A model generated the notes under the pieces. That model ran no database searches. It worked only from the letters and a program-made list of their open reading frames with translations, and was not told where the DNA came from. Of a DNA stretch of 64,000 nucleotides, positions 1-64,000 are shown piece by piece (position 1 is the first letter of the stretch; the number at the start of each line of letters is the position of its first letter). Source of the stretch: Arcobacteraceae bacterium (GTDB lineage: Bacteria; Campylobacterota; Campylobacteria; Campylobacterales; Arcobacteraceae); contig OY759974.1 of the NCBI GenBank assembly GCA_963662945.1, positions 2,176,001 to 2,240,000 of the forward strand. The letters are read 5' to 3'. Both the position numbers and the translations under genes were made by a program.

Positions 1-2564
1 AAAAGTTTATGTCCATGTACATCTTTTGGTGGTTGGACTATACTTTCTCCTATCATACCACCACTTATGAGATGATTTTCAAATGGTTTGATGTATTGTG
101 TAGGTATTTTCATAATTTCACCTAATCTATCTACAACAACTCCAATAGTGTGTTTTCCATCTGAACCCTCATAATTAACAATAATAATATCATTCTTTTT
201 GCTCTCTTTGTCATTTTTAATAAAAGAACTTATATCTAATACACTCACAAAATATTCTTTATGTGATATCGTCCCTTTAAAATGATTTTCGATTTCTGTA
301 CTAATAGGAGTTTCTAGATGTTCTAGCCCTACTGCTTCTATAACTTGCTTTTGTGGTACTCCAACCCATTTTTCACCAATATAAAAAGTTGCTATTTCTT
401 GTACAGTTTCATTTTGCTCTATAGGATACGTGTAATAATGATTTTCTATCGCTTGTGTTGTTGTTATATTATTATTTGATATATTCCCAGCTTCTATAAA
501 TACAAGAGCAATAATATCATTTACATAATCATCATTTTCACTTTTGTATTCTCTATATCCATTAGAACAAGAGCTACCTACAATATAATATTTATTTTCA
601 AATTCTATAATTTGTGAAGTAGATTCACCATGGTGTAGATTGAAAAAAGAATCATTGATATTTAAAATATCACCAATTGTATAATTGCTATTTGAACAAC
701 TTACTATGGTTTTTGATTTTTTTTCAACAAAGAATGAAAACATTTTATCATCAACCTTTGGGAGAGCATCTTTTAACATATCTTGGAATTGCGGTGTACT
801 ATCAAATACAATTCCAATACCACCAACACTTTGGTTACTTTCTACACTTGTGATGCTTGCACCATAAATATAACTATGTTTTCCATTATATAGAGGTGTA
901 GCTTCAAATGGTGAAACTGAATATTTAGATGAGTTTTCCAAATGTAAAGTTTTGTTTATCCAGTCATTTGTTAGTTGTTTTCCAACAAGGTGCGTTTCAT
1001 TTTCATTAGAAACTGCGAGGATGATTCCATTTTTATCATAGATAAAAAGATTTGTATAGACTGTATAAAGATCGTTAATATATTTTAAGATACTCGATAT
1101 TTGTTCTTTTTGTATATCAGAAATTGATTCATTTTGAGAAAGTATCTCTTTAAATGTACTTGTTAATGCCCACCATCTACAATCATTGGCTCGCTCATAA
1201 AGATTTCTATCCATAATATCAATAGAAAGTGATGATAAAAATACCGCACTATCTAGAAGTGAAAGAATAATAGTTTCATTGAGTTGTTCTATTGAAGTGT
1301 TAAATGATTTTTTTGTATTTTCACCAGTTTGTCTTACTTCCCGTAAAATAGATCGTGCAAAATCTGCTCCACCTAAACTACTATTTTCATCTGTTTGAGA
1401 TACATTACCATTCCAAACTGCACGGTCTAATTCATCTTGAATAGTTGTTGCTTTGATTGGAATTGCTAACATCTCTTTTTTAAAAATATCTTCATTATTC
1501 ATAATTGATTGAAGAATAGGTGCTTCTATTTCTATATTTTTATCATTTTCATGAAAAGCACTACTAAGTGGTATCATAATATGACCAAGCCATCCTAATC
1601 CAAAAAAACCTTCATAACCATTAGTTTTACAAGTTTTAATAAGATAATCACGTCCTGCAAAAGAGGTTATAGCAAATGGTTGTTCTAATTCTATTTGGAG
1701 TTTTGCACCAATTGGTATATGATAAACATCACTTGAAGCAATAGAAACACCATCACTATCTAATAATAAAATAGTTTCTTTATTCTCTTTTGCAACTAAT
1801 CGTGCAAAAACACCTTCCATCTCATTTTCAAATTTAAAACAAAGAGAGAGAAAACCAATAATTTCATCACTCTCATTTGTTTTTGTTACTTTGTATGTAT
1901 ATACTAAAGATTTTTGATGATTTGGTAAAAAGTCATGATATTTAAATGTTTCAACGTATTCATCATTTGTATTGAGTGCTTCATTGATAATAGAATCATT
2001 TGTTTTTGTAAGAGTATTTGAATCATCTAGTTTTGCAACAATATTCCCCTGCGTATCAAATAAGACAATATCGTAATAGACACTATATTTAGCTACATAT
2101 TCTTGAAATCTATTTTTAATAGAAATGAGGTCTTCTTTATAAGTTTTTTTAGCAATTCTGAAATTTGTATCATCTTCATCATCTTTATGTATTTCGATTT
2201 GTTCAATAGTTTTTGGAAGTTTTAGTAAAAATTTTCGTATATCATCATCTGTTGCTAAAAATCCAATATCCGCTGTTCTTTCAAAAAGATTTCTTATTAC
2301 TATGTCAACTGCAACTTGTGCTTTAGACTTCATTTCATTTATGACTTTATTTAACGTTGCATCTGCAAGATGAGATATAAGTTCATTTGTTAAATTATTA
2401 AAATTTGTTTTTGTTTGACTCATATCAATACCAGTAGAACCTAATTGACTCAAGAGAATAAGTTGATCCCAGGTTTTACTTATATCATTGAGTTCTGTTT
2501 TAAATTCTGTAACATTTTGCATATATTTAAGAAGTTCTTGAAACTTATTTGATTTTGAATCCAT
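1..2564 (-). CDS. CheW-domain signalling protein with two internal Cache-like repeats (3' end runs off the window)
   Basis: Not in the ORF track. ATG at 2564 (MDSKSNKFQELL); motifs at ~2290 (IVIRNLFERTADIGFLA), ~1214 (IMDRNLYERANDCRWWA) and ~56 are all in one frame. C-terminal ATFYIGEKWVGVP...TIGVVVDRLGEI resembles CheW. Confidence 0.8.
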   Translation of the reverse strand, partial: MDSKSNKFQELLKYMQNVTEFKTELNDISKTWDQLILLSQLGSTGIDMSQTKTNFNNLTNELISHLADATLNKVINEMKSKAQVAVDIVIRNLFERTADIGFLATDDDIRKFLLKLPKTIEQIEIHKDDEDDTNFRIAKKTYKEDLISIKNRFQEYVAKYSVYYDIVLFDTQGNIVAKLDDSNTLTKTNDSIINEALNTNDEYVETFKYHDFLPNHQKSLVYTYKVTKTNESDEIIGFLSLCFKFENEMEGVFARLVAKENKETILLLDSDGVSIASSDVYHIPIGAKLQIELEQPFAITSFAGRDYLIKTCKTNGYEGFFGLGWLGHIMIPLSSAFHENDKNIEIEAPILQSIMNNEDIFKKEMLAIPIKATTIQDELDRAVWNGNVSQTDENSSLGGADFARSILREVRQTGENTKKSFNTSIEQLNETIILSLLDSAVFLSSLSIDIMDRNLYERANDCRWWALTSTFKEILSQNESISDIQKEQISSILKYINDLYTVYTNLFIYDKNGIILAVSNENETHLVGKQLTNDWINKTLHLENSSKYSVSPFEATPLYNGKHSYIYGASITSVESNQSVGGIGIVFDSTPQFQDMLKDALPKVDDKMFSFFVEKKSKTIVSCSNSNYTIGDILNINDSFFNLHHGESTSQIIEFENKYYIVGSSCSNGYREYKSENDDYVNDIIALVFIEAGNISNNNITTTQAIENHYYTYPIEQNETVQEIATFYIGEKWVGVPQKQVIEAVGLEHLETPISTEIENHFKGTISHKEYFVSVLDISSFIKNDKESKKNDIIIVNYEGSDGKHTIGVVVDRLGEIMKIPTQYIKPFENHLISGGMIGESIVQPPKDVHGHKL

Positions 2565-2610
2565 ATCTTAACCTTTGGTTTATCTATATAAGGGAAGATT
2601 ATATCATAGT

Positions 2611-2630
2611 TGAGTCTTAAATAAGTCTCA
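2611..2630. promoter_or_regulatory. Imperfect palindrome upstream of an extended -10 (TGnTATAAT, minus strand) of the CheW-domain gene
   Basis: TGAGTCTTA-AA-TAAGTCTCA, one mismatch between arms. Confidence 0.35.
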
Positions 2631-2684
2631 AAACATAAATAATATATAATAACTTATATAAAATATATACAATTATATGTTTAT

Positions 2685-2984
2685 TTAGTGTTTTTTATAT
2701 TTTTTTGTTAATCTTGCAAAATCATAAAAATCACTTAGCATTAGATAACGAATTTGTATGTCATCAAACTTTTGCAATAGTGGCGAAAAACCTTCATGAA
2801 AAAGTCTTACATCATTGATAAATTCTTTTGGATATTCTAATTTCTCTTCTTTAAGTTTGCCAAAACAGGTCATAAATTCAAGAAATAATTTATTGACAAG
2901 TTTTTCTTTTTCTGGAGTTTGTTCCTGTAAAAACCCACTAAGTTTTTCAAACTCTACACATATTTTTGTTAAACAATCATTCAT
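2685..2984 (-). CDS. hypothetical protein (99 aa)
   Basis: ORF track; plausible composition; preceded by a sigma54-like promoter. Confidence 0.75.
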   Translation of the reverse strand: MNDCLTKICVEFEKLSGFLQEQTPEKEKLVNKLFLEFMTCFGKLKEEKLEYPKEFINDVRLFHEGFSPLLQKFDDIQIRYLMLSDFYDFARLTKKYKKH

Positions 2985-3019
2985 TTATAGTTCTTTTTAT
3001 TAATTTCAAAGAGGACATA

Positions 3020-3036
3020 TTCATTTTTTATACCAA
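3020..3036 (-). promoter_or_regulatory. sigma54-like -24/-12 promoter (GA variant at -12)
   Basis: TTGGTATAAAAAATGAA, GG-N10-GA, ~37 nt upstream of ATG 2984. Confidence 0.5.
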
Positions 3037-3139
3037 GTGATTAATTACAGTGTTGTAATAGAGTTGATATAAGTTTAAGTTAATTTTAATTTAGAAAGTA
3101 ATATTCTTGAGTTATTTTAAAATTTACGGGAAGAAGTTT

Positions 3140-3952
3140 ATGAAATGGCTAATTATTTTTATTATTTGTAGTTCATTATTTGCCAAAGATGTCATACGAT
3201 TTTCTCCTTTACCTATGGAAAGTGCCTCTAAAACCTTAGAGATATTTAAACCATTTATAGAATATTTAGAAAAAAAAAGTGGAAAAAAAGTTAAATTAGT
3301 TTACCGTGCTACAAATCTAGAGATAATAAAAGGACTTAAAAATAAAGAGATAGATTTAGCACATTTTGGTCCATTACCTTATGTTATTTTAACCAAAGAG
3401 TATAAAGATATTGTTCCTATTGCACAATTTCTTGAAAAGAATGGTAAAAATAGCTATACCTGTACTTTATTTAAAAGAAAAGATACAAAAATAGATCTAC
3501 ATAAGATTCAAAATAAAAAATTTGCACTGACACATAAATATTCAACTTGTGGATATGTTTTTGTTGAAGATATGTTGAAAAAATATGATAGTTCTTTAAC
3601 AAATAATGAATTCAAATATTTAGGCTCTCATTATACAGCAATTGCTGATGTTGTTACAGGAGATTATGATATTGGAGGTGTGAAAACATCCATATATGAT
3701 CAATTTAAATATTTAGATGTTGAAGCTATCGGAATAGGAGAGGAAAATCCAAGTTTAATGTTGGTTGCAAATACAGCAACACTTAGTAAAGAAGAGATTA
3801 TTCAATTTCAGACAATCATTACATCTGCTACAAAAAAAGATAAGAAGGATTGGGATGTAAAAATTAATAGTGCAGCAAAAATACCAGACATTCAAGCTTT
3901 ATTACAGTATCAAAAAAGAGTAGAAAATATTGAGATAGAAGATGAAAAATAA
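3140..3952 (+). CDS. PhnD/PtxB-like phosphate/phosphonate substrate-binding protein
   Basis: Signal peptide MKWLIIFIICSSLFA; IDLAHFGPLPYV, STCGY, GSHYTAI motifs; start moved from 3107 to ATG 3140. Confidence 0.8.
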   Translation: MKWLIIFIICSSLFAKDVIRFSPLPMESASKTLEIFKPFIEYLEKKSGKKVKLVYRATNLEIIKGLKNKEIDLAHFGPLPYVILTKEYKDIVPIAQFLEKNGKNSYTCTLFKRKDTKIDLHKIQNKKFALTHKYSTCGYVFVEDMLKKYDSSLTNNEFKYLGSHYTAIADVVTGDYDIGGVKTSIYDQFKYLDVEAIGIGEENPSLMLVANTATLSKEEIIQFQTIITSATKKDKKDWDVKINSAAKIPDIQALLQYQKRVENIEIEDEK

Positions 3953-5816
3953 AAGATCGTTAATTAGTCTTATTTTAGTTCCTATTACTTTAGTTTCTAT
4001 TGTAATTATTTTTATTACTTATGAAACATTTAGTCATTATTTACAAAAAGAATATGAAAAACAACATTTATCCAAAATAGAACAAGATGCACAAAGACTT
4101 TTTTTAATTATGAAAAGTAGATATACAAATATAATATTTCAATCTATTGATGATAAAGAATATTATATAAGATTGGTACAAGCTTTAAAAGTAGATTTGC
4201 AAAGAGATTTAAAAAATGAACTATCTTATTTAAAATATGATGGATATATTTATGATATAAATACTGATTCTATGATTGAATTATATATGCAAAATAATTT
4301 TATCCATATGAAAAATGATTCAAACATAAAAAAAGCTTCTATAGTATCAACACAAGAGGGCGATTTTATAGTTAAACAAATAGAATTTAAACCTTTTAAG
4401 TGGGTAGTTGTAATTTCTAAAAATACTGATGACTTACAGCGAGATATAGAAGAAAACTTGCTTATTACACTTCTTTTTATGATTATAATGCTCTTTTTTA
4501 TTATTTTGATTTTTTTATTAGTATTTAACAAATACATAAAAAAAGATATTGTAAAAATTATAAACCATTTTAAAAATAAATTGGTAAATAATCAATATGA
4601 ATTATTACAAGTAGATATGGTTTCTCAAGAAACACAAGAACTTGAAGATGGATTGAATAGTGCAATTTTAGAAATAGAAAAATATGCTAAGCAATTAGAA
4701 ATTGCAAATCAAAATCAAGATATATTGTTATCATTATTTGATAATGGAGATACAGTTTTAGTCAAATGGAATAATGATCAAAACTGGAGTGTTAAATATA
4801 TTTCAAAAAGTATTTCAATTTTATTAGGGTATAAACAAGAAGAATTTTTAGAACATAAAATATCTTATAAAGATTGTATATATAAGGATGATTTGGATTA
4901 TGTAGAATTTGGTGTTAAAAAATCTTTGTCAAAAAAATTTAGATTTTTTAAATCAGAACCATTTAGATTAGTAACTAAAAATGGGAAACTCAAATGGGTT
5001 ATTAGTCATTCTATACCTGTAAAAGATAAAAAAGGAATTGTAAGTCATTTTGTAAGTCACATATCAGATATTACTTATTTAAGAGAAAAAGAAGTAATAG
5101 TTTCACAACAATCTAAATTGGCTTCAATGGGTGAAATGATAGGAAATATTGCCCATCAATGGAGACAGCCATTATCGATTATTTCAACAGGTGCTACTGG
5201 TATGCTAATGCAAAAAGAACTCTCTGCACTTAATGATGAAAGTTTTGAACAAACTTGTAATATGATAAATGAAAATGCACAATATCTGTCTAAAACTATA
5301 GATGATTTTAGAAATTTTATAAAAGGCGACAGAGTTAAAGAAAAGTTTACTATTGAACGAAGTATAAATCGTTTATTGAGTTTACTGGATGGTTCCATTA
5401 AGCATCATAATTTGACAGTGATTGTTGATATAGATAAAACAATTGAAATAGATAGTTATGAAAATGAACTGACACAATGTTTGATGAATATATTTAATAA
5501 TGCAAAAGATGCATTGAAAGAAAATAATAAAGAGAATGATAGATTAATTTTTATAAGAGTGAAAAGAAAAGACAATTTTGCCATTATAAAAATAAGAGAT
5601 AATGGAGGAGGAATACCAGAAGAAATTTTGCCAAAGATTTTTGAACCATACTTTACTACAAAACATAAAAGCCAAGGTACTGGACTAGGACTGCATATGA
5701 CTTATAATTTAATAGTATCAGGATTACAAGGTACAATTGAAGCTAAAAATGTTAAGTTTAAATATCAAAATACTATGTACAAAGGTGCAGAATTTAAAAT
5801 TGTATTAAAAATTTAA
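3942..5816 (+). CDS. Membrane PAS-domain sensor histidine kinase
   Basis: Two TM segments, PAS region, H-box [10 protein letters not shown]-box [10 protein letters not shown] boxes DNGGGI and GTGLGL. Confidence 0.92.
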
Positions 5817-6244
5817 TGAATACTTTGACAAGAGTCACTACTTTGACAAGTTGGTACTGAAATTCTTTCGCAAATATTTGTGTTAAGTAATTTATTTATT
5901 TTTTCTATATCAAATCCACATAAATAACTACTGCCAATTTGAAGAAGAGGTCTTTTAATTAAAATAGGCTCTTGACACATTCTCTCAATCAGTTCTTCTT
6001 TTGTAAAGTCTTCTATTTTTAATTCATTATTTTTTATTTTAGGTGCAAATTGATTTACCATGGCACTTTTGTTTAAGCCTTGAAAAAAAGGTTCTAACGT
6101 TTCTTTTGTCCATGGAGTATCAAGCAGGCTTTTTGTTTGATAAGAAAGACCATTTTTTTCTAAAACTTGTTTTTGTCTTTGGTTTCCAGAACAACCTGTT
6201 TTTTCATAAAAAACTATAGTGTACTTATTTGGTATAAATTGCAT
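5813..6244 (-). CDS. ArsC/Spx-family protein resembling the nitrogenase-associated subfamily
   Basis: FYEKTGCSGNQRQK N-terminus, PILIKRPL motif. Confidence 0.75.
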   Translation of the reverse strand: MQFIPNKYTIVFYEKTGCSGNQRQKQVLEKNGLSYQTKSLLDTPWTKETLEPFFQGLNKSAMVNQFAPKIKNNELKIEDFTKEELIERMCQEPILIKRPLLQIGSSYLCGFDIEKINKLLNTNICERISVPTCQSSDSCQSIH

Positions 6245-6252
6245 TTTTTTCC

Positions 6253-6822
6253 TTAATTCATATATGGTATATCTAATGTAGCATCTCTATCACTAGCACT
6301 GAAATCATAACTATCATCAGTATTGAGTTTTGACAAATTTTTTTCGACCATTTTGATTTGAAGTATATGATAGTTACTTTTTTCAATGTTATATTGTATT
6401 TGTGTTTTGTAATAACTTAAAATAATTGGATGAATTTTATCTTGATTTTCAAGCAATTTTTCTAAAAAACTTTTTATTTTAGAGATATCATATTCATCAA
6501 TTTTTTTTAACTTTCGTAATAAATTTCTTACAAATTGTTTTTGGTGGTATTGTTCGCTAATAGTTAAAAGTTTTGAAGCAGCATAGATATCTGCTACAGT
6601 TTCAGAATAATTATAAAGATATCGAAAGTGTTCACAAACTATCTCTATATATTTTGGATAGTGTTTCAGTACAAAAACAAGCTCTTTTAAGTCTCCATCC
6701 ATCAACACTTGGAATAAAGTTGCAGTTCTTTTTTGTATCTTTTCCCAGTGACCACTACCCTCCGTAGTATTTAAATCACCTAAAAATCGTTCATAATTTT
6801 CTAAATCATATTCTTCTTCCAT
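6253..6822 (-). CDS. hypothetical protein
   Basis: ORF track uses TTG 6837, which lies inside the sigma54 -12 element, so ATG 6822 is preferred. Confidence 0.75.
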   Translation of the reverse strand: MEEEYDLENYERFLGDLNTTEGSGHWEKIQKRTATLFQVLMDGDLKELVFVLKHYPKYIEIVCEHFRYLYNYSETVADIYAASKLLTISEQYHQKQFVRNLLRKLKKIDEYDISKIKSFLEKLLENQDKIHPIILSYYKTQIQYNIEKSNYHILQIKMVEKNLSKLNTDDSYDFSASDRDATLDIPYMN

Positions 6823-6832
6823 ACCGTAAATA

Positions 6833-6849
6833 TGCAAGAAGTGTACCTA
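6833..6849 (-). promoter_or_regulatory. sigma54 -24/-12 promoter
   Basis: TAGGTACACTTCTTGCA, GG-N10-GC. Confidence 0.7.
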
Positions 6850-6862
6850 TATTAAATAAAAT

Positions 6863-8731
6863 TTATAGGGAATAAATAGTTGTTTGATTTCTCCCATTAT
6901 TTTTTGATTCATATAGAGCTATATCAGCTTTTTTGATTAAAGTTTCTTCTGTATCATCAGTAGTAAATTGACCAATACCTAAACTAATCGTTTTTTGTCC
7001 TATTTTGTCAAAATTATAATTTGCAACCTCATTTCTGAGCTTTTCAGCTAAAATAAATGCTTGGTCTTTATTAGTTTCTGGACAAATAATAAGAAACTCC
7101 TCTCCTCCAAATCGTCCAAAAACATCTGATTCTCTTATAAGGTTTGTTATTAATTTTGTAATTTTAAAGAGTACTTTATCTCCCATTTGATGTCCATAGT
7201 TATCATTAACATCTTTAAAATGATCAATATCTACAATGATAAGTGAAAGATTTTTAGAATATCTTTTAGTTACAGACAATTCATATGCTAAAAATTCATC
7301 AAGTTTTCTTCTGTTTAAAATACCTGTAAGTTTATCTATTGAAGAGAGTTTCTCTAACTCTTTTTTAAAAGTGATATCTTGACCAACAGATACAAAAGAC
7401 TCTATCTCTTGGTTTTCATTTCTAATAACTATGATATTTTGTTCTAACCAAAATTCAGTTCCATCTTTCTTTTTATTGTGTAGTTCTCCACTCCAGTTAT
7501 CATTATCTAAAAGAAAGTTCCACATTTTTTTGAAAAATTCTTTTTTTGTTTTTTCATGTCTGATAATATTCATAGGTTGCCCCACAAGTTCTTCTTTACT
7601 GTATCCGCTTGCATTTTCAAAAGCAGTGCTAACTTCTAGTATCTTTGTATCTTTTGTTGTTTTAGCACTTACAACATATTTGTCCAAAATTGAAGCAAAT
7701 CGCTCTAATTCTTTATTTGCCAATAAAAGTGCTTTTTGTAATTGTGCTGGGCGAACGGAAGCGTAAAATGCCATAATAAGACTAGCTAAAATACTTAATA
7801 GTATAATATAAAATGTTGCTTTTAACTTATCAAATAATATTGCACCCTGGTATGATTCTCTTGGTTTTAGTACCATTAGTGCCTTATCTTCATTATTTAA
7901 AATATCATTTAAAGGATAAACATAACAAGAATCACATTTAGTAGGATTGGATAATAACTGGATGGCATCTTTAGAAAAATCTTGACTAAGTGTTCTTGAA
8001 ACACCTTTATATTTATTAAATGAAAATTGATCATCAGGATGCATAATATAGTTACCATCTTTATCAATAATAAAATGATCAAAAGCAGATGAACTACGAA
8101 TTGAGTTAAATAAGTTTGTTGTGAGCATATTTACTATAACCATACCTATAAATTCATTGTTTTTATCAAAAAGAGGTTGTGCAACTCTTAGTGTTGGTCG
8201 ATATGGAACTTCAATTTTTCCATGTTCAACATTTAAATTGAATTTTGAGTGCCATATTGTAGATTTTTTTAGTTGTGAGACTTGTTCAAAATAATCTCTA
8301 TTTTTTTTATTTTGTAGTTTTGTAGTTTCTACTAAAAAAGGTTCATTTTGTTCATTTGTTCTATCAACTCTTACTATTTCCATCCCATTTTTATCTATAT
8401 ATCTTAGTTGCATAATTTTTGTATTAATACCAGCTATTGATAAAAATATATTGTTGAGCTCATAAAGTTGATGCTGGTCTTTTGTTTCTAGATAGCTTTT
8501 CATTGTAGGATTTTTAGCTATACTTTTTACAATATTATCAATATCTTTAATTTTCTCTTTAAGTATAGTAAATTTTTTGATAATCATCACTTCATTAGCT
8601 TTATTGTCTAAATCAGTTTTAAGACTTCGTAGTTGAATGTTATAACTGATAATACCACCAAAAATAGATACTATCATCCCAAAGAGTATAAAATAGATTG
8701 TAAATACAGTTTTAAAATTTTTTTGAGTCAT
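6863..8731 (-). CDS. Cache-PAS-GGDEF diguanylate cyclase
   Basis: RESDVFGRFGGEEF (I-site plus active site), two TM segments, PAS; start moved to ATG 8731. Confidence 0.9.
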   Translation of the reverse strand: MTQKNFKTVFTIYFILFGMIVSIFGGIISYNIQLRSLKTDLDNKANEVMIIKKFTILKEKIKDIDNIVKSIAKNPTMKSYLETKDQHQLYELNNIFLSIAGINTKIMQLRYIDKNGMEIVRVDRTNEQNEPFLVETTKLQNKKNRDYFEQVSQLKKSTIWHSKFNLNVEHGKIEVPYRPTLRVAQPLFDKNNEFIGMVIVNMLTTNLFNSIRSSSAFDHFIIDKDGNYIMHPDDQFSFNKYKGVSRTLSQDFSKDAIQLLSNPTKCDSCYVYPLNDILNNEDKALMVLKPRESYQGAILFDKLKATFYIILLSILASLIMAFYASVRPAQLQKALLLANKELERFASILDKYVVSAKTTKDTKILEVSTAFENASGYSKEELVGQPMNIIRHEKTKKEFFKKMWNFLLDNDNWSGELHNKKKDGTEFWLEQNIIVIRNENQEIESFVSVGQDITFKKELEKLSSIDKLTGILNRRKLDEFLAYELSVTKRYSKNLSLIIVDIDHFKDVNDNYGHQMGDKVLFKITKLITNLIRESDVFGRFGGEEFLIICPETNKDQAFILAEKLRNEVANYNFDKIGQKTISLGIGQFTTDDTEETLIKKADIALYESKNNGRNQTTIYSL

Positions 8732-9027
8732 TCTTTTGAATACCTTTTCATTTGATATCTTTATAACATAAATTATTATAAATTCTACTGAGATAAATAA
8801 AATATTGTGTAAGTTTGGATGAAAAGAATTATAATTAAATAATTTATACACTAATTTTTTAAAAAAGAAATTTTTAAGAAATAATCTTTGCTTATAATGA
8901 AATAAAAGAAAAAAAGGTAGTGGTTATGAATATGTATAGGTTATCTACAAAACTTATTGAAAAACTAAAAAAAGCCTCAGTAAAAATATCAAAAAAACAA
9001 AAAAACAAAAGAAAATAAATTATTCTT

Positions 9028-9044
9028 TAGGTACACTTTATGAA
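9028..9044 (+). promoter_or_regulatory. sigma54-like promoter (GA variant)
   Basis: TAGGTACACTTTATGAA; first 11 nt identical to the 6833-6849 site. Confidence 0.6.
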
Positions 9045-9078
9045 TATAATAAAGCATATTCATAAAGGTAACAAAACT

Positions 9079-10257
9079 ATGTTAGAAAAAATATCATTTG
9101 GTACATATCGTACTACATTTCAAAATCCAGTTCACCAAGAAGCTATAAACTATGCACTTGATAATGGAATAAAATCTATAGATACCTCGTCAAACTATAT
9201 GTATGGAGAAGCAGAAGTTTTAATAGGACAAGCTTTACAAGGTAGAATCCGAGAAGAATTTACAATAGTTTCAAAAGGTGGATATATACAAGGGCCAAAC
9301 CTTCAAAGAGTAAAAGAAGGTTGGAAAGTTGAAGAACTTGTAGAGTATGACCCTAATTGTTTTCATAGTATCTCTCCAATGTTTTTAGAAGATCAAATTT
9401 CTAATAGCTTACAAAGATTAAATACCTCATATATTGATTGTTACTTACTTCATAATCCTGAGTATTATCTTCTTACAAATTTAAAAAGTAATGCAACCGA
9501 TGAAGATATAAAAAAACATCATGCAATTATGCAAGAACGTATAAAAAAGGCATTTGCATTTTTAGAAATAATGGTAACAAAAGGAAAAATAAAATCTTAT
9601 GGTATTAGTTCTAATTCTTTTGCAAAGAAAGAAAACGACTATCATTTTTTAGAGTATAAAAATCTTATTGAGTATGCAAAAGAAGTATGTGGAAAGAATC
9701 ATCATTTTAAAGTGATACAACTTCCTTTTAATATGTATGAAAAAGATGGAGTTCCTTGTGCTAAATGGGCATATGAAAATGGCTTGGAAGTCCATGCAAA
9801 CAGACCATTAAATGTTTTTTTTATGGGTGGAATGTTAAGACTTGCTTCTTATGAGTCTTGTGAAGATTTTGATGAATTACTAGAAAACGTGCGTAAAATA
9901 AAAAACGATAAGTTACAAAAACTTATTGATGATCTTCTAGAAAACCAATCAAGATTTGGATTTGCAGGTGATGTTGATGATACTATAGAATATCAAGTGA
10001 TACCATATATTATACAAGGAATACAAATAGAGCAAGAACATTATCAAACAATAGATAACTTTTTAACTTGTTATAAACAAAACATCAAATATTCATTAGG
10101 AAAAATTACTGCAAAAAAACTTGATTTACAAGAGCCACTTGATAAAATTGCATTAGAATATTTATTGAAAAAACATTATATTTCAAAAATTTTAGTTGGT
10201 ATGAGAACAAGAAAATATGTTGATAAAGTTATATCATATACACAAGAGGAAAAATAA
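9079..10257 (+). CDS. aldo/keto reductase family protein
   Basis: ISFGTYR, IDTSSNY, SKGG, YLLHNPE, ILVGMR; start moved to ATG 9079 after AAGG. Confidence 0.85.
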   Translation: MLEKISFGTYRTTFQNPVHQEAINYALDNGIKSIDTSSNYMYGEAEVLIGQALQGRIREEFTIVSKGGYIQGPNLQRVKEGWKVEELVEYDPNCFHSISPMFLEDQISNSLQRLNTSYIDCYLLHNPEYYLLTNLKSNATDEDIKKHHAIMQERIKKAFAFLEIMVTKGKIKSYGISSNSFAKKENDYHFLEYKNLIEYAKEVCGKNHHFKVIQLPFNMYEKDGVPCAKWAYENGLEVHANRPLNVFFMGGMLRLASYESCEDFDELLENVRKIKNDKLQKLIDDLLENQSRFGFAGDVDDTIEYQVIPYIIQGIQIEQEHYQTIDNFLTCYKQNIKYSLGKITAKKLDLQEPLDKIALEYLLKKHYISKILVGMRTRKYVDKVISYTQEEK

Positions 10258-10259
10258 AA

Positions 10260-10487
10260 ATGAAAAAAATAAAACAGCCATTTAATCCGAATGCTTTTGA
10301 TGTAAATTTAAAAGTATCTGATGTAGTAGAAAAATTTCCGCAACTTTTAGAAAACAATTATCAAACAGTAAGTTTAAATGAAGAACTTACAAAATTAAAT
10401 TACGAGATAGCTTCAAGAGATTATGAGGATAAAAAATATGAATCTATCGAAGAATATTATGATTTAGATGTGGATTATATCGTATAG
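10260..10487 (+). CDS. hypothetical protein (75 aa, acidic C-terminus)
   Basis: GAGG RBS; 2 nt after the AKR stop. Confidence 0.7.
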   Translation: MKKIKQPFNPNAFDVNLKVSDVVEKFPQLLENNYQTVSLNEELTKLNYEIASRDYEDKKYESIEEYYDLDVDYIV

Positions 10488-11093
10488 CTCTTCAAATCTA
10501 TAATGTTCTTTTAGAAGCTTTAATGAGTTTTTAAAGGTACGAGTTTCTTTTTCATCAAATTCAGAACCATTGAGTTTTAATTTATCGTAAATAGTATTAA
10601 GTTCTTTTTTTGACAGTTGTGTTAAGTCTTCATTATGCATTAGGTCTTTAATTTCATTTATATCTGATTGTGGCATAGGAAAGTCAGTATAATATTGTCC
10701 TATTTTATTTACACCCCAAAAATCAATTCCTAATCTCAGATAAAATTGTAATGAAGATGAAACACAATGCATTTTGACTCTTTCAATATCTGCTTGAAGA
10801 AGTATATTATTAAATAGTAAAGTTAAGAGTTGTTTTGCATAACCTTGAAATCGAGATTCAAATGGAGTAAGAATATTATGAATTGTAAGGTATTGATTGT
10901 TTCTTGAAATATGAAAAAAAAGATAACATACATCTTCTCCATTATCTTCTAAACAAAGGCAAGGAAATTTATTCCAACTATAATAACTATCCCACCAATC
11001 AAGTGATTGTTGTGCAAATTGCTGTGAACCTGCGTGTTTGATGTGGGCGATAGATTGAATGTATTGTTCTCTGTTTAAATTTTTTGTTGTCAT
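10464..11093 (-). CDS. GNAT-family N-acetyltransferase
   Basis: RFQGYAKQLL acetyl-CoA motif A; SLQFYLRLG; start likely ATG 11093. Confidence 0.7.
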   Translation of the reverse strand: MTTKNLNREQYIQSIAHIKHAGSQQFAQQSLDWWDSYYSWNKFPCLCLEDNGEDVCYLFFHISRNNQYLTIHNILTPFESRFQGYAKQLLTLLFNNILLQADIERVKMHCVSSSLQFYLRLGIDFWGVNKIGQYYTDFPMPQSDINEIKDLMHNEDLTQLSKKELNTIYDKLKLNGSEFDEKETRTFKNSLKLLKEHYRFEELYDIIHI

Positions 11094-11161
11094 TTTGGCT
11101 CTCTTTCGATTACAGGCCAAATGTCTAATTTTAAGCAATAAATCTTTATTAAATAATACTC

Positions 11162-11178
11162 TGCAAGTACTATACCAC
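11162..11178 (-). promoter_or_regulatory. sigma54 -24/-12 promoter overlapping the upstream DGC stop codon
   Basis: GTGGTATAGTACTTGCA, GG-N10-GC. Confidence 0.65.
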
Positions 11179-13122
11179 TACTTTATTTCTACCACTTTCT
11201 TTTGCTCCATAAAGTTTGTTGTCAGTAAGTTTATATATCTCTTGAGCTTGATAGGTATCATTAAAATCTATAATAAAAAGTCCCATTGAGATAGTAACAT
11301 ATTTAGAAGCAGAATTTCCTGTATGTTCAATATGTAAAGCTTCAATATTTTCTCTAACTTTTTCTGCCATAGAAAAAGCATCTTCTGAAGTTTCTACAGA
11401 GTAAAGCATACCAAATTCTTCTCCACCTAGTCTAAAAATATAGTCGCCAGCTCTATTTAAACTCTTTGTCAAAGACAGTGCCACTTTTTTGAGGACACTA
11501 TCCCCTTCTTGATGACCATAAGTATCGTTGTATTGTTTAAAGTGGTCTATATCCATAATTGCAAATGCTAAAAGTTTTTTGTCTCTTTCGGCTATTTTTA
11601 TTTGTTTTTCAAATATCTCATCAAAATATCTTCTATTGTATAGATTTGTTAACCCATCTGTAATAGAGATAGTATGGAGTAGTTTGTTAGCTGTAATATT
11701 TTGTGCATAGGAGTGATAACCAATAATCTTGTTATTTTTATCTTTCATAGTAGTAATATTAAGATGTATCCAGTAGGTATTTCCCTCTTTATTTACATTT
11801 TGTAGCTCTCCACTCCAGCTACCATTTTCTTCTAAACTTTTATAGAGTTCTTGATAAGTTTCTTTTGGCGTATTGATGCCTGAAAGCATATTATGTTTTT
11901 TCCCTATAAGTTCCTCTTTTGTATATCCTGTAAGTTCACAAAATGCACTTGAGACATTTACCATTTTAGATTCTAAATCTGTAGTGGAAAAAGCTACATA
12001 CTTATCAATAATTTTACTCTCTCTTGAAAGTTCTTCTTGTGTTTTCATCAACTCATTACTAAGCTTTACAGGGGCGATTGCCATTAAAAATGCTATAGGG
12101 ATAGAGATAATAAAGATAATCAAAGTAATAGTTATGATATAGCTTGACTGCTGTTTTTTCATCTGCTCTATTTTATCTTGATCAAATTCATATAAAAGTA
12201 TAAGACCATCTTCATTATATAAACTATCTGATATATTATAAGAGAATATCCCATCGGTACTAAATTGTTTCAAATTTAAAATTTTTGATGCAACTGCTGG
12301 AAATTCTGTTTTTAAAGAGATGTTTTTATTGAGATGTTTTGACCAAGAATAATCCTCTATATTTCCTTTTGTAGTTTTTTCATAATGGATAAAATCACCA
12401 TTTTTATCTATAATAGAGACTTTAAAAAGTGCTGATTTTATAATTTCATCAAGTATAGATTTTGCAAATATGTTTATGATAACAATACCTTCATATTTAT
12501 GCTTAATATACATAGGCATTGCAATTCGTAAGGTTGGAGTAAGGGGATAGCTGATTTTGTTGTTTTCAATATTAAGATCAATTTTTGAGCTCCATATTTC
12601 ATTCTCATTTTTCCCTTTTGTTTGTTGAAAATAATATCTATCAGCTTTGTTTTGAAGTTTTTCATCTGGCATAATATAAGGTTTTGAAGCTATGTTATTT
12701 CTATCAATTCTTATATTTTCTAAACCATTTTTATCTATATATCGTATTTGCATAAGTTCATCAACAACAACCATATGACTTTTTAAAATCTCTTGCATAT
12801 TTTCTTTGAACTTTTGTTTCATTTGAATATCATCGTTATTTATACTTATATATTGTTGGAAAGTTTTATTTTCATTGATTGAATGTAAAATATTTTCATA
12901 AATCTTTATATGATTACTTAGAGTTGAAATTTTTAGTTCAAAACTACTTTGTGCTGAGTCATAGAGTTCTTCATTGATACTCTTTTTTTCATAGTAGGTG
13001 CTTACAAAAAATGAGATAAAAGCAATAATAAGTCCAAATATTCCAAAAAGAAATATAAAAAGAGCTCGAACATTAAATGAACTTGAAAATATAAATTTTG
13101 TAAAATTACTTGATCCTTGCAT
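11170..13122 (-). CDS. Cache-PAS-GGDEF diguanylate cyclase
   Basis: RAGDYIFRLGGEEF; periplasmic region paralogous to 6863-8731. Confidence 0.9.
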   Translation of the reverse strand: MQGSSNFTKFIFSSSFNVRALFIFLFGIFGLIIAFISFFVSTYYEKKSINEELYDSAQSSFELKISTLSNHIKIYENILHSINENKTFQQYISINNDDIQMKQKFKENMQEILKSHMVVVDELMQIRYIDKNGLENIRIDRNNIASKPYIMPDEKLQNKADRYYFQQTKGKNENEIWSSKIDLNIENNKISYPLTPTLRIAMPMYIKHKYEGIVIINIFAKSILDEIIKSALFKVSIIDKNGDFIHYEKTTKGNIEDYSWSKHLNKNISLKTEFPAVASKILNLKQFSTDGIFSYNISDSLYNEDGLILLYEFDQDKIEQMKKQQSSYIITITLIIFIISIPIAFLMAIAPVKLSNELMKTQEELSRESKIIDKYVAFSTTDLESKMVNVSSAFCELTGYTKEELIGKKHNMLSGINTPKETYQELYKSLEENGSWSGELQNVNKEGNTYWIHLNITTMKDKNNKIIGYHSYAQNITANKLLHTISITDGLTNLYNRRYFDEIFEKQIKIAERDKKLLAFAIMDIDHFKQYNDTYGHQEGDSVLKKVALSLTKSLNRAGDYIFRLGGEEFGMLYSVETSEDAFSMAEKVRENIEALHIEHTGNSASKYVTISMGLFIIDFNDTYQAQEIYKLTDNKLYGAKESGRNKVVV

Positions 13123-13166
13123 AGAGTACCTTTTTCTTTGTTTTGTAACAGAATAAATTAATTGTA

Positions 13167-15149
13167 CTATAAACTATCTATATCTTTTATAATCTTTTGA
13201 ATATTAGTAGAGTAACTAAAACAGCTACTTATCTTACACGCTAAATACTCATCACTATCATACTCTTTTTTATAAACAAAGGGATAGTTGAAATCTTTTG
13301 GTGAAAATTTTTCAAGATTTTCTTTTCTTGCTTTGATAAATACAGGTTCATATTGAAAATACAAAGATGCCATTGTAGTATTTGGAAAATATGAGGGATA
13401 TTTGTTGATATGTTCTATGTAGTATTGCATTGATTTTTTTACTATCTCATATACTTTGTAATCTTCTTGCATAGAACTATAGAGTATGAGGTTGTTAAAA
13501 AGTACCCCTAAAGCACTTGCATACCCACTCTCTTCAATATCTGCATAAGTTTCAAATCCATCATTTGATTCTATCCATCTTCCATCTTTGTAAAACAGTT
13601 CAATTGATTTTTTTACAAGCTCTTCATAGAGGGTGAGATATTTCTCATCTAAAGTAATTTGATAGGTTTCAAACAAGGTATCAATCAAAAAGCTATAGTC
13701 TTCTAATATCCCACTTTGAACAGGTGTTTTCCCTTTGATTGTTTGGTGGTAAAGTTCCCCATTTTTATACATCAAAGATATTAAACTATCAAGTGAGCTT
13801 AGTGAGTTTTTTAGGTACTCTTTATCTATTGTAGAAGCTATGAGTTTCCCTTTTAGATACAAGGCATTCCAAGCTGTATTTATTTTATTGTCTATAAATG
13901 GATACTCTTTTGTATCGCGGATTTGTTTTAAAAGTGTTATAACTTTTTTTAGGTTTTGTGGTTTGTTTACCCCTAAAATCTCTGGGTTTGAATACTCCCC
14001 ATCAAAGTTTCCATCTTTTACAATTCCTAAATATTTAAGTGACTCGATGGCATCTTTTTCATCAATACCATTTTGTTCTAAATACTCTAAACTCTCTATA
14101 TAATCAAAGACAAAATAATACCCCTCTTCATTTTTCCCTTGGGCATTTTTGCTATCTGCATTACTTGCACTTTTATATACACCATCTTCTAAAAATCTTT
14201 CATCAATTTGAGAAATTGTTTTTTCAATAATCTCTTTAAACAAAGGCTCTTTTGTAATTTTGTAAGCTAAGGTGTATGCTTCAAGAGCTTCTGCATTGGT
14301 ATATAACATCTTTTCAAAATGTGGTATTGTCCATTTTTGATCTACACTATATCTATAAAAAGCCCCCTCAATTTGATCAAATATACCACCTCTTGCCATA
14401 GCTTTTAGAGAATCTACAGCCATAGTTAAAGCTTCTTTGTCACCGTTGATTTGATAGAGTTTTAAAAGCAATATAAGATTTGTAAATTGTGGAAACTTTG
14501 GATGTGTACCAAACCCTTTATACTCTTTGTCATAACTATTTTGAAATTGAGTGATAAGAGTATCTACTACCTTATCATCATAAGTTGCTTTTGAGAGTTG
14601 AAAGTTTTCTTTACTGTTTACCACTTCAAGGATATGTTTCCCTTGCTCTTGTAATTTTGTCCTATCAAAAAGAGCAATCTCTTTTAATACTTCTATAAGT
14701 CCTCGTGAGCCATATCCCGCATATTTTGGTACATAGGTTGCAGAAAAAAATGGCTCTTTGTCAGCTGTCATTGCAATAGTAAGTGGCCATCCACCACCTC
14801 GTTTATTCATCACTCTGTAAACTTTTTGATAAAAACCATCAATATGAGGAAACTGCTCTCTATCTATTTTTATAGAGATAAAATCTTTGTTTAAAATCTT
14901 TGCCACCTCTTCATCTTCAAAAGACTCATGTGCCATCACATGACACCAGTGACAAGTGCTATATCCAATAGATAGAAAGATAAGTTTATTTTCTTTTTTA
15001 GCTTTAGAAAAAGCTTCATCTCCCCAAGGGTACCAATTCACTGGATTGTCTTTGTGTTGTAAAAGATAAGGGGAAGTTTCATTTTGTAATTGATTTGCCA
15101 TAATAATTCCTAAAAAAATAATAAATAATAGAAGAGCTTTTGTAAACAT
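13167..15149 (-). CDS. YyaL/SSP411 (DUF255 thioredoxin-like plus helical barrel) protein
   Basis: [50 protein letters not shown] before ATG 15149. Confidence 0.9.
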
Positions 15150-15258
15150 AGTAAACTCCTTTTGATTAATCATAGCACTTGATTATTAAGAGATATTGAA
15201 AATTATAATTGAGTTTTTTGAATAATATTGGATTTATTTAAAGAGTTTGGAGAAGGAG

Positions 15259-16398
15259 CTATTTATCAAAAATAACCAAACTTCTCCCAAATGGTATCTT
15301 ATTTTTATTTTGAGATAAAGCCCATATCACTTCATATGCAGGTGGGATTCTTGGAAAAATCCCCTCCCCATCAGTAAAGTATAATAACATACTAGACATT
15401 GGAATATTTGCATCAATATACTCAAAAGTAGGGCGATAGTCTGTTCCACCTCCACCTTTGAGTGGAAAATCCATCTCTTCTCCACCCATAAAACTATGGT
15501 GCGAGTGTACCTTCGCATCTGCTATAAGAAGTTCTATAGAAACAGCAGGGAAGTTTTGCATGATAGATTTAAACTCCCCTATAAATGCTCCTAAGATATC
15601 TTCTCGTATTGACCCAGAGGTATCTATGGCAACTATGAGGCTTAGTGTATCACTGGTTAAACTTGGCAGTGCTACACCCCTATAGATATGTTTTTTGTTT
15701 GGTGGCATGAAGGCATAGTTATTTCTCATGTGACGATTGATGGCGTTGTAAAGTTCAAATTTCCAGTCGATGTCGTTTGCTTTGATTTTTTTGGCAAATC
15801 TTTCAAGTCCTAGTGGAGTTGAGCTGTTTTTTAGTGTAACTTCTTTTGCTAAACTAGCTGCATAGTCCCACTCCTCCATAGTTTTTTCATCATCTGGATT
15901 GTTGATATTTTTGAAAATAGAGCTATCTCCATCTTTTTCTTTTATAAAGCTTTCTAAGTTTTTTACATCATCATAACTACTTGTACCATTTTGTTCTGCA
16001 AATTCTTTTTTAAGTATCTCATATATCTCTTCAGAATACATATTTTTATACTCAGTGTTGTAGTTTGCACCCTTTGGTATTTTGAGTTTATTTTTGGCTA
16101 ACATATTATTTATAGCATAGTCAGTTGCCAGTTGCCACAATACACCTTTACGATTTAGTTTTCTTTGATTGTGTGCTAAAATATGGTGCATAACGCAGTT
16201 TGTAAGGATAAAAAAAAGTTCATCTTGTGAGAGACTTTCTATATAAGTTGGATTATAGATAAATCTTTTACCATTACTTGCAAAATAATCTATAGCAGAA
16301 TTTTCCTCATGCTTTAATCTTGAAGCTAACATCCCAAAGTAGGGGTGTTTTGCTGTGAGTTGACTTTTTGCTTTGGTTAATTTAAGAGTTGCATCCAT
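15259..16398 (-). CDS. DUF2201-type metallopeptidase-like/vWA-like protein
   Basis: ATDYAIN, MIDAS-like IDTSGS, GGGGTDY, YFTDG. Confidence 0.85.
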   Translation of the reverse strand: MDATLKLTKAKSQLTAKHPYFGMLASRLKHEENSAIDYFASNGKRFIYNPTYIESLSQDELFFILTNCVMHHILAHNQRKLNRKGVLWQLATDYAINNMLAKNKLKIPKGANYNTEYKNMYSEEIYEILKKEFAEQNGTSSYDDVKNLESFIKEKDGDSSIFKNINNPDDEKTMEEWDYAASLAKEVTLKNSSTPLGLERFAKKIKANDIDWKFELYNAINRHMRNNYAFMPPNKKHIYRGVALPSLTSDTLSLIVAIDTSGSIREDILGAFIGEFKSIMQNFPAVSIELLIADAKVHSHHSFMGGEEMDFPLKGGGGTDYRPTFEYIDANIPMSSMLLYFTDGEGIFPRIPPAYEVIWALSQNKNKIPFGRSLVIFDK

Positions 16399-17399
16399 TA
16401 GTGTAGTAAGGTATTGAACTTTCTAGCCCATAGTGGCCAACTTTTTATATAATCAAGTGCAATATCACGGCTTCGTAAATCTTGCACTATCATAACAGCA
16501 AATTCTCCTGGTAAATTAAGAGTATATTTAAGAAGATTATCTAATTCGGCTGCTCTTGTTTCTTCGTCTATTTTCATAGTAAGTGAAGTACAAAGTATAT
16601 GTAAAGCAGAAGTTTCTTCAGGTACATCTGTACTAGTTCCATCAAGAATTTTATCTATATCTGGCAGGTTTTTTGCAACACTTTTAAATCCTAAAAAGGA
16701 AGCAGCCAACTCTTGCCCAATAGCACCACTTACCATATCCATAAGAAGGTCATCATCTGGCGTTGAAGCTAAAATCTCATTGACATATTCCCAAGTTCGT
16801 GGAGTTGCAAATGCTTTTGAGTCATTTTGTGTATTAAAAGCAAAAAGAGCATCTGGTCTATAAGAAGTAAAAGCGATAATAGTAGGGTCAATATCTGTAG
16901 TTTTTGCCCAAGCTTGCCAAACATCTAAATCAACTTCCATATCAAGGTGAACAAATCTATTTGCAAGTGGTGAAGCCATACGAAATACAACGCCTCTATC
17001 ACTTTCTCTATTTCCAGCAGCAACTATAGCCCAACCATCAGGCAAAGTGTATTCACCTATTTTTCTATCAAGGATTAACTGATAAGCACTTGCTTGTACC
17101 ATAGGAGCTGCTGTGTTAAGTTCATCTAAAAATAAAATCCCCTCTTTAACACTTCCATCAGGTAAAAATGAGGCTTTCGCCCAAACAGCACTATTATCTG
17201 CACTATCAAAAAATGGTATTCCTCGTAGATCTGTAGGGTCTAAAAGTGAAAGTCGTAAATCTATAAAACCTATCTCTCTATCTTTTGCAATTTGAGATAC
17301 GATTGAAGACTTTCCAATACCTGGAGGTCCCCATAAAAATACTGGTACTTTTCTTTTTGTTAAGTGGTCTATTGATCTTTTTGCTTTACTTGGATTCAT
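16398..17399 (-). CDS. MoxR-like AAA+ ATPase
   Basis: Walker A GPPGIGKS, Walker B FLDELN, AAGN, LANRF; AAGGAG RBS before ATG 17399. Confidence 0.9.
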   Translation of the reverse strand: MNPSKAKRSIDHLTKRKVPVFLWGPPGIGKSSIVSQIAKDREIGFIDLRLSLLDPTDLRGIPFFDSADNSAVWAKASFLPDGSVKEGILFLDELNTAAPMVQASAYQLILDRKIGEYTLPDGWAIVAAGNRESDRGVVFRMASPLANRFVHLDMEVDLDVWQAWAKTTDIDPTIIAFTSYRPDALFAFNTQNDSKAFATPRTWEYVNEILASTPDDDLLMDMVSGAIGQELAASFLGFKSVAKNLPDIDKILDGTSTDVPEETSALHILCTSLTMKIDEETRAAELDNLLKYTLNLPGEFAVMIVQDLRSRDIALDYIKSWPLWARKFNTLLH

Positions 17400-17428
17400 A
17401 TATGCTACTCCTTGGTTTGTTAAGCTTA

Positions 17429-17445
17429 TGCAAGAAGTATGCCTA
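17429..17445 (-). promoter_or_regulatory. sigma54 -24/-12 promoter of the MoxR-vWA operon
   Basis: TAGGCATACTTCTTGCA, GG-N10-GC. Confidence 0.7.
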
Positions 17446-17492
17446 AGTGTTATTTGCTTTTTATTATAATCCTGCGAAATGGAAATACATAT

Positions 17493-17630
17493 ATGCAAAC
17501 AATAAGTATTTTAGGAAGTGGTTGGTTAGGCTTGCCTTTTACTTTTAAAAACCTAGTTCAATATACAGAAAACTCACAAATAAAAAAGTTAATTTTTTAT
17601 CAAGTCCTGCAAAGCTTCGAAAACTGTTGA
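17493..17630 (+). pseudogene. Internally deleted remnant of an NAD-dependent epimerase (homolog of 18615-19349)
   Basis: MQTISILGSGWLGLPF joined directly to FKNLVQYTENSQIKKLIF; the intact copy has MHSISILGSGWLGFPL...FKNLAQDVKKSQIKKLIF about 60 aa apart. Confidence 0.8.
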
Positions 17631-17633
17631 TAG

Positions 17634-18446
17634 CTAAGACGAGGCTTGACAATTATATTGTTCAATATAATATTTCATATCAAACAAATCAATCTGCTGA
17701 TAGTACGGAGCATAAGGAATCTTAGGACGCTTAAAAATAACACCCCTAACAGCCATTACTCCAAGAGCACCTGCAACGTAAGAATTTGCAGTAGATGAAG
17801 GAATGTGACCTTTCCCAGCAAGTAATTCCTCTACAGCATAACCATAATGAATGTCACTTGTAGGATTGGGATAAACCCCTTTAGCTAATTTTTTAAAGAA
17901 CGTGTCTTGTGTTTCATTTTCATCCAAACCAAAATACTGGTCAAAAGAGATTCCACATTCTTTATCAAAAACAAGACAGATTGAACCTTGTCCCACTAAG
18001 TAATTTGAAACAATAGGCTTGCCTGTTTCATAGGCATACTGATTTAGCTTTTGCTTAACATTACCAGCAGTCACATCAATAGCATCCATAACAAGATCAG
18101 CCCAATCTACAATCTCCTTATAGTTTTCAAGAGTCACTCCATCGTGATACTGCTTTAATTGAACTTCAGGATTAATATCCTTTATCGCCTCTGCTACACA
18201 TTCAACCTTGCTTTTGTCCATTGTTTTCATACTTGAACTAAACTGACGATTTAAATCAGGAGGATCAAAAAGGGCAACATCAGTAATGAGTAAGTTTTCG
18301 CAGCCAAGACGCACAAGAGATTCAGCATAACGTCCACCAACTCCACCAACTCCTAAAATTGCAATTTTCGTATGACGTAGCTTTTCCATCTCATCACTAC
18401 TGACTGTTCCAATATTCCGCCCAAAAGCCTCATCATAGTTGAACAT
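17634..18446 (-). CDS. ThiF/MoeB/HesA-family adenylyltransferase
   Basis: IAILGVGGVGG, DLNRQF, KVEC, DAID; GGAGG RBS before ATG 18446. Confidence 0.85.
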   Translation of the reverse strand: MFNYDEAFGRNIGTVSSDEMEKLRHTKIAILGVGGVGGRYAESLVRLGCENLLITDVALFDPPDLNRQFSSSMKTMDKSKVECVAEAIKDINPEVQLKQYHDGVTLENYKEIVDWADLVMDAIDVTAGNVKQKLNQYAYETGKPIVSNYLVGQGSICLVFDKECGISFDQYFGLDENETQDTFFKKLAKGVYPNPTSDIHYGYAVEELLAGKGHIPSSTANSYVAGALGVMAVRGVIFKRPKIPYAPYYQQIDLFDMKYYIEQYNCQASS

Positions 18447-18614
18447 TTTCCCCTCCAAATAACAAAAAATTTAAATAAACAATAATATAATATATATTAA
18501 TGTAAGATAAATATATTTTAACTACTTAAAGTATATATTACAAAAAAGTAAAAGTGGAAGAGTATGTTTAAAGAATTTGATCATATAAAATTCAATATAT
18601 AGTTTAGGATATTT

Positions 18615-19349
18615 ATGCATAGTATAAGCATATTAGGAAGCGGTTGGCTTGGGTTTCCTTTGGCAAAAGAGTTATCTGCAAAGTACGATATAAAACTAAC
18701 AACTAAAACAAAAAGTAAAATAGCTGGTTTAGTTTTTAAAAACATAGAACCATATTTAATAGATATAGATAATCTTTCTCAAACTATTGAAGAGTTTTTA
18801 GAAGCGGATATTTTGATTATCAATATACCATCAAAAAATATTGAGGCTTTTAAAAATTTAGCCCAAGATGTAAAAAAATCACAAATAAAAAAGTTGATTT
18901 TTATAAGTTCAACTAGTGCATGTAGAGATGAGAAAAGTTCCCTTTTAAAGATAGAAAAAATATTTCAAAATATTGATAAACAAACTACTATTTTACGCTT
19001 TGGTGGACTTATCGGATATGGAAGAAACCCAGCAAACTTTTTTAAAAACAATAAAATAGTACCAAATCCACAAACACCTGTAAATATGATACATAGAGAT
19101 GATTGTATCTGTATCATACAAGAGATTTTAAAACAAGATGTTTTTGATGAGGTTTTTAATTGTTGTAGTCCTACCCATCCTACAAAAAAAGAGTTTTATA
19201 CTTATTGTGCTATATCTTCTTGTTTGCCTATTCCTACTTTTGATACAGTAGAAAACAAAGAGCAATATACTATAATTTCAACTGAGAAACTAATAGATAA
19301 ATTAAACTACCAATTCATCCATCCTGATTTGATGAAAATACAACTATAA
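18615..19349 (+). CDS. NAD(P)-dependent epimerase/dehydratase (YeeZ-like)
   Basis: GSGWLG, FISSTS, LRFGGLIG, VNMIHRDD. Confidence 0.85.
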   Translation: MHSISILGSGWLGFPLAKELSAKYDIKLTTKTKSKIAGLVFKNIEPYLIDIDNLSQTIEEFLEADILIINIPSKNIEAFKNLAQDVKKSQIKKLIFISSTSACRDEKSSLLKIEKIFQNIDKQTTILRFGGLIGYGRNPANFFKNNKIVPNPQTPVNMIHRDDCICIIQEILKQDVFDEVFNCCSPTHPTKKEFYTYCAISSCLPIPTFDTVENKEQYTIISTEKLIDKLNYQFIHPDLMKIQL

Positions 19350-19359
19350 AAGAGTAACA

Positions 19360-19803
19360 ATGAAAGTAAAATATATAAAAAAACTGATGATCTCAGGTAT
19401 CAGTGTAACTACAAACAATACAAATGAGATGAATGAAGAGACACAAAAGATAGCACCACTTTGGGAGAAATATGACACAGAAAATATTTATGCAAAAACT
19501 TTCAATAAAGCAAATGATTCTAGTTTTTATGGGGTGTATTCTAATTATGTTTCAGATTTCAATGGTGACTATGATGTAACAGTTGGGGTGGAAGTAACAA
19601 CGCCAAAAAATGCAATAATCATAGAAGATGAAAGATACTTAGTATTTACAAAACAAGGGGAACTTCCAGATGTTGCTTTTGAAGCTTGGCAGGAGGTATG
19701 GGATTATTTTGCAAACAATAGTGAATATGAAAGAAAATATACGGTAGATTTTGAAAAGTATTCAAAAGAAGATGAGATAGAGATTTATATAGCTATCAAA
19801 TAA
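19360..19803 (+). CDS. GyrI-like/Cass2 effector-binding protein
   Basis: YGVYSNY, GELPD..WQEVW, DFEKY, IEIYIAI. Confidence 0.85.
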   Translation: MKVKYIKKLMISGISVTTNNTNEMNEETQKIAPLWEKYDTENIYAKTFNKANDSSFYGVYSNYVSDFNGDYDVTVGVEVTTPKNAIIIEDERYLVFTKQGELPDVAFEAWQEVWDYFANNSEYERKYTVDFEKYSKEDEIEIYIAIK

Positions 19804-19816
19804 AGGGTAAGACTAG

Positions 19817-20416
19817 ATGTCTATAGAGATAAAAGACCATGCTGATATTTTTGCAGAAGAATTTACAGAGTTAAAACTTCACGGACAAAAGATAAAATAT
19901 GCTGAATTTGAAGAGTGTACTTTTAAGTCATGTGATTTTAGCCAAACTACTTTTTTAGCTTGTAGATTTATAGATTGTTATTTTCATAACTGTAATCTTA
20001 GTGTTGTAAAACTCACAGATACAAAACTTGGAAATGTTGAATTTATCTCTTCAAAACTCATAGGAATTGATTGGACTATGTGTGATTGGAAAAGTTTATT
20101 GGGTGATAAAAGATTAAGTTTTTATGAGTCTATCTTGGATGGAAGTAATTTTTATGGATTGAATATAGATAGAATTATTTTAAAAAATTCTCAGGTTAAA
20201 GATGTAGATTTCCGTGGATGTTCTATGAAAAATGGTAATTTACAAGGAAGTGATTTTCATAGAAGTGTATTTGAAAATACATATCTTGAATATAGTAATT
20301 TTACAGATGCTAAAAATATATCTTTGAAAATTTGTGCAAATCATTTTAAAGAAACTATTCTGCCACACTTTGAAGCACTTAATTTACTTGAATCACAAGG
20401 CATTATCTTAAATTGA
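19817..20416 (+). CDS. pentapeptide repeat protein
   Basis: Repeating F/L every 5 residues (FEECTFKSCDFS...). Confidence 0.85.
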   Translation: MSIEIKDHADIFAEEFTELKLHGQKIKYAEFEECTFKSCDFSQTTFLACRFIDCYFHNCNLSVVKLTDTKLGNVEFISSKLIGIDWTMCDWKSLLGDKRLSFYESILDGSNFYGLNIDRIILKNSQVKDVDFRGCSMKNGNLQGSDFHRSVFENTYLEYSNFTDAKNISLKICANHFKETILPHFEALNLLESQGIILN

Positions 20417-20485
20417 AAAAATGTAATAAACTTCTATGGAATAGATAATGTAGTACTTTTAGAATAAAATCTATAAGGAGTCACT

Positions 20486-20686
20486 ATGCAACATCATGTA
20501 GTAGTAGAAAAATTGTGCGGTTGTGCAAAAAGAAAGAATATGCCTCAGATTAAAACATTTGAAGATAAAGAAAGTGCTTTGAAAGTAGCACGAGCATGGG
20601 CTCAAGAGTTAAATAATACTTTTTGCGGAGAGCATGAATTTAATGTAGTTGAAGTAGATGACAACTATGTTATCTCTGTGAGTTAA
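20486..20686 (+). CDS. small hypothetical protein with CGC and CxxH motifs
   Basis: AAGGAG RBS; LCGCAKR...FCGEHEF. Confidence 0.8.
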   Translation: MQHHVVVEKLCGCAKRKNMPQIKTFEDKESALKVARAWAQELNNTFCGEHEFNVVEVDDNYVISVS

Positions 20687-20764
20687 GTTATTCTTTTGAA
20701 ATACAATTTAAACTAAATTTAAGTTTAAGTTATGTAAAGTTTCACAAATTAACAAGGAGAAAAC

Positions 20765-20854
20765 ATGAAAAATAGATTTACAACACAATCATACTTTATG
20801 CAAAGTGCAAGTACAAAAGAAACTTCACTACTCCTTCTTCTCAACACACTCTAA
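20765..20854 (+). CDS. putative leucine leader peptide (29 aa)
   Basis: AAGGAG RBS; MKNRFTTQSYFMQSASTKETSLLLLLNTL*; five consecutive CTN codons; 125 nt upstream of leuA. Confidence 0.8.
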   Translation: MKNRFTTQSYFMQSASTKETSLLLLLNTL

Positions 20855-20979
20855 TATTAAAATAGTAATTTTAATTTAAATCAAAACAAACAACATATAC
20901 GCAACATTAGTGTAAAACTTTACGGGCTATTGCCTTATAGTTCTACAAATTTTATTATAATAATTTTAAGGAAAAAACC

Positions 20980-22281
20980 ATGAGTTTTAAAAAATATAGA
21001 CAATATCCTATTGTCAAAAATATAGTTCGCCAATGGCCAAATAACAGTATAACAAAAGCACCGATTTATTGTTCTGTGGATTTAAGAGATGGAAATCAAG
21101 CGTTAGTAAACCCATTGAGCGTAGAGCAAAAAGTGGAGTATTTTAACTATTTAGTTAAGATGGGATTTAAACACATAGAGGTAAGTTATCCAAGTGCTAG
21201 TGATACAGATTTTGCATTTACAAGAAAGATTATAGAAGAGGACTTAGTTCCTGATGATGTATATATTCAAGTATTAATCCCTGCACGAAAAGAATTGATA
21301 CAAAGAAGTGTAGAAGCATTAAGAGGTGCAAAAAAAGCGATATTTCATTTGTATAATCCCACAAATGAGTTTCAAAGAAAAGTAGTATTTCAAAAAACTG
21401 ATGATGAAATAATTGCTATGGCAGTTGAAGGAATAAAAGAGTTGAAAAGATTAACTGCTGATTTTGAGGGAGAAGTGATGTATGAATATACACCTGAAAG
21501 TTTTTCTCAAACTGATTTAGAATTTGCAAGTCAAATTTGTAATGCAGTAATAGATGTAGTACAACCAACACAACAAAATAAGATGATAATAAACTTGCCA
21601 AATACGTTAGAAGCGTGTACGCCAAATATCTATGCAGATAGAATAGAATGGATGTGTGCAAACTTGAATAAAAGAGAAAATATCTTAGTAAGTGTTCATC
21701 CACACAACGATAGAGGAACAGCCGTAGCCAGTGCTGAGATGGCTATATTAGCGGGAGCAGATAGAGTTGAGGGGACATTGTTTGGAAATGGTGAGAGAGC
21801 AGGGAACTTAGACTTAGTAACTTTGGCATTTAATATCTATTCGCAAGGGATAGACCCACAAATAAGATTAGATTTTATAGATGAAGTCAAAGAGTTTATA
21901 GAAAAAACAACGCAGATAAAAACACATATACGACACCCTTATGTGGGAGATATGATATTTACAGCTTTTAGTGGTGGTCATCAAGATGCTATCAAAAAAG
22001 GGTTTGATTTTTATAATCAAAGTGACAAAAAATATTGGAATGTACCCTATTTACCAATAGACCCAAAAGATATAAAAAGAGACTATGATAAAGTTGTCAG
22101 GATTAACTCACAGTCAGGAAAAGGTGGAGTAGCATTTATAATAAGCGAATTTTTCGGCAAAGAGATGACAAAGGATGAAGCCATAAAATTTGGAAAAATT
22201 GTCAAAGAAGCATCCGATAATCAAGGGGTAGAGTTAAGTAAAGAGGAGATTATATCTTTGTATAAGGGTATGAAAAACTAA
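20980..22281 (+). CDS. leuA: 2-isopropylmalate synthase (DLRDGNQ type), short form without C-terminal regulatory domain
   Basis: VDLRDGNQAL, HPHNDRG, GNGERAGN, AFSGGHQDAI, INSQSGKGG; ends at 433 aa. Confidence 0.92.
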   Translation: MSFKKYRQYPIVKNIVRQWPNNSITKAPIYCSVDLRDGNQALVNPLSVEQKVEYFNYLVKMGFKHIEVSYPSASDTDFAFTRKIIEEDLVPDDVYIQVLIPARKELIQRSVEALRGAKKAIFHLYNPTNEFQRKVVFQKTDDEIIAMAVEGIKELKRLTADFEGEVMYEYTPESFSQTDLEFASQICNAVIDVVQPTQQNKMIINLPNTLEACTPNIYADRIEWMCANLNKRENILVSVHPHNDRGTAVASAEMAILAGADRVEGTLFGNGERAGNLDLVTLAFNIYSQGIDPQIRLDFIDEVKEFIEKTTQIKTHIRHPYVGDMIFTAFSGGHQDAIKKGFDFYNQSDKKYWNVPYLPIDPKDIKRDYDKVVRINSQSGKGGVAFIISEFFGKEMTKDEAIKFGKIVKEASDNQGVELSKEEIISLYKGMKN

Positions 22282-22345
22282 GCATTATATCTTTTATAAA
22301 AGATTAGATAAAATTTATAAAATATTATTTACAAAAAGGTGTAGT

Positions 22346-22627
22346 ATGGGTGTTTTTGTAATAGGACAGATAAAAATAAAAGATGAAAAAAAGTGGCTAG
22401 AATATAAAAGTAAAGTACAAAGTACACTTGAACCTTATGGTGCAAAGATTCTTATAAGAGGTTCTCATATAGACTCGTTTGTAGGAACACTTGAATATCC
22501 AGATGTGGTAATCATAGAGTTTGAAACAGAGCAAAAAGCACAAGAGTGGTACAACTCAGAGAGTTATCAAAGTATTGTACCTATAAGAGAAAAGGGTGCA
22601 GATATTATTTTGCATCTGTATCAATAG
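22346..22627 (+). CDS. DUF1330 family protein
   Basis: YGAKILIRG, VIIEF...AQEWYNSESYQ. Confidence 0.85.
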   Translation: MGVFVIGQIKIKDEKKWLEYKSKVQSTLEPYGAKILIRGSHIDSFVGTLEYPDVVIIEFETEQKAQEWYNSESYQSIVPIREKGADIILHLYQ

Positions 22628-22631
22628 ATAA

Positions 22632-22985
22632 ATGATTATGAATTTTAAAGAACTAGATAGCTATTTACTTTCAAAACAGGGTGCAACATTTGATTATCCT
22701 TTTGATGAGGTGGTGCGGGTGTATCGTGTGGGAAATAAGATGTTTGCACTTATGGTAGATGAAGAAAATCTCAGTATAAATCTAAAATGCGATCCTCTCT
22801 ATGCCCTCGAACTTCGCTCGATTTATGAGGGGATAAAAGCTGGATATCACATGAATAAAAAACATTGGAATACAGTAAGTGTCGGCGGCGATGTGGATGA
22901 TGAACTTCTAAAAGAACTTATAGACCATTCTTATGAGTTGGTTTATAACAAATTGCCAAAAAGAGAAAGGTTATTGATTGGATAA
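22632..22985 (+). CDS. MmcQ/YjbR family protein
   Basis: KMFAL, INLKCDP, GYHMNKKHWNTV. Confidence 0.9.
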   Translation: MIMNFKELDSYLLSKQGATFDYPFDEVVRVYRVGNKMFALMVDEENLSINLKCDPLYALELRSIYEGIKAGYHMNKKHWNTVSVGGDVDDELLKELIDHSYELVYNKLPKRERLLIG

Positions 22986-23058
22986 TTTTTAGTTAAAACT
23001 TTGCAAACCTGAACGAATTGTAATATAATAAGAAACCAACAATATGAAGGGGTCTATT

Positions 23059-23649
23059 ATGAAAAATGTTTTAATAATAAATGGTCACAAGTATTACAAA
23101 GGGATAGCTGAGGGAAAGCTAAATGGTGCATTTGTTCAAAAGGCAAAAGAGTTTTTTGAACAAAATGGTTTTGAGGTAAAACTTACAGAGATAGACAAAG
23201 GTTATGAGGTACAAGAGGAGCTTGAAAAGTTTTCTTGGGCTGATTATATTTTGTTTCAATACCCAACAAACTGGATGGGTGTACCTTGGATTACAAAAAA
23301 ATATATAGATGAGATATTTTCAGGTGGAGCTGGAACTGTTACCTATGCAAATGATGGAAGAAGTAGACATGACCCATCAAAGAGATATGGAACAGGTGGT
23401 TTAATGGGTGATAAAAAATATATGTTAAGTATCACATATAATTGTCCTGCTTGTGAATTTGATAACAAAGATGGTTTTTTTGAAGGATTAAGTGTTGATC
23501 AAGCTAATTATCTAGTACATAAAACATTTCAATTTTGTGGGATGCAACAGTTAGAAACATATTCTGTACACGATGTATTTAAAGGTGAGTTAAATATGGA
23601 AGAAGAATTAAAAAGATTTGAAGGAATACTTGCAAAAAATTTTTTATAA
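23059..23649 (+). CDS. mdaB: MdaB-like NAD(P)H:quinone oxidoreductase, copy 1
   Basis: WADYILFQYP.W, DGRSR...YGTGGL, KYMLSITYN. Confidence 0.85.
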   Translation: MKNVLIINGHKYYKGIAEGKLNGAFVQKAKEFFEQNGFEVKLTEIDKGYEVQEELEKFSWADYILFQYPTNWMGVPWITKKYIDEIFSGGAGTVTYANDGRSRHDPSKRYGTGGLMGDKKYMLSITYNCPACEFDNKDGFFEGLSVDQANYLVHKTFQFCGMQQLETYSVHDVFKGELNMEEELKRFEGILAKNFL

Positions 23650-23685
23650 AATTTTTTACAATTTAAGTTAAGTGACTAAACTATT

Positions 23686-24057
23686 TTATGAACATAAAGT
23701 AGTTTTACATTTATTTTCATCTGTTATTTTTCCATGTGTAGATGTGTATGAAATTCCCCACTTATACATAGCTTCTAAAACAGGTTTAAGTTCTTTGCCA
23801 ATAGTTGTGAGAGAGTAAACAACTTTTGGAGGAACTTCTGGAAATACTTCTCTATTGATAATATTTTTTTCTTCTAACTCTTTGAGTTTTACTGTGAGCG
23901 TTTTTTGAGTAATTTCACTTATATCTTCGTGAAGCTCTTTAAATCTTTTATTGCCATCTAATAAATGCCAAATAATTGCTAACTTCCACCTATCATTAAA
24001 AACATCTAAAGTAACTGCAACCGAACATCTATACTCTTTATCATTAATATAATACAT
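23686..24057 (-). CDS. HxlR-family winged-helix regulator
   Basis: CSV..TL..F.DRWK, EVPPKVVYSLT. Confidence 0.9.
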   Translation of the reverse strand: MYYINDKEYRCSVAVTLDVFNDRWKLAIIWHLLDGNKRFKELHEDISEITQKTLTVKLKELEEKNIINREVFPEVPPKVVYSLTTIGKELKPVLEAMYKWGISYTSTHGKITDENKCKTTLCS

Positions 24058-24106
24058 AACTAAATCCTTATAATTGTTATTATAGCATAAAGAGAATAAA
24101 TCTTCA

Positions 24107-24128
24107 TTACTTACCTAAAGTAAAGTAA
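24107..24128. promoter_or_regulatory. putative HxlR operator
   Basis: TTACTTAC-CTAAA-GTAAAGTAA imperfect inverted repeat between divergent hxlR and mdaB. Confidence 0.5.
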
Positions 24129-24178
24129 GAGTAATTTAAGTTAATAATAAATATAATTTCACAAATAAGGAGTTTACA

Positions 24179-24769
24179 ATGAAAAAAGTTTTAATAATAA
24201 ATGCACATCAATATTATGAAAATATTGCAGAAGGAAAACTAACTCAACACTATATTGATAAAGCAAATGAATTTTGTACAGCAAATGGTTTTGAAGTAAA
24301 AAATACAGCTATAGATAAAGGCTATGATGTACAAGATGAGGTTGAAAAATTTGCTTGGGCGGATTATATTTTATTTCAATATCCTGTGTATTGGATGACT
24401 GTACCTTGGATCTCTAAAAAATATATTGATGAGGTATTTTCAACAGGTGTTGGAACTGTAACATACCAAAGTGATGGAAGAAGTAGAGATGATGCTTCTA
24501 AAAAGTATGGAAGTGGCGGTCTAATGACTGAAAAAAAATATATGTTAAGCCTTACATACAACTGTCCTACAAGTGAATTTAACAATAAAGATGGTTTTTT
24601 TGAAGGATTGAGTGTAGATGAAGCAAACTTTGCAGTGCATAAAACATTTCAATTTTGTGGTGCAAAACAGTTAGAAACTTACTCTGTACACGATATATTT
24701 AAAGGTGATTTAGATTTAGATAAAGAGTTAGAAAAATTTGAAAATATATTAAAAAAGAATTTTGTATAA
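24179..24769 (+). CDS. mdaB: MdaB-like NAD(P)H:quinone oxidoreductase, copy 2
   Basis: Same motifs; close paralog of 23059-23649. Confidence 0.85.
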   Translation: MKKVLIINAHQYYENIAEGKLTQHYIDKANEFCTANGFEVKNTAIDKGYDVQDEVEKFAWADYILFQYPVYWMTVPWISKKYIDEVFSTGVGTVTYQSDGRSRDDASKKYGSGGLMTEKKYMLSLTYNCPTSEFNNKDGFFEGLSVDEANFAVHKTFQFCGAKQLETYSVHDIFKGDLDLDKELEKFENILKKNFV

Positions 24770-24770
24770 A

Positions 24771-24788
24771 TAGCAATTTTTAGATTGT
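24771..24788 (+). promoter_or_regulatory. Ada-like box 1
   Basis: TAGCAATTTTTAGATTGT; -10 TATCAT at 24808. Confidence 0.75.
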
Positions 24789-24839
24789 TTTTCATTCAAA
24801 ATATCGATATCATTTCACGATTTAATAAAAAGGAAACAA

Positions 24840-25730
24840 ATGGAAAAAAGTGAAACCTCATATAAGTATTTTATAGGGATGACTATAGCTATGATACTAT
24901 GGGGTATCGCTTGGACTTCTGGAAAAGTGGCAGCTGAACATGCAAATGCACCAGTTGCAGCTTTTTGGCGTTATGCTATCTCTCTTATTACTATTATCCC
25001 TGTAATACTCTATTTGAAAGTATCATTGAAAACAAATAGAAGAGGTTACTTTTATATGGTTTTAGGGGGATTGTTTACTGCACTTTTTAATTATCTCTTT
25101 TTTAAAGGATTATCTCATGGAGCAGCTGGATATGGAGGTACTTTAGTAACGGCCATTGCTCCCATTATGACCTATTTTTTATCTGTACTTTTTTTTAAAA
25201 CTCCTATAACATCTCGACAAGTTTTTGCTTTATTTATAGGAATTATTGGAGCGATTGTTTTACTTCGTATACCATTTGATGGTTTGAGTTTTTTAAATGT
25301 AGATAGTTTATACTTTTTTGAGTGTGCAATTGTTTGGGCAATAGTGACCATCATTTCTCAAAAGGCTTCTTCATATGTTTCTCCACTTTTTTATACAATG
25401 GTTGTTTTTGCAATTGCAAGTATTATTAATATGTTATTTTCTTTTCCATATCACCCGTTTGCATTTTCTAGTTATGATTGGCTTTTTTGGTCAAATATTA
25501 TTTTTGTAGGGATATTACCAGGTACTTTTGCCACAACATTGTTTTTTCTTTCAGCTGGAAAAATTGGGGCTCATAGAACTGCTGTATTTATGTTTATTGT
25601 TCCTGTTGGTGCTATAGTTTCTAGCTTCATAGTATACAATGAAGTTATTGTACTTTCAACTATCATTGGATGTTTATTTGCTTTTGTGGCAGTAGTGTTG
25701 TTTAATATGAAAAAGAAGGTTGTTTTATAA
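24840..25730 (+). CDS. EamA/DMT family transporter
   Basis: About 10 hydrophobic segments, ILWG, two-repeat EamA pattern. Confidence 0.88.
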   Translation: MEKSETSYKYFIGMTIAMILWGIAWTSGKVAAEHANAPVAAFWRYAISLITIIPVILYLKVSLKTNRRGYFYMVLGGLFTALFNYLFFKGLSHGAAGYGGTLVTAIAPIMTYFLSVLFFKTPITSRQVFALFIGIIGAIVLLRIPFDGLSFLNVDSLYFFECAIVWAIVTIISQKASSYVSPLFYTMVVFAIASIINMLFSFPYHPFAFSSYDWLFWSNIIFVGILPGTFATTLFFLSAGKIGAHRTAVFMFIVPVGAIVSSFIVYNEVIVLSTIIGCLFAFVAVVLFNMKKKVVL

Positions 25731-25732
25731 AT

Positions 25733-25750
25733 TAGCAATTTTTGGATTGT
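25733..25750 (+). promoter_or_regulatory. Ada-like box 2
   Basis: TAGCAATTTTTGGATTGT; -10 TAAACT at 25770. Confidence 0.75.
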
Positions 25751-25800
25751 ATTAAAATTTTAATTTTGTTAAACTTTTAAAAAATATTTGGAGTTCGTTA

Positions 25801-26637
25801 ATGAATAGTAGTTTAAAAACTTTAAATAACAACTACAAACAGATTGAAAAAGCTATTAAATATATAGATGAAAACTTTAAAGAACAACCTTCCATAGATG
25901 AGATAGCTCAAAATATTGGTATGAGTAAATACCATTTCATACGAGTGTTTAAAGAATATGTAGGTGTGACACCAAAACAGTTTTTACACTCTTTAACACT
26001 TAACTATGCAAAAGAACATATCAAAGAATCAAAATCTATCCTTGATAGTAGTTTGGATATTGGACTTTCAAGCACAAGCCGACTCCATGAACTTTTTGTA
26101 AACTTAATAGGGGTGACTCCAAAAGAGTATAGAGAAAAAGGGAAAAATGTAACTATAACTTATGGATATGGAGATACTCCTTTTGGAGAAGCACTACTTG
26201 CTTTTACATCTAAAGGTATCTGTTATCTTGGATTTATAGATAAAAATAAAGAGGAAAATTTTGATAGATTTTATGAAATTTGGGGCAATGCAAATCTCAT
26301 ACATGACAATGAAAAAGCAAAAGAGTATATAGAAAATATTTTTATTAAGAATAAAAAATATAATCTTTTAGTCAAAGGGACAAATTTTCAAGTGAATGTT
26401 TGGAAAGCTCTTTTAAATCTTCCAAATGGTGTAGTTACTACCTATCAAGATATGGCTAATTTTATTGAGAAACCAAAAGCAGTACGAGCAGTAGCAAGTG
26501 CTATAGGAAAAAATCACATAGGATATCTTATCCCTTGTCATAGAGTTATTGCAAAAAGTGGTGCAATGAGTGGATATAGATGGGGTGTGATGCGCAAAAA
26601 AATATTAATTGCCTATGAAGCTATCAATCAAAAGTAA
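25801..26637 (+). CDS. ada: AraC-HTH/O6-methylguanine methyltransferase fusion (Ada-like, no N-terminal Zn domain)
   Basis: AraC HTH, SRLHELF, GTNFQVNVW, AVRAVASAI, active site IPCHRV. Confidence 0.9.
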   Translation: MNSSLKTLNNNYKQIEKAIKYIDENFKEQPSIDEIAQNIGMSKYHFIRVFKEYVGVTPKQFLHSLTLNYAKEHIKESKSILDSSLDIGLSSTSRLHELFVNLIGVTPKEYREKGKNVTITYGYGDTPFGEALLAFTSKGICYLGFIDKNKEENFDRFYEIWGNANLIHDNEKAKEYIENIFIKNKKYNLLVKGTNFQVNVWKALLNLPNGVVTTYQDMANFIEKPKAVRAVASAIGKNHIGYLIPCHRVIAKSGAMSGYRWGVMRKKILIAYEAINQK

Positions 26638-26654
26638 TATATTGTGAGGGTATA

Positions 26655-28049
26655 TTAATTAATTGATTTGGAGATATCTTTTATTGCATTGAAAAATACT
26701 TCTGAAAAAGCTTTTACAGCAATAGGAATCTCTTCTTCTAGAAATCCTCCAAATCCCATGCATATAGCTTGAATTGTCGCAGTAGAATCATAGTGTATAT
26801 AATAAAGTTTTATTTTTTTATCTTCTGCTTCTTTATTGAGTTTGTCCCAATCTAATATTACAGTAGGTACAATTACTATAGATAAACCACTCCCTTCTCT
26901 TAATATGGAGATATATTTATCTAAATACAATAATAAATTTTTTTTCATAATATCGTGTTTTTTTCTATTGAGCGTACGAGTTTTACGAATATGTTTTTCC
27001 CAATAACCTTCTTTTATAAAAAGTTCAAGTGTTTTTTGTGTATCAATTGGTACCCCTGAGAAAGGAAAAGTAAATAGATCTTGATATTTTTTTAATAAGG
27101 TTGTAGGTAACACAAGATAACTTATTCTCAGAGCTGGAGAAAGAGATTTTGATAGTGTACCTGTATAGATGACACAATTGTTATGGTTAATACCTTGCAG
27201 TGCTGGTATTGGACGATTGTTATAGCTTAATTCACTGTCATAATCATCTTCTATTATATAAGCATTATTTTGTGTAGCCCATTGTATAAGCTTAAAACGG
27301 TTTGCAATAGGGATCGTAACACCTGTTGGATACTGATGTGATGGGGTTACATATAAGAGTTTCGATTGACTTTTTTCTATATCTTTTAAACTAATTCCAC
27401 TTGAATTTATAGGAATATCTTCAATAGAATAATCAAATTGCTTGAATACCTGTTTCACAACATTATATCCTGGAAATTCAATTGCTAGTTTTGAAGTAAA
27501 AGATTTCAATAAAGAAGCAATAATAAACATAGAGTCTGCAAATCCACTACACACTATAATTTGTTCAGGAGTAGATTGTACTCCTCTGCTACTACTGAGG
27601 TATTTAGATATTTGTATTCTAAGTGAAAGTTCCCCTTGTTTATTTGGATATTCTCCAAAATCAATTGTATCATTCATAACTTTATTATGTAATCGTGTCC
27701 ATAATTTATTTGGAAAATTATTATTGTGGAGTTGAGCTGGAAAGAAGTTATATAAAAAATTAGATGTTTCTGGTGGAGAAGATTGTTTTTTAGATTTATT
27801 AAAAGGTAGATAATGTTCAATTTCATCACTTACAAAATAGCCACTTTGTGGACGACTTTCAATATAACCTTCAGCAAATAATTGACTATAAGCAGACTCT
27901 ACAGTGTTTTTACTTATTTGATAATCTTGAGCCATTTTTCGTATAGAGGGAAGTTTACTCCCTGCTGATAATTCTTTTTCTATTTTTTCTTTTATTTGAT
28001 TATAAAGTTGAATATATAAAGGTGTAGAAGAATTTATTAGTTTATAGAT
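26655..28049 (-). CDS. MocR/GabR-family PLP-dependent regulator
   Basis: GntR HTH (TPLYIQLY...KLPSIRKMA) continues in frame upstream of the track start to ATC 28049; VTPSHQYPTG, IIEDDYD, TLSKSL. Confidence 0.85.
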   Translation of the reverse strand: MYKLINSSTPLYIQLYNQIKEKIEKELSAGSKLPSIRKMAQDYQISKNTVESAYSQLFAEGYIESRPQSGYFVSDEIEHYLPFNKSKKQSSPPETSNFLYNFFPAQLHNNNFPNKLWTRLHNKVMNDTIDFGEYPNKQGELSLRIQISKYLSSSRGVQSTPEQIIVCSGFADSMFIIASLLKSFTSKLAIEFPGYNVVKQVFKQFDYSIEDIPINSSGISLKDIEKSQSKLLYVTPSHQYPTGVTIPIANRFKLIQWATQNNAYIIEDDYDSELSYNNRPIPALQGINHNNCVIYTGTLSKSLSPALRISYLVLPTTLLKKYQDLFTFPFSGVPIDTQKTLELFIKEGYWEKHIRKTRTLNRKKHDIMKKNLLLYLDKYISILREGSGLSIVIVPTVILDWDKLNKEAEDKKIKLYYIHYDSTATIQAICMGFGGFLEEEIPIAVKAFSEVFFNAIKDISKSIN

Positions 28050-28098
28050 AACTGTCCTTTTTTTTTATATAAATCTGTACCTTGTAAAAGATACAGTT
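28050..28098. promoter_or_regulatory. putative MocR-family operator (two direct repeats plus one inverted)
   Basis: CTGTCC 28052, CTGTAC 28075, ATACAG 28091. Confidence 0.55.
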
Positions 28099-28152
28099 AA
28101 TTGTTATTATAACACCAGAAAACTTAAATAAGTAGAGTTTATGGAGGATTAT

Positions 28153-28854
28153 ATGAAAACAAAAATAGCAAGAGTTTTATTTATAAAAGTTGGAAAAGTT
28201 ACAACAACAATTTTAGAAAACAGTAAAAGAAAAGAGTTAACTTCTGGAATCAAAAAATATCCAGTACAAAATGCTTTTCTAACAAAAACAGGATTTCTTG
28301 ATGATGAACAAGGTGATTTAGAACATCACGGAGGAGAAAATAAAGCACTTTTTATGTTTTCTCAAAAAACTTATGAAGAGATAAATAAAGAGTGTAAAAT
28401 GGATTTAAATATTGATGAAGTGTCTCATTTTGGAGAAAATATTATTTTTTCAAATGTTTCAGAAGTTGATATATGCGTTGGGGATATTTATCAATTAGGA
28501 GAGGTAAAAATACAGATTACACAACCAAGACAACCATGTTGGAAATTAAGTGCCAATACAAATAAAAAAGAGATGACAAAATTTATTTTTCAAAGTGGTT
28601 TAACTGGTTGGTATGCAAAAGTTTTAATAGAAGGTGTAGTTTGTGTAAATGATGAGCTTATTTTAGAAAAGAGAAAATATCCCAACTTAAGTATTAAAAA
28701 ACTTAATCAACTTATTGTAAATCCATTATTAGATGAAAAAATAACCAACGAAGCACTAAATTGTAAAGTATTAGGAAAGCCTTTTTGGGAGTCATTGTCA
28801 AAAAGATATAAATTTAAAGATGAAGATGAACAGTTTTCATTTTATCATACTTAA
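28153..28854 (+). CDS. MOSC domain protein (YiiM-like)
   Basis: HHGGENKA, FGENI, TQPRQPCWKL, GLTGWY. Confidence 0.9.
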   Translation: MKTKIARVLFIKVGKVTTTILENSKRKELTSGIKKYPVQNAFLTKTGFLDDEQGDLEHHGGENKALFMFSQKTYEEINKECKMDLNIDEVSHFGENIIFSNVSEVDICVGDIYQLGEVKIQITQPRQPCWKLSANTNKKEMTKFIFQSGLTGWYAKVLIEGVVCVNDELILEKRKYPNLSIKKLNQLIVNPLLDEKITNEALNCKVLGKPFWESLSKRYKFKDEDEQFSFYHT

Positions 28855-28864
28855 AAGGGAAGAG

Positions 28865-30049
28865 ATGAACGAAAACAATTATTTATTGCCATTATATAAT
28901 AGATTAGATGTCTCATTTGTAAAAGGTAAGAATTCTATTTTATATGATGAACAAGGGAGAGATTATGTTGATTTTTCTTCTGGAATTGGTGTGAATAGTT
29001 TGGGTTATTGTGATAAAAAAGTTGTTAAAACGATAACTAAGCAAGCCAATAAAATTTTACACACATCAAATATTTACCATATAAAGTCACAAGAAAAATG
29101 TGCGAAAAAAATAGTTACATTAAGCACCTATGATATGCAGTGTTATTTTTGTAATAGTGGTGCAGAAGCAAATGAAAGTGCCATTAAACTAGCTCGAAAA
29201 TATGGAAATACAGCTTTTTGTAAAACAAAGTATAAAATTATAACCATTAAAAACTCGTTTCATGGAAGAACAATAGCAACTTTAAAAGCAACAGCACAAG
29301 AGGAAAAACATAAATATTTTGGACCTTATCCTGATGGATTTGTTTATGCTGATAATATAAATGGGGCGATAAATTTAATAGATGATGACACTGTTGCAGT
29401 TATGCTTGAACTGATTCAAGGAGAAGGTGGTATCTTTATGCAAGATAAAGAGCAAGTAAAAAAGTTAAGTGAGGTATTGAAAAAAAAGAAATTATTATTG
29501 ATAATAGATGAAGTTCAAACAGGTGTTTATAGAAGTGGAGAATTTCTAATGTCACATCATTATGAGATTAGACCAAATATTATAACTTTAGCAAAAGGCT
29601 TAGCAACAGGAGTTCCAATAGGGCTGATGATGACAGATGTAAGAAATGTTTTAAAGCAAGGTGATCATGGTTCAACTTTTGGAGGAAATCACTTTGCGAC
29701 AACTGTGTCAATTAAGGTTTTAAATATTTTAGAAAAGTATCAAAATAGTGGAAAACTTGAATCAAACATTAAATACTTTAATGATTATTTAGACTACTTT
29801 ATAGAAAGATATCCATCTTTGTTTTTATCAAAAAATGGCTTTGGTTTTATGCTTGGACTCAAACTTAAAGATGAAACAAAGCTCAATGAGATTGTAAAGT
29901 TATCTTTAAAGCAGGGTGTTTTAGTACTAAAATCAGGAAAGGATATAGTGCGATTTTTACCACCATTGAATATATCAAAAAAAGAGATAAAAATAGGATT
30001 TAAAAGATTTGAAAAGGTTGTAATAAAATTGAAAGGAAAAAATATATGA
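28865..30049 (+). CDS. argD: acetylornithine aminotransferase (class III PLP)
   Basis: NSGAEANE, FHGRT, DEVQTG, TLAKGL, HGSTFGGN. Confidence 0.85.
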   Translation: MNENNYLLPLYNRLDVSFVKGKNSILYDEQGRDYVDFSSGIGVNSLGYCDKKVVKTITKQANKILHTSNIYHIKSQEKCAKKIVTLSTYDMQCYFCNSGAEANESAIKLARKYGNTAFCKTKYKIITIKNSFHGRTIATLKATAQEEKHKYFGPYPDGFVYADNINGAINLIDDDTVAVMLELIQGEGGIFMQDKEQVKKLSEVLKKKKLLLIIDEVQTGVYRSGEFLMSHHYEIRPNIITLAKGLATGVPIGLMMTDVRNVLKQGDHGSTFGGNHFATTVSIKVLNILEKYQNSGKLESNIKYFNDYLDYFIERYPSLFLSKNGFGFMLGLKLKDETKLNEIVKLSLKQGVLVLKSGKDIVRFLPPLNISKKEIKIGFKRFEKVVIKLKGKNI

Positions 30050-30159
30050 GACATAGAACAAAAACACATTTACTTACACAAGAAGAAGTTGAAAAGTCAT
30101 TTATACGGGCTGTTATTGGTAGAGATGTTATGAAATGTGTAGGAAGATATTATAAATAA
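30046..30159 (+). pseudogene. 37-aa ORF, probably an internally deleted PNPOx/NimA-like flavoprotein remnant
   Basis: MRHRTKTHLLTQEEVE...AVIGRDVMKCVGRYYK*; AAGGA RBS; ATGA overlap with the argD stop. Confidence 0.5.
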
Positions 30160-30163
30160 GAAA

Positions 30164-30181
30164 TAGCAATTTTTGGATTGT
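30164..30181 (+). promoter_or_regulatory. Ada-like box 3
   Basis: TAGCAATTTTTGGATTGT; -10 TATGAT at 30201. Confidence 0.75.
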
Positions 30182-30233
30182 GTAATGTTGTTAGTTAGGT
30201 TATGATTTTAAAAGTAAATAAAAGGAGATAAAA

Positions 30234-31496
30234 ATGAGTTTTATAAAAAATGAAAGTCTAGAAAAAGCAGATTATGAGGTATTTTCAATAATTGAAAATG
30301 AGTTAAAAAGAGAAACAAATCACTTAGAGATGATTGCATCAGAAAACTTTACTAGTCCTGCTGTGATGGAAGCAACAGGAAGTATTTTTACAAATAAGTA
30401 TGCAGAAGGTTATCCATATAAAAGATATTATGGTGGATGTAAATTTGCAGATCAAGTTGAGCAGTTAGCTATCAATAGAGCTTGTGAAATTTTTGGTTGT
30501 AAATATGCAAATGTTCAACCACATTCTGGAAGTCAAGCCAATAGTGCTGTATATGCAGCATTGTTAAGTGCAGGAGATAAAATTCTTGGTATGGATTTAA
30601 GTCATGGTGGACATTTAACTCACGGAAGTAAACCATCCTTTTCAGGAAAAAATTATAATGCTTTTTCTTATGGAGTGGAACTAAATGGATATATTGATTA
30701 TGATAAAGTTATGGATATTGCAAAAGTTATACAGCCAAAAATTATTATTTGTGGTGCAAGTGCTTATGCTAGAGAACTTGATTTTAAAAAATTTAGAGAA
30801 ATAGCAGATGCTGTAGGAGCAATTTTGTTTGCTGATATTGCACATATTGCAGGACTTGTTGCCGCTGGTGAACATATGTCACCTTTTCCTTATGCTGATG
30901 TTGTTACAACAACTACACATAAAACACTAAGAGGACCAAGAGGTGGTATGATTATGTGTAATGATGAAGAGATTGCAAAAAAACTTAACAGTGCAATTTT
31001 CCCAGGAACACAGGGTGGTCCTTTGATTCATGTTATTGCTGCAAAAGCAGTTGCATTTAAAGAGGTGTTAGATGTTTCATGGAAAGAATATGCAAAGCAA
31101 ATAAAAGCCAATGCAAAAGTATTAGAAAAAGTTTTAATCAATAGAGGATATAATTTAGTAAGTGGTGGTACGGATAATCATCTTGTACTTGTAAGTTTTT
31201 TAAATAAAGAATTTTCAGGTAAAGATGCAGATTTAGCACTTGGAAATGCAGGGATTACTGTAAATAAAAACAGTGTACCAGGAGACACAAGAAGTCCTTT
31301 TATCACAAGTGGTATAAGAATAGGAAGTCCAGCTTTAACAGCACGAGGAATGAAAGAAAAAGAGTTTGAATTTATAGCAAATAAAATTTGTGATATTTTG
31401 GACAATATTCAAGATCTAAAATTACAAGAAAAAATTAATAAAGAATTAGAAGAGTTAGCAGGAAAATTTGTTCTTTATAGTAAATCAACTTTTTAA
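30234..31496 (+). CDS. glyA: serine hydroxymethyltransferase
   Basis: [26 protein letters not shown]. Confidence 0.97.
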
Positions 31497-31547
31497 TAAT
31501 AAAATTAAATATATTCATTGCCTATGAAGCAACAAAAAAGGAAACTG

Positions 31548-32141
31548 ATGAAATCACAATTTGAGATAAAAGATAAAAAACTTATAGAGAATATTTTAGC
31601 AATAGTAGAGTATGGAACTTTAGCACTTTGTAAAGATAACAAACCTTATAGTGTGCCAGTAAATTTTGTATACAGTAACGATGTTATCTATTTTCATGGA
31701 AGTAAAAAAGGGAAGAAAAAAGAGTTTATGTTAGATAACTCTTTTGCCTCTTTTAGTATTGTAGAGTCTTATTCTATGATACAGTCATATTTTAGTTCTA
31801 CAGATAATACAGCTTGTAGCGCAACACATTTTTTTAAATCAGTTAGTTGTGATGGAAAAATAGAAATTGTAAAAAACTATGATGAAAAAGCTATAGCGCT
31901 ACAACTTTTGATGGAAAAATTTCAGCCTGAAGGACAATATATACCACTTAGTGATGGAATTTATCAAAAAATGATAGATGCAACAGAAGTTTTTAAATTA
32001 CATATAGAAAAGATAAGAGGTAAAATAAAAGTTGGTCAACATTTACCTCCTGAGAGATTCGATATGATTATCAAACATTTAGAACAAAGAGGAAGTGATA
32101 TAGATAAATTAACTATAAAACAGATGAAGGCAAATATATGA
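31548..32141 (+). CDS. pyridoxamine 5'-phosphate oxidase-like/NimA flavin-binding protein
   Basis: YGTLAL, PYSVPVNF, IYFHGS..GKK. Confidence 0.85.
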   Translation: MKSQFEIKDKKLIENILAIVEYGTLALCKDNKPYSVPVNFVYSNDVIYFHGSKKGKKKEFMLDNSFASFSIVESYSMIQSYFSSTDNTACSATHFFKSVSCDGKIEIVKNYDEKAIALQLLMEKFQPEGQYIPLSDGIYQKMIDATEVFKLHIEKIRGKIKVGQHLPPERFDMIIKHLEQRGSDIDKLTIKQMKANI

Positions 32142-32707
32142 AATTAAAAATCGCACAATTAGAGGATATAGCTGATGTTTTAAAACTTCACTATAAGTAT
32201 CAAGTTGACTCTATAAAAGAGGAAGACAAAAAAGATGGTTTTGTAACAACACCATTTACAAAAGAGCAACTTACAAAATTGATACAAGAGGAGCAGGGGC
32301 TTTTTATAGCAAAAAAAGATAATAAAGTAGTAGCTTATGTGATGGCTGCCTCTTGGCAGTTTTGGTCAGCTTGGCCTATGTTTGCATATATGATTGAACA
32401 TCTTGGAGAGTTAGAATATTTAGGTCAAAAATTATGTGTAGATAACTCTTATCAGTATGGACCAATTTGTATCGATAAAAGTGTAAGAGGAATGGGAGTA
32501 TTAGAACAAATCTTTGATTTTGCACGAGAAAAGATGTCAAAGAGATACCCAATACTTGTAACTTTTATTAATAAAATAAATACGAGATCTTATGAAGCTC
32601 ATACAAGAAAACTAGGACTAGAAGTGATACAAGAGTTTACTTATAACAATAATCATTACTATGAACTTGTTTATGATACTTCTAAGAGTGTAGAATCAAT
32701 AGTGTAG
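32138..32707 (+). CDS. GNAT-family acetyltransferase
   Basis: YQYGPICIDKSVRGMG, NTRSYEAH. Confidence 0.8.
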   Translation: MKLKIAQLEDIADVLKLHYKYQVDSIKEEDKKDGFVTTPFTKEQLTKLIQEEQGLFIAKKDNKVVAYVMAASWQFWSAWPMFAYMIEHLGELEYLGQKLCVDNSYQYGPICIDKSVRGMGVLEQIFDFAREKMSKRYPILVTFINKINTRSYEAHTRKLGLEVIQEFTYNNNHYYELVYDTSKSVESIV

Positions 32708-33837
32708 CTAAAAGTACTCCCTTTATTGACTTGTGACTCTACACTTATCTCAATATTATTTTTAACACAGATGTTTTTTACGATACTTAGTCCTATACCA
32801 AAACCACCTGTTATTTTGTCACCTCTATAGTATCTATCAAAGATTTTTGTGGTATCTTTTATCCCTATACCTTGATCTTGAAAAGTGAGATGAATCTTAT
32901 CTTCTTTTTGTTGAAGAGTGATTGTGATGGTAGATTGTTCTTTTGAATATTTGATTGCATTTGAAAGATTATTATCTATGATTCTATAAAGTTCAATCTC
33001 ATTGAAATTTAGTGTTATATCTGAATGAATATTACCTACGAGGTTGATTTTTTTTGCAGTTGCTAAATCATTGAAAAATTCAACTCTTTTGTCTAAAAAT
33101 AAAGATAAATTAATCTTTTTTTTCTTTTCAATTCCACTAAATCGTTGCATATAATATTCTAAATCTTCATAGATAATACTCATATTTTTTAAAGCAGATT
33201 TTATCCTAAGTAGATGTTTATCCTCTTTAATTCTCATTTGTAGTAAATCAATATTTACCCTTGCTACACCAATAGGAGTTTTAAGTTCATGCATTGCATC
33301 TTTTAAAAAATCATCAAGATAAAGATTGAGTTTTTTATAAGGTTCTGTACTTTGTTTGATAGTAAAAAATGATGAGAGAAAAATTAAAGATATCATAGTT
33401 AAAATCAAAATAATAGTGTTGTATATCACTTGTGAATTGTCAATATTTTTACAAGTAATAATATATTTTGCTCCAAAAATATTATTTTGAAGATATTGTT
33501 TATAACATATTTTTTGTGAGCTTTGAAAAAACTCACTTTGAAATACTAGTTTTTCTTTAGAATCTAAAAGTGAAAAAAGGGCTTTGTCTTTTTCATCAAA
33601 AATAGCAGAAGTAAAAATATTTGAGCGTGGATAGTCAAATAGATTACTATTTTCGTCTTCAAATAATTTCATTTTTAAAATTACTGAAGAACTATAGTTT
33701 TTTAACATCATTTTATCTTTGATATTTTGATTTTCAAAAGAGGCTTTTAGATAGAAATATATAGGAATGAAAGCTATTGCTAAAGTAAGGATAACTTGAA
33801 TAATAATAAACTTAATATCATTGGTTTTATTTATCAA
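32671..33837 (-). CDS. sensor histidine kinase
   Basis: MHELKTP, NNLSNAIKYS, DQGIG, GFGIGL. Confidence 0.92.
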   Translation of the reverse strand: MINKTNDIKFIIIQVILTLAIAFIPIYFYLKASFENQNIKDKMMLKNYSSSVILKMKLFEDENSNLFDYPRSNIFTSAIFDEKDKALFSLLDSKEKLVFQSEFFQSSQKICYKQYLQNNIFGAKYIITCKNIDNSQVIYNTIILILTMISLIFLSSFFTIKQSTEPYKKLNLYLDDFLKDAMHELKTPIGVARVNIDLLQMRIKEDKHLLRIKSALKNMSIIYEDLEYYMQRFSGIEKKKKINLSLFLDKRVEFFNDLATAKKINLVGNIHSDITLNFNEIELYRIIDNNLSNAIKYSKEQSTITITLQQKEDKIHLTFQDQGIGIKDTTKIFDRYYRGDKITGGFGIGLSIVKNICVKNNIEISVESQVNKGSTFSYTIDSTLLEVS

Positions 33838-34486
33838 TTTTATATCCTACAAATCTTTTTGTAATGATAAAGTTTTTGTCAGTTTTGGTACGGATTCTTT
33901 TTATACACATCCGTATATCTGCGTATTGAATATCTTTGTTGTCCCATATATTTTCATGTAAAGATTCAATAGAAACATAAAAACCTCTATTTTGAATAAG
34001 AAAGCTGATGACTTCACTCTCTTTTTGTGTTAAATCAATAGGTTTTTCTTCTCTGTATAATATATTTTTTTGTATATCAAATACAAAGTTGTTGTGTAAA
34101 TATATTTTATTTTCTTCTGATGCGAAACATTTACTTTTGATGAGTTGATCAATTCTATAGCGTAATTCAATTAAATCAAATGGTTTTTTTAAATAATCAT
34201 TACAACCTAGTTCATATCCCTTACTTAGATTTGACATATCTGTTAGTGAAGTTAGTATAATTACAGGTGTTTGTATACCCTGTTCTCTGATATTTTCAAT
34301 AAGAGTGAAGCCATCAGTTCCTGGTACTCTAATATCTAAAAGTAGTAGATTGTATTTATTTTCATAAATGGCATCTAGTGCATCATCTCCATTATCAAAA
34401 TCATCAACGTCAAAATCTAGTTCTTCTAAGAACTCTTTTATTGATATTTTATAAAGGTAGTCATCTTCAAGGAGTAAAATTTTCAT
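33827..34486 (-). CDS. OmpR-family response regulator
   Basis: LLLEDD, LLDIRVP, DYLKKPF, winged helix. Confidence 0.92.
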   Translation of the reverse strand: MKILLLEDDYLYKISIKEFLEELDFDVDDFDNGDDALDAIYENKYNLLLLDIRVPGTDGFTLIENIREQGIQTPVIILTSLTDMSNLSKGYELGCNDYLKKPFDLIELRYRIDQLIKSKCFASEENKIYLHNNFVFDIQKNILYREEKPIDLTQKESEVISFLIQNRGFYVSIESLHENIWDNKDIQYADIRMCIKRIRTKTDKNFIITKRFVGYKIDK

Positions 34487-34490
34487 ATTT

Positions 34491-35420
34491 TCACTTTATT
34501 ATAATATTTTGTTTATTTTGTGTTGTTTCTTTAATCGGTATGGTTGTATTGATACTTCCTTTATATTCATAATTTGGTAGATAATTAAAATTTTGATTTG
34601 TATTGTTAAAACTAGCTACTAAGTAACCCATAGTTTCTTTATCCATACTTCCCAAAGATATAAATGTAATGATTGTATCATCTATCTGATAATAAAATTG
34701 TTTTTGAGATAAAATCTCTTTATTATTTAGTAAAATATTATAGAGATTTTCATTGTATTTTTCTTCAATTATTACATAATTATATAGCTTTTTATTGTTT
34801 TGATGGTATTTTGCAATATTGAGAAATTTACTATCAAGTAATGGTATGACATCAATTCCAGCTAATTGTAATCTTTCTTTTATAGTTGAATAGTCTATTA
34901 TCACTTCTAGTGAGCCAATATATTTTTCTTTATCAAAAATTGGAGAGATAGCTTTGATATTAAATCTTTTACCAAGTTCATTTGATACAAAAGGTTGTTT
35001 TGATTGTTTTACTTTGACTAAACCTTTTCTAAAATTTGAAAGATTGAGTCCAACATCTTTATCTTCCCAACTTCTTACAAATACTTTTAAATCTTTTGTA
35101 TGTACTTGAATTTGGATATTTTGTTGTTTTGTGTATTGAGATATGGAAGCCAACAATGTATTGAGTTCATCTTTTAACTGTTTTGGATTATTGTTTTTTA
35201 AATTATCAATAATATATTGATTTTTTGAAAAAAGTATTGCTAGTGATAAAGCATATTTTTTTTGATTTGAGATTTCACTTTGTATAAGCTCAACATTATT
35301 GGAAACAAGTATGTCTATTTGGTTTTGTTGTATAATGTCGTTATATTTTTTGAGAAAAAAGAGTAGTATAAAAATTATAATGAGAAAGAAGATTACAAAG
35401 TTTTTATATGTTTTTATCAT
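34491..35420 (-). CDS. stand-alone membrane-anchored Cache-domain protein
   Basis: One N-terminal TM; QVHTKD..FVRSW...LSNFR...YIGSLEV resembles the sensor region of 50938-52752. Confidence 0.7.
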   Translation of the reverse strand: MIKTYKNFVIFFLIIIFILLFFLKKYNDIIQQNQIDILVSNNVELIQSEISNQKKYALSLAILFSKNQYIIDNLKNNNPKQLKDELNTLLASISQYTKQQNIQIQVHTKDLKVFVRSWEDKDVGLNLSNFRKGLVKVKQSKQPFVSNELGKRFNIKAISPIFDKEKYIGSLEVIIDYSTIKERLQLAGIDVIPLLDSKFLNIAKYHQNNKKLYNYVIIEEKYNENLYNILLNNKEILSQKQFYYQIDDTIITFISLGSMDKETMGYLVASFNNTNQNFNYLPNYEYKGSINTTIPIKETTQNKQNIIIK

Positions 35421-35480
35421 AGACTCATTGTAACCAAAAAAACTTGGAAATATCCTTTTTGGATATTTCAAGTGTTTTTA

Positions 35481-36422
35481 TTATTTGATTAGCTTATCGC
35501 CTCTAATTACATCTATGTCAAGACCTAATGCTTTGAAGTTACTTCTTACAGAATGTTTTTCTTTTAAAACATTTGAGTGATAAATCCCACCTTTTCCATC
35601 TGGTAATAAACCTTTATCTAAATCAAAATCAGCTCTCTCTTGAGCATTTACATAAAGCATAACATCCGCAGCATCTTGATCACTTAAACTTCCACCTTGA
35701 CCTAAAGGCATTTTTAGTTTAACCCAAGCAGCACCTTTATCTAGTTTACTCATACCAGCACCAGTATTGTAAGATAACCATTTACCATTTGCATCTTTTC
35801 CCCAAAGTGGTGGAAACTCTCCCATCCCTTCTCCATTTGCATTGTGACACATTGCACATTGGTTTTCATATACTTTTTGACCATTTACATAGTTTGCATG
35901 TGTAGCTTTTTTTTGTATTGGATTGAAGTGTTTTATCCCTGCTGGCCATAATTTTTTATTTGTAGGACCCCAAGGACCTTTGTCATTTAAATGCATCGGT
36001 TTCCCATCTGCTAACCAAGTAATATATGTAGCAATAGCCATAGAAGCTTCACTATCATTTACTAGTCTTTTACCATTCATACTTCTCATAAAACAGTTAT
36101 TTGATCTATCTTGTAAAGTTTGAACTGCTTTCTCTCTTTTTGACCATGTTGGGAAAGAAACAGCTGTATCTAACCATGAAGAAAGACCATCAGCTGTTCC
36201 AGGTTTACCATCTTCACCTCTTAAGTGACAAGAAGCACAGTTAAGTTTATTTCCTACAAAATCTTTTGTAAGTGGATGAGTATCAGTATGTAAAGCTATC
36301 TCTTCACCTAGTTTAACTAATTTACCAAGTTCTCCTTCTGGATATGCTTTTGGTGCACTACCAGCAAATAAATATACCGAACAGGCAAGACTCAAAATCG
36401 CAAGTTTATGTAAAGACTTCAT
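35481..36422 (-). CDS. tsdA: thiosulfate dehydrogenase/tetrathionate reductase, diheme cytochrome c
   Basis: CASCH and CAMCH heme motifs, NNCFMRSMNG catalytic Cys, PPLWG, GAGM, KMP. Confidence 0.9.
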   Translation of the reverse strand: MKSLHKLAILSLACSVYLFAGSAPKAYPEGELGKLVKLGEEIALHTDTHPLTKDFVGNKLNCASCHLRGEDGKPGTADGLSSWLDTAVSFPTWSKREKAVQTLQDRSNNCFMRSMNGKRLVNDSEASMAIATYITWLADGKPMHLNDKGPWGPTNKKLWPAGIKHFNPIQKKATHANYVNGQKVYENQCAMCHNANGEGMGEFPPLWGKDANGKWLSYNTGAGMSKLDKGAAWVKLKMPLGQGGSLSDQDAADVMLYVNAQERADFDLDKGLLPDGKGGIYHSNVLKEKHSVRSNFKALGLDIDVIRGDKLIK

Positions 36423-36574
36423 TTATTACTCCTATTAATAAGTTTTCATAAGGTAATAATAAAGTAACAATGTAACTCGAAAATAACAAATACTTATTTT
36501 TGTAATTTAGGAGATTGGATAAATATAAAAATTGCGTTTAAATTTTATTTTATAACTTTTAGGGTAGAATTTTA

Positions 36575-36590
36575 CCAAACAATCGTTTGG
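36575..36590. promoter_or_regulatory. TetR operator 1
   Basis: CCAAAC-AATC-GTTTGG just downstream of -10 TAGAAT. Confidence 0.75.
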
Positions 36591-36598
36591 ATAAATGT

Positions 36599-37153
36599 AT
36601 GGCAATAAAAAAAACATCAAGAGAAGAGATACTTAAAGAGTCAATTAAACTTTTTAAAATACGAGGATATTATAATACTTCTATGGCAAACATTGCTGAG
36701 GCGTGTGGACTTATAAAAGGGAGTATTTATCATCATTTTAAAAGTAAAGATGAGATAGGTTTAGAATCATTAAAATATATTCACTTATATTTTGAAAAAC
36801 ATATTTACTCTTTAGTTGATAGAAAAGATTTAACAGATAAAGAAAAGCTTACCCTTTTTGTACAAAAAACTGATGAATATTTCTTGCATAGTGAAGGTGG
36901 TTGTTTACTTGGAAATCTTGCGCTAGAGGTTTCACATGAAAATTTAGAATTTAAAGAAGAGATTAAATCATATTTTATGGCTTGGGAAAATGCGTTAGCA
37001 AAAATATTAAAGGCAAAATATGGTGAAAATGAATCTCTTTCATTGGCAAGAGAATATATTGCACTCACGCAAGGTGCTATAATGATGATGAATTTATATA
37101 ATTCACCAGAAAATTATCTGAAAGTTGGTAAAAAAATCACTAATTTACTTTAG
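36599..37153 (+). CDS. TetR/AcrR-family regulator
   Basis: TSMANIAEACGLIKGSIYHHFKSK; GCLLGNL. Confidence 0.92.
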   Translation: MAIKKTSREEILKESIKLFKIRGYYNTSMANIAEACGLIKGSIYHHFKSKDEIGLESLKYIHLYFEKHIYSLVDRKDLTDKEKLTLFVQKTDEYFLHSEGGCLLGNLALEVSHENLEFKEEIKSYFMAWENALAKILKAKYGENESLSLAREYIALTQGAIMMMNLYNSPENYLKVGKKITNLL

Positions 37154-37175
37154 TGTTTTTTTTTACTCTATTTAT

Positions 37176-37191
37176 ACAAACAATCGTTTGG
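37176..37191. promoter_or_regulatory. TetR operator 2
   Basis: ACAAACAATCGTTTGG, 15/16 identical to operator 1. Confidence 0.75.
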
Positions 37192-37207
37192 TTGAAAAAG
37201 GAAAAAA

Positions 37208-37732
37208 ATGAATATATTTACACAAGAACATCTTGATATAAGGGATAAATATGGTACAACACAAAAAGCAAATTATTGGTTAAATACTTTAGATACAGAG
37301 AAGTTAGATACAAGAATGATAAAACTGATTGAAAGTATTGGTTATTTCTTTTTTGCTACTTCAAGTAAAGATGGAAGAGTAAATGTAAATTTTAAAGGGA
37401 GTGATAACAAAAAACTTTTAAAAGTTTTAGACCCAAATACAATGATTTTTCCTGATTATACAGGAAATGGAATCTTACACTCTATAGGAGATATACAAAC
37501 AAATCCTCATGTAGGATTATTGATTATTGATTTTTCAAGAGATGTACGAATCAAAATAAATGGTCGGGCTACAATTATAGATGATAAAAGTGAGATAGTA
37601 AAATATCTTGATATATTTGATTCTTTTGAATTTGAAAGATTGATAAAAATTGATATTGATTATGTATTGCCAAATTGTTCAAACAAATTGCATGTTGTGA
37701 GAGATGATATTTTAGCAAAGGAGATAAGATGA
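37208..37732 (+). CDS. PNPOx-like FMN-binding protein
   Basis: FFFATS, FPDYTGN, NPHVGLLIIDF, PNC. Confidence 0.8.
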   Translation: MNIFTQEHLDIRDKYGTTQKANYWLNTLDTEKLDTRMIKLIESIGYFFFATSSKDGRVNVNFKGSDNKKLLKVLDPNTMIFPDYTGNGILHSIGDIQTNPHVGLLIIDFSRDVRIKINGRATIIDDKSEIVKYLDIFDSFEFERLIKIDIDYVLPNCSNKLHVVRDDILAKEIR

Positions 37733-38238
37733 ATTATTTTCAAAAGTTTCAAGGGCAGGGTGTCGCATTGCCTCCAAAGTCAAGTGTGAGTGACATTCTT
37801 TTTGCATGGATTGGTGGATTTATAGCTATTGCAATGATAGGTTATCTTACAAAAAATTATGATAACTTACTCGTAATGGGTTCTTTTGGAGCCTCCTGTG
37901 TTTTATTATTTGGTTATCCCAAAAGTCCATTTTCTCAACCAAGAAATGTCATATTTGGACATTTTTTTTCAACGTTGATAGGATTGTCTTTTTTACATTT
38001 GATAGGAAATGAGTGGTGGAGTATGGCATTGGCTTTAGCTACAGCAATTGCTGTAATGATAGCTACAAGAACTGTTCATCCACCAGCTGGTTCAAATCCT
38101 TTAATTGTATTTTTACTTGGAAGTAATTGGGATTATCTTATTTTTCCTAGTTTGTTGGGCTCTATTATCTTAGTTGTAGTTGCAGTTTTTTATAATAATT
38201 TAGATAAAAAAAGAGCTTATCCTGAATATTGGTATTGA
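37729..38238 (+). CDS. HPP-family membrane protein
   Basis: SFGAS, SPFSQPRN, TVHPPAG. Confidence 0.92.
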   Translation: MNYFQKFQGQGVALPPKSSVSDILFAWIGGFIAIAMIGYLTKNYDNLLVMGSFGASCVLLFGYPKSPFSQPRNVIFGHFFSTLIGLSFLHLIGNEWWSMALALATAIAVMIATRTVHPPAGSNPLIVFLLGSNWDYLIFPSLLGSIILVVVAVFYNNLDKKRAYPEYWY

Positions 38239-38247
38239 ATGATTTAT

Positions 38248-38274
38248 ACCTTAACTCTTTAAAGGAGTTAAGGT
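38248..38274. terminator. hairpin between convergent HPP gene and ribB
   Basis: ACCTTAACTC-N7-GAGTTAAGGT, perfect 10-bp stem. Confidence 0.65.
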
Positions 38275-38286
38275 GTGTTGTCCTTC

Positions 38287-38922
38287 TTAGAGAGTATAGA
38301 GTTTACGATAGTTTATAATATCTTGTACACTTAGTATTGGCATAGAGTATTTTTTTGAAAATTGGATTACTTCTTCCCCTTGTGTCATAGTTCCATCTTC
38401 ATTTGTGAGTTCACATAAAATAGCACTAGGTTCTAAGTTTGAAAGTTTCATCAAATCTATACTAGCTTCAGTATGTCCTTCTCTTTCTAAAACACCGCCA
38501 TCTTTTGCACGTAAAGGAAAAATATGACCAGGAGAAACAATGTGATTTATCCCATCTTTTTTAATAGCTGCTTGTATAGTTGTAACTCTATCTTGCGCTG
38601 AAACACCTGTAGTTACATTTTCTTTTGCTTCAATTGAGATTGTAAAAGGTGTTTGATATTTTGAGTTATTTGTTTGTACCATCATTGGAAGTTGGAGTTC
38701 TTTTACTTTTTGAGAAGTTAAACAAAGACACACGATGCCACTGCACTCTCGTATAAGGAGTGCCATTTGTTCTTTAGTGATATTTTGAGCACTGAAAATT
38801 ATATCAGCTTCATTTTCTCTATTTTTATCATCTGTTACAATGACACCAGTTCCTGATTGTAATGCTTTGATAGCATTTTGTACGTTTAATTCAAAGTCTA
38901 AATTAGACATTTTTTGATTCAT
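38287..38922 (-). CDS. ribB: 3,4-dihydroxy-2-butanone-4-phosphate synthase (stand-alone)
   Basis: [32 protein letters not shown]. Confidence 0.95.
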
Positions 38923-39014
38923 TAGTTAACCTTTATTATTGAGTAAACTTATTGAATCAGGGCTAATATTTAAGTAATATAATCCTAATGTATGAACAGT
39001 AGTAAAACTTTTTA

Positions 39015-39154
39015 TATTCTCTTTCATCCAGACTATGACTGTTGGTTTTGGATTTGCACCAAATCTGCTTGACCCTTACAAAAGTAAGGCGCTCGTGGAC
39101 TTCTATAAAGTATAGTTACCACCAGTAAGGAATTTCACCTTGCCCTGAGAAATA
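39015..39154 (-). ncRNA. FMN riboswitch
   Basis: TCAGGGCAAGGTGAAATTCCTTACTGGTGGTA...AGTCCACGAGCG...GCAGATTTGGTG...ACAGTCATAGTCTGGATGAAAGAGA upstream of ribB. Confidence 0.95.
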
Positions 39155-39324
39155 AATTTGGAAAAATAGTAACTAAATTTTGCTTATAAAATGAAGAAAT
39201 AGAAAGTTCAAGAAAATGAAGATAAAATTTAAAATTAAAAAAATTATTTATAAAATGGTATGACAATTTAAATCTTAGAAACAGAAATTTATTGTAATAG
39301 TAATTACTCGACAAGGGATAGTTA

Positions 39325-40206
39325 ATGACCCAAAATATAAAAGCACATCTTTTAGTTTTAGTTGCAACTTTTTTAATAGCTGGCTCTTTTATAGCTTCAC
39401 AAAAACTATCAGGTGTTATTGATCCTATATCTCTTACCCTTTGTCGGTTTGTATTTGCTTCTTTAATATTAGCACCATTTATCGTATTTAATAAAAAGTA
39501 TCGAATTAAAGTTCTTACAACATTACCAAGAGGTATGATAATAGGGTTGTTTTATTCTCTTTATTTTATAGGACTGTTTAAAGCCTTGGAGAGTACAACA
39601 GCTTTAAATACTGGTACACTCTTTACTCTTGTACCTTTGCTTACAGCTATTTTATCAATCTTTTTTCTCAAGCAAAAATTTTATTTAGTACAGTTGATTA
39701 CTTATATTGTAGGTATTTTAGGAACTTGTATCGTTATATTTAAAGGTGATTTAGAACTCTTTTTAAATTTTCAATTAAATCAGGGTGATATTATATTTTT
39801 ATTTGCCATTATTGCAATGGCTTTATATTCAATTAGTACAAAACTACTACATAGAAAAGGTGATGAGCTGATTGTTTTAGTTTTTACTACATTATTGAGT
39901 GGAATTCTTTGGATGTTTTTATCAGTTGTAATTATGGATATAGCTTTACAGTGGGAGAAGTTAACAGGTAGTTTGATTTACTATATGATATATTTGATTA
40001 TAGGAGCAACACTTGTAACTGTTTATTTGTATCAACAAGCGGCTATAAGTATTGGACCTAAAAAAGTGATGGCTTATGTGTATTTAAACCCTGTTGCTAT
40101 TGCTTTTTTGCTTTTTTTACTCGAAGGAAAAACTATAGGAATATGGGTAGCAATTGGGATTGTAATCTCTTCTTTTGCTACAATAATACTATTATCAAAG
40201 GAATAA
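39325..40206 (+). CDS. EamA/DMT family transporter
   Basis: Hydrophobic two-repeat pattern; YVYLNP. Confidence 0.85.
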   Translation: MTQNIKAHLLVLVATFLIAGSFIASQKLSGVIDPISLTLCRFVFASLILAPFIVFNKKYRIKVLTTLPRGMIIGLFYSLYFIGLFKALESTTALNTGTLFTLVPLLTAILSIFFLKQKFYLVQLITYIVGILGTCIVIFKGDLELFLNFQLNQGDIIFLFAIIAMALYSISTKLLHRKGDELIVLVFTTLLSGILWMFLSVVIMDIALQWEKLTGSLIYYMIYLIIGATLVTVYLYQQAAISIGPKKVMAYVYLNPVAIAFLLFLLEGKTIGIWVAIGIVISSFATIILLSKE

Positions 40207-40259
40207 ATACTAATAGAGAATAGGCTATAATATTTTTTATAAAATACAAAAGAAAGCTA

Positions 40260-41333
40260 ATGGAACCTTTTAAAAATATATACAATAAAACAGAAATAGT
40301 AAAATTAGCAAATGAAATTGCTGCTGCTTATCCTCCTTTTGAACGAGAACAATTTATAAGTTATATTATAGATGATCTATGGGAACAAAAAGAGTTAAAG
40401 GAAAGATTGCGAACTATTACTTTGGGTTTAGGAAAATTTTTACCTACAAATTATCTTGAATCTCTTGAAATCTTAAAAAAGGTACACCATAAGTTTAACG
40501 GACTTTTTCATTTGATATTTCCAGATTTTATTGAAGTTTATGGTTTAGAGTATTATGATGATTCTATTGAAGCTTTAAAGCTTTTTACTCAAAATTGTTC
40601 AAGTGAGTTTGCTATACGACCTTTTTTAGTGAAGTATCCACAACTTATTGAAACTTTAAAAGAGTGGACACAAGATAAGAATGAACATATCCGAAGATTA
40701 GCAAGTGAAGGTTCAAGACCTAGACTTCCTTGGGGAATGGCACTTCAAAAATATAAAAAAGAACCAATAAAAGTAATCGAAGTATTGGAACTTTTAAAAG
40801 ATGATGAGAGTGAATATGTACGAAAAAGTGTAGCAAACAATCTTAATGATATTTCAAAAGATAATCCAAAACTTGTGAAAGAATTATTTAAAAAGTGGTA
40901 TGGGAGTTCTAAAAATACAAACTGGATAGTCAAACATGCATCAAGAACACTTTTAAAAGCTGGAGATAAAGAGGTAATGGAGATTTTTGGTTATCATTCA
41001 GATGATATAGAAGTGGTGGATTTACAAGTAAATGAAAGAATAAATATGAATGAATTATTGAATTTTTCATTTGCCATACAATCAAAAAATATTTTAGGTA
41101 AATTACGAATAGAATATAAACTAGGTCTAGTAAGACAAAATAATAAAATGGGATATAAAGTCTTTAAAATCTCTGAAAAAGAGGTGAAAGAAAATAGAGT
41201 TTTTGTAGAAAAAAAACATCATTTTAAATATGTTACTACAAGAAAATATTATGAGGGGATTCATACCCTAACAATCATCATAAATGGAAAAGAATTTTTA
41301 ACAAAAGAGTTTGAGTTAGAAGGTTGTTCTTGA
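40260..41333 (+). CDS. DNA alkylation repair protein (YhaZ/AlkC-AlkD-like HEAT repeat)
   Basis: SSEFAIRPF, RRLASEGSRPRLPW, YVRKSVANNLNDISKD. Confidence 0.88.
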   Translation: MEPFKNIYNKTEIVKLANEIAAAYPPFEREQFISYIIDDLWEQKELKERLRTITLGLGKFLPTNYLESLEILKKVHHKFNGLFHLIFPDFIEVYGLEYYDDSIEALKLFTQNCSSEFAIRPFLVKYPQLIETLKEWTQDKNEHIRRLASEGSRPRLPWGMALQKYKKEPIKVIEVLELLKDDESEYVRKSVANNLNDISKDNPKLVKELFKKWYGSSKNTNWIVKHASRTLLKAGDKEVMEIFGYHSDDIEVVDLQVNERINMNELLNFSFAIQSKNILGKLRIEYKLGLVRQNNKMGYKVFKISEKEVKENRVFVEKKHHFKYVTTRKYYEGIHTLTIIINGKEFLTKEFELEGCS

Positions 41334-41376
41334 AGTATATTCGAAGAAAGAATTAGTTTTATGTTAGAATAATTTT

Positions 41377-41787
41377 ATGAAAAACAAATATACTCTAACA
41401 GCTTTTGAAAAAGATAGTAATTCTCCTCTTGCTGAACTATTTTTACAAACAAGAGATTTCATAAAAATATGTATAGGAAATAGAGTTAAAGAAAAGTATC
41501 GAGAAAATATAACTTCCTATTTTTCTACTGAGGGTGGATTTTGCTATCTCAAAGCTTATGATGAGTATATTCATATTGGTTGGTTTAGAGGTGTAAATAT
41601 AGATGATAAGTATCATCAACTTTTTGGAAATGCTAAAACAATACGAGCTCAAAAAGTATATAAACTTGATAAAATCACAAGAGATACTATTCGATACTAT
41701 GTTGAACAGACGTTAATATTTTTGATAGAACATAATGAGTTGATGAAGATAAAAAAAGGGATAAAAAAATATGATAGAGAGCTTTGA
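41377..41787 (+). CDS. hypothetical protein (DUF1801-like)
   Basis: FCYL....IHIGWFRG...D....L.G..KTIR. Confidence 0.55.
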   Translation: MKNKYTLTAFEKDSNSPLAELFLQTRDFIKICIGNRVKEKYRENITSYFSTEGGFCYLKAYDEYIHIGWFRGVNIDDKYHQLFGNAKTIRAQKVYKLDKITRDTIRYYVEQTLIFLIEHNELMKIKKGIKKYDREL

Positions 41788-42520
41788 TTTTACAAAGATG
41801 ACGCTAAAACATGACCAATATGATGGTATTACAATTGATAATACAACAATACCTGATAGTGTGTTAGAATTTGAAAAAGAGTTGTTTTTAATTATAGAAA
41901 AAATTAACAATAAAAAACTTTTATGGATAAAACTCTCTATCGAACAATCTAAATTTATCCCAATGCTTACAAAACATGATTTTGTTTTCCATCATTGTAA
42001 TGAAAGAGATATAACTCTTGTAAAAAAACTTATTGAAAAGCCTGTTATACCAACTGCTACAAATCATACTTTAGGGGTAGGGGCTGTAGTATTTGATGGA
42101 GATCAACTTCTTGTTATCAAAGATAGAATTTGGCAAAAATACAAATTACCAGGAGGACATATAGATGATAGAGAAAATATCTCTTGTGCTTTAAAAAGAG
42201 AAGTGTATGAAGAAACTGGTATTGAAGTTGAGTTTGAATCTATCATAAGTCTTGGACATTTTTCTCCAGCTCAATTTGGGGAATCAAATCTCTATGTCGT
42301 TTGTCGCGCAAATCCTTTAAGTAAAGAGATTAATATTTTAGATAGTGAAGAGATTATGGATGCTAAGTGGATAGATATCCAAGAGTATCTTGCATGTGAA
42401 GATGTTCATAGTTACAATAAAGCAATAGTGAAAAATGCATTAGAAAATAGTGGTTTTAAGATTGATACTCGTACTGATTTGATTACAAGAGAAAATGTAA
42501 GTTATGAGATATTTTTTTAA
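41771..42520 (+). CDS. NUDIX hydrolase (Nudt6-like)
   Basis: Nudix box GGHIDDRENISCALKREVYEETG; FVFHH. Confidence 0.9.
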   Translation: MIESFDFTKMTLKHDQYDGITIDNTTIPDSVLEFEKELFLIIEKINNKKLLWIKLSIEQSKFIPMLTKHDFVFHHCNERDITLVKKLIEKPVIPTATNHTLGVGAVVFDGDQLLVIKDRIWQKYKLPGGHIDDRENISCALKREVYEETGIEVEFESIISLGHFSPAQFGESNLYVVCRANPLSKEINILDSEEIMDAKWIDIQEYLACEDVHSYNKAIVKNALENSGFKIDTRTDLITRENVSYEIFF

Positions 42521-42529
42521 GGGATAGAG

Positions 42530-43543
42530 ATGTATGAAGAATATTTAGAAGAGAGTGAGATTATAAACTTTTCCAATCCCAAGATACAAGCTTTAGCAAA
42601 AACTTTAGCACAAGATTGTAAAGATGATGAAGCTATAGCAAAAAACTGTTTTTTGTATGTAAGAGATGAGATACATCATAGTGGAGATTTTAAAGATAAA
42701 ATTACTACACTAAAAGCTAGTGAGGTACTAGAATATAAAACAGGATGGTGCTATGCAAAGTCTCACCTGCTTGCAGCACTTCTAAGAATAAATCATATCC
42801 CCACAGGATTTTGTTATCAAAGATTGAGTTGTGGGGAATATAAAGATGAGGTATATTGTTTACATGGCTTAAATGCCATATTTCTTAAAAAATATGGTTG
42901 GTATAGAATTGATGCTAGAGGAAATAAAGCGGGTGTAGATGCACAGTTTAATCCTACTTTTGAAAACTTAGCTTTTGAATTACAAGACAAAGAATTTGAT
43001 ATTGCAAATATATATTCAAAACCACTAGATGTTGTTGTTAATGCTTTAGAATCTTATGGAACTTATGATGAGATGATTAGACATTTTCCTATAGTAGATG
43101 AGTTTATTTGTAAAGTTACCCTAAAAGATGCACAACAACTTTCCTCTTTGAGTAATAGTTTGTTAAAGTATCTTTTTGAAGAAGAGACTCCAAAGTGGTT
43201 TGAAGATTCTTTTAATGTTGAAGAGTTTGAAAAAAGAATTTTAAGCTCCGAGTACAAACATTTTGGCTATGTGATTGAAAACAAAATAGTTGGATTTATC
43301 GCTATAAAAGAGGATAGTCATCTTTTTCATCTTTTTGTAGATGAAAAATATCATCAACAAAATATTGGAAAAAAACTATGGGAGTTTGTTAAAGAGAATA
43401 TTGATTTTGAAGTTATGAGTACAAATGCTTCTTTATATGCCATAAATGTTTATGAATCATTTGGATTTACAAAAGATAAAGAGATACAAACTTATAAAGA
43501 GTTAGAGTTTTTACCTATGATTTATAAAAGAGAGAAATTATGA
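42530..43543 (+). CDS. transglutaminase-like plus GNAT fusion protein
   Basis: GWCYAKSH, LHGLNA, RIDARG triad; C-terminal HLFVDEKYHQQNIGKKL, NASLYA..VYESFGF. Confidence 0.85.
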   Translation: MYEEYLEESEIINFSNPKIQALAKTLAQDCKDDEAIAKNCFLYVRDEIHHSGDFKDKITTLKASEVLEYKTGWCYAKSHLLAALLRINHIPTGFCYQRLSCGEYKDEVYCLHGLNAIFLKKYGWYRIDARGNKAGVDAQFNPTFENLAFELQDKEFDIANIYSKPLDVVVNALESYGTYDEMIRHFPIVDEFICKVTLKDAQQLSSLSNSLLKYLFEEETPKWFEDSFNVEEFEKRILSSEYKHFGYVIENKIVGFIAIKEDSHLFHLFVDEKYHQQNIGKKLWEFVKENIDFEVMSTNASLYAINVYESFGFTKDKEIQTYKELEFLPMIYKREKL

Positions 43544-43956
43544 TCTTTTTTACAATAATAACAATAATACTTCTTGTCATTATGGGATTGTTTCATTTTT
43601 ATTGGGTTGCTGGTGGCAAAATAGGTTTGGATAAAGTTATCCCAACCAAGGAAGATGGAGAAAAGTTTTTTAATCCTAGTAATCTTGCTACAACTATAGT
43701 AGGTGTTGTATTATTGGGATTTCCATATTTGGCTTATTGTTTAGGTTTTGAGATATTAGAAGAGAATAGTATCTGTATCTATTTAGGTAAAGCAGTTTCT
43801 ATATTATTTTTACTTCGTGTTCTTGGAGAGTTTAAAATGGTAGGAATTTTTAAGAAGATAAAAACTACATCATTTGCTCAATATGATACTTTCTTTTTTA
43901 TCCCATTATGTTTATATTTGGGACTATATTTTGGAAAAGAATCTTTATTATTTTAA
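43540..43956 (+). CDS. DUF3995-like membrane protein
   Basis: HFYWVAGG, LRVLGEF, YDT..FIPLCL. Confidence 0.75.
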   Translation: MIFFTIITIILLVIMGLFHFYWVAGGKIGLDKVIPTKEDGEKFFNPSNLATTIVGVVLLGFPYLAYCLGFEILEENSICIYLGKAVSILFLLRVLGEFKMVGIFKKIKTTSFAQYDTFFFIPLCLYLGLYFGKESLLF

Positions 43957-43979
43957 TAATTGTATAACAAGGAGTGCGA

Positions 43980-44819
43980 ATGAATTATATAATTACAAAT
44001 GAAAATATAAAAATGCCTACTATAATCTATGGTACTGCTTGGAAAAAAGAGTATACAGCAGAATTAGTTGAGATGGCACTTTTAAGTGGCTTTAGAGGTA
44101 TTGATACAGCAGGTCAACCAAAACATTATCAAGAAAATCTTGTGGGGGAGGGGCTTTTAAACGCTTATGAAAAAGGAATCAAAAGAGATGAACTCTATAT
44201 TCAAACAAAATTTACCCCAATAGATGGGCAAGATCAAAGTAATATGCCATATTTAAAAGAAGATTCTCTTGATATTCAGATAATTAAATCCTTTGAAAAT
44301 TCTAAAAAAAATTTACATACAAATTTTATAGATTCTTATGTTCTTCATTCACCAATTTTTCCTGCTACTAAACTGAACATTGCTTGGAATACTATGGAAA
44401 GTTTTTATGACAAAAAAGAGGTGGGACAACTTGGTATTAGTAACTGTTATGATTTAGATGTTTTACAATATATTTATAAAAATAGTAGAATTAAACCAGC
44501 TGTTGTACAAAACCGTTTTTATGCACAAACTTCTTATGATAAAGAGTTAAGAGAATGGTGTAAAGAAAAAGGCATTATTTATCAAAGTTTTTGGTCACTT
44601 ACAGCAAATCCACAGCTTTTAGAAAGTGATATTATTAGCAATTTAGCTCAAAAATATTCAAAAACAAACTCACAGATATTTTATAGATTTTTAAATCATA
44701 TTGAGATTGTACCACTTATTGGTACAACGTCACAAACGCATATGTTAGAAGATATTGCTATTTTTGAGTTTGAACTAGAAAAAAGTGAGATTGAAAAAAT
44801 ATTAACTTTACTAGGATAG
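43980..44819 (+). CDS. aldo/keto reductase
   Basis: IYGTAWKK, IDTAGQPKHY, QTKFT, LHSP, GISN. Confidence 0.9.
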   Translation: MNYIITNENIKMPTIIYGTAWKKEYTAELVEMALLSGFRGIDTAGQPKHYQENLVGEGLLNAYEKGIKRDELYIQTKFTPIDGQDQSNMPYLKEDSLDIQIIKSFENSKKNLHTNFIDSYVLHSPIFPATKLNIAWNTMESFYDKKEVGQLGISNCYDLDVLQYIYKNSRIKPAVVQNRFYAQTSYDKELREWCKEKGIIYQSFWSLTANPQLLESDIISNLAQKYSKTNSQIFYRFLNHIEIVPLIGTTSQTHMLEDIAIFEFELEKSEIEKILTLLG

Positions 44820-46664
44820 TTAGTATAAACTATCCATATCAATTGTAGCATTTGCACTTTTGATACTATGAAGAAGGCTTATAAGTTTTGATGGGTTGGA
44901 TGAGCGAAGTAGTAGTTCATATCTATATTTATTTGCTACTTTAAATATACTACTTTCACCAAATCCTATAAGTTCTACATCTTTTTGTGTTGCAAAGAGT
45001 TGTACATATTTATCTAAATCTTGTTTTGCCAATAGATGATTTGTATGACTAAAAACAACACGGGAGAGTTTGAGATATGGTGGATACAGATCAACTCTTT
45101 GTTTAAGCTCATCTCTTAAAAAATCTTCATAATCACTTATTTGAAGATAGTTATTGAAAAATTCTTCATTTTTTGTTTGTATTAAAACTTCTCCAAAACC
45201 TTTTCTTCCACTACGACCTGCAATTTGTATTAAAAGAGACAAAGCTTTTTCTCTCACTTTATAACTAGTCATATTTAAAACTGAATCAATTCCAAGTACA
45301 ACGGCTAGTTTTACATTGTGATAGTCGTGACCTTTTGAAAGCATTTGAGTACCTACAAGTATATCTATTTTGTTTTCATTGAAATCTTTAATTACCCTTT
45401 TGAGTTCTTTGTTTGTTTTGATACTATCTCTATCAAATTTTTGGATTACTTTATCTTTAAAAATATCTTGTAACTCTTCAACAACTTGTGCAGTTCCAAG
45501 TCGGAAACTTTCAATAGTTCCTGTTTTACAATGAGGACAAAATTTGTCAATTGGTTGTGTGTAGTTACAATAATGACATTGTAAAGCATTGTTGTTTTTA
45601 TGAAGACTTAGACTTACTGAACAAAATGGACACTCTATAGATTTTCCACAATCCTTACAGATTTGGTATTTGAAATTTGCACGAGTAGGAAGAAACACTA
45701 TCACTTGATTTTTATTTTCTATTGTTTGTGAAATTTTTTCTATTATTGAAGATGAGAGTTCTAAATTCGAATTTACAAATGATATTTGTTTCTCTGACTC
45801 AAAAAAGGTTTTTTTGAGTCTAAAGTAGGGGATTTTATGAAAGCTACCTAGACTAGGTGTTGCACTTCCCAATATTACTTGAATATTGAATTTTTTCCCC
45901 ATATATATTGACAAATCCTTAATATTTACTCTTGGTTTTTGATCTGATTTATAAGAATCATCATGTTCTTCATCTACGATAATAAGTCCTAAATTATCAT
46001 AGGGTAAAAAAAGTGCAGACCTTGCACCTGCAACGATTTTAACTTTTCCACTAAGCAAGTTCTCTATAATAGTTTGTTTTGTTTTCTTTTGTATTTTAGA
46101 GTGCCAAATAGCAATACTTTCTTTAAATACTTTTTTTAGTCTTTGTTCCATTTGAGGACTGAGTGATATCTCTGGAAGTAAAAGTAAGGCTTGTTTGTTT
46201 TGTGATAAGATATTTTCTATAGCTTTGATATAAATTTCTGTTTTCCCACTTCCTGTATTTGCAAATAGTAAACTTGTAGAGTTTTCTTGTATAAAATTAT
46301 AAGCTTTTTGTTGTTCTTTTGAGAGTTCAATATTACACTCTATTTGTGGTTTTTCATCAGTTTTTTCTATAGTAAAAAAAGGTGTGTAAACACTTAAAGC
46401 TTCGCCCAAACTACATACATAGTATTTTGAGACAAATGAAGCTGTTTGTAACATCATCTGATCATAATAAAAGTTCAATATATTTGTAATATTTACACAT
46501 TTAAAAGAGGGTTTTTCTACTTCCTTTACAATTACACCTTTTAAAAGTTTTTCACGATTACGAAGTTGTACCTCTACAAGAGTACCTATTTTTATCTCGT
46601 TTTCATATTGAAAAGTAAGTGGTTCTAAAGGAGATTTTAATAGGGCTATTTCATAATAAAACAT
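44820..46664 (-). CDS. priA: primosomal protein N'
   Basis: TGSGKTE, DEEHD, GSATP, four CxxC, GTQMLSKG, GRSGR. Confidence 0.95.
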   Translation of the reverse strand: MFYYEIALLKSPLEPLTFQYENEIKIGTLVEVQLRNREKLLKGVIVKEVEKPSFKCVNITNILNFYYDQMMLQTASFVSKYYVCSLGEALSVYTPFFTIEKTDEKPQIECNIELSKEQQKAYNFIQENSTSLLFANTGSGKTEIYIKAIENILSQNKQALLLLPEISLSPQMEQRLKKVFKESIAIWHSKIQKKTKQTIIENLLSGKVKIVAGARSALFLPYDNLGLIIVDEEHDDSYKSDQKPRVNIKDLSIYMGKKFNIQVILGSATPSLGSFHKIPYFRLKKTFFESEKQISFVNSNLELSSSIIEKISQTIENKNQVIVFLPTRANFKYQICKDCGKSIECPFCSVSLSLHKNNNALQCHYCNYTQPIDKFCPHCKTGTIESFRLGTAQVVEELQDIFKDKVIQKFDRDSIKTNKELKRVIKDFNENKIDILVGTQMLSKGHDYHNVKLAVVLGIDSVLNMTSYKVREKALSLLIQIAGRSGRKGFGEVLIQTKNEEFFNNYLQISDYEDFLRDELKQRVDLYPPYLKLSRVVFSHTNHLLAKQDLDKYVQLFATQKDVELIGFGESSIFKVANKYRYELLLRSSNPSKLISLLHSIKSANATIDMDSLY

Positions 46665-47098
46665 TACTGGGTTAACTCTTGACAAAGTAAATTATCAGAA
46701 TCACATTCAAAGCTATAATCATCATTGTCATAGATAAACTCTACACTATTTTGATTATCTAAATACACTTTGTATGTGTCAAAAGATACTTTAGACCAAG
46801 CGCCTATTTTAGGTTCACTTGAAGCTTTGATGGGATTTTGCAATATTGTACAAAAAAGATATTCATCATTGTCATCAAGAGTTACTAAACAATTTGTTTG
46901 TCCCTGCAGTATCATCTTATTTTTATAATTATTGATAGCTTCTCGAATAAGAAGAATGTCACTTTTTATTTTAGTTATATTAGCACTTTGAAGTGTATTA
47001 TTTAATTTAGGAATAGCAACAACTAAAATAATAGAGATAATAGCAATTGTAAAGATTATCTCTATAAGTGAAAAAGACTTCTTATTTCGAGGTGTCAT
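46664..47098 (-). CDS. prepilin-type (type II secretion/competence) protein
   Basis: KKSFSLIEIIF N-terminal cleavage/methylation motif followed by a TM segment. Confidence 0.85.
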   Translation of the reverse strand: MTPRNKKSFSLIEIIFTIAIISIILVVAIPKLNNTLQSANITKIKSDILLIREAINNYKNKMILQGQTNCLVTLDDNDEYLFCTILQNPIKASSEPKIGAWSKVSFDTYKVYLDNQNSVEFIYDNDDYSFECDSDNLLCQELTQ

Positions 47099-48978
47099 TT
47101 TATATAATTCTCTTTTTTATCAGTGGTATCAAGTTCTTGACCAATCTCTTTGTATCTATTAAAATAATATTGTACAAAATTATCTATATTTGTATCACTT
47201 GAAGTGAAATATTTACCATTTTTGATTGCATACTCTTTTAAAAATTGTGTTGCATCTTTCTTACTTAAGTAGTGAGATGCAAGTTTTTTATAAGTAGATA
47301 TATACCATTGTTTTAAATTTTCTAAAGTTTTTTCATCAAGATTGATAGCTAGTTTTGAATTTATCTCATCCCACATTAGAGTTTTTGTTTCAAAAAGTCC
47401 AAAGAGATGAATAAGTCCTTCACAATAATATGGTAATACTTCATCAACTTCCATCCAACCTATTAAAGAGATAGCTCTTTTTACAGTGTCACTTATTACA
47501 AACTCTTCAAGCTCTTTTTCATCGGAAAGTTTATCCATAAAGAAACTCACCAAGCCACCTGTTGTAGCTTTAAATTCTTCTATATTTTTAAAGTTTCCTG
47601 TTTTATTCATAACAGATTCTGTTTCTTCATCACACCATAAGATATGACCAAACTCATGACCAATAGTGGTGATATCATATACTTGGTGCCACTTTTTATC
47701 TTCTTGGAATAAAAATTTTCTCTCATTCGTTAAAAATTCTTGTCCTAAAATTTCTTGAGACAATTTTAAAAATGGTTTTGCTCTTTGTCCTTGAAGTATC
47801 TCATCACTGAAAGCAAATATCTTTTTTCCCTCTTTTTGTGATACAACTTCATCATTTGGTACAACTTGTGCTGAAAAAAGTCCATTAAATTCTGCTGCAA
47901 AAAACAAAGCGGGTCGTCCGAGATAAAGTTGCACTTTATCCAAACTTTTGAGTGAAAAATCATAAATGTTTTTTTCATCATTGTTTTGTTGAATATTTTT
48001 AAAAAGTTCACTAAACATTGCTTTGATTTTTTCTACCCTTTGGTTATTATTTTGGATAGATGGATTGACAAGTCTTATATCCCATTCTAATGCAACAGCT
48101 TTTCTAAAATGATCTTCATAATATTCAAGGGGATGACCAATTTGTATTGGTGTTGTTATTTTCATCCACGCAGTATCTACATCTGCCCATTTTGATACTA
48201 ACATTTCAGTTCGTCTTTCACTAAATGCTGTGATGATTGCTTGAAGATATTGGATATATTCCCATTTTTGATTATAAACTTCATCTTCTAGTTCTATTAA
48301 ACTATCGACAAACTCTTCAAGTGCATCAATAACGGCTGTCACTTCTTTCTTAAAAGCTGTAATATAAGCAGCACTTTTATAGGTATCATCCTCTTTTACA
48401 AGCATAGAATAACTTCTATCAGCTATAAGTCCCTCATGTCCTTTGTCAAATAAATTATTTTCTTCAAGATAGTTCATAACTTTTTCATCATCATTATCAA
48501 ACTTTTCAAGTAGTTCTTTATTAACACCATTTATAATAAGTTTAGTCCAAGATGATTGCCAAACTGACATAGCAATACCTACACCATAAACACCTTTAAA
48601 AATTTCTCTATAAAAAGGAGTTAAAAGATTGTTTTTTGTAATAAAGTCAACTCTTTGATGTTGTATATCAAGCCAGTATTCTTTTACAAACTGATATGCT
48701 TGTTCTTGAAGTTCTATAATTTGATTATCATCATAACCAGCTTTTTTTAATACTTGTACTAAACTATCATCCCTTAAATTTACAAGACGAGTAAGTAATG
48801 CTAGCTTTAAATCATCATTAAGTGTAAGATTTAAAGAATTTGCAAATACTTTAATAATCTCTAATTTTTCATCTTCATTATTTTCTAAATATTCATATAG
48901 TTTATTTATATCATCTTTTTGTGTACTAATAAAATCATATAGTTTTTGGATATCTTCTAAAAATTTTTCTTGTGTCAT
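47095..48978 (-). CDS. ciaB: invasion antigen B homolog
   Basis: QIGHPLEYYED, ALEWDIR, GLFSAQVVPNDE, GHEFGH, EEFKATTGG. Confidence 0.9.
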   Translation of the reverse strand: MTQEKFLEDIQKLYDFISTQKDDINKLYEYLENNEDEKLEIIKVFANSLNLTLNDDLKLALLTRLVNLRDDSLVQVLKKAGYDDNQIIELQEQAYQFVKEYWLDIQHQRVDFITKNNLLTPFYREIFKGVYGVGIAMSVWQSSWTKLIINGVNKELLEKFDNDDEKVMNYLEENNLFDKGHEGLIADRSYSMLVKEDDTYKSAAYITAFKKEVTAVIDALEEFVDSLIELEDEVYNQKWEYIQYLQAIITAFSERRTEMLVSKWADVDTAWMKITTPIQIGHPLEYYEDHFRKAVALEWDIRLVNPSIQNNNQRVEKIKAMFSELFKNIQQNNDEKNIYDFSLKSLDKVQLYLGRPALFFAAEFNGLFSAQVVPNDEVVSQKEGKKIFAFSDEILQGQRAKPFLKLSQEILGQEFLTNERKFLFQEDKKWHQVYDITTIGHEFGHILWCDEETESVMNKTGNFKNIEEFKATTGGLVSFFMDKLSDEKELEEFVISDTVKRAISLIGWMEVDEVLPYYCEGLIHLFGLFETKTLMWDEINSKLAINLDEKTLENLKQWYISTYKKLASHYLSKKDATQFLKEYAIKNGKYFTSSDTNIDNFVQYYFNRYKEIGQELDTTDKKENYIK

Positions 48979-49093
48979 CCTATATTACCTTTAAGGTTTG
49001 AATTTTATTTTATCATACCAAAATATATATGAAAAATATATAATTTAAGCTTTATTTTATCATAAATTAGAGATAATTCCGTCTCTAAAATAT

Positions 49094-49169
49094 GGAGTCA
49101 TAGCAAAACGGCTAATGTACGGGATTGCAAATCCTTGAGGTCTCGGTTCGAATCCGAGTGACTCCTCCA
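49094..49169 (+). tRNA. tRNA-Cys (GCA)
   Basis: Acceptor GGAGTCA/TGACTCC, loop TTGCAAA, GGTTCGAATCC, U73 plus encoded CCA. Confidence 0.93.
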
Positions 49170-49261
49170 TAAAATCAGAATACTTTTATCATTATAAATA
49201 TTATACAATATCAAAATTTATTTCGCTATACTTCTAAAAAATTAATTATTAAAGTAGCCAT

Positions 49262-50878
49262 ATGAACCTTTTATCAAAAAATAGTTCTCTTGAAGAATCA
49301 ATAACAAAAATGAGAGCTGTATTAGCAGATGTAGGTTCTCAAATAACTTTCTCTACAGAAAAACATCCTTTAAAAAACTGTTACTCAGTAAATCTGACTT
49401 ATGATGGTGCGCCACAGCATATTTTTTCAAATGGCAAAGGGATATTATCTCTTGCAAGTACAGCAAGTGCTTTGGGTGAGTTTATTGAGAGATTACAAAC
49501 AAATAATTTCTTTACAGAGTTTTATTTGCCAGAACGAAAATACTATCCAGATGAGAAAGTTTTTGGATTTGATGAAGAATTTATTGACAAAGATTTAAAA
49601 ACTTTTTATGATCCACATAATGAATTAATGCCAGAAGATTTTGTAGATTATAATAGCGATTATATAGATAAAGTTGTATCCCTTCCTTTTGTAAATTTAT
49701 CTCATAATGAAACTGCATATATACCTATTAATATTTTGAATAATCTTTACGTAAGCAATGGTCTTGCAACAGGAAATACTCCAAAAGAAGCCCAAGTTCA
49801 AGCATTAAGTGAAATTTTTGAAAGATATGTAAAAATTCAAATTATTAAAAATGGTTATTCTTTACCCAAGTTTCCAGAGCATATTTTAGCGTCTTATGAA
49901 AAACTTTATAATGATATTCAAGAGTTACGAGACTTAGGTTATATAGTGGAAGTTCTTGACGCGTCACTTGGTGGAGAGTTCCCTGTGACTGCTATATCAT
50001 TAATAAATCCAAAAAATTCAACTTTATTTGTCTCTTTTGGGGCTCATCCTATTTTAGAAGTGTCACTAGAAAGAACTATGACAGAATTAATGCAAGGTAG
50101 AAATACAAATGAAATGGATAGTTTTGAAGTACCTACTTTTGATATGAGTTTAGTAAGTGATAACTTTAATATAGAATCGCATTTTATTGATTCAAACGGG
50201 AAAATTGGATTTAGTTTTTTAAAAGCAAAAAGCGATTTTGAATATAAAAGTTGGGAATACAATGGGAATAATACAGATGATGAATATGAGTTTTTAGTGA
50301 ATATTACAAAAAAACTTGATAAAGAGATTTATATACGAGAATATAATTATCTAGGATTTTATTCATGTCAAATTATAGTTCCTAGTATATCTGAAATATA
50401 CCCGATAGAAGATATGATTTATCATAATACAAACAAAGGAAAATTTGTAAGAGATATGATTTTAAATTTTGAAGATTATGATCCACAAGATGTTCTTGAT
50501 GCTGTTGAAGAGTTGGATAATAATTTAAATATCGAAAAACATATAGGGGTAATTTTTAAAACCAATTTTACATTACTTGAATTGAAAATACAACTATACC
50601 TTATATTGGGTAACTTTCAAGAAGCAATAGGATTACTTGAAATTTCAAATCATCCTATGGGATATATATTGGCACAACTTTGTCGTATCTATGAAGATGA
50701 ATTAGAATGGTCAGAATATGAAGATGCTCTATATAACATCTTTTCAAAAGAAAAAGTTGATAAAGCGGTTAGTATTTTTAATGGGGAAACAAATTTTATT
50801 GACATAAATCTTCATGAAGATTATAACAATATACTAAAATTATATGATAAATTAGAGATAAAAAAATATCAATATTAG
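49262..50878 (+). CDS. ycaO: YcaO-family protein
   Basis: SNGKG, SALGEFIER, SNGLATGNT, SEIFERY, ERTMTELMQGR. Confidence 0.88.
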   Translation: MNLLSKNSSLEESITKMRAVLADVGSQITFSTEKHPLKNCYSVNLTYDGAPQHIFSNGKGILSLASTASALGEFIERLQTNNFFTEFYLPERKYYPDEKVFGFDEEFIDKDLKTFYDPHNELMPEDFVDYNSDYIDKVVSLPFVNLSHNETAYIPINILNNLYVSNGLATGNTPKEAQVQALSEIFERYVKIQIIKNGYSLPKFPEHILASYEKLYNDIQELRDLGYIVEVLDASLGGEFPVTAISLINPKNSTLFVSFGAHPILEVSLERTMTELMQGRNTNEMDSFEVPTFDMSLVSDNFNIESHFIDSNGKIGFSFLKAKSDFEYKSWEYNGNNTDDEYEFLVNITKKLDKEIYIREYNYLGFYSCQIIVPSISEIYPIEDMIYHNTNKGKFVRDMILNFEDYDPQDVLDAVEELDNNLNIEKHIGVIFKTNFTLLELKIQLYLILGNFQEAIGLLEISNHPMGYILAQLCRIYEDELEWSEYEDALYNIFSKEKVDKAVSIFNGETNFIDINLHEDYNNILKLYDKLEIKKYQY

Positions 50879-50937
50879 CCTAGATTTAATCAAAAATTGT
50901 TGCAATTTTTGCTATTATAAAAAAAATAGGAATTGTT

Positions 50938-52752
50938 ATGAAACAAAGCTACGATAGTTATAAAAATAAGATTTTATTATATATTTTTCTTATAGGAATT
51001 ATGATGCTTTCTATAATGTCATATATATTGTCTTATAATTTTCATTCAAAAATGGATGATAAATTTGTAACGTTATCAAAATCACTTACAACAGTAATAA
51101 GTCAAGAAGAGCTGCGAATAGTACAACTTTACCAATCTAGATTAATTAAAAACTTAAAATCGTACGGTGTTATAGAGGCTATCAGAAAAAAAGATAGAAA
51201 AACTTTATATAAGTTAATAAAACCACGTTATGAAGAACTTATAAAAGAGAATAAGAATTTCGTAGTAATGCATTTTCATACGGCAGATAATAAAACATTA
51301 TTACGGATGCATGATGTAGATTATTATGATGATGATTTATCGAGTTTTAGAGATATTGTTGTTGATACAAATACAAATAAGCATGCTCACTTTGGCTTTG
51401 AAAAAGGAAAACATGGGTATTTTTATAGAATTATAGTACCAATTATTGATAATAATGAACATTTAGGAAGTGTAGAGTTTGGATTAAAACTGGAGTATTT
51501 CACAGATAATATTAAAAGATTATTACCTGATATGAATTTTGGTTTGATGTTTTTAACTGAAAATTTAAAAGATAAGAACTATAAAACTCTTGATAAATAT
51601 TCGTTAATATATGATGAAGATAATTTTTTTAAACCATTATTAGAGAAAATTAATTTGCATAAAAACTATAATATTTTACAAGAAGGAAAACATTATTATA
51701 TTCTAAGCAGTAATATTTATATTAAAGATTATCATGATAATGATGCTATTAATATTTTATTTGCTATAGATATCACTAAATTTAGAAATAGTTTAATAAA
51801 TCAGTACCTTATTTTACTTTTTATTGGTGTTTTGACTTATGCACTTTCATTTATCATTATTAATATGGGATTTAAGAAATATATAAGTTCTTTACAAAAG
51901 CAATCAAAAAAACTTCAAGAATATGCAAAAATAGTTGATGAGTATGTGATAGTTTCTTCTACAGATTTAAAGGGTTATATTACTTATGCAAGTGAGGCTT
52001 TTTGTAAAATAAGTGGATACACCAAAAAGGAATTATTAGGTTCTTCTCACAATGTAGTAAAACATCCAGATATGCCACAATCTGTTTATAAAGAGATGTG
52101 GAATACTCTGATTCGAGAAAAAGTTTGGCATGGGGAATTAAAAAATCAAAAAAAAGATGGAACACATTATTGGGTTGATGCTGTTATATCCCCTGTATAT
52201 AATGTAGAGGGTATTTTAAAAGGGTATACTTCAGTAAGACAAGATATTACAGATAAAAAAAAGATTGAAGAGATTTCCCAAAAAGATAAATTGACACAGA
52301 TTTACAATAGATTAAAGCTTGATGAGATATTGGAATCAGAGATAGATAGAGCTAAGAGATATAATACTGTTTTTTGTGTTATTTTAATGGATATTGATAA
52401 ATTTAAAATAGTAAATGATACTTTTGGACATCAAGCAGGGGATAGTGTATTGATTGAAATTGCTCAAATATTATCTAATTCTTTACGAAAAACAGATACT
52501 CTTGGAAGATGGGGTGGAGAAGAATTTATGATTATTTGTCCAGGTATAACTATTGATGGTGCCGTTATCTTAGCAGAAAATATAAGACAACGAATAGAAA
52601 ACTATGATTTTAAAATAGTTGGAAAACTAACTGGAAGTTTTGGAATAAGCCAGTATGAAAAAGGTGAAAATGAAGAAGTTATTGTAAAAAGATGTGATGA
52701 AGCTTTATATGATTCAAAACATACTGGAAGAAATAAAGTGACATATAAGTAG
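50938..52752 (+). CDS. Cache-PAS-GGDEF diguanylate cyclase
   Basis: RKTDTLGRWGGEEF; PAS KHPDMP; two TM segments. Confidence 0.9.
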   Translation: MKQSYDSYKNKILLYIFLIGIMMLSIMSYILSYNFHSKMDDKFVTLSKSLTTVISQEELRIVQLYQSRLIKNLKSYGVIEAIRKKDRKTLYKLIKPRYEELIKENKNFVVMHFHTADNKTLLRMHDVDYYDDDLSSFRDIVVDTNTNKHAHFGFEKGKHGYFYRIIVPIIDNNEHLGSVEFGLKLEYFTDNIKRLLPDMNFGLMFLTENLKDKNYKTLDKYSLIYDEDNFFKPLLEKINLHKNYNILQEGKHYYILSSNIYIKDYHDNDAINILFAIDITKFRNSLINQYLILLFIGVLTYALSFIIINMGFKKYISSLQKQSKKLQEYAKIVDEYVIVSSTDLKGYITYASEAFCKISGYTKKELLGSSHNVVKHPDMPQSVYKEMWNTLIREKVWHGELKNQKKDGTHYWVDAVISPVYNVEGILKGYTSVRQDITDKKKIEEISQKDKLTQIYNRLKLDEILESEIDRAKRYNTVFCVILMDIDKFKIVNDTFGHQAGDSVLIEIAQILSNSLRKTDTLGRWGGEEFMIICPGITIDGAVILAENIRQRIENYDFKIVGKLTGSFGISQYEKGENEEVIVKRCDEALYDSKHTGRNKVTYK

Positions 52753-52800
52753 TAAATAGAATTTACTTAGCTATAATAAACAACTAGATACAATCGTAGC

Positions 52801-53313
52801 ATGGAAATAAATCAAATACTAGATAAGTACCTTAGCAAAGAAAGATTGTCAGATATTATTTGTAAGTATCAATTATATTATCAAATTGGTCTTGGAAATG
52901 TAGCTTTAGAATCATTACAAGATTTGAAAGAAACTGTCGATAAAATAAATCAATTAAACCTGCAAGTACGTTCAGAGGTAATAATTGACTCTTTAAGTCA
53001 AATAATATCTTCACATCAGGATGATTCAAATTTTGATTTAAATTTTGAATATTATTTACGATATACAGCTTTAGTACATATGTTAGATGATTTTATAAAA
53101 GCAGACAAAGATTTAATCCATCCTGAACCATTTCGTGATTTGATGTATGAACAGATTCAAGATGATGTTTTTTTTACAAAAACAATGCAACAACAATTTG
53201 AAGCTGACTATAAAGCAATATTGCCTTCAATTGCAGCAACAATAACAGTTGATATTGCAAAAGATGTAAAAAAAATTATAGAAGAGATGATAAATACAAA
53301 TAGCATATCATAG
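52801..53313 (+). CDS. hypothetical protein
   Basis: ORF fills the gap; no recognisable motif. Confidence 0.7.
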   Translation: MEINQILDKYLSKERLSDIICKYQLYYQIGLGNVALESLQDLKETVDKINQLNLQVRSEVIIDSLSQIISSHQDDSNFDLNFEYYLRYTALVHMLDDFIKADKDLIHPEPFRDLMYEQIQDDVFFTKTMQQQFEADYKAILPSIAATITVDIAKDVKKIIEEMINTNSIS

Positions 53314-53453
53314 AAGAAAAGATTAAGTTATAGTTTAATATAATTAGTGTAACAAAATTGATACATCTTAGTTGTATCACAAAATCTCAAGATGAATTAT
53401 TGGATATTTTGCCAATAAACTACTCAAACAAAATCAAAAGGCAACACAATTTA

Positions 53454-54815
53454 ATGGAAGAAACAACTCAGCCAGAAACACAAAACACAGAAGAAACAAA
53501 AAAGAAACCTACTCGAAAAGCAACAGCATCGAAAAAATCAAGAACACATGTGCCTGTAAAAGGTTTAACAATAGAAGTACTACGAGAAAAAACTACACAA
53601 GAACTTATTGATAGTGCAAATGAACTAGAGATTGAAAATCCACAAGAGTATCAAAGACAAGATTTAATCTTTGCAATCCTTGAATCTCAAACAGAACAAG
53701 GTGGATATATTCTTTTTACTGGTATCTTAGATATAAAAGAGGCAGGATTTGGATTTTTAAGACCACTTGATGGAAAATTTAGTGATACATACAGTGATTC
53801 TTATGTAAGTGCTACACAAATTAAAAGATTTGCATTAAGAAGTGGAGATATAGTTTCAGGACAAGTTCGTCCGCCAAGTAAAGAGAGTGAGAAATATTAC
53901 GCACTTTTAAAAATAGAAGCTATTAACTATCTGCCAGTAAACCAATCAAAAAATAGACCATTATTTGACAATCTTACACCATTATATTCAACAGAAAGAT
54001 TTAGATTTGAGTATAATCCAGATAAATTAACAGGTCGGGTAATGGATCTTTTTGCACCTATGGGAAAAGGGCAAAGGGGGCTTATCGTAGCTCAGCCTAA
54101 ATCAGGGAAAACAGAGCTTTTAAAAGAACTTGCCCATGGTATCACAGCAAATCATCCTGATACAACTTTAATGGTATTATTGATTGATGAAAGACCTGAA
54201 GAGGTTACAGATATGCAAAGAAGTGTAAAAGGGGAAGTATATAGTTCTACTTTTGATCTACCTGCTCAAAATCACATTAAAGTTGCCGAAATGGTTATCA
54301 ATAAAGCAAAAAGAGAAGTTGAAATGGGAAAAGATGTAGTAATTCTTCTTGATTCTATTACAAGATTAGCTCGTGCATATAATACCGTAACACCAAGTTC
54401 AGGTAAAGTACTTTCTGGTGGGGTTGATGCAAACGCACTTCATAAGCCAAAAAGATTTTTTGGAGCAGCTAGAAATATAGAAGAGGGTGGTAGTTTAACT
54501 ATTATTGCAACTACTCTTGTAGAAACTGGTTCAAAGATGGATGAAGTTATTTTTGAAGAGTTTAAAGGAACAGGAAACTCAGAAGTAGTTTTAAGTAGAA
54601 AAGCAGCAGAGAGAAGAGTTTATCCAGCAGTTGATGTTGTAAAATCGGGAACTAGAAAAGAAGAGTTACTGCTTCATCCTGATGAGTTACAAAAAATATG
54701 GATACTTAGAAATGCAATGGCTGAAATGGATGAAGTGGAATCATTAAAATTCCTTTACAAAAAAATGAAAGAAACAAAGTCAAATGCTGAGTTTCTAATC
54801 TCAATGAATGGTTAA
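53454..54815 (+). CDS. rho: transcription termination factor Rho
   Basis: [43 protein letters not shown]; start moved to ATG 53454. Confidence 0.97.
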
Positions 54816-54823
54816 TAGTTTAT

Positions 54824-55297
54824 ATGAAATTTAATAATTTATCTCATAATGAAAAACTAGAAATTCAAAAAAAAGTTTTAGAAGTATTAGAAGTTGTTGG
54901 TGGGAAAAATCATTTTTTAGGACTTATAGAAGATGTGAAAGAGGCTTCTCAACATCCTTTGTTAAATAAAACTGGAAGATACCATTTCCCAAATGGTACA
55001 ATAACTTGGGGTAAACAGATCTTTAAAGAAAAAGTAATAGCTTTAAAAAATATGCTTATTCAACATGACGATGATAATATTCTTACAATAAAAGATGCAA
55101 AGCTACAAAAAGAGGTAGAAAATAGTATTAAAACTCTTGGTAAATTGTTATTTGTTATAGAAACAAAAGATGGACAAAAATTTGAGTTTCAGCCATTTAT
55201 AACTATTAATGAAACAAATGTAGAAATTAATCCAATATTCCAAATTTTATTTTTTGATAGTATCAATAATACAAAAAGAATTTTAAATTATAAATAG
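54824..55297 (+). CDS. hypothetical protein
   Basis: Co-oriented ORF between rho and murI. Confidence 0.75.
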   Translation: MKFNNLSHNEKLEIQKKVLEVLEVVGGKNHFLGLIEDVKEASQHPLLNKTGRYHFPNGTITWGKQIFKEKVIALKNMLIQHDDDNILTIKDAKLQKEVENSIKTLGKLLFVIETKDGQKFEFQPFITINETNVEINPIFQILFFDSINNTKRILNYK

Positions 55298-55309
55298 GAG
55301 TTACTTCAT

Positions 55310-56056
55310 ATGAGGGCAGCTGTATTTGATAGTGGAGTTGGTGGTTTAACAGTTGTCAAATCACTACTAGAAAATAAACTTTTTGAAGAGATTATTTATT
55401 TTGGAGATACTGCACGAGTACCTTATGGAGTTAAAGACAAAAATACTATTGTAAGATATTCACTCGAAGCATTGGAGTTTTTCAAAAACTTTGATGTAGA
55501 TATCTTAATAGTTGCTTGTAATAGTGTAAGTGCATATGCTTTAGATGAACTTCGGGCAAATACTACTATACCTGTTATTGGTGTTATTGAATCTGGTGTT
55601 AAAGCACTAGAAAATAAAATATCTTCAAAAGACTCAAATATTTTAGTTATTGGAACTAATGCGACAATTAATTCTAATAGATATGAAATTGCATTGAAAA
55701 AATTAGAATATAAAAATATCACTTCTATAGCAACAGGTCTTTTTGTACCTATTGTAGAAGAAGGTATTTATACTGGTGAAATACTAAACTCAACTATGCA
55801 TCATTATTTTAAAAAATTACAAAGTGTAGATGCAGTGATTTTAGGATGTACACACTTCCCATTAATTGAGAATGAAATTTCACAATATTTAAATAATGCA
55901 GTTACTATACATAGTGGTGATGCGATTGTTGATTTTTTAAAGTTAGAGTATAACTGTATTAATAGATTTGAGACAACAAATATTAAATTTTTTGCTTCAG
56001 AAAATCCAGATAACTTAAAAAATGTTGCAAAAATTTGGCTAAAAGGTTTATTATAA
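55310..56056 (+). CDS. murI: glutamate racemase
   Basis: FDSGVGG, ACNS, LGCTHFP. Confidence 0.96.
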   Translation: MRAAVFDSGVGGLTVVKSLLENKLFEEIIYFGDTARVPYGVKDKNTIVRYSLEALEFFKNFDVDILIVACNSVSAYALDELRANTTIPVIGVIESGVKALENKISSKDSNILVIGTNATINSNRYEIALKKLEYKNITSIATGLFVPIVEEGIYTGEILNSTMHHYFKKLQSVDAVILGCTHFPLIENEISQYLNNAVTIHSGDAIVDFLKLEYNCINRFETTNIKFFASENPDNLKNVAKIWLKGLL

Positions 56057-57780
56057 TGGATAATCAAATGACAAAACAAAGACAAGTATTAGCTTTAAAA
56101 TATAGACCAAAAAGATTTGAGGATTTAATTGGTCAAGATACTATTTCAACTACACTGGCTCTGGCTTTAGATACAAACAGATTATCTCATGCTTATCTTT
56201 TAAGTGGTTTAAGAGGAAGTGGAAAAACAAGTACTGCAAGAATTATGGCAAAAGCACTTGTTTGTGAAAATGCACCTACCTCAAAACCTTGTGAGAATTG
56301 TCAAGGATGTAATAGTGCAAATGAAAATAGACATCTTGATATTATAGAGATGGATGCTGCATCAAATCGTGGAATTGATGATATTAAAGAACTTATAGAA
56401 CATACAAAATATAAACCTACTAGTGCAAAATACAAAGTATTTATCATCGATGAAGTTCATATGCTTACTACTCAAGCATTTAATGCACTTTTAAAAACAC
56501 TTGAAGAACCACCTGATTTTGTAAAATTTATTTTAGCGACTACAGATCCTTTAAAATTACCAGCTACAATATTAAGTAGAACGCAACATTTTAGATTTAA
56601 AAAAATTTCTGATAAAAATATCATACATCATTTAAGTCATATTTTACATATTGAGAACATCAGATATGAAGAAGCAGCATTAGAAATTCTTACTCGTGCT
56701 GGACAAGGAAGTTTACGAGATACATTAACATTATTAGATCAAGCTATTATTTACTCAAAAAGCATTATTACTGTTGCTACAGTAACAGATATGTTAGGTA
56801 TGATAGATCCTTTATTTATGGATAATTTATTTGATGTAATTTTAAAAAAAGGTGATATACGCCCAATAATAGAATCGTTAGAAAACTATGAAGTTGGACA
56901 GGTTTTAGATGAAATAGGTATTCATCTAAGACAAAAAATGCTTTTAAATGATGTAAAGTTTGATATATACGTTTTTGATAGATTTTTTAAAATACTTGCA
57001 GATTCAAAACAATTATTAAGTATGAATAGTGATGGAGGTTTTGTTCTTATTTTAACTTTATCTAAAATGGTTGAAGCTGTAAATCTTAATACTATTGATG
57101 AAGTAATTAAACAAGTTCAGAGTGAGCAATTACCTATAAGGGAAGTAGCCCAACCAACAACAATTATAGAAAAAAATATAGAATCACCAGTTTCTCATGA
57201 AAATCTAATAACAGAAGAGAGTTCAAATACTCAATTATCAGAATCTATAATTAATGAAAAAGAAAATGAAATAAACGTAGTTGAACAAGATAACTCACAA
57301 TTATTATTTAAAAAACTTATTGATAATATTTATAATAAAAGTTATGAATTAGGTGAATGTTTCGAAAAAAGTTTTACATATTCATCATATGAAAATAATA
57401 TATTGAAGATAAATAGTGTTGCACAAGGGGATTGTAAAACATTGTTATATAAAAATTTTGCTCATATAAAAATATTTGTTGCAGAAGTTTTTGGAGATGA
57501 AACAGAATTAGAATTTGAAAAAATCCAAAAAGAAGCTACAAAGGAAACAGCCCGGATAGTTCAACCATCTTTTAATAATTCTGTTGGCTCAATGATAGAA
57601 GATATAGAATTGCACGAAGACACTCCTTCAAGTTGTGTTGCAAGTATGAGTGCTATGAAAGAACCAAATTTATCTCAAGTAGAGTTAAATATAGATGATG
57701 TTCTTAACTCAAAAATGGTAAATAGTGCCATTCAACTTTTCCAACCGCGAAATCCGCCAAAAATAAAATCTAAATTATAA
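56056..57780 (+). CDS. dnaX: DNA polymerase III subunit gamma/tau
   Basis: LALKYRP, GLRGSGKT, EMDAAS, IDEVHML, LKTLEEPP. Confidence 0.96.
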   Translation: MDNQMTKQRQVLALKYRPKRFEDLIGQDTISTTLALALDTNRLSHAYLLSGLRGSGKTSTARIMAKALVCENAPTSKPCENCQGCNSANENRHLDIIEMDAASNRGIDDIKELIEHTKYKPTSAKYKVFIIDEVHMLTTQAFNALLKTLEEPPDFVKFILATTDPLKLPATILSRTQHFRFKKISDKNIIHHLSHILHIENIRYEEAALEILTRAGQGSLRDTLTLLDQAIIYSKSIITVATVTDMLGMIDPLFMDNLFDVILKKGDIRPIIESLENYEVGQVLDEIGIHLRQKMLLNDVKFDIYVFDRFFKILADSKQLLSMNSDGGFVLILTLSKMVEAVNLNTIDEVIKQVQSEQLPIREVAQPTTIIEKNIESPVSHENLITEESSNTQLSESIINEKENEINVVEQDNSQLLFKKLIDNIYNKSYELGECFEKSFTYSSYENNILKINSVAQGDCKTLLYKNFAHIKIFVAEVFGDETELEFEKIQKEATKETARIVQPSFNNSVGSMIEDIELHEDTPSSCVASMSAMKEPNLSQVELNIDDVLNSKMVNSAIQLFQPRNPPKIKSKL

Positions 57781-57784
57781 AGTT

Positions 57785-57812
57785 AAAAAAGCCCTTGAAA
57801 AAGGGCTTTTTT
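57785..57812 (+). terminator. Rho-independent terminator after dnaX
   Basis: AAAAAAGCCCTT-GAAA-AAGGGCTTTTTT. Confidence 0.9.
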
Positions 57813-57875
57813 CATATATGTAAATAGCAGTAAAAAAAGAATTTCAAAATTTCAGCCACACTTAAGCTGTAGCTC

Positions 57876-57904
57876 TTGACAAAGCCAAAAAATTTTATTA
57901 TAAT
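57876..57904 (+). promoter_or_regulatory. rrn sigma70 promoter
   Basis: TTGACA-17 nt-TATAAT followed by GC-rich TCGCGTCC. Confidence 0.9.
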
Positions 57905-58256
57905 TCGCGTCCAATTAAAGTAAGACACTTTAAGAAGAGAGTATAAACGGGTTGTTTAGATTCAATAACTTCAAGAAGAGAGAAAAATTAATTAGGAAAA
58001 GTTCTTTAAAAAAAATAATGTTAATAAATAAAATCAAGTTTATTTAAATTACTGAGAAGTAATCTTTATAAACTAGATACAAGAAGAATTAAATATAGAG
58101 TAATTTATATTTGATAAACTTCGTCTATAAACTTTATGAGTTTTAGTTTTAAAACTAAAAACAAATAAATATAATTGAATCTTTAAAAAGATTCAGTGAT
58201 TTTTAGGTAAAAACTTAAAAGTCAAGATTAAACAAACCAAACTAAGAGATTAGTTT

Positions 58257-59774
<1,518 letters not shown>

Positions 59775-60023
59775 CAAAGATATAACTTAACTATTCGTTT
59801 AGTTGAGTTCAATGAATAAAAAGTTATATAATAAGATATAACAAATTGATGTAAAAAATAGTACAACATCGAGACGAAAGTTCTTTAATCTCATAAAGAC
59901 ATCTTGCTATCTAGTTTATAAAGATTATATGAATAATCTTAAAAGAACAGAACATTATTTATTAACAAAGATGTTAAAACATCCTAGTCAATAATGAGAG
60001 ATCATTATTAACTAAGTATTCAT

Positions 60024-60100
60024 GGGCCTATAGCTCAGCTGGCTAGAGCGCTCGACTGATAATCGTGAGGTCACAGGTTCAAGTCCTGTTAGGCCCACCA
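60024..60100 (+). tRNA. tRNA-Ile (GAT)
   Basis: GGGCCTATAGCTCAG...CTGATAA...AGGCCCACCA. Confidence 0.96.
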
Positions 60101-60101
60101 T

Positions 60102-60177
60102 GGGGAATTAGCTCAGCTGGGAGAGCGCCTGCCTTGCACGTAGGAGGTCAGCGGTTCGATCCCGCTATTCTCCACCA
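60102..60177 (+). tRNA. tRNA-Ala (TGC)
   Basis: GGGGAATTAGCTCAG...TTGCAC...TTCTCCACCA. Confidence 0.96.
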
Positions 60178-60425
60178 TAGGAAAGAGATACAGAAGAAGT
60201 TAAATATTAGTTCTAATTGTAGAATTAATATTTGATTTCAAAAGAGATCAAAGAGTTATTTAAAAACATACTGTTAAAGTCTTTATTTTTCTAAAGAAAA
60301 TAAAAATACAATTTTAAATATTATTTTATTGAAGTTACATTTAATAAGATAGTAGCTAAAGAATAATCATAACAAAGCAAAAAAGAACTGTATTAGCAAT
60401 AATACAAATTCTTCTTTAATTTATC

Positions 60426-63307
<2,882 letters not shown>

Positions 63308-63433
63308 ATAAGATTATCTTTAGTTTACTATCTTATTAAATGTAATAAGATATATTTAGAATGTATTTTTACTTTAGAACAAAGACTTTAACTGTATTAC
63401 TTTATACACAACTTTTAAATGAGACATTTTAAA

Positions 63434-63550
63434 TGTTGGTGGTTATAGAGGAGAGGAAATACCCAGCCCCATTTCGAACCTGGTAGTCAAGCTCTCCATC
63501 GCCGATAATACTGCCGGGTCCCCTGGTGGAAACGTAGGTCGCTGCCAACT
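63434..63550 (+). rRNA. rrf: 5S rRNA
   Basis: GTTGGTGG...CCCATTTCGAAC...GTAGGTCGCTGCCAAC. Confidence 0.95.
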
Positions 63551-63581
63551 TTTAAGGTGTCTCTTTTTTTTACTTCTTTTT

Positions 63582-63611
63582 GGAAGCTTTTATGCCTCCT
63601 TTTGCTTTTTT
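63582..63611 (+). terminator. possible rrn terminator
   Basis: GGAAGC-TTTTAT-GCCTCC imperfect stem followed by a T-rich tract. Confidence 0.4.
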
Positions 63612-63874
63612 CTATTCTTTTTCTTTTTAAATTTATTACAATTTTGTTATTTTTACTTTTTATTTTTTCTTCAAACTTAATAACTTTACTAATATTATTT
63701 TATATTTTGTAATAATATCTTTTTGTATTGTTTTTTCAATTTTTGTTTTTGCATTACTATACATTGCTTTTGAAGTTTAATAAGACTTTTATATTCTATG
63801 ATTTCTTTTTCTAATTCAATAGCATTCATTAAATATTCTTTGTTATATTACAAAAAATTTTATTAATTGTATAC

Positions 63875-64000
63875 TTATTGATTTGATATATCAATAATAA
63901 TTATATTATATTTATTTTCATAATATTGCATTAAAAGCTTTTGAAGAGTAGGTTGGTGAGATGGAGTGAACCAAGCATTATTTGATATAGCGATTGCATA
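63875..64000 (-). CDS. lnt: apolipoprotein N-acyltransferase, 3' end only
   Basis: YAIAISNNAWFTPSHQPTLQKLLMQYY...NQ*. Confidence 0.8.
   Translation of the reverse strand, partial: YAIAISNNAWFTPSHQPTLQKLLMQYYENKYNIIIIDISNQ

Follow-up and report, generated by a model that had tools for sequence, protein, structure and literature searches.

Five motifs in a 64,000-nt stretch of the genome of an Arcobacteraceae bacterium (GCA_963662945.1, contig OY759974.1, positions 2,176,001 to 2,240,000 of the forward strand; hereafter the window) are very probably sigma-54 (RpoN) promoters of a nitrogen-fixation regulon. Four of them are firmly predicted to be real sigma-54 promoters, and site 1 tentatively. 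The window would hold five or six transcription units: an operon of w189, an ArsC-like gene and a 99-aa gene, leaderless by prediction and with the 99-aa gene split off here by an insertion; an aldo/keto reductase gene with a 75-aa gene; a GNAT-fold gene alone; a MoxR ATPase gene with its VWA-like partner; and a 66-aa gene behind an additional site at 20438.

Sigma-54 motifs in the window

The five 17-mers reported by a first-pass annotation of the window are present at the coordinates and on the strands it claimed. Its pattern GGYAYANNNNNTGMA, which was drawn up after the sites had already been seen, matches the window 6 times against 0.67 expected, and none of 100 shuffles reached 6 matches. 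The sixth match, 14728(+), falls within the DUF255 gene and has the wrong orientation, ranks 389 and is probably a chance occurrence. A weight matrix containing no window site, with 18 promoters from outside the window as its training set, was used to rank ~5.0 million positions. In this genome scan the five sites ranked between 6 and 268 (site 2, 6; site 4, 14; site 5, 16; site 3, 33; site 1, 268).

The distance from the end of the motif to the start codon is 35 nt for site 1 (ATG 2984), 10 nt for site 2 (ATG 6822), 34 nt for site 3 (ATG 9079), 68 nt for site 4 (ATG 11093) and 29 nt for site 5 (ATG 17399). The proposed position upstream of a start codon was thus found for sites 1, 2, 4 and 5, and for site 3 only with the start revised to 9079. 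No further site had been seen before genes in the rest of the window, which is not wholly correct: a GG-N10-GT motif at 20438-20452(+) ranks 114. The sigma-54 consensus has GG at -24 and GC at -12 with ten bases between (TGGCAC-N5-TTGCW). Sites 2, 4 and 5 are GG-N10-GC with TTGCA. Sites 1, 3 and 20438 have no C at -12 (A in sites 1 and 3, T in the 20438 site) and so depart from the canonical GG/GC form.

rpoN, the activator and the nif genes

The genome encodes rpoN at 715339-716592, directly after nifN, nifX and nifW at the end of the cluster, and the product matches the RpoN profiles PF04552 (163 bits) and NF004602 (526 bits). It also carries nifHDK, nifE, nifN, nifX, nifW, nifB, nifV and a NifA-like activator. 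No nif genes were found just left of the window, where the first-pass annotation had suggested looking for them; the nearest, nifB and nifV, are 60-66 kb to the right. The motif GG-N10-G(C/A) precedes nifHDK (nifH), nifE, nifX, nifW, nifB and nifV, and is also found before a second clpX and before the nifQ-nifS-nifU operon.

Sigma-54 holoenzyme does not open promoters without an enhancer-binding activator. PF00158 has 10 matches in the genome, of which a single one spans the full domain (261 bits; the others at most 30 bits). This sole full-length enhancer-binding ATPase contains a GAF domain, an AAA+ domain and an HTH, and is encoded 13 kb from nifHDK. Its best family is TIGR01817 NifA (511.4 bits, cut-off 528.85), and it carries the motif GAFTDA, where enhancer-binding activators usually have GAFTGA. 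Because sigma-54 needs an activator and the only one here is NifA-like, functional sigma-54 promoters in this genome should fire with nifHDK. We infer the NifA dependence and the transcription start sites of the units in the window. The NifA upstream activator sequence is TGT-N10-ACA, 80-200 nt upstream. It was not enriched here: 24 upstream regions, each of 260 nt, had 3 occurrences against 2.1 expected, and none was present before the window sites. Nor was a common k-mer found in the upstream regions.

The w189 operon

Site 2 (TAGGTACACTTCTTGCA, 6833..6849, minus strand) precedes w189 (6253..6822, minus strand), the first gene of its operon. The -12 C of the site lies 12 nt ahead of the A in ATG 6822, so that the w189 transcript is predicted to be leaderless. 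GG..TTGCA was found 25-27 nt before the ATG in every w189 ortholog locus, over six genera, with diverging flanks. The 189-aa product is all-alpha with invariant His, Cys and Asp residues. It had no match in Pfam or NCBIfam, its 253 homologs are all named hypothetical, and its AF2 model (pLDDT 82) had no fold match in the PDB.

The second gene (5813..6244, minus strand) encodes a 143-aa ArsC/Spx-fold protein (PF03960, 35 bits, cut-off 24). It had been likened to the nitrogenase-associated TIGR01616 subfamily; this is indeed its best family, with an alignment that spans positions 2-126 of the 126-position model and a score of 102.6 bits that falls short of the cut-off of 109. The ArsC-like gene follows w189 in three other genera (g12, g20 and g21).

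A gene for a 99-aa protein (2685..2984, minus strand) comes third in the w189-ArsC operon of relatives, immediately after the ArsC-like gene in 8/8 loci examined; here it is separated from that operon by inserted genes at 3107-5816(+). Its orthologs occur in nine other genomes of the genus, all with rpoN. Site 1 (TTGGTATAAAAAATGAA, 3020..3036, minus strand), whose -12 base is A, scores 10.6 bits with the 18-promoter matrix and -1.3 bits with a 9-site nif-only matrix. It had no counterpart in relatives, in which the orthologous intergenic region is absent, and 14 of 15 bases are identical to the reductase promoter of genome G103. Site 1 is tentatively read as a candidate sigma-54 promoter specific to this genome.

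The aldo/keto reductase and 75-aa genes

Site 3 (TAGGTACACTTTATGAA, 9028..9044, plus strand), predicted to be a sigma-54 promoter, contains the ATG at which the longest ORF begins (9040). Orthologs of the reductase start at residue 13-14 of this ORF, which makes 9079 the real start, and the gene then encodes a 392-aa aldo/keto reductase (9079..10257, plus strand; PF00248, 96.5 bits, cut-off 24). The motif is in the same place in most loci of the genus, where its GG and TG are fixed and its -12 base varies (A in 4, C in 3, T in 3); in other genera it reads TTGTAT in 6/6 loci. The nif region contains a 32% identical paralog, which is preceded by a sigma-54 site. A 75-aa acidic protein, with no family match in profile searches, is encoded 3 nt after the reductase gene (10260..10487, plus strand); from its position, this gene is presumably co-transcribed with that of the reductase.

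The GNAT-fold gene

Site 4 (GTGGTATAGTACTTGCA, 11162..11178, minus strand), likewise a predicted sigma-54 promoter, shares bases with the stop codon of the GGDEF gene upstream of it and is followed by a conserved leader of ~55 nt. Among the ortholog loci with the motif, three have a different upstream sequence; the motif was absent before the gene in G131 and G134. The 209-aa product (10464..11093, minus strand) is predicted to have a GNAT fold at its N-terminus and helices at its C-terminus. The name GNAT, given earlier, holds by predicted fold and not by sequence (Acetyltransf_7, 15.5 bits, cut-off 27, E 0.023), and no PDB sequence was matched in a profile search. The AF2 model has a pLDDT of 66 overall and at least 70 over the first 110 residues. 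Foldseek returned 285 PDB matches for it at E<=1e-3; among the matches listed all are acetyltransferases, nearly all explicitly GNAT-type, and the best is 4pv6_D (E 6.5e-6, TM 0.61 normalised to target). Orthologs are confined to genomes of the genus that have rpoN.

The MoxR ATPase and its partner

Site 5 (TAGGCATACTTCTTGCA, 17429..17445, minus strand), the predicted sigma-54 promoter of MoxR-A, has counterparts at all ortholog loci but G155, where the motif was absent; it was found in 3/4 loci of paralog C and in 0/15 of the housekeeping paralog B. MoxR-A (16398..17399, minus strand) is a MoxR-type AAA+ ATPase of 333 aa by Pfam (AAA_5, 28.5 bits, cut-off 22; AAA_3, 28.4 bits, cut-off 27). 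In a PDB search midasin AAA domains were its only matches (E 1.7e-11). Its orthologs, with 83-97% identity, are confined to genomes of the genus that have rpoN. The 379-aa partner (15259..16398, minus strand), whose start overlaps the MoxR-A stop, consists of DUF2201_N, a putative metallopeptidase domain (PF13203, 106 bits), and the VWA-like DUF2201 (PF09967, 80.5 bits); nothing matched it in the PDB search. A paralog of the partner at 2264058-2265284 of the genome has its own sigma-54 site.

A gene for a 668-aa DUF255 thioredoxin-fold protein (13167..15173, minus strand; PF03190, 219.6 bits) lies 85 nt downstream of the partner gene. It may be co-transcribed with the MoxR-A unit; it is outside the conserved module. 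In G128 MoxR-A and the reductase gene stand too close together to leave room for a DUF255 gene.

The additional site at 20438

The additional site (GGAATAGATAATGTA, 20438..20452, plus strand) is 33 nt ahead of an ORF for a 66-aa Cys/His-containing small protein (20486..20686, plus strand). The form GGAA[TC][AG]GATAATG[TA]A was retained in all close orthologs and in 0/5 distant paralogs. Close orthologs of the 66-aa gene occur in only four other genomes, all with rpoN.

Distribution in the family

Among 151 genomes of the family, which as relatives are not independent samples, rpoN was found in 52. All 52 have nifH (50 over the cut-off and 2 as contig-end fragments), and rpoN was absent from 98/98 genomes without a nifH match. 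w189 is present in 26/151 genomes, 25 of which have nifH; the other is the only one with w189 among 100 genomes without full nifH, and its assembly is 77% complete. As w189 occurs in just 25/51 genomes with nifH, it is not essential for fixation.

The w189, MoxR-A, GNAT-fold and 99-aa genes track nifH and rpoN across relatives. The reductase makes one exception: its gene and motif are also present in G089 (330 contigs), where rpoN and nifH were not found. The motif recurs upstream of orthologs of w189 (26/26), MoxR-A (10/11), the reductase (10/12) and the GNAT-fold gene (6/8). Targets that are scattered here are neighbours in other genera, each with its own motif, and there the accessory set forms one island, in places beside nifB. 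Gene sets differ by genus, with w189-ArsC-99aa in some and w189-125aa in others. That these genes, which the first-pass annotation proposed to be a co-regulated module, are co-regulated with nif is well supported by motif conservation, distribution and regulators; the part of the proposal that concerns site 1 is weak.

Comparison with known systems

Proteobacterial NifA-RpoN regulons, that of Mesorhizobium loti R7A among them, have -24 GG / -12 GC promoters, and in them a NifA-type activator and sigma-54 serve nif operons and accessory genes of unclear role alike, as here. rpoN can be carried on an island: in R7A, rpoN2 is on the symbiosis island (PMC3538637). The differences are these: the genome has no enhancer-binding protein besides the NifA-like one; rpoN was never found apart from nif over the 151 family genomes; TGT-N10-ACA is not enriched upstream; the -12 base is A or T in several conserved promoters, that of nifB included; one operon is leaderless by prediction; and the accessory genes belong mostly to nameless families.

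The flagellar regulon of Campylobacter and Helicobacter, described with FlgS/FlgR and RpoN in the excerpted text of PMC2147049, is similar in being a sigma-54 regulon with a single activator in the same phylum (the phylum being taken from the source names of w189 homologs). In contrast, the sole activator here is GAF-type and closest to NifA, and no FlgR-type response regulator was found in the genome. The same excerpt lists RpoN, FliA and NtrC/NtrB as lacking in Arcobacter butzleri, which presumably falls within the sampled family; its lack of RpoN agrees with the 98 nifH-negative genomes without rpoN.

NorQ/NorD and CbbQ/CbbO are MoxR-VWA pairs that mature or reactivate metalloenzymes. CoxD/CoxE is another such pair, with a part in metalloenzyme maturation or activation according to the excerpted text of PMC4240915. 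Like these, the pair here has an AAA_5/AAA_3 ATPase followed by a VWA-type partner; the start of the partner here overlaps the stop of the ATPase gene. It differs in that the partner has DUF2201_N and DUF2201 and no classical VWA domain, and in that the genome has two nif-linked pairs and one housekeeping pair. A literature search on MoxR or von Willebrand with nitrogenase or nif found no nif-linked MoxR.

Alternative explanations

The alternative that survives best, to which we give nearly even chances, takes the promoters as real and nif-co-regulated, with the genes serving general diazotrophic physiology or being passengers of a mobile nif-associated island. General diazotrophic physiology could include redox balance, oxygen avoidance, c-di-GMP-linked behaviour and nitrogen scavenging. 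Such roles would suit the absence of w189 from 26/51 genomes with nifH, the variation of gene sets between genera and the range of further genes that follow sigma-54 sites in this genome, with products that include GGDEF/EAL, ankyrin, patatin, hemerythrin-like and HAD proteins, as well as the profile searches, in which no gene of the set matched a known Nif maturation family. The best family of the ArsC-like protein, nitrogenase-associated TIGR01616, points the other way, as do the known use of MoxR-VWA pairs in metalloenzyme maturation or activation and the w189 operon of G128, which abuts nifB.

It is improbable that only the canonical sites 2, 4 and 5 work and that sites 1, 3 and 20438 are look-alikes, with the AGG and ATG of site 3 acting as ribosome-binding site and start codon. 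Compilations of sigma-54 promoters show a nearly invariant C at -12, the ATG of site 3 does begin the longest ORF, and the nif-only matrix gives site 1 a negative score. However, nifB itself uses the GG-N10-GA form in 6/6 genomes of the genus. Reductase orthologs begin 13 residues later, and their motif holds GG and TG while the -12 base changes; the 20438 motif is held in 5/5 close orthologs with differing flanks; and the chance of a site of at least 10.6 bits in a given 100-nt stretch is ~0.5% (268 positions in 5.0 million).

There is only the slightest likelihood that the motifs are chance occurrences in AT-rich DNA or sites for another factor unrelated to sigma-54, for although the sites had been seen before the pattern was drawn up and most of the 178 genome matches to GGNAYN6TGCA are within genes, the ranking matrix holds no window site, the motif is conserved over six genera with diverging flanks, the same motif precedes nifH, nifE, nifX, nifB and nifV, and the gene set is found only where rpoN is found (the reductase in G089 excepted).

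Possible function of the gene set

With the motifs read as sigma-54 promoters of the nitrogen-fixation regulon, the accessory set would consist of the units in the window and, at other places in the genome, of another MoxR/VWA/w189-like module and further small genes. The set may have the proposed role in the maturation or protection of nitrogenase. One possible scheme, tentative and of less than even likelihood, has the MoxR-VWA pairs remodelling some metalloprotein of the nitrogenase system or loading it; the w189 proteins would be adaptors or clients, and the redox proteins would protect. A further scheme, somewhat unlikely, is that the two nif-linked MoxR/DUF2201 pairs and the His/Cys-rich helical proteins of the w189 type form a hitherto unknown chaperone system, driven by ATP, for the insertion, repair or protection of a nitrogenase metal cluster in campylobacterotal diazotrophs, which is switched on by NifA and has the output of each unit tuned by its -12 base (C, A or T). 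The gene set, most of it uncharacterised, offers candidates for new nitrogenase helper proteins.

Sigma-54-type sites in the window

The five 17-mers that the first-pass annotation read as sigma-54 promoters (GG-N10-G(C/A), with GG as the -24 element and G(C/A/T) as the -12 element) were confirmed in the sequence at their positions and on their strands. Site 1, 3020..3036(-), precedes the gene for a 99-aa protein; site 2, 6833..6849(-), precedes w189 (encoding 189 aa) and an ArsC-like gene; site 3, 9028..9044(+), an aldo/keto reductase and a 75-aa protein; site 4, 11162..11178(-), a GNAT-fold protein; and site 5, 17429..17445(-), the MoxR paralog MoxR-A and its DUF2201 partner. The window holds 6 matches to the original pattern where 0.67 would be expected, and none of 100 shuffles reached 6; since the pattern was fixed after the sites had been seen, they were tested with evidence from outside the window.

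A matrix trained on 18 promoters, none of them from the window, was scanned over ~5.0 million positions, and sites 2, 4, 5, 3 and 1 ranked 6, 14, 16, 33 and 268. At a threshold of at least 10 bits it returned 361 positions genome-wide, of which 50 were intergenic. This matrix replaced one built from nine nif-region sites (ranks 13, 48, 73, 184 and 29,147 in the same order), whose GGAA bias under-scored GGTA and GGCA sites. Counts of sigma-70 promoter-like sites (106 vs 120.5 expected) and terminator-like sites (3 vs 5.1) were uninformative.

The statement that no further sites precede genes in the window did not quite hold. An extra site, GGAATAGATAATGTA at 20438..20452(+), precedes a 66-aa ORF by 33 nt and is kept in 5/5 close orthologs, all from rpoN-bearing genomes, and in 0/5 distant paralogs. 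A match at 14728(+), rank 389, falls within a gene of the opposite strand and was set aside as a probable chance match. Two dCache-PAS-GGDEF paralogs, 6863-8851(-) and 11170-13122(-), end directly before or overlapping sites 2 and 4, so that any upstream activator site there would lie inside a c-di-GMP signalling gene. At ~60975(+), the 22-mer GACGGACTGCCTTTTGCATAAT is identical at four genome positions, and G+C at 60-64 kb (0.42) is above that of the rest of the window; this is probably an rRNA operon copy, not a promoter.

Sigma factor, activator and nif genes of the genome

The source genome is a single contig of 2.50 Mb with 28.9% G+C, of which the window covers bases 2,176,001-2,240,000. 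It carries rpoN (715,339-716,592) directly after a cluster of nifN, nifX, a nifX-associated gene, a flavodoxin gene and nifW. Ten proteins matched PF00158, and one alone covered the whole domain (261 bits); the other nine, at 30 bits or less, are other AAA+ proteins. This sole full enhancer-binding activator (452,391-453,911) has 506 aa, a GAF-like N-terminus, the GAFTDA motif and a C-terminal HTH; the family it fits best is TIGR01817 (NifA), with a score of 511 bits, under the cut-off of 529. A sigma-54 site (genome 454248(-), locus L018) and a 69-aa ORF stand directly upstream of this NifA-like gene, which suggests positive autoregulation. The nif genes are present as nifHDK at 467-471.5 kb, nifE at 497 kb, nifB at 2,300,000 and nifV at 2,304,849. 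None lies just left of the window, where the first reading had proposed to look; the nearest, nifB and nifV, are 60-66 kb to the right.

The motif was found at nifH (TGTGGAACACTATGTGCATTA), nifE (AACGGAATATCTTATGCATAC), nifX (TATGGAACAGTTTTTGCATTT), nifV (AGTGGAATAATTCTTGCATTAT) and nifB (TATGGAACACTTATTGAATATA), the nifB site having A at -12 in 6/6 genomes of the genus. Similar sites stand ahead of a second clpX, the nifQ/nifS/nifU operon, the cowN operon, a small ORF before nifA and a reductase-flavoprotein pair. Within the nif region, the second clpX with its own site lies at 446588-447835 (locus L018), and clpP closes the nifQ-nifS-nifU gene string at 476565-477167 (locus L019). The NifA upstream element TGT-Nx-ACA (x = 4-21) was not enriched upstream of the promoters, and 6- to 8-mer enrichment over 22 upstream regions gave a best p of ~1e-3 among thousands of words, with no shared word.

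Conservation of the w189 promoter

As shown by comparison with eight other genomes of the genus that carry w189 orthologs, GG-N8-TTGCA is kept in 9/9 loci, including the 4/9 with a different upstream gene, and the motif is also found in 17/17 loci of five further genera. The first G of site 2 lies 25-27 nt ahead of the w189 ATG. The expected start is thus the A of the ATG or at most 2 nt upstream, and on this spacing a leaderless mRNA is predicted.

w189 belongs to no family; its 253 homologs are all hypothetical, and the source names seen are campylobacterotal only. Invariant residues include His25, Trp26, Cys63, His65, His131 and His152. The model is all-alpha (pLDDT 82) with no convincing PDB match: Foldseek gave 0 PDB matches at E<=1e-3, Pfam at E up to 1 gave noise only, the best ESM Atlas score was 0.83, and the best VIA wide hit (Z 7.2 over 62 residues) does not rise above helical-protein noise. 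The closest family of the ArsC-like protein is TIGR01616, the nitrogenase-associated family named in the first-pass annotation, with 102.6 bits, below the cut-off of 109.

Conservation of the other sites

MoxR proteins fall into three paralog groups. In group A, the window type, the motif is kept in 10/11 loci (G155 lacks it), in group C, a second nif-linked paralog, in 3/4, and in the housekeeping group B, found also in genomes without rpoN, it occurs in promoter position in 0/15. MoxR-A has AAA_5/AAA_3 domains and its partner DUF2201_N/DUF2201.

In reductase orthologs the first residue corresponds to residue 13-14 of the longest ORF. This places the true start at 9079, with site 3 lying 34 nt upstream. 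GG[TC]A[CT]A..TG[ACT]A is present in 10/12 loci with A (4), C (3) or T (3) at -12, and in other genera the site reads TTGTAT in 6/6 loci. The nif region holds a paralog, 32% identical, that is preceded by a sigma-54 site.

At site 4, GGTATA.TACTTGCA is kept in 6/8 loci, of which three differ in upstream sequence; the exceptions are G131 and G134. The gene was annotated as GNAT, and of this the GNAT fold is retained, as a prediction. Its leader of ~55 nt (window 11094-11160(-)), AAAGATTT..GCTTAAAATTAGACATTTGGC..ATCGAAAGAGAG, is conserved in 7/8 loci, including two without the sigma-54 motif. RNAalifold predicted 0 pairs and no consensus structure in this leader, and a search of window 2000-21500 against Rfam brought no match at E<=0.1. 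One possibility is that the leader contains a further promoter or a site where a protein binds.

For site 1, the 99-aa gene directly follows the ArsC-like gene in 8/8 relatives examined and is apart from it only in the source genome, so that its upstream sequence in relatives is coding and site 1 has no counterpart for comparison. The segment between the two genes, 3107-5816(+), encodes a periplasmic phosphonate-type binding protein and a PAS histidine kinase; given the contiguity in relatives, it looks like an insertion specific to the source genome. Site 1 is 14/15 identical to the reductase promoter of the related genome G103, and sites as good by the 18-site matrix are expected in ~0.5% of 100-nt stretches. 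Site 1 is a tentative promoter, more likely real than not.

Distribution in the family

Among 151 genomes of the family, nifH was above the cut-off in 51, and two more had contig-end fragments. rpoN was found in 52/151, all of which carry nifH (50 full, 2 fragments), and in none of the 98 that gave no nifH match. The one nifH-bearing genome in which rpoN was not found, G119, is in 350 contigs. In many genomes no more than a few kb separate rpoN from nifH.

The proposed co-occurrence with nif was borne out for w189, which is present in 26 genomes of six genera, 25 of them with nifH; the remaining one is an assembly of 77% completeness. The w189 genomes of genus g11, four in number, are exactly those with nifH. 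Within the genus, orthologs of the MoxR-A, MoxR-C, GNAT-fold, 99-aa and 66-aa genes occur in rpoN-bearing genomes only. As an exception, a reductase ortholog with a GG..TTGAA motif was found in G089 (contig C174, locus L095), in which neither rpoN nor nifH was found; with G089 in 330 contigs and C174 2.7 kb long, this assembly could be incomplete or a mixture. Relatedness among the genomes sampled means that all of these distribution counts carry less statistical weight than they suggest.

An excerpt of PMC2147049 reports RpoN, FliA and NtrC/NtrB to be missing from Arcobacter butzleri. This fits a nif-only rpoN, provided that, as we infer, the sampled family includes A. butzleri. No paper on such a regulon in the Arcobacter group was found within the literature collection searched.

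Linkage and a second module

Genes behind scattered sigma-54 sites in the source genome lie side by side in other genera, where each has a motif of its own. In g17 and g11 the gene after w189 is the ortholog of a 125-aa gene (988 kb in the source genome), and in g20 the ortholog of a 188-aa gene (2,169 kb) is beside w189. In g12 and g17 the neighbour is an operon of MoxR-C, DUF2201-C and a w189 paralog, and a gene for a hemerythrin-like or ankyrin protein lies close by. In G103, G128, G131 and G140, w189 and the reductase are transcribed away from each other and their motifs stand back to back; in G128, nifB abuts the w189 operon.

A second nif-linked module lies at genome 2261815-2270564 (locus L026), where one sigma-54 site precedes DUF2201-C, a w189 paralog, an Mqo-like FAD oxidoreductase and a HAD hydrolase, and another precedes MoxR-C. 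At 2287860-2291745 (locus L027) a site precedes genes for a 165/199-aa protein (weak Redoxin match), a hemerythrin-like 135-aa protein, ankyrin, GNAT and 293-aa proteins and a patatin-like lipase; the hemerythrin-like ortholog in g17 also has the motif.

Discussion

Regulators, conservation and distribution support the first-pass interpretation of sigma-54 sites in a nif-linked regulon. Judged from sequence comparison, the set is a nif-linked sigma-54 regulon of known kind. What appears unusual in it is a single sigma factor with a single activator, conserved promoters without C at -12, and unnamed gene families at the periphery. The A or T at -12 in conserved promoters, nifB included, and the missing textbook NifA element bear on promoter recognition and activation. 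Sigma-54 carried with nif and nowhere else (52/52) makes the family an unusually clear example of one sigma factor, one activator and one regulon. About ten gene families without assigned function, including w189, the 99-, 75-, 66-, 125- and 188-aa proteins, two MoxR-VWA pairs and the GNAT-fold protein, are tied to nitrogen fixation as candidate nif helpers, an accessory function that we infer for the set.
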